This document shows positions 1 through 31,221 of a DNA stretch of 31,221 nucleotides, piece after piece. Under the pieces are notes generated by a model. The model saw only the letters and a program-made list of their open reading frames with translations. It made no database searches and was not told the DNA's origin. Origin of the DNA: an uncultured Planctomycetaceae bacterium (GTDB lineage: Bacteria; Planctomycetota; Planctomycetia; Pirellulales; Lacipirellulaceae); NCBI GenBank assembly GCA_964526975.1, contig CAZGMU010000006.1, forward strand, positions 1,211 through 32,431, in the 5' to 3' direction. The translations under genes and the position numbers were made by a program. Each line of letters begins with the position of its first letter. The first letter of the stretch is position 1.

Positions 1-1361
1 CCGTAAAACGCGGCGGTGATGCCGCCCGCCGCGAAGACCGACCACAGAAAGTGGGTGCCGTAAATATGGTTCCATTGATAAAGAAACACCAGCGAAACGA
101 ACGAACCAATGCACAGCAAGGTGTAAGTGATTCGCCGGCCCAACCAGTCGCCCGAAAACGCGGCGGCAATCGTGCCCACGATGGCGCCTAGCGCCGTGAA
201 TATTTGCGTATATTCTTTGGCGTAATATGGCCCGCCGTCAGCAGGCAATAGATCGGACAGTGAGATCGCCCATTTGGAAGCCCATTGCAAGGATCCCCAG
301 GTCCCTAGAAGCGCGACACCGGCCAACGAAGCGCCCAACAGCAAGCGTCGGATGCATCGGCTGCGATCCCCTGGATCGAGCACACCGGCGATCTCAGCCC
401 GTTCCAAATATCGACCGACGGGATAGAGGAATCCGACGAGCGCGACGACAAGTCCAACCGCGGAACCTGCGGTGCGAACGAGCTTGGCCCACGCGGGAAG
501 CGTGCTGACCTCAGCGGCCGCTTGCCTGATCGCCCATTCGTCGAACATCGGAGACCACAAAAAAACGACCGCCGCGGCGCCGATCGCACCGATTAAAACA
601 CCCAGCAAGTCACGGGTGGCCCAATGAGACGTGGCGCCTTTGTCGCGCTCCGCTTCCCATTTATGCGACTCGGGAACCAGCATCATGACGAAGAAGACGA
701 GCAGGGCCGGCAGAGCGCCAATGATCATCATCAAGCGCCAGCCATCATGCCGCAAAAGCTGTTCGACCAGCGTTTCGGACAGGCCAATTGCTTGCAGCAT
801 GTTGCCAATAGTCGTGATAAAACTCAAGAGCGACAAACTGATCAGACCGACGAACAAATAGCCGACGTTTGCGGCGGCGCCGATGAGACCGGCCAGAAAT
901 GCGCGCGAACGGTCGGACCACAACTCGATGACCAGCGATACGCCGAGCGCCCACTCGCCGCCCATGCCGAGCGAAGCGATGAATCGCAACACGGCAATGT
1001 GCCAGGCCTCGGTTGCAAAGCCGCACAAACCGGTGAACACGGCATAGGTGAGAATGCTCAATGACATGGCGCGCACGCGGCCGAGGCGATCGCCCATCCA
1101 GCCGAACACGACGCCGCCGGTCGCCGCGCCGATCAGGAACATCGCCATGATGACGGCGAACCAACCGGTCACATTAATGGGAACTTGGGCAGCCGTGCCT
1201 GCTTGCGCCTGCGCTTGCGTCTGGAGCAACTCGCCGAGCGCCTTTGGCCCAACCAGGGGAAACATCCCCATCTCAAAACCATCGAACAACCAACCCAAGA
1301 GCGCGGCCGCCAAGGCCATCCACTTGCCGCGATCGCCGTTTATTGCTGAAGAATTAACCAC
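1..1361 (-). CDS. MFS transporter, partial (3' end runs off the window edge)
   Basis: Manual minus-strand translation gives ...RGKWMALAAALLGWLFDGFEMGMFPLVG (TM1) and ...GTHFLWSVFAAGGITAAFYG at the window edge. It is missing from the ORF track, probably because no stop falls inside the window. The start is uncertain (GTG 1361/1370/1379 or ATG 1319). Confidence 0.85.
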   Translation of the reverse strand, partial: MVNSSAINGDRGKWMALAAALLGWLFDGFEMGMFPLVGPKALGELLQTQAQAQAGTAAQVPINVTGWFAVIMAMFLIGAATGGVVFGWMGDRLGRVRAMSLSILTYAVFTGLCGFATEAWHIAVLRFIASLGMGGEWALGVSLVIELWSDRSRAFLAGLIGAAANVGYLFVGLISLSLLSFITTIGNMLQAIGLSETLVEQLLRHDGWRLMMIIGALPALLVFFVMMLVPESHKWEAERDKGATSHWATRDLLGVLIGAIGAAAVVFLWSPMFDEWAIRQAAAEVSTLPAWAKLVRTAGSAVGLVVALVGFLYPVGRYLERAEIAGVLDPGDRSRCIRRLLLGASLAGVALLGTWGSLQWASKWAISLSDLLPADGGPYYAKEYTQIFTALGAIVGTIAAAFSGDWLGRRITYTLLCIGSFVSLVFLYQWNHIYGTHFLWSVFAAGGITAAFY

Positions 1362-1903
1362 AGAGGACACAGAGTTCACCGAGGAAGAAGAATGCGAATC
1401 GTACGGGTTCAGAATCCATGATGACCCAATTCAATTTTATGCTCAATGATAAATGAGGGCGTCCGGGAATTTCGGGTGGCACGCTACGCCGTTAACCCTT
1501 TCAAAAGAGACTCACGCAGAGGCGCGAAGGCGCAGAGTAATGAATGGAACCACGAAGTACACGAAGATCACGAAGAAGGAAGAGAATGAGCAAGTCTTTT
1601 TTGCAGCCACTTCCAAGATTCTTTGTGTCCTTCGTGTCTTTGTGGTTCCATTCATTCTCCCCACTCTCCCCTGCGTCTCTGCGTGAGATCCTTTTAAAGT
1701 TAACAGCGTAGAGTGGCGCGCCCTGAGTCTTCGAAGGGTATGGAACTGCACAGTTCGGCGAACCACGCCCTTCCCAAAGCGTCAGGGCGTGCCACCCCTA
1801 CGTTTTCATTCCCGGCTGCCTCAATTATAAATGCGTTTCCCTTTCCAGTTTTTCGTCAATTCAAATCGGGGCTCTCTGTGCCCCCTGTGTTGTCTGTAGT
1901 TTA
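1356..1903. repeat. Multi-level nested palindromic repeat cluster
   Basis: Inverted arm pairs at 1356-1383/1872-1902, 1454-1470/1808-1823, 1474-1484/1787-1797, 1485-1496/1699-1710, 1511-1537/1666-1687 and 1542-1575/1621-1653. Confidence 0.8.
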
Positions 1904-1920
1904 ACCTTCTTCCTTACCAA

Positions 1921-4900
1921 TCACTTGCGTGTCGTCAGGTACTCAACGATGTCGAGAAACTCAGAGGGAGCGAGTGTGCTGGCCAAGTTCTCGGGCATGC
2001 TGCTCTGCTTGGTTTCGGCCATTTCATCGATGTCCTTGTTGGCAACCGTCTCTTGTTTACCTCCTGCTAGTAGGAGCGTCACCGAATCGTTCGTCTTGGA
2101 AAGAATAAAACCGACGAGAATTTTGCCGTCGTTCGTAATAATGTTCGTGGTCACATATTTCGCGTCCACTTTCTTACTGGGCTCGATGATCGACTCGACG
2201 ATGTCGTGCCGATTGAGCCGTTTACCGACGTCCGTAAGCTCGGGACCAAACGTATAGCCGGTTTTGCCGATCTTATGGCAACTGGCACAAACCCGGCCGA
2301 AGATGCGGGCGCCATTATCGGCGTTGCCGGAGAGTTTTTCGATATCGGCGTATGCCTTGGCTCGCTGCTTGCCTGAGATATCGGGATTCACAAGCGTTTT
2401 GATCTGGGCTTGTGCCAAGATCGACGGCGCTCGGCGCAGGAAATAACCGTGAATGTACTCGGTCGCCCGTTCATTGCCTGTCGTCAGCGAGCCATCTTCG
2501 AAAGCCGGCTTCCAGACTGGCTCGAGGGCGACAAGCGTGTGTTCGAGCGTGTAATCGATCCACGGATCGCTAGGAAAATCGAGCGAAGTGAGTGCGGCCT
2601 TGGCCGAGACGAGCGTAGGGAAAAAGCTGAGGCCGCGGATAGCTTCGAGGCGAACGCGTGGATTTACATCGCGAGCGCCGGTGGCAAGAAGCTGAACGGC
2701 GTTGGGGATGTAGTCCATTTCGTCGGCCACGAGGTGCATGGCCGCTGCCCGGGCGTTTGGTGTTTTGGATTTCAACACGTCGTTAAGCAAGTTGGGATTA
2801 ACGGCATGATGGCTTTGCAGAGCCCACAGCGCTTCGCAGCGGAGGCGATCGTACTCTGGATCATTTTTGTCAAGGCGGTCAACCCATTTTTTGACTGCCG
2901 CGGCTACCGCCGACCTTGGCCGATCCCGCAACTCGCGACGAGCACGGTAACGAGTGCGCAGCTCATAGGCACGGGTCTGTTCGAGAAGTTCGGTCTCGGT
3001 CTTGTCAAACTGAACAACTGGGTCCAGCAGCTTCTTATCCTTGTAGACCAGCCGATAAATTCTGCCGCGGAGATGGTCGCGGTTGGGATCGCGCTGGGAG
3101 TATTGCATGTGGCCGATGAGGGCGTTGCACCAATCGCCGAACCAAACCGCGCCGTCGGGGCCGACCTGCGGATCGACGGGGCGGAAGTTTTTGTCTTTGC
3201 TGACGAGCAGATCGTCGGGCTCTGGCTGTGCGTCGGGTTTTCCCTCGGGCGCAGGTTTCATCACGCGGCCGCCGACGAAGCCGGATTGCTGATCGTGAAC
3301 GTCGAACCGCGGAATGCCGTTCATATTGATCACGCACCCGTAGATGAACTGTCCCTGGACGTTGTCTGGAAACTGGCGAGTATAAAGAAACTCACTGCCA
3401 ACGCAGGGCCGCATACCCTGATTGTTGAACACGGGGTCGATTCCACGACGACCAGAAACTTCGGCGCCGGAAAGGGGCGAGTCCCAATGTTGTTGCGCAG
3501 TGGTGCCATCGCCGACGAAGCCCTGGCCCCATTGGTCGAACACATAGCACCAGGGGTTGCCATAACCGGGAGTCGAATAATGGCGCATCTTCAAGGTGCG
3601 CGGGTCGAAGATGTAGGCGCCAGAGGCATCGCGGCGGCGGAAGGGGCCCCAAGGGGTCTCGATCGTGGTGCTCATCGAGATGCCTTCGAGCGTGTGGAGC
3701 AGGCCGCCGTTGGAATACTCGCTCTTGCCCATGGCGTGATGAGTGTCGTCGCTGGCCGCGCCGTCCAAGAGATCGACCACGAGATCAGCTTTGTCGTCGC
3801 CGTCGGTATCTTTAATCCAGAGAAGGCGTGGTTGATCGGCAACCAGTACGCCGCCGTTCCAAAATTCGAAGCCGGTCGGACAATGGAGCTTATCGTAGAA
3901 GACAGTACACTTGTCGGCCCGGCCGTCGTGATCGGCATCTTCCAGAATGAGGAGCCGATCATTGGGCCTCGGATTGCCCGGCTTCCATTGAGGGTAGGTG
4001 GGCATGCAACAAACCCACAATCGACCGCGGTTGTCGAAGCTAAGCTGGTCCGGCTTGGCAAGTTCAGGGAACTCGCGCTCGCTGGCAAAGGGTTGCACCT
4101 CGAAGCCGTCTGGCACCTGCATCGACCTGGCCGATTCTTCAGGCGTGAGATATTTCAGCTCGGCCGGTTCGGAATAATGCTGCTGTGGATTGCCGAAACG
4201 CGTAAGTGGAACAATCAGATCGCCAGTTTTATCATCGTTTGGCGGCGAAGGTGATTTCCCTTGGGCAAGATCCCAAATATAGCGATCGCGCACGTCGGTC
4301 ATCGCCCGAATCTTCTTGTATTCGCGTGGGAAGGTTTCTGTATCCCACGTGCGGCGACCGCCGTAAACATACCAGCCGTTGAGCATGCGGTAGTCTTGCT
4401 GGTGAATCCAGGACTTGTCGTTGACGGCCTCGCGAATGGCTTGAAAGGGGCCTTCCAAATTTGCTTTAGAGGAGTTGCCAAACAATGCATCGCACAGCAG
4501 CCGTCCGACTTCGCGATCGCCGGCTTCGTTGAGGTGACAACCGTTGATCGTGTATTGCATGCCCGGCTTGTCGGTGAACAGCAGTTCGGTCGGCGCGAAG
4601 AGATCGACATACGCCAGGCCACGCTCGCGAGCCACCTTTTCGACGACTGCCGCGTGGCGCCGCAGGTCATTATTTCGCTTGCTGGCTTCGGGCCACAATG
4701 GATTATCGGTTGGCTCCCAGGCGATCGGAGAAATCAGAACGAATCGCGGTGGCTTGCCATTGGCTCGCGGGTATTGCTGGGCCATTTCGTCGAGATATTT
4801 GCCATAGGCCGCACGAAACTGATCTTCACCGGCAACACTGGCGAACGACTCATTGAAACCGAAGAAGCAAAGGAAGGTGTCGGCCCCGAAGACCTTCAAC

Positions 4901-5262
4901 GGATCGTCCAGAGTGGTGTAACTATTGGGACGTTGGCGGTTGTCGACCGCGTCGCAAGGCCAGCCGAAGTTGCGGATCACAAGCTCTTCTTGGGGAAACC
5001 GCATATGGAGCATCGACTCGAAGTTGCCGAACAGATTCATCCGTTCGGCGAGTGAGCCACCGACGAACGCGATTCGCTCATGGGGCATGAACCGCAGCGG
5101 GAGCTTGCTGGCAGGCAAGTTGCCTGAAATCGATTTCGCAGGGGACTCGCCTTCGGAAGGCGTTCCCGGTTTGGCAGATGGCGTGGCCGCATAGACAACG
5201 GCCACGGCGAGCAGCAAAACGCAAAGACTAGAAACCAGCTCCGATTTGATCGATTTCATCAT
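1921..5262 (-). CDS. PVC-type heme-binding CxxCH protein (SGNH-like domain, dehydrogenase-like beta-propeller, HEAT repeats, C-terminal cytochrome c)
   Basis: Signal peptide MMKSIKSELVSSLCVLLLAVAVVYA; SGNH-like blocks (IAFVGGSLAE, RNFGWP, CHLN); FASE..PELAKP..FDNRGRLWV propeller; CASCHKIG heme motif followed by GPELTDVG and SSMP. Start set at 5262 (ORF track 5400). Confidence 0.9.
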   Translation of the reverse strand: MMKSIKSELVSSLCVLLLAVAVVYAATPSAKPGTPSEGESPAKSISGNLPASKLPLRFMPHERIAFVGGSLAERMNLFGNFESMLHMRFPQEELVIRNFGWPCDAVDNRQRPNSYTTLDDPLKVFGADTFLCFFGFNESFASVAGEDQFRAAYGKYLDEMAQQYPRANGKPPRFVLISPIAWEPTDNPLWPEASKRNNDLRRHAAVVEKVARERGLAYVDLFAPTELLFTDKPGMQYTINGCHLNEAGDREVGRLLCDALFGNSSKANLEGPFQAIREAVNDKSWIHQQDYRMLNGWYVYGGRRTWDTETFPREYKKIRAMTDVRDRYIWDLAQGKSPSPPNDDKTGDLIVPLTRFGNPQQHYSEPAELKYLTPEESARSMQVPDGFEVQPFASEREFPELAKPDQLSFDNRGRLWVCCMPTYPQWKPGNPRPNDRLLILEDADHDGRADKCTVFYDKLHCPTGFEFWNGGVLVADQPRLLWIKDTDGDDKADLVVDLLDGAASDDTHHAMGKSEYSNGGLLHTLEGISMSTTIETPWGPFRRRDASGAYIFDPRTLKMRHYSTPGYGNPWCYVFDQWGQGFVGDGTTAQQHWDSPLSGAEVSGRRGIDPVFNNQGMRPCVGSEFLYTRQFPDNVQGQFIYGCVINMNGIPRFDVHDQQSGFVGGRVMKPAPEGKPDAQPEPDDLLVSKDKNFRPVDPQVGPDGAVWFGDWCNALIGHMQYSQRDPNRDHLRGRIYRLVYKDKKLLDPVVQFDKTETELLEQTRAYELRTRYRARRELRDRPRSAVAAAVKKWVDRLDKNDPEYDRLRCEALWALQSHHAVNPNLLNDVLKSKTPNARAAAMHLVADEMDYIPNAVQLLATGARDVNPRVRLEAIRGLSFFPTLVSAKAALTSLDFPSDPWIDYTLEHTLVALEPVWKPAFEDGSLTTGNERATEYIHGYFLRRAPSILAQAQIKTLVNPDISGKQRAKAYADIEKLSGNADNGARIFGRVCASCHKIGKTGYTFGPELTDVGKRLNRHDIVESIIEPSKKVDAKYVTTNIITNDGKILVGFILSKTNDSVTLLLAGGKQETVANKDIDEMAETKQSSMPENLASTLAPSEFLDIVEYLTTRK

Positions 5263-5415
5263 ATTCCGCCGATGGATGGTTCGCAAAACACATGCCGTTA
5301 TCTTATCGCGAATCGGAAGAAATGTCTGTAAGCTTTCTAATACCGGTCTTCGGCTTTGGCTGATACTTGACTTGCTGAGTAATCTCACGCGGCGAATCAT
5401 TCGCCTGCAAGTTCA

Positions 5416-5549
5416 ATGAGGGTGTCCGGAAATTCCGGGTGGCACGCCCTGACGCTTTGGGAAGGGCGTGATCCGCCGAATGGTACGCTCCACGCCCTTC
5501 GAAGCCTCAGAGCGTGCCACCCATAAGCTCGAATTCCGGAAACCTTCAG
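5416..5549. repeat. REP doublet (GGGTGGCACGCCCTGA family) inside a TGAGGGTGTCCGGAAATTC outer palindrome
   Basis: gggtggcacgccctgacgctttgggaagggcgtg (5438-5470) is the exact reverse complement of 1764-1797. The outer arm 5417-5435 pairs with 5531-5548. Bases 5416-5447 nearly match 1453-1484. Confidence 0.85.
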
Positions 5550-5594
5550 TTAACTTGAGACATTCTGGGTAAAGCCGAAGTGGATGAAAACCAA

Positions 5595-7028
5595 ATGACA
5601 GTGGAAAACGCCTCAAACAGTAGCGGAAAGGCGACCGATTGCCGCGCAGTGGGAGCGGAACTTTATCTGCTGCCCGTTACGACCCGGATGCCATTGAAAT
5701 TCGGCTCGGAAACATTAACTACGGTGACCTGTGCGCGGGTTAAGTTGAAAATACGCGGTCGCGACGGCCGAACGGCCGATGGGTGGGGCGAGACGCCGCT
5801 TAGCGTGCAATGGTCGTGGCCAGGGGAGTTGAGCTTCGCCGAGCGGCAAAACGCTATGGTCGACTTCTGCGAGCGACTCGCAAATCGTTGGGCGGATGCG
5901 GCGTTGTGGGGGCACCCGCTCGAGGTCGGCTATCGATTTCAACAGGAAATATTGCACGCGATGCTAAGAGAGTTCAACCAAAGTCGCGCGCCCGACTCGC
6001 AAATGCCCTATCTGGCGGCACTCATCTGCTGCTCACCGTTCGACATTGCACTACACGATGCGTTTGGCTGCCTTCACGAAGCGCCAACCTACGACACGTA
6101 TAACTCGCAATATATGTCGCAAGATCTGGCCGGGTTCTATGCCGACGACGATCCAGAGGGCAGCCGCTTTCAGGGAATTTTCCCTGCCAGCTTTTTGCAG
6201 CAAGAAGCACTCACTCGACTGCCTGTTTGGCACTTAGTGGGAGGCCTGGACCCGCTCGATGAAAGCGATGCGAGTGCAAATGATCCCCAAGATAACTATC
6301 CCGTTACACTTAAGGGGTGGATCGATCGCGACGGGCTGAATTGCCTTAAAGTAAAATTGCGCGGCAACGATGCGGCGTGGGACTACGAGCGGCTCGTCCG
6401 TGTCGGCCAAATTGCGGTCTCCGGAGGCGCCGAGTGGCTGTCGGCCGACTTCAATTGCACCGTGACGGACCCGCTGTACGTGAACGAAGTGCTTGATCGA
6501 TTGGCACGAGAGCATACCCAACTGTTCGATATGCTGCTTTATGTCGAGCAGCCGTTTCCGTACGACTTGGAACGGTTCCCGATCGATGTGCGGAGCATTT
6601 CCAGCCGGAAGCCGTTATTCCTAGATGAGAGTGCCCATGACTGGCAACATGTGCGCCGAGGAGCGCAGCTTGGATGGACAGGCGTTGCGCTAAAGACCTG
6701 CAAAACGCAGACCGGGGCGATTCTCTCGCTGTGCTGGGCTCGGGCCCACGGAATGCAGCTCATGGTGCAGGATCTTACCAACCCGATGCTGGCACAGATT
6801 CCGCATGTGTTGCTGGCCGCGCATGCGGACACGATCATGGGCGTGGAATCGAACGCGATGCAGTTTTACCCCGAGGCGTCGTCGTGCGAGGCGCTGGTAC
6901 ATCCGGGTTTGTATGCGCGGCGCGGAGGGATGCTGGATTTGGGAACGATTCGTGGTGCGGGGTTTGGGTATCGGGTGGAAGAGGTAAACCGGCCGCTGCC
7001 ACGACCGGCTATTGTGTGTGGCGAATAA
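5595..7028 (+). CDS. Mandelate racemase/muconate lactonizing enzyme family protein (enolase superfamily)
   Basis: LYLLP..TRMPLKFG N-terminus, KxK catalytic motif (CLKVKLRG), and metal-ligand segments ADFN, EQP, DES. Start at 5580 or 5595. Confidence 0.85.
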   Translation: MTVENASNSSGKATDCRAVGAELYLLPVTTRMPLKFGSETLTTVTCARVKLKIRGRDGRTADGWGETPLSVQWSWPGELSFAERQNAMVDFCERLANRWADAALWGHPLEVGYRFQQEILHAMLREFNQSRAPDSQMPYLAALICCSPFDIALHDAFGCLHEAPTYDTYNSQYMSQDLAGFYADDDPEGSRFQGIFPASFLQQEALTRLPVWHLVGGLDPLDESDASANDPQDNYPVTLKGWIDRDGLNCLKVKLRGNDAAWDYERLVRVGQIAVSGGAEWLSADFNCTVTDPLYVNEVLDRLAREHTQLFDMLLYVEQPFPYDLERFPIDVRSISSRKPLFLDESAHDWQHVRRGAQLGWTGVALKTCKTQTGAILSLCWARAHGMQLMVQDLTNPMLAQIPHVLLAAHADTIMGVESNAMQFYPEASSCEALVHPGLYARRGGMLDLGTIRGAGFGYRVEEVNRPLPRPAIVCGE

Positions 7029-7049
7029 CTGAGTACAGTTCGCTGGGCA

Positions 7050-8507
7050 CTACGCCAAGATTTCTTTGATGACGTGGGCGGGAAGAACGCCGGTCAGCTT
7101 CTGGTCGAGGCCTTGGCTCTTGAACGAGAAGCGCTCATGGTCGAAGCCAAGCTGGTGGAGCACGGTCGCGTGGAAATCACGAACGTGGACCGGGTCTTTG
7201 GTGATGTTGTAGGAGAAATCATCGGTCTCGCCGAGGACCGTGCCTCCCTTGAAGCCGCCGCCCGCCATCCACATCGTGAAGCAGCGCGGATGATGATCGC
7301 GGCCGTAGTTCTGCATCGAGAGACCGCCTTGCGAATAGACCGTGCGGCCGAACTCGCCGCCCCAGACGATCAGCGTGTCGTCGAGCATGCCGCGCTGCTT
7401 GAGGTCTTCGATCAGCGCGTGGCAAGGTTGATCGACGTCTTTGCATTGCATCGGCAAGCGGCCGGCAACATTACCGTGCGTGTCCCAGTTGTTGTGGTAA
7501 ATCTGCACGAAACGAACACCGCGCTCAACCATCCGGCGAGCAAGCAAGGCGGTGTTGGCGAAGGTACCAGGGTTCTTCGCCTCGTCGCTGTAGAGCTTGA
7601 ATGTCGATTCGGGCTCGCTGGCGATATCGGTCAGTTCGGGAACGCTGGCCTGCATGCGGTAGGCGAGTTCGTACTGTTGGATACGCGTTTGGGTTTGGGG
7701 ATCGCCGAGTTGCTGATAATTCAGTTCGTTGAGCGCGTTGAGGCCGTCGATGCTGGCGCGGCGGACATCGCGCGAAACGCCGGGAGGATCGTTTATGTAG
7801 AGGATCGGGTCGCCGGCCGTTCGCAGGCTGACGCCAGCGTGCGTGCCGGGCAGGAAGCCGCTCGACCACAGCCGAGCGGAAATCGCCTGCACTTGCTCGG
7901 TGTTCGAGCTTTTGGCAACCATGACGACGAATGTCGGCAGGTTGTCGTTCAGCGAGCCCAGGCCGTAGGAAGCCCAGGCGCCCAGGCAAGGGCGACCCGT
8001 GATCTGGTTGCCGCTCTGCATGAGCGTGATCGCCGGCTCGTGGTTGATCGCCTCGGTGTGCATGCTGCGGATGAAGACGATGTCGTTGACCGACTTTTTC
8101 AGATAGGGCAACAACTCGCTGATCCACATCCCCGATTGGCCACATTGCTCGAAACGGTACATCGACGGAGCGATCGGGAAGCGAGCCTGGCCGCTGGTCA
8201 TGGTCGTGAGCCGCTGGCCGTTACGGATCGACTCGGGCAGGTCCTTGTCGTACCAGTCGCGCATAACAGGCTTGTAATCGAAAAGGTCCATCTGCGACGG
8301 ACCGCCAACCATGTGCAGATAGATGATCTGCTTAGCCTTGGGCGCGAAATGGGTATGGGGCAGAGGCGGTTCAGCGTCGGCAGCCAAGCTGCTGGCGAAC
8401 GACCTCGCAGAGAGCGAAGCCAACGCGGCGCCACCCAACAAATGAGAACCCGCCGAGAGGAAGAAACGGCGCGATACCTGTTGACGAAATTCTTCGAATG
8501 GGCTCAT
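7050..8507 (-). CDS. DUF1501 domain protein (alkaline phosphatase/sulfatase-like, Tat signal)
   Basis: SRRFFL twin-arginine leader; KAKQIIYLHMVGGPSQMDLFD, HTEAINHEPA, LARRMVERGVRFVQ, GGEFGRT, GRDHHP, VHVRDFHATVLHQLG. Confidence 0.93.
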   Translation of the reverse strand: MSPFEEFRQQVSRRFFLSAGSHLLGGAALASLSARSFASSLAADAEPPLPHTHFAPKAKQIIYLHMVGGPSQMDLFDYKPVMRDWYDKDLPESIRNGQRLTTMTSGQARFPIAPSMYRFEQCGQSGMWISELLPYLKKSVNDIVFIRSMHTEAINHEPAITLMQSGNQITGRPCLGAWASYGLGSLNDNLPTFVVMVAKSSNTEQVQAISARLWSSGFLPGTHAGVSLRTAGDPILYINDPPGVSRDVRRASIDGLNALNELNYQQLGDPQTQTRIQQYELAYRMQASVPELTDIASEPESTFKLYSDEAKNPGTFANTALLARRMVERGVRFVQIYHNNWDTHGNVAGRLPMQCKDVDQPCHALIEDLKQRGMLDDTLIVWGGEFGRTVYSQGGLSMQNYGRDHHPRCFTMWMAGGGFKGGTVLGETDDFSYNITKDPVHVRDFHATVLHQLGFDHERFSFKSQGLDQKLTGVLPAHVIKEILA

Positions 8508-8547
8508 GGCGGGACTCACCATTAAATGGCGAATGGTCTTTTCCAGT

Positions 8548-11500
8548 TTACTTATTCAATACTTCGTCGAGGTTCATTAGCTCGTTGGCAACCATCGTCC
8601 AGGCGGCTAACTGCGACACGGGCAGCTTCGGCTCGGCCTTCGACTCGCCAACGGCAATGAGCTTCTGGGCTTCTTCGCCTTGTGCAGCATAATGCTTTTC
8701 GAACTTTTCGAGCGACCCCCGAACGATTGCCAACTCTTCCGGATGCAGCGGCCTCGCTAACAACCGTTCGGCCATGAAGTTCAATCGTTTGTCCTGATCA
8801 GCACTCGAATCGATGGCCCGTTGGGCCAGATTGCGAGCGGCCTCGATGAATTGCGGATCGTTGAGCGTCACGAGCGCCTGTAACGGTGTGTTCGTACGTT
8901 CGCGGATCACGACACACGCCTCGCGGGTCGGGGCGTTGAATATATCCATCGACGCCGGAGGCGCGGAACGCTTCCAAAACGTGTACATGCTGCGGCGGTA
9001 GAGCGATTCACCGGCGTCTTGCTTGTAATCGCGGGTATTGCTACCAATCATTGCGACAGCTTCCCATACACCTGCCGGCTGATAGGGCTTCACGCTCGGG
9101 CCGCCGATCTTCTCGGAGAGAAGGCCGCTGGCGGAGAGGGCGTAGTCGCGCACCATCTCGGCATCCATGCGAAACCGAGGGCCACGAGAGAGCAAGCGGT
9201 TTTCGGGGTCCTTTTCGAGCTTCTCCTTAGTCACAATCGCACTCTGGCGATACGTGGCCGACATGACCATCAGCTTGAACAGCTTCTTCACGTCCCAGCC
9301 TGACTCGCGGAACTCGACAGCGAGCCAATCGAGTAATTCGGGGTGCGAAGGCAACTCGCCGGAGACGCCAAAATCACCTGCCGAGCGGACTAGCCCCGTG
9401 CCAAACAGTTCGCTCCACAGGCGATTCACCGTGACACGAGCGGTCAGCGGATGCTCGGGACGGAGCAACCACTTGGCCAATCCCAAGCGATTGTGTGGCA
9501 AATCGGCGGGGAAGGGTGGCAGCATCGAGGGCGTGCCCGGCGAAACCTGATCCTTGCGCTGATCGTATTCCCCACGATTGAGAACGAAAGCGATCGGCGC
9601 TTCGGGCTTCTCTTGCATTACGTAACCGGTCGTGGAGCGGGCTTGAATATCAGCCTGCTCGCGGGTGAGATCGTCCCGATTTTTCGAGAGCTCCTGGTAC
9701 TGATCATCGCGGGTAGTAAGCCACCATTCATATAGACTGTCGACATCGGCGGGGCTGCGTTTCTCGGGCGGGGCCGCAACGACCGCCGCGAGCGCCGACC
9801 GGGCCAACGAGGCTACGTCCCCATCGGTCAAGCGGCGCGAGTAAACGCGGACATCTTGAATCGACGCCCCCGTGAGTGGTGATGTGTTGTCCCGCTGGCC
9901 AATTTTGAATGGCACGGTGGTGCGAATCGAATCGGTCAACGAGTCGGCCTGCACGTTCGTGGGCTGCGATTTGCCGTTTACATAGACGCGCACCCCGGCA
10001 GCCTTCTTCGTGCCATCGTACGTAATCGCGATGTGTGTCCACTGATCGGCGGGAAGCTGTTCCGCCGTCACCACCTTGAGCGCGTTGGCAGGCCATTGGC
10101 TGATGATGTGCGCCCCAACGCGGCGTCCCTCGACCCACAGGTCGTAGCCGCGGAAATTGTCGTTGTCGTTCATCCGGGCAAGGATCGCGCCGGAGCCGTC
10201 GTTCGCGGGAAGTTTTACCCACGCCGAATAGGAGAATTGCTGAGTCGAATCGAAATCTCCCGCTTCGGGCACAACCAGCACCGCGCCTTGATTCACGTAG
10301 GCAGCCTTCGCGTCAGTTCGGCCAGGACGCCATTCGACTGTAGAGGGCAGCGGTTTTTCGGCATGCTGGCCGCGCAGATCATAGCCAACCGCGGCGGCGC
10401 CATCATTGAGCGGAACGAGCAGTTCGAGTTCGGAAGTCGGCATTTCCCCGGCAATATCTTGCGGCTTCGCCTGAGCAAGCCAGGAATCGAACTCCTTGCG
10501 AGCATCTCGTCGCCGGTCGTCGACCAACTTCTTCGACTCCGGCAGGAGCTTGCTCAACTGCTCGAGCCGGGACGCATCGTCTTTTTGCGGGACCATCACG
10601 ATCGGCGGCGTGTCCTTGATGTTGCCGTCCATCGGTTTCTGCGTGGTATTGTTGAAAAACGCGGCGAGCTCGTAGAACTCCTTCTGCGTCATCGGATCGA
10701 ACTTGTGGTCATGGCACACGGCGCAACCCGTCGTAAGGCCCAGCCACACCTTCGATGTCGTTTCGACACGATCGCGCGTGTAAAGAACCTGGTACTCTTC
10801 GTCGATCGCGCCACCTTCGCTCGTCGTGATATTGCAGCGATTGAAGCCGGAGCCGAGCTTTTGTTCGAGCGTGGCATTCGGCAACAGGTCGCCGGCCAGG
10901 TTCTCGATCGTGAACTCGTCGAACGGCATGTTCTTATTCAGCGCATCGATGACCCAATCGCGATACGACCACATCTCACGATAGTTGTCGATGTGGATAC
11001 CGTGGGTATCGCCATAGCGAGCCGCGTCGAGCCAGTACCGGCCACGGTGCTCGCCCCACTTGGGCGATGCCATTAGCTTGTCGATCAGGCGCTCGTAGGC
11101 GTCTGGCTTGTCGTCTTTGACAAACTCCTCAACAGCATCGGGCGCCGGCGGCAGCCCGATCAGATCAAGGCTCACGCGGCGAGCCAGCGTCCGGCGATCG
11201 GCTTCGGGAGCAGGGGTGAGACCGGCTGACTGGAGCTTTTCCGCAACGAAGTTGTCGACTGGATTGTGAGCCCAGCCATTTCCCGCGGCGCTTGGCACAG
11301 GCGGCCTGACCGGCGCGATCAACGACCAATGCGGCTGATACTTGGCTCCGCTCTTGATCCAATCCGCCAGGAGTTTCTTTTGAGAATCGGTAAGCTGCTT
11401 CTTCGTTTCGGGCGGCGGCATTTGCTCCGACTCATCGTCCGATAAAATACGCCGCACCATTTCGCTGGCATCGGCGTCCCCCGGGACAATGGCCGCCATA

Positions 11501-11715
11501 TCAACGGCCACATCACGCTTGTCGAGTCGAAGGTCCGCCTTACGCGAAGCACTATCCGGACCATGACAAGCAAAGCAATTCTCCAAGAGAATCGGTCGGA
11601 TATCTCGATTATATTGGATCGCCGAATCGGCGGCCCTCACAACTCCAGCGCCAAAGCAAGCGCACAAAGCAAGCGTGAAACAGGTAAGGGTTCGTCGCGT
11701 GGAAGGCGAGTTCAT
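8548..11715 (-). CDS. DUF1549/DUF1553 planctomycete cytochrome c protein with an inserted LamG-like (concanavalin A) domain
   Basis: [20 protein letters not shown] and [11 protein letters not shown] heme motifs; [17 protein letters not shown]; LamG-like [21 protein letters not shown]; [11 protein letters not shown] and [11 protein letters not shown]. Confidence 0.93.
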
Positions 11716-11990
11716 GCCGTGTGGTTGCCGCATAGGTGGGGTGGGGATTAGCAGAACGGCCGCTCAGCGGAGAGCGCTCGCGGATCGTTCAACTGGCAAA
11801 CCATCGCTATCGGATATAATAGCCGATTCGAGGCAAAAAGCCAAGCGTTTATGCTGCTTAATACTTCTTCGTGGGATACACTAGGCACAGATTTCGACCA
11901 CGTCTTGCGCGGATTTCAGCGAATTCTTCGCCGAGCCCCCAAACAGGGCCGACCTTCCTTCGAAATAGCCTCCCTATAAAGGATACGTCC

Positions 11991-13790
11991 TTGCATCGAC
12001 TTTTTTTAGCCCTGATTTGCCTACTGTTTTCTCAAACCAAGCTGACGGCCGAGACGCCACAAGAATTGCGGGTTGGGCGAGCTGGGCATGCGTTTGACCA
12101 TCTGGGCAGCATCGGCTTGCAAGCCGAGACGGCTGCGGCGAGCGGGTCGACCATTATCTACGCCAGCGGTATCGGCGATGCAGGTTATCAAGGTTTGCCC
12201 GCCGCTGCCGATTTCGACCAGCTCCGAAAAAATGTCGGCGAATACAGTCGCCGGGCAAAGGAATTGGGAATCGAACTGAACATTGGATACGTTTGCGCGA
12301 CTTCGATAGTGAACATCGATCAGTTCGACAAGAACTGGAGCGATGAGTTTCGCGCACAATTCAAAACACAACCGCACGAATGGCTGCAGGTCGACCGCGC
12401 TGGCAAGCCTCTCGCGTCGTGGTACGGCGGCAGCTACAGCCCAGCCTGCATGAACAACCCGGACTGGCGCGCCTACGAGCGTGCAATCGTTCGATACCAA
12501 ATCGAGACGGGTCACGACGGCATCTTTTTTGACAATCCCACCGTCCATCCACAAGGCTGCTACTGCACACACTGCATGCAACGCTTTGCCAGGTATCTGG
12601 AAAACGAAGCAGAGCCAGACAAGTTGCAACTTCCTGATGGCGTGGAAGCTGTCCGCAAACTTGCGGATTCGCGCTCCGAAGATTTCCTGCGATTCCGTGG
12701 CACGATTGCTCGCGATTTTATGAAAGAAATGCGCGCTTTCGCGCGAAACATTCATCCACGAGCGGTGATTACCTGCAACAACAGCCTTAACTCGCCGGAC
12801 GTTTTTTATTCACAATGCCGAATGTATGGCTACAACATCGACGAGATGAGCAAGACGGAAGACCTCGTCGTGGTGGAAGACATGAATTCGCAACCGCGCA
12901 TGGAAGCCAACGGGCAAACGATTGAGTATGGTTCGACCTACAAGCTCCTGCACAGCATTAATCACGGGAAGCCGATCGTGGCAGTCACCATCGCTGGCGG
13001 AGACTACCATACACCTCCCAATCTCATGCGACTCGCAATGGCCGAGGCAGCGGCACATGGCATCTCTTATTTGGCGTGGCCGACGTGGCCCGAAGAGCAG
13101 CGGCAGCGAATGATCGCCGCGATTCGACCCCAGGCAGACCTCTTGCGTCAGAATGAAGAGATATTGAACGAAGCGCCCTTTCGGGTGGATGCCGCATTGC
13201 ACTCGCCCTTTCATCGATGGACAAAAACGGAGCAATGTGGAACGAGCGCAATAGCAGCGGCGCTGACGAAAGAAAACATCCAATATCGAGTGGTTGCCGA
13301 ATCCGAATTGGCCGATTTTGCGAAACTTAAGAAACGGCCCCCGCTGATCGTGGAATCACGGTCCATGCTCTCGGCCAGCGAGGAGACGACTATTGCCGCA
13401 ATTGAGAAGAGCTCCGGAGTCATTGCGGCGGATCGGGCAGACTGGATACAGCTTCTGAAGGATAGAATCACGAAGCCGTCTATTACCATCGGAGGTGCGC
13501 CAAATGTTCGCGCGGTCGTCCACGATCAGCGTGATCGAACGATCGTCCATCTCTATAACTTAGGGATTCAGCGGTTATCTTCATTCGAAGAAAAGATAAC
13601 CCCGGCCACGGACATTGCAATCCTGGTTCGAGCGGAGAGCCCTATTCGACATGTTCGGCTGCTCACGGCCGACAAGCAGGGAACAGCAGGTGAACTCCGA
13701 TTTCGAACGACGGCAGAAGGTGAGAAAACCGCAGTTTCCGTAACGATTCCCCGATTGGACGTCAGCGCGCTCATGCTTATCGAACCCTGA
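11991..13790 (+). CDS. Putative secreted glycoside hydrolase-like protein (TIM barrel plus beta-galactosidase-trimerisation-like domain)
   Basis: TTG start after an AAGGA RBS gives a signal peptide (LHRLFLALICLLFSQTKLTA). CMNNPDWRAY, DGIFFDNP and CYCTHC..F resemble GH42/GHL-type proteins. The family cannot be assigned by eye. Confidence 0.6.
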   Translation: MHRLFLALICLLFSQTKLTAETPQELRVGRAGHAFDHLGSIGLQAETAAASGSTIIYASGIGDAGYQGLPAAADFDQLRKNVGEYSRRAKELGIELNIGYVCATSIVNIDQFDKNWSDEFRAQFKTQPHEWLQVDRAGKPLASWYGGSYSPACMNNPDWRAYERAIVRYQIETGHDGIFFDNPTVHPQGCYCTHCMQRFARYLENEAEPDKLQLPDGVEAVRKLADSRSEDFLRFRGTIARDFMKEMRAFARNIHPRAVITCNNSLNSPDVFYSQCRMYGYNIDEMSKTEDLVVVEDMNSQPRMEANGQTIEYGSTYKLLHSINHGKPIVAVTIAGGDYHTPPNLMRLAMAEAAAHGISYLAWPTWPEEQRQRMIAAIRPQADLLRQNEEILNEAPFRVDAALHSPFHRWTKTEQCGTSAIAAALTKENIQYRVVAESELADFAKLKKRPPLIVESRSMLSASEETTIAAIEKSSGVIAADRADWIQLLKDRITKPSITIGGAPNVRAVVHDQRDRTIVHLYNLGIQRLSSFEEKITPATDIAILVRAESPIRHVRLLTADKQGTAGELRFRTTAEGEKTAVSVTIPRLDVSALMLIEP

Positions 13791-13935
13791 TATATATGAA
13801 TGGCTGAGGTAGCTCTGTTTATTGTTTGCTGGCGAATCGTGTGTTAATGTCATCATATATGTGGTAGGAAAACTCCACGGTTTCCCCTGCTATCGCACAA
13901 GCGTCCTCTGTATCACATCTTAGGATTCGCACCTC

Positions 13936-15612
13936 ATGCGCTTCACACCCATTGCCTTGCTATCTTTTATGCTACTGACACCATTTTCTGTCGGCCGTGC
14001 GGCCGAGCCGCCAGCCACCTTGTTAGTGGTCGGGCGGATCTGGACGGCCGACGCCAAACAGCCCTACGCCGAAGCGGTTGCCATTAATGCCGAGACGATC
14101 ATGGCGGTGGGAACGCGCGCGGAAATGGAGACATTTCGTAGTGCAGAAACCCAGGTTATCGACGCGGGCGACGGACTGGTCGTGCCTGGTATGTTCGATT
14201 CGCATATCCACATGATCGATGGTGGGGAGCGACTCGCCTCGGTACAACTTCGCGATGCCAAAACGAAAGAAGAATTCGTCCGCCGGATCGGCGAGTTCGC
14301 CAAGACAAAAGCCAAAGGAGAATGGATCACCGGCGGCGATTGGGACCATACGCAATGGGGCGGCGAGTTGCCTTCCCGCGACTGGATCGATGCCGTAACG
14401 CCCGACAACCCGGTCTGGGTGACACGAACCGACGGGCATATGTCGCTGGCCAACACCGCGGCCATGAGGATCGCGAAAGTCCCCGACGACGTGAAGGACA
14501 TCGCCGGCGGTGAAATCGTCCGCGATAAAGACGGGCGGCCAACCGGCATGTTCAAAGATCGGGCAACGACGCTCATCACTCGATCGATTTCCGGCTTCTC
14601 GATGCAGAAGGAATTGGATGCCACCGCGGCGGCGTCAAACTACCTCGCCGCGCGAGGCATCACGTCGGTATGCAACATGGGAACCTTGGGGCAACTCGAA
14701 ATCTTTCGTGTCGCGCAGCGTAAAGGACTGCTGAAAACTCGCATTTCCGCTTACACGGCGCTCAGCGCATGGGAGCGACTCGATCAAGAAGTGAAAGAGC
14801 GCGGCACCGGCGACAACTTGCTTCGCATCGGCGGAATAAAAGGTTTCGTCGATGGGTCATTAGGATCGCACACGGCCGCTTTCTTCGAGCCATTCGACGA
14901 CAAACCGGGCGACCGCGGCCTACTCGTCACTCCTGAAGAAAATCTCGAAAAATGGATCACGGGCGCCGACAAGGCCGGCCTGCAGCTTGCCGTGCATGCC
15001 ATTGGTGACCGCGCAATCCATCTTTTGCTGGATATTTACGAGCGAACGGTGAAGGCAAACGGGCCGCGCGAGCGCCGGCTTCGCATCGAACACGCGCAGC
15101 ATATCTTGCCTGCAGATTTCGCGCGGTTCAAGCAGCTCAACATCATCGCGAGCGTCCAGCCATATCATGCGATCGACGATGGGCGATGGTTCGAGAGAGC
15201 GATTGGGAAAAAACGATGCGAGACAACCTACGCGTTTCGCACACTGCTCGATAACGGCATCCCCTTGGCGTTCGGAAGCGACTGGTTCGTAGCGCCACCA
15301 TCGCCGATCGAAGGAATCTATGCCGCCGTTACTCGACGAACCATCGACGGAAAAAATCCCAATGGCTGGTATCCGGAGCAAAAAGTCACGCTCACCGAGG
15401 CCCTCAAGGCCTACACCATCGACGCCGCTTACGCGACCTTCCTCGAGCAAAAACTCGGCTCGATCGAACCAGGCAAGCTCGCCGACATCGTCGTCCTTGG
15501 TCGCGATCCATTCGATACGCCGCCGAGCGAATTGAACACCATCCCAGTTCGCAAAACCATCTTAGGCGGCAAGGTCGTTTTCGATGGCGATGCGAAGCAA
15601 TCCTCCAACTGA
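13936..15612 (+). CDS. Secreted amidohydrolase (YtcJ-like, amidohydrolase 3 family)
   Basis: Signal peptide; DSHIH, HAIGD, EHAQ, FGSDW and GSIEPGKLADIVVL motifs. Confidence 0.92.
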   Translation: MRFTPIALLSFMLLTPFSVGRAAEPPATLLVVGRIWTADAKQPYAEAVAINAETIMAVGTRAEMETFRSAETQVIDAGDGLVVPGMFDSHIHMIDGGERLASVQLRDAKTKEEFVRRIGEFAKTKAKGEWITGGDWDHTQWGGELPSRDWIDAVTPDNPVWVTRTDGHMSLANTAAMRIAKVPDDVKDIAGGEIVRDKDGRPTGMFKDRATTLITRSISGFSMQKELDATAAASNYLAARGITSVCNMGTLGQLEIFRVAQRKGLLKTRISAYTALSAWERLDQEVKERGTGDNLLRIGGIKGFVDGSLGSHTAAFFEPFDDKPGDRGLLVTPEENLEKWITGADKAGLQLAVHAIGDRAIHLLLDIYERTVKANGPRERRLRIEHAQHILPADFARFKQLNIIASVQPYHAIDDGRWFERAIGKKRCETTYAFRTLLDNGIPLAFGSDWFVAPPSPIEGIYAAVTRRTIDGKNPNGWYPEQKVTLTEALKAYTIDAAYATFLEQKLGSIEPGKLADIVVLGRDPFDTPPSELNTIPVRKTILGGKVVFDGDAKQSSN

Positions 15613-15807
15613 GCCTCCATCAAGCAGTCTTGAACTCGAATTTCCGATGCAGCCGAATTACATGCCCCAGGGTTAGACGTCCAAAAACACAAAAGACTTA
15701 GCGTCGGCCGCCAGGCCGAATCCCCCACCAACTCGGCTCCCACGAGCCAAAAAACGAATCCCTCCTAATAAAACCTTCCCGCGCTCAACAAGAGAAAGCA
15801 ACCACAG

Positions 15808-17196
15808 ATGAAATTTCGCCACTATTTCCTCGCATTCTTCATGTTCGTGCTCGCATTCAGCCTCCAAGCACATGCCTCTGCTGCAGAAAAACAATGGAAA
15901 GCAGGCGTTGCCAAAATGAATATCTCGCCCGAGCTTCCCATCTGGCTCGGCGGCTACGCCGCGCGAACGAAGCCCGCAGATAGCAAACATGACGACTTGT
16001 GGGCAAAGGCTTTGGTTCTCGAAGACGCCGAGGGCCATCGGGCTGTCTTGCTCACGATGGACCTCGTTGGCATACCACGAGATTTCTCGCTCAGCGTCCG
16101 CGAGCCGATTGAAAAAAAATACAATCTGCCACGAGCAGCCATCGCGCTGAATACCTCGCATACGCACAGCGGCCCGGTCATACGGGGCAACCTTATGGCC
16201 ATGTATGCGCTCGACGAAGAACAGTCACGGCGAATGAACGAATATAAAACCGCCGTGGTGCCCAAACTGATAGCGGTTGTCGAGGAAGCCTTCAAAACCA
16301 TGCAGCCGGCCAAGCTCGCCTGGGGCATCGGCAAAGCAGGTTTTGCCGTCAATCGGCGAAATAATAAACCGGAAGGGCAAATCAATGAAAGGATCAAAAA
16401 TGGCACGGTCGCGGGTCCATCGGACCACGAATTGCCCGTGCTGGCTGTTTACGGCGAAAACGACGAGCTACGCGCGCTTGTCGGCGGCTATGCTTGTCAT
16501 GGGACCGTGCTCAGCGACTATTTCCTGTCTGCCGATTGGCCCGGCGCCGGCCAAAACGAGTTGGAACGTCGCCATCCCGGCGCGATTGCCATGTTCGTCG
16601 CCGGTTGTGGTGGAGACCAGAACCCGCTGCCGCGCCGCTCGGTCGCGTTGATGGAAAAGTACGGCCATGAGTTTGCCGACGGCGTCGACGCCGCGCTCAA
16701 AACATCGATGCAACCCGTGGCACCAACTCTAAAAGTGGCGTACGAAGAAATCGACCTGCCGTTCGCCAAGCTGCCCACACGGGCCGACCTTGTGGCACAA
16801 ACACAGGTGCCACAAACAAAGGAAACATTTCTCGTCGCCCGCTGGGCAAAGTACATGCTCAAAGAACTGGATCGCGATGGCAGCTTTTCGCAAACCTATC
16901 CCTATCCCGTACAAGCCTGGAAACTCGGCGACAACCTGACCTGGGTGCTGCTAGGGGGCGAAGTGGTGGTCGACTACTCCTTGCGCTTGAAAGCCGAGCT
17001 TGGCCCACAGGTCTGGGTCTCCTCCTATTCCAACGACGTCATGACTTATATTCCTTCCCGACGAGTCCTCGGAGAAGGTGGCTACGAAGGCGCGGATGCC
17101 CGCTACCCGTATGGCCTACCCGCCCCCTGGGACCCAAGCGTCGAACAAAAAATCGTGGACGAAGCGCACCGACTGGTCGAACAACTCACGAAATAA
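15808..17196 (+). CDS. Neutral/alkaline ceramidase N-terminal domain-containing hydrolase
   Basis: Signal peptide; WKAGVAK..ISP, HDDLWAKALVLED, SHTHSGP, NRR, YACH, GCGGDQNP, YIPS....EGGYE. Confidence 0.85.
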   Translation: MKFRHYFLAFFMFVLAFSLQAHASAAEKQWKAGVAKMNISPELPIWLGGYAARTKPADSKHDDLWAKALVLEDAEGHRAVLLTMDLVGIPRDFSLSVREPIEKKYNLPRAAIALNTSHTHSGPVIRGNLMAMYALDEEQSRRMNEYKTAVVPKLIAVVEEAFKTMQPAKLAWGIGKAGFAVNRRNNKPEGQINERIKNGTVAGPSDHELPVLAVYGENDELRALVGGYACHGTVLSDYFLSADWPGAGQNELERRHPGAIAMFVAGCGGDQNPLPRRSVALMEKYGHEFADGVDAALKTSMQPVAPTLKVAYEEIDLPFAKLPTRADLVAQTQVPQTKETFLVARWAKYMLKELDRDGSFSQTYPYPVQAWKLGDNLTWVLLGGEVVVDYSLRLKAELGPQVWVSSYSNDVMTYIPSRRVLGEGGYEGADARYPYGLPAPWDPSVEQKIVDEAHRLVEQLTK

Positions 17197-17344
17197 CCGC
17201 CCCACCTTCGTAGCACCCGACGCCGCCAACCCTTTCCCAATACTGCGCCTGCATTGGCATTAAACAACGACGCGAGCCCACGCGAGCCGGGGCGTCCTCG
17301 CCCCCGCCCAATCGTGCTCATTACCAATGAAAGCCTCAACAATA

Positions 17345-17457
17345 AGCAATCGCGGATAAACGCAGATGGACGCAGATAGAAGACAAATGAAGACCATCCG
17401 CCACTACATCATCGATTGGAAACAATCTGCGTTTATCCGCGTTTATCCGCGGTTGCT
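17345..17457. repeat. Palindromic element, CGCGGATAAACGCAGAT family
   Basis: Arm 17345-17377 is the near-perfect inverse of arm 17425-17457. Confidence 0.85.
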
Positions 17458-17551
17458 TTGCAAAAAAGGTTAACGGCGTAGGGTGCAACTAATTTCCGGA
17501 AGAACCAATTTTGAAAGTGGCTGCCAAAAGACCTGCTCATTCCTCCTTTTC

Positions 17552-17624
17552 TTCTTTGTGATCTTCGTGCCTTGGTGGTAAAAAAATCCCTCTCCTCCGC
17601 GCCTCTGCGCCTCTGCGTGAGATC
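17552..17624. repeat. Right half of the composite CACGAAG/CTCACGCAGAG element
   Basis: ctttgtgatcttcgtgccttggtggt followed by ctccgcgcctctgcgcctctgcgtgagatc, in the same order as 1621-1690. No left arms were seen. Confidence 0.65.
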
Positions 17625-17770
17625 TTTTTCAGGTTTTTACCGCAGGAACCGAGGGCTAGCGCCCTGCGGCTAATTTCTTGAATTCGTCGGCGGCTGCGTC
17701 TGTCGGCAAAAGTGCTGACTTTACCTTCCCCACGATCGGGCTATATTAAAGCAATTCACCTTGATAAATA

Positions 17771-17858
17771 GCCACAGAGGACACCGAGTTCACAGAGAGT
17801 TAATCAAGGAGAGCCTGTTCTCTAGAGGCTCTCCGTGAACTCGGTGTCCTCTGTGGTT
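17771..17858. repeat. Palindromic element, CCACAGAGGACAC family
   Basis: A 28-bp inverted repeat with one mismatch (ccacagaggacaccgagttcacagagag / ctctccgtgaactcggtgtcctctgtgg). The same arm type occurs at 1356, 28586 and 30944. Confidence 0.9.
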
Positions 17859-17909
17859 CCATGAATTCGAAAATGGCTCGGACATGACGCGGATCGGGGG
17901 AGCAGACTC

Positions 17910-18890
17910 ATGAAGAACAACACAAGAACCGCGCGTCCGCGGTTTCCTGCATTCGCTCGCGACAATCGGAGGGCGGCGGGGAAGGAACGGTTCGTGCGCC
18001 GAGCGATTCGCAATTGGTGGATCATGGCGGCACTGGCTGTGGCAGCGCTAGCGCCTGCTAGTGCGAAGGCCGGGATCATTGTGGCTGGGACCGAACAGGC
18101 TCATTATGACTTCGCTGCCGATCCGATGTTTCAGAGCGTTGGAGCGTTTCGCGGGGTCGATGCCTCCGGTGCATATATTGCTGGCTCCGGCGTTCTGATT
18201 TCGCCGGAATGGGTTCTGACTGCAGGCCATGTCCTTGATAACGGTTGGACTAGTGTTCAGTTCCTACTCGACCAGGATTTTCGCGATCCGAATCGAACGC
18301 TTTACTCTGCTGATGCCTGGTACATGTATCCTGGTTTCGTTTCCGACGGCGGAGCCGGAACTAATAACGACATCGCTCTGGTTCACCTGAGTACGCCGAT
18401 TTTAGGAGTGACTCCTGCTGATATTTACTGGGGCGAAGTTACTCCCGGAACGCACGCGTACTGGGCTGGTTACGGTAGGCTCGGTTACTATCCATCGGGA
18501 GAAACCACGACTTCGGGACTCAAGATGGGCGGGGAGAACGTTGTCGATATGGTGGGCGATCCGTCTGCTGGAATACGAACCCAATTTTTTATTTCCGATT
18601 TTGGACCAGTCTGGACTACACCTACCCTCGCCCTTGAGATGGGGATAACAAACGGTGATAGCGGCTCTGGCTGGTTTGCCGACTATGACGGTCAAATGCA
18701 GCTGATCGGTATCGGCACGTTTATTCGTGGAAATTACTATAATTCGGGTTCAATAAGACCCGCGGTATACCGCGACTGGATCGAATCGTATGTTCCGTTA
18801 AGCAATGTGCCGGAGCCGACAAGCGCGTTGTTGCTTCTGACTACGATGCCGTTCGTGCTGCACCGCCGGAGAGCGAAACGCTGTTCGTGA
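17910..18890 (+). CDS. Trypsin-like (S1) serine protease with PEP-CTERM anchor
   Basis: Catalytic triad motifs WVLTAGHV, NDIALVHL and GDSGSG; C-terminal VPEPTSALLLLTTMPFVLHRRRAKR. An alternative GTG start lies at 17994 after AAGGA. Confidence 0.9.
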   Translation: MKNNTRTARPRFPAFARDNRRAAGKERFVRRAIRNWWIMAALAVAALAPASAKAGIIVAGTEQAHYDFAADPMFQSVGAFRGVDASGAYIAGSGVLISPEWVLTAGHVLDNGWTSVQFLLDQDFRDPNRTLYSADAWYMYPGFVSDGGAGTNNDIALVHLSTPILGVTPADIYWGEVTPGTHAYWAGYGRLGYYPSGETTTSGLKMGGENVVDMVGDPSAGIRTQFFISDFGPVWTTPTLALEMGITNGDSGSGWFADYDGQMQLIGIGTFIRGNYYNSGSIRPAVYRDWIESYVPLSNVPEPTSALLLLTTMPFVLHRRRAKRCS

Positions 18891-19085
18891 TCAACGGGTA
18901 GCAGCGATTTTCGGCCGCATCAACGTTTCCATCCGCGTTCGGCATCCACGGCCGAATGTCGGTGCGGCACCAGCCGTAGGAGGCAATTCGCATTGCCTCG
19001 AGCGCCTGCGGCGCATCGACAATCGGCCGGGCAGCACTCGCAAAATCGCAACGCTCAACCGGCCGACAGTCGATGTTACCCAGCT

Positions 19086-19170
19086 AACAAATGGAACCGC
19101 CAAGTCGCCAAGGAAGACAGAAATCAGCAGTGAATTGCTTGGCGTGCTTGGCGGTTCCATTCATTTTGTT
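19086..19170. repeat. Palindromic element, AACCGCCAAG family
   Basis: Its reverse complement matches 30990-31080, including the loop (caattcac.gctgatttctgtc). A half copy lies at about 20055-20083. Confidence 0.85.
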
Positions 19171-19177
19171 CGATGCT

Positions 19178-19669
19178 CTAAATCACCACCGGTTTTCCCA
19201 GGCTTCTCCGCACCGGCACAAACTGCCCTGCGTGCATGAGCCCGTGCGTGGCGATCAAGATGACCACATGCCCCGCCGTAGGGAACATCTTCTGAAAATG
19301 CTCCGGCGCCGGCTTGTCTAAATCCGCATCGCTCATCTTCGCGATCGCCGCCAGCGTCGCCGCATGCATCTTCTCGAACAGGTCCAGATACTCCTGCTTC
19401 GTGCAAAAGTGCGCGGGGTCATCATCGTCCTTCCGCTCCTTGCCATGCTTCTCCGCGAACCCGGCAGGCAACTCGATCCCCGCGCCCGGCGCTACCGCTT
19501 CCAAGAGCTGATTCTCCGAGGCGATGAGGTGCCCCAACTGCCAGGCGATATGATTGCACCCCACACCCGGCCGCAGCATCAAATCCGCATCGCTCAAATC
19601 ATCCAAGTACTTCGTCAGCACCACCGACGAAGTCTTCAAAGTCGCCCGAATCGCATCCTGAGTATTCAT
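19178..19669 (-). CDS. DinB family protein
   Basis: LSDADLMLRPGVGCNHIAWQLGHL and H..MHAGQ....R..LG metal-binding histidine pattern. Confidence 0.9.
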   Translation of the reverse strand: MNTQDAIRATLKTSSVVLTKYLDDLSDADLMLRPGVGCNHIAWQLGHLIASENQLLEAVAPGAGIELPAGFAEKHGKERKDDDDPAHFCTKQEYLDLFEKMHAATLAAIAKMSDADLDKPAPEHFQKMFPTAGHVVILIATHGLMHAGQFVPVRRSLGKPVVI

Positions 19670-19850
19670 AGTTTGCCTCTCGTCAAATAATCACTCGATT
19701 GAAAACGGCGCGGTAATTGGAGCCGATAAAAGCTTTCGGCTTTCGGCTGTCGGCTATCGGCCAGAAAGCAAGTAGGCCAATCGCTGCGCAGTCTTCAATA
19801 AACCGCCTGGCAATAATCTACCACCGGGGCCGTCTTGCTGTCTCCACCCT

Positions 19851-20011
19851 CTCACGCAGAGGCGCAGAGTAAGGAATGGAACCACAAAGGCACGAAGGAC
19901 ACGAAGAAGAAAGAGGGATGAGCAGGTCTTTTTTACAGTTACTTTCAAAATTTTTCGTGTCTTTGTGGCTCCATTCATTCTTGTCTTTGCGTCTTCGCGC
20001 CTTTGCGTGAG
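19851..20011. repeat. Composite two-level palindromic element (copy 2)
   Basis: Outer ctcacgcagagg...ctttgcgtgag arms, inner gaatggaaccac...gtggctccattc arms, and a loop similar to 1576-1620. Confidence 0.88.
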
Positions 20012-20350
20012 ATTATCTTTCGTCCAAGCCAACCGCGGATCACTGGCGCCTTTTACTTGGCGGCTTGGCGGTTCCATTTGTTAGAGGCATTTAGTAGGTG
20101 CAAAACGTTCCAGTGGTGCGGTTTGTACCTGGCGGCGCTTAAGTCCTTGGGCGCGTTGTATTTGTTATGGGAAGGGCTTCTCGTGTCGGTATAAAACGTA
20201 CCAAATTGCTGGCGTTTCGTTGCGCCGTGAGGTTGTGATCGCGGTTCGTTGTAACTCTGTGTTGACATTGGATGTTACGACAAAGTTATTTATCGCGTGC
20301 TCGTTTGGCATTCGCTTCGCTTTAGAGCGGCTTAACGCGTGCTTCGCTGG

Positions 20351-20378
20351 TTGGCAGACAAGAATGTCTGCCCCACGG
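20351..20378 (+). repeat. REP TTGGCAGACAAGAATGTCTGCCCCACGG
   Basis: Identical 28-mer at 27554-27581; internal palindrome ggcagaca/tgtctgcc. Confidence 0.9.
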
Positions 20379-20395
20379 CGCGATGGGAGTCGCTC

Positions 20396-20881
20396 ATGGT
20401 ATCGGACATCACTCGGCCTGGATTGATTGTGTCGCCCACGCGGCGCGCGAGCGATTTGCTGGATGAGTTGATCGCCTACACGGAGTGGCCGGTGCTCGTC
20501 GAGCCGAGTGTTCGGCTGCTCCTTCAACAGATCGAAGTGACGTCGCCTCAGTGCCTGTTGTTTTGGTTCGACGAAACGCAGGACATCGATTCGGGGCTGA
20601 AGTTGATTGCTCGGCTTCGCGATCGCGGCTCCAGGCCTTATCGCGTGGCCGTGGTTTATCGGCTGCCGACAGACGCCGAGCCGGCGATTCGATCGGCTGG
20701 CATTCATTCGGTATTGAACGTTTGCGGGAGCATCGAGGCGCTGGTTCGGAGCGCTCTCTTGCCGCTGCTTGCCGCGCCGCCCTCGGGGTTGCCGGCGGTG
20801 GTTGGGCGAGAGCAGCTCGAGCCGGTTATTCGGGGGCCGACGAGTGCGCGCGGTTCGCCGGCCAAGTTGCATCCGCCTTAG
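20396..20881 (+). CDS. Atypical single-domain CheY-like receiver protein
   Basis: Alternating beta/alpha pattern with PQCLLFWFD, SGLKLIARLR and AIRSAG, equivalent to the receiver beta3/alpha3/alpha4 elements. The ORF-track start (20339) includes the REP. Confidence 0.5.
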   Translation: MVSDITRPGLIVSPTRRASDLLDELIAYTEWPVLVEPSVRLLLQQIEVTSPQCLLFWFDETQDIDSGLKLIARLRDRGSRPYRVAVVYRLPTDAEPAIRSAGIHSVLNVCGSIEALVRSALLPLLAAPPSGLPAVVGREQLEPVIRGPTSARGSPAKLHPP

Positions 20882-20996
20882 TGACGGTGGAGAGGGGGGG
20901 TGGTTTGCGGTGAGCAAGCTCACCGGCTAATTGACGCAAAGAATACGCTTTTCTCGGTTACGACCAAATCAACGCAACGTTTTAAGGAGTACGCTC

Positions 20997-21236
20997 ATGA
21001 TCGCATCTTATACGGACTCTTCTCGCTACGAACCGCAATTCGACGAAGCGCTTGACGCTGATCGGTTCGAAAGATTCTCTCATCGCCGTGGCGGCGACTT
21101 TCCGGTTCGTTCTCATTCGTCTCGCACGCGCGCCAAGATGCGCGGCCGGGCGACTCCCGCGGCGCGCAATAAGTCTCGCTCGTTCAACGGCTCGAATCGC
21201 CGTGGGCGGGGCAAACAGTGGGCGGCTGCTTACTAG
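20997..21236 (+). CDS. Small hypothetical protein (79 aa), acidic N-terminus and very basic C-terminus
   Basis: Strong AAGGAG RBS before ATG 20997; ends FNGSNRRGRGKQWAAAY. Confidence 0.6.
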   Translation: MIASYTDSSRYEPQFDEALDADRFERFSHRRGGDFPVRSHSSRTRAKMRGRATPAARNKSRSFNGSNRRGRGKQWAAAY

Positions 21237-21257
21237 CCGATGCTTTCGATGTCTGTG

Positions 21258-21319
21258 GCTGAATTCGCAAGAATTCGAATGTTTTCCGGATTTGTCTGAA
21301 TTCTGGTGAATTCAGCTAC
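21258..21319. repeat. REP doublet, GCTGAATTCGCCAGAATTCG family
   Basis: gctgaattcgcaagaattcg...ctgaattctggtgaattcagctac. Same family at 27469-27528 and 28517-28543. Confidence 0.85.
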
Positions 21320-21369
21320 ATCGGTGATGGGTATTGAAAGTACGTCCTTTTTCACAGGAGTTGGAAAAT

Positions 21370-22020
21370 ATGTCTTGCTTACGATTCTTCTTTGCGTGGT
21401 TGATGCTGATTGGTTCCTTTTCGACCGCCACTGCGGCGCCGATTACGAACATTTACAACACGGGGGTGAACAACGCGGGCAATGCTCTGCCTGGACCGAA
21501 TATCGTTGATCCGCACTATAGCATTATTGCTCCACCAAATTTTCTCACGGTTACGGTCGACGACACGAACTATCCGTTTCCGGCGTGGGTGGCCAACAAT
21601 TCGGGTTCGCGGTGGATTAGTCGCGCTTTCGATGCAAATGGCCCAGCGGCACCGTATATCTACCGGACCAACTTTACCGTTCCGGCGAACGCAATTCTGA
21701 GCACGGTGAGTGTCACCGGCGATTGGGCGACAGACAACCCGGGAACGGACATCCGCATCAACGGATTGTCGACCGGGCAGACAAATCTGGCGTTCAATTC
21801 GTTCGCCGCGCTGGTTCCGTTTTCGATCACGAGCGGGTTTGTGCATGGAAACAACACGCTCGACTTTTATGTGACCAACTGGGACGGCCCAACCGGGCTG
21901 CGCGTCGACCACATCGCCGGCAGTTATCAGATTCCCGAGCCCGCGAGCATCGTTCTCGTTATCGGGTTGCTCGCTGCTTGCGGCGGTATGCGTTTGCGGA
22001 GGAGGTGTGAACTGCTTTGA
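21370..22020 (+). CDS. PEP-CTERM protein, probable galactose-binding/jelly-roll domain
   Basis: CAGGAG RBS; signal peptide; WATDN..IRING, FVHGNNTLDFYVTN..GPTGLRV; IPEPASIVLVIGLLAACGGMRLRRR. Confidence 0.85.
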   Translation: MSCLRFFFAWLMLIGSFSTATAAPITNIYNTGVNNAGNALPGPNIVDPHYSIIAPPNFLTVTVDDTNYPFPAWVANNSGSRWISRAFDANGPAAPYIYRTNFTVPANAILSTVSVTGDWATDNPGTDIRINGLSTGQTNLAFNSFAALVPFSITSGFVHGNNTLDFYVTNWDGPTGLRVDHIAGSYQIPEPASIVLVIGLLAACGGMRLRRRCELL

Positions 22021-22086
22021 ACGCGAGTCCAGCTCATACTTTGCACGACTCATTCTCAATACACCAACAATTACAGGAAAGTTCTC

Positions 22087-23148
22087 ATGAAGAAATATCT
22101 CCACTACTTGTATGCACTACTGGCATGCCTGGGGGCAACACTTTTGGTCGCACAAGCGCAAGCCGATCCGCTGCCAGGCCAAGTTTTGAAGTTCGACCAA
22201 TCACCGATGATTGCCACGACGATTCCCGCCGGTGGACAGATTCAAACTTATTACGGTCACGATGAGCTGAGCACGGCCTATGGTGTGTCCACCGCGGCAG
22301 GTCCGCCGATAAGTTATCGGGGCACGTTCATGGCCGATGATTTCGCAGACAAGTTCAGCACACCGGTGGTCCACATCACGTGGTGGGGCTCCTATATCGA
22401 CAACAACATTCCGGGAGTTCCGCCGCAACCGCCCGTCCAGAAGTTTCTCATTGCCTGGGAAACCGACGTGCCGCAGGGACCGGGCGTGCCGTTCAGTTAT
22501 CCTGGGTCTGTCATCCAACACGAAGTCGTGACGCTCGGCAATTTATCACCAGGCACGTTTACGGAAACGCTTGAGCGCGGCCCGGATCCTGTCTTGGGCG
22601 AGGCGCTTTACCGATACAACGCCGAGTTGGCACTGCCGTTCGCTCAAAAGCCGGATACGGTGTACTGGTTGAAGATCGCCGCGCTGGTCGATGTGCCGCA
22701 ACCGCTTCCTCCTGTCCCGGCTCCGATTCCAACAGGCGTTACGCAATGGGGTTGGCACAATCGCGACTACACGATCAACAATCCGCAAGCGTCGGTGGCT
22801 CCGAATGTGAACCCCGGCGAGGACATCGACGGCGTCGTACCGGGCTCCAATGTCCCCGTTTGGCATTTCCAGGATGACGCGGTCACGGGCATTTTGGATT
22901 TCGTACCTGTTTCGCCGAACGGTCCGATTATCAATCAGTTCAATATGACGCCGACGCACTATTTGTTCGCGAACAACAACGGTGTCGGGCCGATTGACGG
23001 GCCTCAAGGAATTGAACTGAAGTCGAAGGATCTTGCTTTTCGGTTGTACACGGATCCAATTCCCGAGCCGGCGAGCTGCCTGTTGATGGTGATCGGTCTG
23101 GCGGGAATCACGGCAAGCCGACGACGATTCCGCTCGCACCAAGTGTAG
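22087..23148 (+). CDS. PEP-CTERM protein, Pro-rich, unknown function
   Basis: CAGGA RBS; signal peptide ending AQAQA; ADDF..HITWWGSY; IPEPASCLLMVIGLAGITASRRRFR. Confidence 0.88.
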   Translation: MKKYLHYLYALLACLGATLLVAQAQADPLPGQVLKFDQSPMIATTIPAGGQIQTYYGHDELSTAYGVSTAAGPPISYRGTFMADDFADKFSTPVVHITWWGSYIDNNIPGVPPQPPVQKFLIAWETDVPQGPGVPFSYPGSVIQHEVVTLGNLSPGTFTETLERGPDPVLGEALYRYNAELALPFAQKPDTVYWLKIAALVDVPQPLPPVPAPIPTGVTQWGWHNRDYTINNPQASVAPNVNPGEDIDGVVPGSNVPVWHFQDDAVTGILDFVPVSPNGPIINQFNMTPTHYLFANNNGVGPIDGPQGIELKSKDLAFRLYTDPIPEPASCLLMVIGLAGITASRRRFRSHQV

Positions 23149-23306
23149 TTGAGCTTTTCTCCTTGTGTCCGCAGGCGCGGCTCCTTCGCGCCTGCGGGCG
23201 AATGGAATGGCAGAGGCGCCAGCCACTGCCTGTTCGAGATGCGCTGGCACGCATTGTTTTCATTCCCTGTTTCCGCGTCATTGCCACTTACAAGAACGAA
23301 CGACTC

Positions 23307-23939
23307 ATGAGAATTAAAATTAATACGACCACACCGAGCTTCGCCACGCTGTTGGCACTTGCGATTGTTGCCGCTTCGGCCGCTCACGGATCGACCATTG
23401 TTTACGACAACCTCTCGCCGGTGGCGCCTTACTATCACAATTACGGCAACTGGTTGGGGACGTTTGGCGGTCAGTATGAGATCACGGCCACGACGTTTGT
23501 GCCGAACGCGTCGGGACAGCTCGACGAATTGACGCTGGGATTGTTTTATCAAATGGGCGCGAATTCGGTGACGTTGCGGTTGTCGCCGGATGTCGCGGGA
23601 TTGCCAAGCACGCCGATCTGGCAAACGTCAGTGCCGCCCGCCGCCGGCTATGGGGCACTGCTCAACGTGAGCGGAATCGGTGGGCCGATGCTGACGGCTG
23701 GGCAGATGTACTGGCTGGAAGGCGTCGCGCCGGTTACTCCGACGACATTGCATGGTTGGTATTCGAACAACCAGGGCAGCTATGGACCGATCATTGCATC
23801 GGGCAATTACGGGGTGAACCAACTGCGATTTTCGTTGCGGGTGGGAGTGCTATCGACGGTGCCGGAGCCGGGAGCAGGTGTACTGGTTGGCTGCGGTTGC
23901 CTGGGAATGCTGGGCCTGGGGCGGCGGAGCCGGACGTAG
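23307..23939 (+). CDS. PEP-CTERM protein (choice-of-anchor R-like domain, tentative)
   Basis: Signal peptide ending AASAAHG; TIVYDNL, TTFVPNASGQL..L.L, YWL; VPEPGAGVLVGCGCLGMLGLGRRSR. Confidence 0.85.
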   Translation: MRIKINTTTPSFATLLALAIVAASAAHGSTIVYDNLSPVAPYYHNYGNWLGTFGGQYEITATTFVPNASGQLDELTLGLFYQMGANSVTLRLSPDVAGLPSTPIWQTSVPPAAGYGALLNVSGIGGPMLTAGQMYWLEGVAPVTPTTLHGWYSNNQGSYGPIIASGNYGVNQLRFSLRVGVLSTVPEPGAGVLVGCGCLGMLGLGRRSRT

Positions 23940-24096
23940 CACGGGCTTTTGCCCGTGTTTTCAAGGGGCAGGTTTTTCGTGGTGTGGGAGAGAAATAGAC
24001 AGACGGACTGAAGTTCATCCCACGCGGGTCCATTGCCTTTCTTGCAGCCGTGGCGGAGAATAGCAGAAATTCCATTTCCCTTGAAGCTCGCCCACG

Positions 24097-24522
24097 ATGC
24101 GGACTATTCGTCACCGATTTTTGAGCTGCCTGCTGCTGGCGGCTTACGCCGGCATTTCGTTACTGGGCGACGGTCTGCACTTGTTGCTCCCAGAGGGTCA
24201 GCAGCACCATCATCATCACGGAACCTACGTCGCTGGCCACAGTTGCCACGACTCGCAGCACGCCTATCATCATCACGACGATGCTTGCTGCTCGGACTGT
24301 TCCGACGATGTGGGGCCGGCGATCAGTGATTCAGACGTGGATGGGCATCTCTGCGAGATTTGCTCGTTCCTTGTGAATGCCATTTCGCAGTCGGTGGAGG
24401 CCGCTGCCGCGGTCGATTGGCAGCCGCTCGTTGTAGAATCTGAGCCTGAAACGCAGGCTGTCTATTCATGTATCTCTCTAGGACCTCAAGCGCCGCGTGG
24501 CCCGCCATTGTTGCTGGGCTGA
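24097..24522 (+). CDS. His/Cys-rich DUF2946-like leader protein with CxxC and C-terminal RGPP
   Basis: N-terminal hydrophobic segment, HHHHH and HHH tracts, HLCEIC, and APRGPP four residues before the stop. Confidence 0.75.
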   Translation: MRTIRHRFLSCLLLAAYAGISLLGDGLHLLLPEGQQHHHHHGTYVAGHSCHDSQHAYHHHDDACCSDCSDDVGPAISDSDVDGHLCEICSFLVNAISQSVEAAAAVDWQPLVVESEPETQAVYSCISLGPQAPRGPPLLLG

Positions 24523-24684
24523 TTCGCTGTCGCTGCATCGTTCATGGCTGAGCGGCGCTATCTATATCTATAGCTGCGCGTGTCGTGATCGGTTCGCTTT
24601 GTGAACCGGCTCGCTGCGCGCTGATTACCACGCGTGAAAGGGCTTGTTGCACGTGGGGTTTCGATGCGTATTTGAGGTTTTGTC

Positions 24685-25587
24685 ATGTCTGGTTCCAAGA
24701 AGCGGGCGTTTACGCTTGTCGAGTTGTTAGTCGTGATTGCCGTGATCGGCATCTTGGTCGCTTTGTTATTGCCGGCGATTCAGGCGGCGCGCGAAGCGGC
24801 CCGGCGGTCGCAGTGCAAGAATAATCTGAAGCAGATTGGATTGGCGCTGCACAATTACGAGAGCACGCGCAAGGCGTTTCCGCCGAGCTTCGTCTCGAAG
24901 GCCGTGGCGATCAATGAAGAGGGGCAGGGGCCCGGTTGGGGGTGGGGCGCTCACATTTTGCCCCATTTGGAAGAGGCGAATCTCAACATCGATTTGAAGC
25001 GCGAGATCACCGATCCCCTGTACAACGAGATTCGCACGAAGCCGCTAAGCGTTTTTCGTTGCCCGAGCGATGCGGTGGAAGATCCACTCGTTTCGGTGCA
25101 GAACGCTTCCGGAGCGGAGCTGACGAAGGTGGCGTTTGCCAACTATGTCGGTGTGGGCGGCACGGCCGAAGTGAGCGGTTTTCCGGATACGGGAACCGGG
25201 GTATTTCTACGAAACCGGGGAGTCCGCATCAAGGAAATCACCGACGGCACGAGCCACACGATCATGGTCAGCGAGCGGGCCAGCCGGCAGTCGCCACAGA
25301 CGACCTGGGTCGGGGCGATCACCGATGCCAGCGTGCCGCCGAAGAACCCGGCCTACGAGGAGGAAGGGCCGCCGGTGCTGGTGCTGACGAACACGGGCGA
25401 GGCGGCCGACGGCCGAGTGCCGAACAACGAATTGGACCATGTGGAGGACTCGAACAGCATGCACCCACAAGGTGTCCACATCATGTTTGCCGACGCCTCG
25501 GTGCAGAACATTAATAATGACATTGATCCCAAGGTATGGGAGGCGCTGGGAACCCGGGCGGGGAGCGAGCCGAATGGGAGCTACTGA
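24685..25587 (+). CDS. DUF1559 (prepilin-type N-terminal methylation) protein
   Basis: KKRA|[50 protein letters not shown]; C-terminal [15 protein letters not shown] (H-X9-DG variant); GAGG RBS. Confidence 0.95.
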
Positions 25588-25621
25588 TGGGCAACACGCA
25601 ATTACGTAAGTCCTAAAAGAT

Positions 25622-25805
25622 CTCACGCAAAGGCGCGAAGGCGCAAAGAATACGAATTCATTTACCATTAAGTACACCAAGATCACGAAGAAAGAAAAGG
25701 AATAGGCAGAAGGTGTTGCAGCCACTTCAAAGGCACTTTGTGCCCCTCGTGCCCCTTGGTGGTTCAATTCATTCTTTACTTTGCGCCTTCGCGCCTTTGC
25801 GTGAG
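25622..25805. repeat. Composite two-level palindromic element (copy 3)
   Basis: Outer ctcacgcaaaggcgcgaaggcgcaaag / ctttgcgccttcgcgcctttgcgtgag arms; inner caccaagatcacgaag arms; loop shares ttgcagccacttc with copy 1. Confidence 0.88.
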
Positions 25806-26043
25806 ACTTCCCCTTGGTTGGGAGAAGGCTGGGGCGAGGGTGCCTTGTAGAGTTCCTTAGATAAGGTTAACGGCATAGAGTTAGTCTGTGATTGTTGTGA
25901 GAGATCCGAGGGAAGGAACTGACGGACTGGAGTCCGTTCCACGAAAGAATGGCCGGTTATGACGGCTGGAGTGTCGCGTGGGACGGAAATGGGCCGATTT
26001 CGGCCGGGGAATCGGGTTAATCGGCAGCGAGTGTGGAGTTTGC

Positions 26044-26072
26044 TTGACCCATCCCGGGCCCCTATTTACTAT
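26044..26072 (+). promoter_or_regulatory. Probable sigma70-type promoter
   Basis: TTGACC-N17-TACTAT, about 60 nt upstream of ATG 26133. Confidence 0.55.
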
Positions 26073-26132
26073 AAAAACTGAGCTATTTCAGCAGTTTCCC
26101 GCCTCTTCCCGGGCCCGCTCCGGCCACGCGGC

Positions 26133-27419
26133 ATGATTCTATACGTTCTTATTGGTTTGGCGCTGGCGTCGTTTGTGATCGCGTTTTTCAGCGCGCGCAC
26201 GTGGCATTGGGGCCATGTGGTTGTCGTCGAGCTATTGTTCTTGGCCACGCTGGGCTTCTTTTTGCTCTCATCGGAAGTGGTGCGAGTCAACGCAGTGCTT
26301 CGTGCGCAGATCAATAAGGATCAAAAGCAACTCGATATCGTCGAGGCCCAAAACGTGGCGCTGCGCGAAGGAACGGAGAGCGGTGCGATCGTCGGTCAAT
26401 TAACCGCGATGGACCCGCCGGTGAAGACTGCGAAGGATAGCGAAGGCAACGAAAAGCTCGATAGCATTGCCAACCTCGATCACAAGCTGCTGATCGCCAC
26501 GCGGCTTCGCGGCCGCGTGTGGCGCAATGCGAAGCCGGCCGCGGCGCCAAATGCCCAGACGGGCATGGTGAATGTTGCGATTCCAGCGCCGACGCCCTCG
26601 GGCATCAAGAAAGACACAGTGGTATTCGTGTTCGAGGAAGGCGCTCCACAGCCTCCGGATGCGAAGGGTGTGCCGCGCGGCCCGCAGTTTTTGGGCGAGT
26701 TCACCGTGACGACGGCGGCCCCGCAGCAAGCGACGCTTACGCCGGTGCTGGCGATGGACGAATTCGAGCGACGCCGGTTGGCCGCGAGTCGTGGTCCGTG
26801 GTCGATTTACGAGACGATGCCGCTCGATCGGCATGAGATCTTTGCCGGGAAGACCGAGCAGGAATTGCAACAGTTGTTGCCGAAGAAATCGCTCGCGGAA
26901 TATCTTCGTGACAACAAGCCCGCAACCGCGGACGATGATCCAGTGCGGGTCATCGGTTTCGACGAAACGGGCAAGCCGCTGCCGCCGAGCGATTTGAGCA
27001 AGGCGGCCAAGAAGGTTTACCAGCGCCGGTTGCGGGACTATGCGGCCGAGTTTGCCGTGATGGCTCGCCGGCGGATTGCTTTGTTGACCGAGATCGATGC
27101 CGTGCAGAAGGACATCGCCCGGCTTGTGGCAGCCCAGGAAGAGGCGAAAAGAATTCAAGCGTTCCGCGAAAACGAGCGGACCAAGTTGCAGGCCGATCTG
27201 GCTGGCGTGGAAAAGGAAAAGGCGGCGATCGAGAAGCACCTGGCCGATGTGCAGAAGCTGCTGGCCCGGGCGCGTGAGTTGACGGCCGATCTTTTGAAGC
27301 GCAACGAGCAGTTGGCGGCCGAGCTAGCTGCCCGCGAGTTGCCGAGGGTGGCGCCGGCTGGCGGCGCCGCGACGCCGGTGAAGAGCGCTGCGCCGTTGGT
27401 GCTGGGCAGCGTGAAGTAA
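26133..27419 (+). CDS. Hypothetical membrane-anchored coiled-coil protein
   Basis: Two N-terminal hydrophobic segments, a central beta-rich region, a long heptad-like C-terminal region and GC-rich codon usage. Confidence 0.85.
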   Translation: MILYVLIGLALASFVIAFFSARTWHWGHVVVVELLFLATLGFFLLSSEVVRVNAVLRAQINKDQKQLDIVEAQNVALREGTESGAIVGQLTAMDPPVKTAKDSEGNEKLDSIANLDHKLLIATRLRGRVWRNAKPAAAPNAQTGMVNVAIPAPTPSGIKKDTVVFVFEEGAPQPPDAKGVPRGPQFLGEFTVTTAAPQQATLTPVLAMDEFERRRLAASRGPWSIYETMPLDRHEIFAGKTEQELQQLLPKKSLAEYLRDNKPATADDDPVRVIGFDETGKPLPPSDLSKAAKKVYQRRLRDYAAEFAVMARRRIALLTEIDAVQKDIARLVAAQEEAKRIQAFRENERTKLQADLAGVEKEKAAIEKHLADVQKLLARARELTADLLKRNEQLAAELAARELPRVAPAGGAATPVKSAAPLVLGSVK

Positions 27420-27422
27420 GGC

Positions 27423-27447
27423 ACTGCTTCTCTCGTATAGAAGCAGT
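27423..27447 (+). terminator. Possible intrinsic terminator hairpin
   Basis: Perfect 9-bp stem actgcttct/agaagcagt directly after the stop. The T-rich tract is offset by about 10 nt. Confidence 0.4.
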
Positions 27448-27468
27448 TGAGCGCTGCTTTCTTTTGTC

Positions 27469-27581
27469 GCTGAATTCGCCAGAATTCGGCCATCCAGCAA
27501 CACGTCCGAATTCTTGCGAATTCAACTATGGAGGTTGAGCTTGCTTGCGGAATTTGGCAGACAAGAATGTCTGCCCCACGG
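27469..27581. repeat. GAATTC-family REP doublet followed by a GGCAGACA REP
   Basis: 27469-27528 matches 21258-21319; 27554-27581 is identical to 20351-20378. Confidence 0.85.
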
Positions 27582-27626
27582 GGCCTGTGGCACTTGGTTG
27601 CCTGTCTGGCATACAATTACGTCGTC

Positions 27627-28514
27627 ATGGGAATCTACGATCGCGATTATCAACGAGACGACTACTACAACCGCCGACCGGGCTTCGACCTGGGAGGCCC
27701 GCGCACGCTCACGACGAATCTCGTGATCGTGATGTTTATCGTCTACGCGATTCAGCTAGTGACTCGCGGCGAGCGGCCGGACTCAGGCTGGTTCACCGAG
27801 CTATTTTCTTTGCATGCTGATGTCGTCAAGCGGCCGTGGTTGCTTTTCGAGCTGGTAACGTACGGCTTCTTGCACGATGTGTGGCATTTCCAGCATATCT
27901 TGTTCAACATGCTCGGGCTGTGGCTCTTTGGGCGATCGGTCGAGTATCGCTATGGCAAGCGTGAGTACTTCACGTTCTTCCTGGCAGGCGTGGTCGTGGC
28001 GGGAGTGATCTGGGTGGTGGGCGAGTTCATCGCACAACGCGAATGGACGTCGATCTCGATGCTGGGGGCCTCGGGAGGAATCTCGGCGGTGCTGATTTTG
28101 TTCTGCCTGAATTTCCCTCACCAGTTGATTTACATTTATGGTGTGTTGCCGATTCCGGCATGGGTCGCGGCGATCATCTTCGTCGGTTTCGACTTAATGG
28201 GAGCCATGGGCCAGGGGGGGCAGGGCGGCGCCAATGTGGCGTTTACGGCCCACCTGGGCGGCGCGCTGTTTGCGCTACTGTATTTCCAAACGGGCATGCG
28301 GCTGGAGCGATTCTTGCCAAACGCTTCGCTGCTTAGCCAGTTGAAGGCGAAGCCCAAGCTGCGCGTGCATGATCCCGAGTCGGCCGAGGATACCGAGCAG
28401 GCGGTGGATGAAATCCTCAAGAAGATCCAGGAGCAGGGCCGCGATAGTTTGACGCGCCGCGAGCGGCGGATTCTTGAGGAGGCCAGCCGCGAATATCAGA
28501 AGAGGAGAAACTAG
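27627..28514 (+). CDS. Rhomboid family intramembrane serine protease
   Basis: MGIYDRDY start; HILFNM, GASGG (catalytic Ser) and AHLGG (catalytic His); C-terminal VDEILKKI..QG..SLT..ER..L tail. Confidence 0.93.
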   Translation: MGIYDRDYQRDDYYNRRPGFDLGGPRTLTTNLVIVMFIVYAIQLVTRGERPDSGWFTELFSLHADVVKRPWLLFELVTYGFLHDVWHFQHILFNMLGLWLFGRSVEYRYGKREYFTFFLAGVVVAGVIWVVGEFIAQREWTSISMLGASGGISAVLILFCLNFPHQLIYIYGVLPIPAWVAAIIFVGFDLMGAMGQGGQGGANVAFTAHLGGALFALLYFQTGMRLERFLPNASLLSQLKAKPKLRVHDPESAEDTEQAVDEILKKIQEQGRDSLTRRERRILEEASREYQKRRN

Positions 28515-28516
28515 GA

Positions 28517-28778
28517 GTAGCTGAATTCCCCAGAATTCGGACGCGGTCGGAATGGCTCTTTAAAATGTTTCGGCAATTAGGATTCACCACAGAGGCACAG
28601 AGCACACGGAGAAGAGGAGGACAGGCAGAAGAACACTAATCGCCGCTGATCTACGCTAATCAATCAGAATTAAGAAGGAGATCGAGTTCGCCTCTTGTTC
28701 GATAGTTGAGATTAGCGGGGATTAGTGAAGATTAGTGTTCCTAAATCTCTTCTCCGTGCCCTCTGTGTCTCTGTGGTT
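28517..28778. repeat. Single GAATTC-family REP plus a two-level nested palindrome
   Basis: REP at 28517-28543; outer accacagaggcacagag arms at 28586 and 28778; inner aacactaat arms at 28632-28661 and 28710-28739. Confidence 0.85.
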
Positions 28779-28863
28779 ATTCTGAAAACCGAAGATTGCT
28801 ATTGAGTGTTGAGTCGGTCCACGGCGAATGTTCTGTTTTTGCTTGCACCACGGGAGAAGAGAA

Positions 28864-29481
28864 ATGCGTAGTGGAAAAATCATTGCCCTCGTGCTGTTGA
28901 GTGGAGCGGCTGTTTTTGCGACGGCGCTCGCTCAGGCCAAGGAAAGCAAATTCAACAAGGTTCTCAGCGTCGGCGAGAAGGCCCCCGATTTTGCGGAGCT
29001 TCCCGGTATCGACGACAAGCAGCACGACCTGCGTGAATATAAAGACGCCAAGGCAGTCGTCCTGGTTTTCACTTGCAACCATTGCCCGGTCGCGGTCGCC
29101 TATGAAGATCGGCTGGTGGCGTTGCAGAAAGAGTTCAAGAAGCAGGGCGTGCAAGTCGTCGCGATTTGTTCCAACCCTGAAGACACCGATAAGTTGCCCG
29201 AGCTGAAGGCCCGGGCGGAAAGCAAGAAATTCAATTTCCCGTATTTGCACGACGGCGACCAGAAAACGGGCCAGGCGTACGGAGCCGCGGTGACGCCGCA
29301 TGTGTTCTTGTTGGATAAAGACCGGAAGATCGCCTACATGGGCGCGATCGACGACAGCCAGAATCCCGAGAAGGTGTCGAAGCATTACCTGAGCGATGCC
29401 ATTAAGGCCGTGCTCGCCGGCAAGGCGCCGGAAACGACCGAGACGCGCCAGTTTGGTTGTGGTATTCGCTACGGTGGTTAA
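28864..29481 (+). CDS. Secreted thioredoxin/AhpC-TSA family protein
   Basis: Signal peptide; GEKAPDF, VFTCNHCP, YGAAVTPHVF, GCGI. Confidence 0.92.
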   Translation: MRSGKIIALVLLSGAAVFATALAQAKESKFNKVLSVGEKAPDFAELPGIDDKQHDLREYKDAKAVVLVFTCNHCPVAVAYEDRLVALQKEFKKQGVQVVAICSNPEDTDKLPELKARAESKKFNFPYLHDGDQKTGQAYGAAVTPHVFLLDKDRKIAYMGAIDDSQNPEKVSKHYLSDAIKAVLAGKAPETTETRQFGCGIRYGG

Positions 29482-29505
29482 TTCCGAAGTGCGGGAGACC
29501 TGATC

Positions 29506-30681
29506 ATGCGTCGGTGGATGGGTGGACTTGTTGTTTTCTCTAGCGTTTTGACGTTCGCCTTTGCTCAGCCTATCCAGGCGGCGCCGAAGGGGTTTACCGA
29601 GCTACGCATTGGCGACAAAGCGCCCGACTTCGACCTGCCTGGGGTTGATGGCAAACGCTACTCGCTGAAAGACTTTGCCGATGCCAAGCTGCTGCTGGTG
29701 GTCTTTACGTGCAATCATTGTCCTACGGCACAAGCATACGAAGAGCGGATCAAGCAGCTAGACGCCGACTACAAGGAGAAAGGCGTCGCGCTAGTTGCAA
29801 TCTCGCCGAACGACGACCGCGCCCTGCGGCTGGACGAGCTGGGCTACACCGACGTGGGCGACTCGTTCGACGATATGAAGCTGCGCGCGAAAGAGCAGAG
29901 CTTCAAGTTTCCATACCTCTACGACGGCGAGACGCAGAAAACCGCGCTCGCGTATGGCGTGCTGGCGACGCCGCAGGTGTATTTGTTCGACAGCGAGCGG
30001 AAGCTGCGTTACGTGGGCCGGATTGACGACTCGGATGTAAAGACAGTGACCAGCCACGACGCGCGGAACGCTATCGATGCGTTATTGGCAGGCAAGGCCG
30101 TGCCCGTGGAGAAGACTCGCAACTTCGGTTGCTCCACCAAGTGGGCAGAGAAACGGGCCGATGCCGCGGCTTCGATCGAGAAGTGGAACAAGGAGCCGGT
30201 CACGCTCCGGCCGCTCGACGAGGCCACGCTGGCCGAGTTGGTCAAGAATGACTCGGACCAATGGCTGCTTGTGAATGTCTGGGCGACGTATTGTTCGCCG
30301 TGTATTGAGGAACTGCCCGAGTTCGTAACGATCAATCGCATGTATCGGCAGCGGAATGTGCGTGTCATCACGATTACGCTTGATGATCCGGAGCAAGCCG
30401 AGACAGCGAAAAAGATTCTCGAAGATCGCCATGTGGCGCTCGTGAATTTCATCTCGGCGATTCCAAGCGCGGATCGATTGGCCGATTTGCTCGATCCAGA
30501 ATGGCGGGGCGTGTTGCCGCATACGGTTTTGATTGCGCCGGGCGGCAAGGTGGTGTTTCGGAGCGACGGCGAGATCAAGCCGCTGGAAGTGCGCCGCGCG
30601 ATCGTCGAGCAGATTGGCCGGACGTATGCGAATCGGGCGAAGAAGGCGGCAGGCGATCGATCGACAAGATTTGGAAAGTAA
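29506..30681 (+). CDS. Two-domain redoxin (CNHCP domain plus TlpA-like domain)
   Basis: VFTCNHCP and FGCSTKW in the first domain; NVWATYCSPC..ELP in the second. Confidence 0.92.
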   Translation: MRRWMGGLVVFSSVLTFAFAQPIQAAPKGFTELRIGDKAPDFDLPGVDGKRYSLKDFADAKLLLVVFTCNHCPTAQAYEERIKQLDADYKEKGVALVAISPNDDRALRLDELGYTDVGDSFDDMKLRAKEQSFKFPYLYDGETQKTALAYGVLATPQVYLFDSERKLRYVGRIDDSDVKTVTSHDARNAIDALLAGKAVPVEKTRNFGCSTKWAEKRADAAASIEKWNKEPVTLRPLDEATLAELVKNDSDQWLLVNVWATYCSPCIEELPEFVTINRMYRQRNVRVITITLDDPEQAETAKKILEDRHVALVNFISAIPSADRLADLLDPEWRGVLPHTVLIAPGGKVVFRSDGEIKPLEVRRAIVEQIGRTYANRAKKAAGDRSTRFGK

Positions 30682-30804
30682 AAATTTGTAGCTCTGTGGT
30701 TATTGCAGCGTCTGACTATTGATACCTGCGTAGCGAAGGTGCCATTGTTCGAAACGTATATTATTGGAAGCTAGAACTAGGGAACACGAATGATCGCTCT
30801 TATT

Positions 30805-30876
30805 GTCATTCCCGCGTAGGCGGGAATCCAGATTGTTTTGTGCCTGAGGCTAGGTTCCCGCCTGCGCGGGAATGAC
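30805..30876. repeat. REP doublet, GTCATTCCCGCG..GCGGGAATCC type
   Basis: gtcattcccgcgtaggcgggaatccag...ctaggttcccgcctgcgcgggaatgac; the same motif class as the Neisseria dRS3 repeat. Confidence 0.85.
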
Positions 30877-30943
30877 GCTCGGAAACGAGTCCGAAACGCA
30901 TAGCTAAGGAACGACTCAATCATAACTTCCCCATTTCCGGAAT

Positions 30944-31221
30944 AACCACGGAGACACGGAGGGCACGGAGAAGAAAGTGAAGAGCATCTAACAAAATGAA
31001 TGAAACCGCCAAGAACACCAAGCAATTCACGGCTGATTTCTGTCATCCTGCGTACTTTGCGACTTGGCGGTTCAATTGTTAGCCGCATTAAGGAGGATAG
31101 GACCACTAATCTTCACTGATCCCCGCTAATATCAGTAATCAAAGAAGGAGACTATCTTTTACCTCATGCGTAGATTCGTGGCGATTCGTGTTCTTCTGCC
31201 TCTATTTCTGTCTTCTCTGTG
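30944..31221. repeat. Nested palindrome cluster, truncated by the window end
   Basis: Outer aaccacggagacacggag arm (30944), AACCGCCAAG element (30990-31080), and a cactaatcttcac arm (about 31103-31130) matching the inverse of 28710-28739. Confidence 0.8.

Follow-up and report, generated by a model that had tools for sequence, protein, structure and literature searches.

BIMEs of the E. coli type are built of Y and Z REPs in alternation, joined by the fixed linker motifs L, S, l and r. Among mobile elements, the IS3-family insertion sequences that target REPs duplicate 3-4 bp, and neither IS110-family elements nor RAYT-type movement are known to duplicate their targets; a target duplication of 14 bp is unusually long. 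REP dimers enclosed in longer palindromes have been described as GTAG-15 of A. variabilis, GTAG-23 of T. roseum and CGTC-1 of H. neapolitanus (Di Nocera et al. 2013, PMC3733652). REPs are the targets of the insertion sequences ISPsy8, ISPa11, ISPpu9, ISPpu10, ISRm22 and ISRm19 (Tobes and Pareja 2006, PMC1525189), ISPpu9 being an IS110-family element (PMC12288879). Members of the IS4 family, of which IS231 is target-specific, have 5'-CA/CAT ends and a DDE transposase with a YREK motif, and make duplications of about 10 bp (De Palmenaer et al. 2008, PMC2266710). In Planctomyces limnophilus, GTGGCACGCTCTGAGGTCCTCCGAAGGGCGTGGT is given for the REPs at ADG68653.1, a RAYT locus of subclass 2.6 (Quentin et al. 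2018, PMC6006769). Here we compare these systems with a compound palindrome of about 550 bases (1356-1903) lying in the spacer between two genes of an uncultured planctomycete, a nest that was probably built by non-coding hairpin repeats inserting into one another.

All coordinates refer to the window, the whole 31,221-nt stretch of DNA that was analysed. The host is an uncultured Pirellulales planctomycete, Lacipirellulaceae-like; a metagenome scan for relatives of the window's 1112-aa protein gave a best identity of 73%. Two minus-strand genes border the spacer, a PVC-type haem-binding/GDSL gene (1921-5400) and an MFS transporter gene (start near 1322); the spacer measures 598 bp here versus 92-230 bp in five relatives sharing the gene order. 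The concentric inverted repeats in it are real, and every arm pair named in the preliminary description was found in the sequence: level 1 (1356-1387 and 1866-1903; 24 nt, 79% complementary), level 2 (1456-1473 and 1798-1819; a 13-nt core, 85% complementary), level 3 as first listed (1474-1484 and 1787-1797; 11/11), level 4 (1485-1497 and 1698-1710; 11/13), level 5 (1500-1525 and 1673-1698; 26 nt, 81% complementary) and level 6 (1539-1577 and 1619-1656; 34/38). In the fold, the central loop of the whole nest falls at 1578-1618 (no strand), and its sequence is common to copies at 19908-19950 and 25700-25730. The folding of the region was far better than that of shuffled sequences: the 561-nt region reached -120.7 kcal/mol as DNA against -70.0 +/- 6.0 for the shuffles (z -8.5), and -245.6 as RNA against -170.2 (z -11.9). 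The arms also recur independently, with further copies in the window and in other genomes, and two further nests built in the same way occupy 28581-28782 and 30939 to the window end. The preliminary description had counted six levels of different families. All six arm pairs are there, but the arms of levels 1, 5 and 6 are built alike, from tandem 7-nt units (C-R-C-N-R-A-G), and the nest comprises three or four units, mobile or modular, instead of six independent families.

The outermost layer was traced in the relative L002. The level-1 arm on the 5' side of the plus strand (1356-1387) has an AACC foot followed by the units CACAGAG, CACAGAG and CACCGAG and pairs with 1866-1889; it is nearly identical in L002 (13517-13546; 96.7% over 30 nt), and its unit type is found again at 17772-17856. 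The 3' arm (1866-1903) has its counterpart past the stop codon in L002 (13371-13395). L002 carries these outermost arms around the same spacer, without the inner 364 bp: after deletion of 1456-1833 from the window, the remainder aligned end to end with the L002 spacer (MAFFT; 206 identities over about 270 columns). Two direct repeats mark the insertion on the plus strand, CTCAATGATAAATG at 1442-1455 and CTCAATTATAAATG at 1820-1833, identical at 13 of 14 positions. The pair represents the target duplication of the 364-bp insert, and the 14-bp repeat is single-copy in L002, where it reads as the reverse complement of catttacaattgag. Real empty sites are present in related genomes, L002 being one example; the inner 364 bp were missing in all four relatives whose spacer DNA was read, and in two further relatives (P0004 and P0011), for which gene tables were used, the spacers are too short to hold them.

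The insert comprises a 127-bp palindromic shell with an inverted REP dimer, interrupted by a 226-bp element. This comparison shows the level-1 arms to be older than the 364-bp insert. In the common ancestor with L002, inverted heptad-unit arms bracketed a conserved spacer of about 120 bp, into which the 364-bp block entered, duplicating 14 bp of its target. The basic unit of the block is a 127-bp element with a CCGGRAAT-type palindromic shell and an inverted REP dimer at its centre. The comparative data need just one block insertion here and one insertion into the REP. As to the host, the 364-bp insert would interrupt a conserved region upstream of the MFS gene and would place a very stable hairpin between the two genes, where it may serve as a terminator, insulator or RNA stabiliser.

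The REP found here has a GTGG (or GGGTGG) foot and a stem of CACGCCCT/AGGGCGTG, the stem also occurring as CACGCYCT...AGGGCGTG. The true level-3 pair is 1711-1744 with 1763-1797, and the left 'arm' at 1474-1484 is a duplicated 11-nt REP foot. REP-a (1711-1744, plus strand) has the GTGG foot and the stem CGCGCCCT/AGGGTATG, its first 11 nt, GAGTGGCGCGC, being the right copy of the duplication. Across a dimer spacer (1745-1762, no strand) stands the inverted REP-b (1763-1797, minus strand; reverse complement GGGTGGCACGCCCTGACGCTTTGGGAAGGGCGTGG), 95% identical to 5437-5480 reversed. Hairpins with a GT[AG]G-type foot and an imperfect stem were found at 1711-1744, 1763-1797 (reverse complement), 5435-5470 and 5489-5522. 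REP-a matches the REPs GTGGCACGCTCTGAGGTCCTCCGAAGGGCGTGGT of P. limnophilus ADG68653.1 (PMC6006769 Table S1), sharing foot and stem with that subclass 2.6 REPtron (Quentin et al. 2018, PMC6006769); the class 3 TnpA_Y1 'CnGA-foot' structures of the same table were also considered and resemble no layer here. The 15-mer GGGTGGCACGCCCTGACGCTTTGGGAAGGGCGTGG occurs at spacings of 60-130 nt in at least 52 dimers, at least 49 of them from Planctomycetota MAGs spanning several orders, one from L149 (a relative considered below) and two from the window; all these copies are arranged as inverted dimers, as in REPINs. The window holds two dimers in 31 kb, and the MAG MFD00731.bin.2.201 has at least six loci; in 54 kb of L001, L002 and L148 no REP copies were found. 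Level 3 is an ordinary REP inverted dimer, of a REP type that is widespread in Planctomycetota and common to several orders.

As in other REPs and REPINs, level 3 is an inverted dimer with its feet outward, intergenic, probably multi-copy and spread through Planctomycetota; unlike them, the dimer here lies inside an extra palindromic shell, and shell and dimer together are flanked by a 14-bp duplication. A strong flanking palindrome was present at one of the 52 REP dimers listed, and was rejected as a general trait of the dimer. The suggestion that the layering goes beyond the REPIN/BIME model is only partly right, since level 3 is an ordinary REP dimer and both nested dimers and REP-targeting insertion sequences have already been described. 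As in the cases of Di Nocera et al. (PMC3733652) and the BIME mosaics of E. coli, a second, unrelated inverted repeat encloses the REP dimer, and short motifs form a mosaic in spacers. An E. coli-type BIME was set aside as an identification: sequences and architecture differ, and only the mosaic nature is alike. Two things distinguish the present locus from the PMC3733652 cases, namely the additional layers, one being an element within the REP and another an outer, older hairpin, and the dating of the insertions by orthologous empty sites.

The shell arms P (AGGGCGTCCGGGAATTTC, 1456-1473) and Q (CTACGTTTTCATTCCCGGCTGC, 1798-1819) form level 2. Arm P pairs with 1808-1820 and shares 91% identity with 5415-5447, read in the same direction; arm Q pairs with 1458-1470 and matches the right shell (5523-5545) at 71% identity. 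Within the window the shell is present solely at the two REP-dimer loci, and in the sequences examined (window and L149) it never occurs without a REP dimer. The second of these loci (5419-5545, 127 bp; z of the fold -9.5) is a shell with a REP dimer and without the 226-bp element. The slightly wider stretch 5416-5549 had been read as an internal empty site. It does share the shell and the level-3 core and lacks the 237 bp, and removal of 1485-1721 (237 bp) reconstructs an element of 127 bp, the exact length of 5419-5545; but it is a paralogue with a flipped REP core, the shell keeping its orientation while the core is identical at 74/89 positions as the reverse complement versus 65/93 directly. 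These alignments mark the 5416 locus as a paralogous copy and not as an allele, and the element at 5419-5545 is absent from the orthologous spacers of L001 and L002. The case for a REP dimer that would have been inserted into the shell consists of the flipped core and the shell-less dimers elsewhere.

The 226-bp element, hereafter X (1485-1710), is non-coding, with terminal inverted repeats TACGCCGTTAACC (1485-1497) and the reverse complement of AGTTAACAGCGTA (1698-1710), matching at 11 of 13 positions. Its cargo is a long hairpin of 7-nt (heptad) units, its folding energy is -66.8 kcal/mol, compared with -23.6 for shuffled sequences (z -13.6), and it is missing from the paralogue at 5419-5545. 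X lies between the repeats GGGTGGCACGC and GAGTGGCGCGC, in direct orientation and 9/11 identical; the left copy (1474-1484, plus strand; 9/11 to 1711-1721) is a REP foot with its 5' half-stem, and the insertion point falls between GGGTGGCACGC and CCTGA. The proposal that gtggcacgc (1476-1484) and gtggcgcgc (1713-1721) are a target duplication was thereby borne out, both being part of the 11-bp repeat, of which a perfect 11-bp copy exists in L149. L149 is a 92% aa relative (NCBI MAG GCA_964549545.1) that carries a second TACGCCGTTAACC-armed element with a different cargo, a CGCAGAT-unit hairpin. Its terminal inverted repeats (9732-9744 and 9884-9896) match at 13/13 positions, and it is flanked on both sides by GCGTGCCACCC (11/11, direct orientation), the same 11-mer as at 1474-1484. 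This element stands beside the other REP of a dimer, and the orthologous spacer of the window (27420-27527) is without the insertion.

Arms of the TACGCCGTTAACC type number four in the window versus 0.19 expected, two in L149 and one in L016, a more distant Planctomycetia MAG. The elements they bound are about 150-226 bp long, or more narrowly 165-226 bp, contain chance short ORFs only and have terminal inverted repeats of 13-17 bp; small, non-coding and multicopy, with a target-site duplication, they have the features of MITEs. At six of the seven readable junctions in the window and L149 the arms abut a REP foot, with 8-11 of 11 positions matching, and remnants of such arm/foot junctions were seen at 17468-17490 and in L016; the X copy at 25600-25881 has no recognisable adjoining REP on its right side. 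In all, four to five junction sets form the evidence base for REP-foot targeting. A GTAG-foot reading of the X/REP junctions was rejected: GTAG is absent from the 5416 copy and was therefore assigned to the X terminus (GGCGTAG). These junctions suggest that at least one repeat family preferentially inserts into another; what had been proposed, elements preferentially inserting into each other, holds for the TACGCCGTTAACC arms at the REP foot but not for six events of six families. In the sequence of events that we favour, a 226-bp MITE-like element inserted into one REP, within its foot and 5' half-stem, and duplicated 11 bp, either at this site or in a donor copy, both of which fit this locus.

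A possible but rather less likely history is that the 364-bp nest of shell, REP dimer and X was assembled elsewhere and arrived in one transposition, with no stepwise nesting here. Compared with L002 the inner 364 bp are indeed one block with a single pair of 14-bp repeats, where X was inserted, and at which step, is illegible at this site, and shell and REP dimer always occur together in this lineage. Such an arrival, however, alters only where the insertion of X occurred; the entry of X into a REP is still needed by the 11-bp duplication, the intact 127-bp paralogue and the independent insertion in L149.

Stepwise insertion raises the matter of how X compares with described mobile elements. 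It shares with the REP-targeting insertion sequences of PMC1525189 a fixed position in the REP, and differs from them in being non-coding, with terminal inverted repeats and an 11-bp duplication. With MITEs and the non-autonomous derivatives of IS231 it has in common short terminal inverted repeats, the lack of coding sequence, a duplication of about one helix turn, a specific target and a variable cargo. The duplication measures 9-11 bp depending on boundary choice, versus about 10 bp in IS4; unlike IS231/ISH8, the TACGCCGTTAACC element has termini that begin with TACG or CTACG, not CAT, and its cargo is a heptad-unit hairpin, not genes. A duplication of about one helix turn would be consistent with a staggered double-strand cut made in trans by a DDE-type transposase, and an IS4-like enzyme is our best guess for the TACGCCGTTAACC-armed elements. 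The REP dimer is probably moved by a subclass 2.6 RAYT, a HUH tyrosine transposase. The TACGCCGTTAACC-armed family would recognise the REP foot as its target, and nesting would then result directly from target choice.

We infer these enzymes because no transposase or RAYT gene was found. The HUH (RAYT), GIY-YIG and PD-(D/E)XK genes named as candidates beforehand were sought in the window with no match, Pfam searches of 20 ORFs gave no transposase there, and about 0.8 Mb of planctomycete DNA around REP copies yielded neither transposase nor RAYT. When the 1869 ORFs lying up to 1.5 kb from REP arms were clustered all against all, no shared family emerged; a HUH/Y motif regex gave 0 matches on REP-neighbour ORFs, and tblastn with E. 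coli TnpA_REP (query sequence checked against 4ER8) returned noise only. An autonomous insertion sequence with TACGCCGTTAACC ends was likewise sought in the DNA examined, and none was found.

The heptad hairpins make up the remaining layers. The D arms of level 5 are formed by CTCACGCAGAGGCGCGAAGGCGCAGAG at 1508-1537, with units CGCAGAG/CGCGAAG, pairing with 1668-1692; inside them, the level-6 hairpin has a 5' arm of AATGAATGGAACC and CACGAAG units (1539-1577), 34/38 complementary to the 3' arm at 1619-1656. D arms were found elsewhere in the window (19851, 19997, 25622, 25791 and 17607) and in relatives (20912/21068 in L148; 18558/18616 in L002). Levels 5 and 6 form a joint element of which the window has three more copies, the level-6 hairpin with its loop lying again within D arms at 19875-19980 and 25664-25775. 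In L002 (18556-18632) the D arms form a simple hairpin, and at the orthologous site of L148 (20900-21100) the inner hairpin that they surround is a different one. The REP dimer in the shell, the inner hairpin in the D arms and the D hairpin in the C arms would be separable modules, and such finer modules may recombine between loci and genomes.

Growth in place, by replication slippage, template switching or hairpin-templated correction without mobile insertion, could be imagined for such hairpins. Their arms are internally repetitive, with units that resemble one another in a given hairpin and vary from one hairpin to the next, the level-1 3' arm of L002 and the window corresponds in L148 to a one-sided tandem array (13328-13352), and heptad hairpins are kept at orthologous sites; neither a target duplication nor an empty site was seen for them, and their mobility is therefore unproven. 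As an account of the whole nest, growth in place is nevertheless unlikely: it cannot explain the inner 364 bp, whose sequences are found again, at 85-96% identity, at unlinked sites and in further genomes and are flanked by target duplications.

Still less probable is a structured RNA or regulatory element under selection, belonging to the MFS gene or to the 3' end of the upstream gene, such as a terminator, riboswitch-like leader or small RNA. The predicted RNA fold is very stable (z -11.9), the nest follows a stop codon and precedes the next start, and just downstream of the 1921-5400 gene, within 1866-1903, a small local hairpin (GGGGC..GCCCC; 1868-1884) is followed by a T-rich run on the minus strand, as in a terminator. 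Conservation argues the other way, as the inner 364 bp are missing in the four relatives read, with two more spacers too short, and unrelated genes have the same pieces in their spacers, in one orientation or the other. A search of the spacer for a sigma-70 promoter and an Rfam scan of the whole window at gathering thresholds were both negative; permissive Rfam scans of both loci matched only eukaryotic miRNA precursors far below cut-off, which we regard as generic hairpins. An assembly artefact, a fold-back or chimeric join, is very improbable even though the window lies on a contig of about 32 kb assembled from a metagenome, assemblies are often broken by repeats and the L149 sequence stops 285 bp past the rhomboid gene: the arms are imperfect (79-95%) and not exact copies, both flanks are colinear with orthologous loci, and in the independently assembled L149 MAG a nest of this kind recurs, with the same junction.

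One repeat family using another as a landing site gives a concrete reason for long compound hairpins in spacers. The 'users' of REPs, so far insertion sequences, now include a small non-coding element with a swappable hairpin cargo, and the heptad-unit hairpins are a widespread repeat class of which we found no description in the literature searched. Such nests break assemblies, can mislead predictions of RNA structure and terminators, and may alter the expression of neighbouring genes. More tentatively, as a reading that we consider possible but less than probable, Planctomycetes may carry an undescribed modular hairpin-repeat system, made of a REP-specific carrier and a phylum-wide hairpin class. 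The carrier may be non-autonomous, with TACGCCGTTAACC ends, an 11-bp duplication at the REP foot and interchangeable hairpin cargo; the hairpin class may have arms of tandem C-R-C-N-R-A-G units, the purine-rich arm always 5', that are retained at orthologous sites and serve as shells for further insertions. If this is true, Russian-doll palindromes would be a regular product of target rules that aim repeats at each other.

The nest at 1356-1903 lies between an MFS transporter gene on the left (start near 1322, continuing beyond the window) and, on the right, a gene at 1921-5400 for a GDSL / DUF7133 / haem-binding protein (1112-1159 aa). Both neighbours are on the minus strand, so the region is the spacer from the 3' end of one gene to the 5' end of the next. 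Relatives of the right-hand protein are labelled Lacipirellulaceae, Pirellulales or Bythopirellula, and the remaining genes of the window, which derives from a metagenomic contig of about 32 kb, are typical planctomycete genes. The concentric inverted repeats reported in the preliminary description (here levels 1 to 6, outermost to innermost) are present in the sequence, and the locus at 5416-5549 does share the two outer layers of the inner shell while the central part is missing. The proposed folding check, carried out on a 561-nt region, gave -120.7 kcal/mol as single-stranded DNA (z -8.5; dinucleotide shuffles, -70.0 +/- 6.0) and -245.6 as minus-strand RNA (z -11.9; shuffles, -170.2).

We compared the spacer with that of two syntenic relatives, L001 (85% aa) and L002 (83% aa). 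It measures 598 bp in the window, 230 bp in L001 and 228 bp in L002, and 196, 191 and 92 bp in three more relatives. The level-1 arms of L002 (ttaaccacgaagagcacaaaggtcacaaag ... ctttgtgatctctgtgtcctctgtggttaa) bracket a spacer of ~120 bp, conserved in L001 too, with no counterpart of window 1456-1819; upon removal of 1456-1833, the window aligned with L002 from end to end, with 206 identical positions in about 270 columns. The removed block is bordered by a direct repeat, CTCAATGATAAATG on the left (1442-1455) and CTCAATTATAAATG on the right (1820-1833). This 14-mer bordering the 364-bp block is found in single copy in L002, and simple arithmetic puts a 13/14 match at fixed register at about 2 in 10 million by chance. 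The search for filled and empty sites suggested earlier thus yielded a relative in which arms and spacer exist without the inner 364 bp and the 14-mer occurs once, showing that level 1 is ancestral and the inner 364 bp a later insertion accompanied by a 14-bp target duplication. After the stop codon, L148 (76% aa) carries a one-sided tandem array of level-1-type units alone.

The level-3 arm 15-mer GGTGGCACGCYCTGA was scanned against one genome per species (596 Gb), which returned at least 120 stretches. Among the matches listed, about 85 of the 120 were Planctomycetota MAGs, assigned to Thermoguttaceae, Pirellula, Lacipirellulaceae, Gemmataceae, Planctomycetaceae and Schlesneria; the others listed were single matches, taken as chance because a 15-mer is expected ~two thousand times in 596 Gb by our own arithmetic. 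Plus-then-minus arm pairs at 60-130 nt spacing numbered at least 29 (exact) and at least 52 (relaxed), with the dimer consensus GGTGGCACGCCCTGA - variable - GAAGGGCGTG - loop - CACGCCCTTC - variable - TCAGGGCGTGCCACC. Table S1 of Quentin et al. 2018 (PMC6006769) lists GGGTGGCACGTCCCTGAGGTCTTCCGAAGGGCGTGGT and GTGGCACGCTCTGAGGTCCTCCGAAGGGCGTGGT, with foot GTGG, as two REPs adjoining ADG68653.1, a subclass 2.6 TnpA_Y1 gene of Planctomyces limnophilus. Given this match, each level-3 arm corresponds to one REP; together, 1711-1744 and 1763-1797 make up a REPIN-type inverted REP dimer, and we group this layer with the published REPs. No copy of this REP was detected in 54 kb of L001, L002 and L148, nor in ~330 kb from more distant relatives, which indicates a patchy distribution.

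The window's dimer is of two types, one arm having the loop GTCTTC and the other CGCTTTGG, and recurs nearly unchanged in MAGs labelled Planctomycetaceae (L116 4912-4991, L061, L090), which suggests that the dimer was inherited from long ago or else passed horizontally as one unit. Elsewhere in the Planctomycetota, MAGs have these REP-type ends on either side of 150-560 bp of different sequence (L007 6661-7084; L122 4725-4881; L041 1222-1780), and in L088 (3821-4055) a short insert lies next to a second copy of the REP 5' end, so interrupted or extended REP dimers also occur outside this lineage. CGTC-tagged REP dimers of the cgtcattcccgcgcaggcgggaa type are found in this lineage as well (window 30805-30876; L150 4575-4650); they belong to the other super-family of REPs distinguished by Di Nocera et al. 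2013 (PMC3733652).

The 226-bp non-coding element X (1485-1710) occupies this REP. Deleting 1485-1721 leaves 127 bp, the exact length of the paralogue at 5419-5545, a palindromic shell (level 2) around a REP dimer. X ends with TACGCCGTTAACC on one side and its near-complement (11/13) on the other, and its flanks, GGGTGGCACGC and GAGTGGCGCGC, are in direct orientation. They contain the gtggcacgc (1476-1484) and gtggcgcgc (1713-1721) already reported; the 11 nt at 1474-1484, read at that time as the left level-3 arm, are instead the duplicated REP foot. The decisive comparison was with L149 (NCBI MAG GCA_964549545.1), in which the rhomboid protein shares 92% identity with that of the window. Its spacer upstream of the rhomboid gene contains, in order, a REP dimer, TACGCCGTTAACC, a CGCAGAT-unit hairpin, GGGTTAACGGCGTA and GCGTGCCACCC, with the final 11 nt of the dimer repeated exactly beyond the armed element. 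Nothing of the kind is present in the orthologous window spacer (27420-27527, 108 bp). The different cargo, the involvement of the other REP of the dimer and the different locus point to an independent L149 insertion at the same REP position. The suspected target duplication is borne out by the direct 11-mers and the exact repeat in L149; their direct orientation excludes extended terminal inverted repeats.

The same arm/REP-foot junction persists as a remnant at 17468-17490, adjoining a CGCAGAT-unit hairpin (17344-17458) homologous to the L149 cargo, and another is found in a more distant Planctomycetia MAG, L016. The rearranged cluster at 17344-17635, in which that hairpin is followed by a single TACGCCGTTAACC arm, a decayed REP foot, an arm resembling the shell and the right-hand half of a D/A element with a truncated arm at its end, looks like recombination between two nests. 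An armed D/A copy at 25600-25881 is missing from the orthologous L149 spacer (8001-8337), which bears a different repeat, AGCGTCGGCCGCCAGGCCGAATCYCCCACCAAC, also present at 15700-15745; the left flank of that copy, GGGCAACACGC, is REP-foot-like, yet there is no REP.

Taken together, the alignments show that a block was inserted and 14 bp duplicated and, from a handful of junctions, that a TIR-bounded element entered the REP at a fixed position, duplicating 11 bp, on at least two independent occasions. A DDE-type transposase supplied in trans would act on the armed element, and a subclass 2.6 RAYT would mobilise the REP dimer; a search for transposase or RAYT genes, as had been advised, found none in the window or the fetched loci. 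RAYT movement is not known to produce a target duplication. The 14-bp duplication flanking the shell-containing block is long. A duplication about one helix turn long is the hallmark of transposition by the IS4 family, in which IS231 shows target specificity (PMC2266710); the 11-bp length is thus a lead towards IS4-type transposition of the armed element. Arrival of the nest as a single pre-assembled composite is compatible with the data at this site, but insertion into a REP is still needed somewhere.

The layers are themselves modular. Levels 5 (the D arms) and 6 recur jointly, loop included, at 19848-20014 and 25619-25808, with a half copy at 17526-17635; in the three full copies aligned, 72 predicted pairs are kept, four via double changes. 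L002 has a plain D hairpin (18556-18632), whereas in the orthologous L148 spacer the D arms surround a different inner hairpin of CGCTAAT units; the D arms are therefore separable from their content. In this lineage the shell occurs only around the REP dimer (both window copies and L149), and comparison of the two window copies shows that the REP core has opposite orientations with respect to its shell (74/89 identical as reverse complement versus 65/93 direct). Around dimers in other genomes a flanking palindrome is generally missing (1/52 with one, among the matches listed). Arms of heptad units (C-R-C-N-R-A-G) at 8-10 nt spacing occur 15 times in the window and also in Pirellulales, Planctomycetaceae and Gemmataceae MAGs. 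Growth in place is possible for such heptad arms but fails to explain the inner 364 bp. A selected RNA element is unlikely, as no Rfam family matched and the insert is missing in all relatives with spacer DNA read. An assembly artefact is likewise unlikely, since the arms are imperfect, both flanks are colinear with orthologous loci and the same junction occurs in an independent assembly.

Two further nests were seen. At 28581-28782, 36-nt CACAGAG/CACGGAG-unit heptad arms (86% complementary) enclose a 130-nt loop containing a CTAATC-type hairpin (28616-28755); it is partly conserved at L149 10990-11150, with the right outer arm decayed. The third (30939-31221), cut off by the window edge, combines an outer arm of CACGGAG units with an inner hairpin of CGCCAAG units (~31010-31077), followed by a CTAATC-unit arm. 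A further unit-repeat family, hairpins with arms of two GAATTC-containing units (GCTGAATTCGCAAGAATTCG), lies downstream of genes (window 21254-21320, 27469-27526, 28516-28540; L150 5805-5865; L149 10931). The 31-nt motif TTGGCAGACAAGAATGTCTGCCCCACGG, with copies 97% alike (window 20351-20381, 27554-27584; L149 3285, 9961), folds as the hairpin GGCAGAC-aagaat-GTCTGCC with ATG in the loop; its copies lie on or shortly ahead of the start codons of genes not related to one another (the rhomboid gene starts at 27567), and it may serve as a common leader or in the control of translation.

REP dimers within longer palindromes are known in cyanobacteria, Chloroflexi and Halothiobacillus (PMC3733652), and insertion sequences targeting REPs are already known (PMC1525189). 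In the literature searched, we found no small non-coding TIR-bounded element with exchangeable hairpin cargo that targets the REP foot and duplicates 11 bp, and no description of heptad-unit hairpins; searches on planctomycete MITEs or REPs returned two general surveys only. The rhomboid-upstream spacer holds three different hairpin-repeat sets in three relatives (window 27420-27527; L149 9625-10000; L150 4536-4885), pointing to fast turnover of hairpin repeats at hot-spot spacers. Nesting, for its part, would be the result of target choice aimed at another repeat.

Follow-up and report, generated by a model that had tools for sequence, protein, structure and literature searches.

A candidate RGPP leader peptide, probably a remote relative of DUF2946, upstream of a DUF1559 pseudopilin-like gene in Planctomycetota

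Organisation of the locus

The window (the whole stretch of DNA that was analysed, 31,221 nucleotides) contains a short open reading frame that precedes, in the same orientation, a gene for a DUF1559 protein. The elements that make up this unit and its upstream border are the following:

23939-23961, + strand: terminator-like hairpin, GCACGGGC-TTTT-GCCCGTG and a T run, at the end of the upstream PEP-CTERM gene (read from the sequence)
24033-24061, + strand: promoter-like element, -35 TTGCCT (24033-24038), 17-nt spacer, -10 GAGAAT (24056-24061) (alignment A11)
24097-24522, + strand: leader ORF, 141 aa, ATG start, TGA stop at 24520-24522; candidate arrest peptide, DUF2946-like (CruR/CutF-type)
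24118-24180, + strand: hydrophobic export or transmembrane segment (residues 8-23) through GDGLH (AF2 helix; column conservation)
24202-24351, + strand: His/Cys-rich disordered candidate ligand segment of variable length, QHHHHH..HSCHDSQHAYHHHDDACCSDC..DGH (His content; AF2 pLDDT)
24352-24363, + strand: invariant CxxC, C86-E-I-C89 (alignments A1 and A2; paired by hhalign with the DUF2946 CxxC)
24364-24495, + strand: 44-residue stretch of fixed length from CxxC to RGPP (spacing across the family)
24496-24507, + strand: RGPP arrest motif, R134 G135 P136 P137; its Pro codons, 24502-24507, are the predicted stall site
24523-24684, + strand: untranslated spacer, 162 nt, with conserved hairpins at 24535-24558 and 24576-24621 (alignment A8, RNAalifold)
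24674-24677, + strand: GAGG, a Shine-Dalgarno-like sequence 7 nt ahead of the DUF1559 start codon (TTTGAGG conserved in the close clade)
24685-25587, + strand: pseudopilin-like gene of the DUF1559/prepilin type (H-X9-DG), 300 aa, presumably the regulated one (Pfam, NCBIfam)

The translated leader contains 14 His and 8 Cys. Its N-terminus, MRTIRHRFLSCLLLAAYAGISLLG, reads as a basic n-region that leads into a hydrophobic helix of 16-18 residues, and the AF2 model places a helix at residues 2-27; sequence and model together give the leader the predicted N-terminal Sec signal peptide that is typical of DUF2946 proteins. The export helix is closed by a G-x-G-L-H motif (GDGLH, residues 24-28, nt 24166-24180). 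Of the two CxxC motifs in the leader, CSDC and CEIC, the second is the conserved one, and RGPP is followed by four residues, LLLG. The His/Cys-rich segment has a pLDDT below 60, and the leader as a whole is essentially unstructured in the AF2 prediction (pTM 0.28). The description of the ORF in the initial annotation (141 aa, an export helix, 14 His, 8 Cys, CxxC, RGPP and a 162-nt gap) was confirmed in full, and the position that it gave for the Pro codons agrees with the RGPP codons located here.

The downstream protein matches PF07596 (DUF1559, E 5e-51), PF07963 (N_methyl, 3e-07) and, in NCBIfam, the H-X9-DG model TIGR04294. Its AF2 model (pTM 0.77) consists of an N-terminal helix (11-62) and a beta-rich head. 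DUF1559 is among the largest planctomycete-specific families, with 74 copies in Rhodopirellula baltica (PMC2754498), of which the leader-preceded genes are apparently a small subset, one or two per genome. The initial annotation had implicated the DUF1559 protein in metal scavenging. A PDB sequence search and Foldseek on the AF2 model, scanned for a hint of metal, returned pilin N-terminal helices only, and no metal-homeostasis gene adjoins the unit in the window; that role was therefore not borne out, and a metal role for DUF1559 amounts to guilt by association. Elsewhere in the window, AhpC/thioredoxin genes lie at 29506-30681, and such genes directly follow the DUF1559 gene in one related locus (L039). 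Poly-His and HMA genes accompany one leaderless DUF1559 orthologue. In 18 loci the DUF1559 gene is followed by PEP-CTERM proteins without a known domain; when this third conserved gene was sought in the window, its PEP-CTERM proteins matched via the sorting tail only. Among the ORFs examined there was no sec or yidC gene, that is, none for the localisation machinery expected downstream of a Sec/YidC monitor.

On the upstream side, five related loci (L029 and L032-L035; alignment A11) have equivalent G+C hairpins, likewise with a T run, at the position of the hairpin at 23939-23961. A simple terminator scan did not report the hairpin of the window, presumably on account of its short run of 4 T. 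This terminator-like structure may separate the leader unit from upstream transcription. Some 36 nt separate the promoter-like element from the leader ATG. In A11, which covers nine close-clade loci, its flanks diverge, but the TTGCCTT block and the four fixed positions of the -10 consensus xAxAAT (A, A, A and T) never vary, from which we infer a promoter function, with a predicted transcription start just downstream of the -10 element. Altogether, this architecture favours a single transcription unit for the leader and the DUF1559 gene.

The leader family and its relatives

Homologues of the leader, with end-to-end matches, form at least 164 clusters (50% identity), and all those taxonomically placed belong to Planctomycetota. 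R[AGS]PP is present in 149 of the 161 relatives retrieved (RGPP in 123, RAPP in 25 and RSPP in one), nearly always 1-16 residues from the C-terminus, three having longer tails; most tails comprise 2-4 residues, as does that of the window leader. The remaining 12 sequences are truncated or frameshifted, and every complete member retains CxxC and the C-terminal R-x-P-P. The mean column identity of the alignment of 129 full-length members (A2) is only 17%, with C86, C89, R134, P136 and P137 invariant; both cysteines are also invariant among the 14 closest sequences (A1), and G24, L27 and H28 are each at least 90% conserved among the 129. The initial annotation had accepted that a lack of RGPP and CxxC in homologues would tell against it, and both motifs proved to be conserved.

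The spacing from CxxC to RxPP is 42-45 residues in 140 of 146 members (43 in 50 of them and 44, as in the window, in 75), and the segment from GxGLH to CxxC ranges from 36 to 113 residues across the family. Strong constraint is confined to four features: the export helix with its terminal G-x-G-L-H, the His/Cys-rich segment of changing length, the CxxC, and the C-terminal R-G/A-P-P, which stands 43-44 residues behind the CxxC and 2-4 before the stop. Histidine accounts for 17% of residues between GxGLH and CxxC vs 2% between CxxC and RxPP, and the family medians are 13 His per protein and three extra Cys in the segment that would have emerged from the ribosome. In 35 distinct loci, the codons of the motif include all four CGN codons for Arg, all four for Gly, two for Ala and all four for Pro. 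Since the motif codons vary synonymously, selection acts on the peptide and not on the RNA.

Wherever the sequence extends far enough (34 loci), the leader is followed by a co-directional DUF1559 gene, even where leader identity falls to about 30%; two of these loci were reached from the DUF1559 side, and gene callers had missed the leader there. Cultured carriers of the leader include Bythopirellula polymerisocia Pla144 (L025), Adhaeretor mobilis HG15A2 (L028) and, according to the supplement of Fujiwara et al., Rhodopirellula europaea 6C. The survey of downstream genes that the initial annotation had proposed thus upholds the pairing.

The relationship to DUF2946, which the same annotation had suggested checking by HMM search, holds in part. 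The window protein has no match to PF11162 at E<=1 (the gathering score being 23.7 bits), which rules out direct membership of DUF2946, and neither the Pfam nor the NCBIfam scan found anything for it. The best E value with PF11162 among its 14 closest homologues was 0.053. Across the family, 15 of the 129 members match PF11162 at E<=0.01 (best 3.6e-6), and a planctomycete relative with a GxGLH..CPIC..RAPP layout scores 30.4 bits, above the cut-off. Alignment of A2 with six bona fide DUF2946 proteins by hhalign, running from CxxC through RGPP, gave a probability of 89% (E 2e-6), over 60 columns only and with two motifs dominating. The leader family would then be a remote relative of DUF2946, visible at the family level only, and convergence on two short motifs may be the alternative to a divergent DUF2946 branch. 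The leader shares with DUF2946 proteins the CxxC, a RAPP-type motif near the stop and a spacing of about 45 residues between them and, by architecture, its place as first gene of a putative operon with a long intergenic distance. The DUF2946 feature that is absent is the downstream copper or metal gene (TonB-dependent transporter, PepSY_TM, CopC, multicopper oxidase, PCuAC or YcnI in DUF2946 loci), the DUF1559/prepilin gene taking its place in 34/34 loci. Nevertheless, the CruR/CutF-type layout initially claimed (export signal, His/Cys ligands, CxxC, near-C-terminal RGPP, long spacer and co-oriented gene) is indeed found.

The resemblance to CruR of Bordetella pertussis (Bp2923; PMC9426467) is close in its dimensions. 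CruR has 145 aa vs 141 here, with a predicted export signal and a CxxC in both proteins; R-x-P-P stands 3 residues before the stop vs 4 here, and CxxC is separated from the motif by 45 residues vs 44, a distance that over 2000 DUF2946 proteins keep to within 1-2 residues (Roy et al., mBio 2022, PMC9426467). Both are the first gene of their unit, both are followed by a 162-bp spacer and both are predicted to be unstructured. However, CruR carries RAPP and the window leader RGPP, the near-invariant GxGLH and the poly-His segment are extra in the planctomycete leader, and the genes downstream of CruR encode a TonB-dependent transporter and PepSY_TM, whereas a DUF1559 pseudopilin-like protein is encoded here. 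CutF of Rhodobacter capsulatus, another DUF2946 protein (Ozturk et al. 2021/2023; bioRxiv 10.1101/2025.02.05.636593), is alike in having a Sec signal peptide, a Cys/His metal site (a putative one here) and a C-terminal arrest motif (a proline repeat in CutF) and in being the leader of a downstream exported protein; there, sensing is performed by the nascent chain (bioRxiv 10.1101/2025.02.05.636593). Its target is a multicopper oxidase, unlike the pilin-like protein of the window, and a further difference is that arrest at RGPP is reported to be refractory to EF-P.

The leader also has the attributes of the RAPP/RGPP arrest class, namely an R-A/G-P-P core in a small, predicted secretory protein with a co-oriented gene downstream. 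RAPP and RGPP are, by experiment, robust arrest cores refractory to EF-P (Fujiwara et al., PMC12992588): a toeprint showed the arrest of CruR at RAPP, and seven RAPP/RGPP peptides of Streptomyces lividans arrest in vitro and in vivo (PMC12992588). Like these seven and ApcA, ApdA and ApdP, the leader is a predicted secretory protein shorter than 300 aa, with RGPP near its C-terminus and a co-oriented gene behind it. In Planctomycetota proteomes RGPP occurs at 0.15x and RAPP at 0.19x of expectation (survey data, PMC12992588), which fits with these motifs impeding translation there. More distantly, SecM of E. coli has a C-terminal arrest (at RAGP, with Pro in the A site) like the one predicted for the leader, and in both SecM and TnaC the stalled ribosome governs a downstream gene, through Shine-Dalgarno unmasking in SecM and Rho blocking in TnaC, which also has a long spacer; neither, however, is related to the leader in sequence, the target of SecM is SecA, and TnaC, which lacks an export signal, responds to free tryptophan within the tunnel.

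The initial annotation knew of no description of the leader-DUF1559 pairing, which had in fact already been catalogued. In the source data of Fig. 4A of Fujiwara et al. (EMBO J 2025, PMC12992588), DUF1559 is among 30 downstream classes, and the uORFs before a 'DUF1559 domain-containing protein' include 116 with RGPP vs 24 with AGPP (an 8.7-fold enrichment) and 112 with RAPP vs 68. According to deepTMHMM, the RGPP uORFs before DUF1559 comprise 107 with a signal peptide, 5 with a transmembrane segment and 4 globular ones (source data, PMC12992588), and the examples printed there have the same GxxxH..CxxC..RxPP layout. The class has therefore been known since that 2025 listing, and the leader described here is a further member. 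That survey grouped uORFs by the annotation of the downstream gene alone, without discussing DUF1559 (Nat Commun 2024; EMBO J 2025), which the main text of the 2025 paper never mentions (PMC12992588). As far as the searchable literature goes, the mutual homology of the leaders, their probable remote kinship with DUF2946, the fixed spacing, GxGLH, the promoter-like element and the spacer hairpins are first described here.

The intergenic spacer

The length of the spacer in relatives is about 90-490 nt. The hairpin at 24576-24621 is kept in 10 loci, with changes on both sides at three pairs. An Rfam scan of the window and four related loci found nothing. Both spacer hairpins lack U-tracts, which rules out an intrinsic terminator. 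The window also lacks a twin hairpin, GGCAYACTCCGTATGCC ... GGCAYACGGAGTGTGCC, that precedes the DUF1559 start in two relatives (L002 and L005).

CutF works by Shine-Dalgarno unmasking, and no structure shielding the Shine-Dalgarno sequence was detected at the window locus. In 26 loci compared with dinucleotide shuffles, pairing of this sequence was 0.575 vs 0.596, with 14 of the 26 loci above their shuffles; local sequestration of the CutF/SecM type was accordingly rejected as a conserved feature. The minimum free energy folds of the window and of three relatives (L002, L003 and L008) pair the Shine-Dalgarno region (24673-24682) with a CCUC stretch at 24479-24488, just upstream of the RGPP codons. 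This long-range pairing was rejected as well: the fold z-score is only -0.86, imposing a stalled ribosome moves the pairing just from 0.70 to 0.62, and the anti-Shine-Dalgarno stretch is neither conserved nor compensated in the close-clade alignment.

The Rho mechanism of CruR rests on a C>G rut-like bubble, in contrast with the window, in which none was found (C 0.29 and G 0.31 at the 3' end of the leader, 0.23 and 0.31 in the spacer). The last 120 nt of the leader in relatives show a weak C>G tendency (17 of 24 loci, mean C-G +0.059). The spacer of the window is structured, a property that does not favour the loading of Rho. Neither of the known coupling mechanisms, masking of the Shine-Dalgarno sequence or a Rho-type bubble, is visible in the window.

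A proposed mechanism and its alternatives

Taken together, the sequence evidence and the analogy with characterised leaders make it fairly probable that this ORF encodes a leader peptide, that it forms a two-gene unit with the DUF1559 gene beyond the 162-nt spacer, behind one promoter, and that it is a planctomycete-specific, divergent nascent-chain regulator of the DUF2946 kind. By extension from the CruR toeprint and the RAPP/RGPP work, the ribosome would stall once the Pro136 codon (24502-24504) occupies the P site, with Pro137 (24505-24507) as the A-site codon. At that point the 44-residue spacer would fill the exit tunnel and CxxC would just have emerged, while the His-rich segment, already outside the ribosome, would probably be in contact with the Sec translocon or beyond it. 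Binding of a ligand to CxxC and the His cluster would decide whether the stall persists, and the most likely ligands would be soft or borderline metals, for instance Cu, Zn or Ni. The many His and Cys residues of the leader make metal sensing plausible, and the His residues are concentrated in the portion that lies outside the ribosome at the predicted stall. Binding, possibly together with Sec pulling, would set the stall state and, through it, the expression of DUF1559 in cis. The proposal is weakest at the coupling step. As no structure masking the Shine-Dalgarno sequence was detected and the spacers are long and variable, we favour, over unmasking, a control of transcription read-through or polarity across the spacer, CruR- or TnaC-like, in which the stalled ribosome would keep Rho off the transcript.

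It is tempting, if rather doubtful, to go further and regard the leader-run DUF1559 pseudopilins and the PEP-CTERM proteins encoded behind them in most lineages as a metal-responsive envelope apparatus of Planctomycetota, with the sensor reading the metal via H28, the poly-His segment and CxxC. The apparatus might be a pseudopilus or surface structure that acquires, sequesters or excludes Cu, Zn or Ni. If so, this would be the first regulatory input, and hence the first functional assignment, for any DUF1559 member, and metal sensing by arrest peptides would extend from transporters and oxidases to pilin-like proteins.

The leader might instead be a pure monitor of secretion force of the SecM/VemP/ApdA type, in which Sec pulling releases the stall and prepilin output is tuned to export with no metal input. 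Nearly all members have a signal or transmembrane segment at the N-terminus, RAPP/RGPP peptides were first discovered as Sec/YidC monitors (Fujiwara et al., PMC12992588), and the regulated product is itself inserted by Sec and processed by prepilin peptidase. Yet the gene downstream is not a Sec/YidC component, and such a monitor would leave H28, the 17% His segment and an invariant CxxC at a fixed 43-44 residues with no role, whereas ApdA-type peptides do without conserved ligand residues of this kind (SLIV_07330; PMC12992588); we regard it as unlikely. Sensing of the thiol-disulfide redox state by CxxC, with the stall released when the emerged Cys/His segment is oxidised or folds, seems to us to have a similarly small chance of being correct. 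It would account for the CxxC, a classic thiol-oxidoreductase motif, and for the extra Cys of the emerged segment, and it agrees with the strong enrichment of RGPP/RAPP uORFs upstream of DsbA-family and thioredoxin-domain genes (PMC12992588) and with the AhpC/thioredoxin genes near the unit in the window and in L039. Against it, so massive a His enrichment is a mark of metal ligation and not of redox sensing, the Cys motif serves for copper in both CruR and CutF, the nearest relatives that have been characterised (PMC9426467; bioRxiv 10.1101/2025.02.05.636593), and poly-His and HMA genes stand beside the leaderless orthologue.

The protein might also act on its own, as a small exported metal-binding or accessory protein in which RGPP is structural or serves sorting and adjacency reflects joint function and not cis-regulation. 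The gene is real, conserved, His/Cys-rich and exported, and a functional partner would show the same strict co-occurrence with DUF1559. We nonetheless find this improbable: no fold is predicted and only the motif residues are conserved, the motif nearly always stands 2-4 residues short of the stop codon with its variants confined to arrest-competent forms, and an invariant RGPP calls for a positive reason when planctomycete proteomes are about 6-fold depleted in it. Besides, a fixed CxxC distance with a variable N-terminal half fits the geometry of the tunnel and not a folded domain, and the presence of a long untranslated spacer is itself conserved. Finally, a chance ORF with coincidental RGPP and CxxC, in line with the missing Pfam and NCBIfam matches and with gene callers sometimes annotating an antisense ORF instead, deserves virtually no credence and is ruled out by the number of homologous clusters, the column conservation and the persistence of amino-acid conservation through synonymous codon change; by its sequence conservation, the leader ORF is a real gene, far beyond chance.

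We know of no function for any member of the DUF1559 family. A leader of the proposed kind offers a first experimental handle on this huge family, by asking which ligand alters the expression of this gene. It would also widen the RAPP/RGPP nascent-chain sensors by a new phylum-specific branch with a new class of target and, through its poly-His segment, possibly by a new set of ligands. In addition, the family reveals a problem of annotation, as gene callers often overlook the leader or annotate an antisense ORF in its place.

The candidate leader peptide family

The leader ORF agrees with the initial annotation in each described particular: 141 aa with 14 His and 8 Cys, a CxxC, a terminal RGPP, and 162 nt to the next gene. 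Its N-terminus is a basic stretch followed by a hydrophobic one, and of its two CxxC motifs CEIC is the conserved one. The features of the locus, in window coordinates, are:

23939-23961 (+): terminator-like hairpin ending the upstream gene, ahead of the promoter-like element
24097-24522 (+): leader ORF, read from the sequence
24352-24363 (+): CEIC, C86/C89 of the leader, conserved in homologues
24496-24507 (+): RGPP, leader residues 134-137, four residues ahead of the stop
24535-24558: conserved spacer hairpin 1
24576-24621: conserved spacer hairpin 2, with a few compensatory changes
From 24685 (+): DUF1559 / prepilin N-methylation / H-X9-DG gene (Pfam E 5e-51; NCBIfam)

A full profile search returned 164 cluster representatives at E<=1e-3, nearly all of 120-180 aa and matching end to end; the leader ORF is a real gene. 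A C-terminal R-[G/A/S]-P-P is present in 149 of 161 family sequences (RGPP in 123, RAPP in 25, RSPP in 1), and the other 12 are frameshifted or cut off at contig ends, one of them being a fusion to the downstream FTLVELL prepilin gene. Among 129 full-length leaders, aligned with a mean column identity of only 17%, C86, C89, R134, P136 and P137 are invariant, so that the CxxC and R-x-P-P conservation on which the initial annotation had staked its reading holds; G24, L27 and H28, which belong to a G-x-G-L-H motif closing the hydrophobic helix, each reach at least 90% conservation. Over 35 distinct loci the motif draws on every CGN Arg codon, on every Gly or two Ala codons, and on every Pro codon, and this synonymous variety argues for selection on the peptide.

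The family is under-annotated because antisense ORFs are called in its place, which probably explains why a word-indexed protein search found just 13 leader homologues versus hundreds of DUF1559 orthologues. Public antisense calls overlap the leader in the related loci L037 (1277-1969, -) and L038 (1391-1831, -), where the true leaders lie at 1358-1795 (+) and 1424-1858 (+). In another locus, L003, the leader (4827-5397) is split by a frameshift into 4827-5210 and 5104-5397, either an assembly error or a pseudogene.

In 140 of 146 members, 42-45 residues separate CxxC from R-x-P-P (43 in 50 and 44 in 75; 44 in the window); the GxGLH-to-CxxC distance varies between 36 and 113 residues, and mostly two to four residues follow PP. 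His accounts for a median 17% of the variable segment and 2% of the fixed 43-44-residue segment, with a median of 13 His per protein. Fixed spacing together with a variable His segment indicates that the constrained part is the would-be tunnel-filling segment at a PP stall: in a ribosome stalled on the PP codons this segment would fill the tunnel, the CxxC would lie just outside and the His-rich segment would be out already. From the 129-sequence alignment AF2 yielded no fold for the leader (pTM 0.28): its model has one helix over residues 2-27, a second, short one (87-97) beginning at the CxxC, and coil elsewhere.

DUF2946 proteins (Pfam PF11162), the family of the copper-responsive leaders CruR of Bordetella and CutF of Rhodobacter, carry an export signal and an RAPP three residues from the end, and stand first in the operon, with a long gap before the next gene (162 bp for cruR; Roy et al., PMC9426467). 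[quoted passage not shown] Since 15 of 129 family members match PF11162 at E<=0.01, a planctomycete relative with the same GxGLH..CPIC..RAPP layout exceeds the Pfam threshold, and hhalign of the family against six bona fide DUF2946 proteins gives 89% probability from CxxC through RxPP, the evidence points to a divergent branch of the DUF2946 kind. We file the leader as DUF2946-like, not as a Pfam member. The CxxC-to-RxPP spacing is CruR-like, whereas the GxGLH/poly-His module is an addition relative to CruR and DUF2946.

Linkage to DUF1559 genes

Loci were drawn from GTDB genomes, metagenomes and contigs encoding close leader homologues. The survey of downstream genes suggested by the initial annotation gave a consistent answer, the next same-strand gene being a DUF1559-type prepilin gene in all 34 loci with enough downstream sequence. 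One PEP-CTERM gene lies between the two in L020, and L022 (Thermoguttaceae) has two tandem pairs (2501-2944 / 3181-4122 and about 4190-4613 / 5097-5429). All genome-derived loci are from Planctomycetota (Pirellulales, Lacipirellulaceae, Thermoguttaceae), with Bythopirellula polymerisocia Pla144 and Adhaeretor mobilis HG15A2 as cultured carriers. Searching from the DUF1559 side, two distant orthologues (72% and 64% identity), both from long contigs, are also preceded by the leader, at whose site gene callers put an antisense ORF. A third (L039), sharing 59% identity with the window's, is without an RGPP leader; 5' of it lie a secreted poly-His ORF (1252-1590, +) containing ..GHGSHHGHHYRHHHDHH..HHHHHPHHHH and a divergently oriented gene with a heavy-metal-associated (HMA) domain (221-751, -), and 3' of it an AhpC/redoxin gene (2936-3715, +). 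These neighbours are circumstantial backing for a metal or redox link of this DUF1559 subfamily.

An invariant TTGCCT - 17 nt - xAxAAT lies 5' of the leader in nine close-clade loci (window 24033-24061). Given this promoter-like element and the terminator-like hairpin preceding it, leader and DUF1559 gene appear to be transcribed as a single unit. In L001, the closest genomic relative, the DUF1559 frame has a Shine-Dalgarno and ATG as in the window and about 30 extra codons ahead of the FTLVELL prepilin motif (5588-5701), attributable to an inserted stretch in the leader peptide or to an atypical prepilin signal.

The initial annotation regarded the pairing as undescribed. However, 'DUF1559 domain-containing protein' is among the 30 most enriched classes 3' of RGPP uORFs (small ORFs upstream of annotated genes) in the Fig. 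4A source data of Fujiwara et al., with 116 RGPP versus 24 AGPP uORFs (8.7-fold, adjusted p 4.9e-28) and 112 versus 68 for RAPP; the 116 comprise 107 SP, 5 TM and 4 globular (PMC12992588). DUF1559 is absent from the main text of that study (PMC12992588), Roy et al. noted only 'a few' homologues in Planctomycetes (PMC9426467), and we found no other treatment in the searchable literature. The pairing is therefore catalogued yet uncharacterised, and the feature belongs to a known, unstudied class. Sequence comparison adds that these leaders form a single homologous, DUF2946-like family whose spacing resembles that of CruR, with an extra GxGLH/poly-His module, strict DUF1559 linkage, a conserved promoter-like element 5' of the leader and conserved spacer hairpins. 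The leader offers a tractable route toward a first functional clue for DUF1559.

Proposed arrest, coupling and ligand

Of the arrest cores, RAPP and RGPP are the most robust and are EF-P-refractory; both are strongly depleted in proteomes (in Planctomycetota, RGPP 0.15x and RAPP 0.19x of expectation) and concentrated at the C-termini of small secretory proteins; arrest was demonstrated for CruR and seven Streptomyces peptides (Fujiwara et al., PMC12992588). Translational arrest at the leader RGPP is strongly suggested.

Both known solutions to coupling, Shine-Dalgarno masking and a Rho-type signature, were checked. In CutF, copper induces a stall that melts a stem-loop over the cutO ribosome-binding site (bioRxiv 10.1101/2025.02.05.636593). 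Single-sequence folds suggested that the DUF1559 Shine-Dalgarno pairs with CCUC immediately 5' of the RGPP codons; we rejected this pairing, which is neither conserved nor compensated among ten close relatives, and local Shine-Dalgarno pairing in 26 loci showed no excess over shuffled spacers. CruR uses the stalled ribosome to block Rho, a stall that copper relieves (PMC9426467). C exceeds G over the final 120 nt of the leader in 17 of 24 loci; this is not so in the window, where the spacer is structured and richer in G than in C. By elimination, and in view of long spacers of variable length (about 90-490 nt), we favour, with low confidence, a leader stall that would govern read-through or polarity across the spacer over Shine-Dalgarno unmasking. 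Separately, a twin hairpin (GGCAYACTCCGTATGCC ... GGCAYACGGAGTGTGCC; complementary UCC/GGA loops) is near-identical in L002 (5475-5533) and L005 (1071-1146), loci whose leaders are just ~40% identical, immediately before or overlapping the DUF1559 start; it has no Rfam match and was not found in the window.

A metal is the most likely ligand: the His/Cys composition, the use of copper by CruR and CutF, and the poly-His and HMA genes that neighbour the leaderless orthologue all point that way. Sensing of thiol redox, or a leader acting as a pure Sec-force sensor, is a less likely alternative. The metal-scavenging role that the initial annotation gave the DUF1559 protein has no direct support, its predicted model (long pilin helix and beta-rich head, pTM 0.77) matching pilins only. 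That overall interpretation is partly supported, and every functional step in it we infer.

Neighbouring genes and repeats

Directly 3' of the DUF1559 gene is a 28-nt perfect inverted repeat (TCTCACGCAAAGGCGCGAAGGCGCAAAG and its complement; 25621-25648 and 25779-25806), its arms separated by an A+T-richer 130 nt. Two more related copies of its 22-nt core occur in the window (1516-1537 and 19985-20006), where chance predicts none. It resembles a dispersed REP/MITE-like element and may double as the terminator of the leader-DUF1559 unit.

In 18 more distant loci (L010-L028) one or two PEP-CTERM proteins belonging to an undescribed family are encoded beyond the DUF1559 gene, about +850 to +2500 nt past the leader stop (L010 3775-4623; L014 4284-5096; L028 3856-4719). 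They have 230-300 aa, no Pfam domain besides the sorting tail, the motifs LFYWDG and G-x-L-H-x-H and, in many, a His at or adjoining the predicted mature N-terminus. The family, not found downstream of the DUF1559 gene in the window, may be a third member of the module.

The window holds no metal-homeostasis gene, its remaining content being ordinary planctomycete genes. These include a large DUF7133/GDSL/HEAT/cytochrome c protein (1921-5400) and, at 7050-11733 (-), the typical planctomycete pair of a PSCyt1/PSCyt2/PSD1 (DUF1549/DUF1553) cytochrome-like protein and DUF1501. PEP-CTERM proteins 5' of the leader unit include DUF7901 (22087-23148), which is syntenic in L001, L002 and L037. In L002, a 177-aa ORF directly 5' of the leader (4281-4814, +) carries in duplicate a His-rich motif, HGPGCGH..H.DH[VI]DYL.DG.LHH; it matches nothing in Pfam and may encode a further metal-binding protein nearby.
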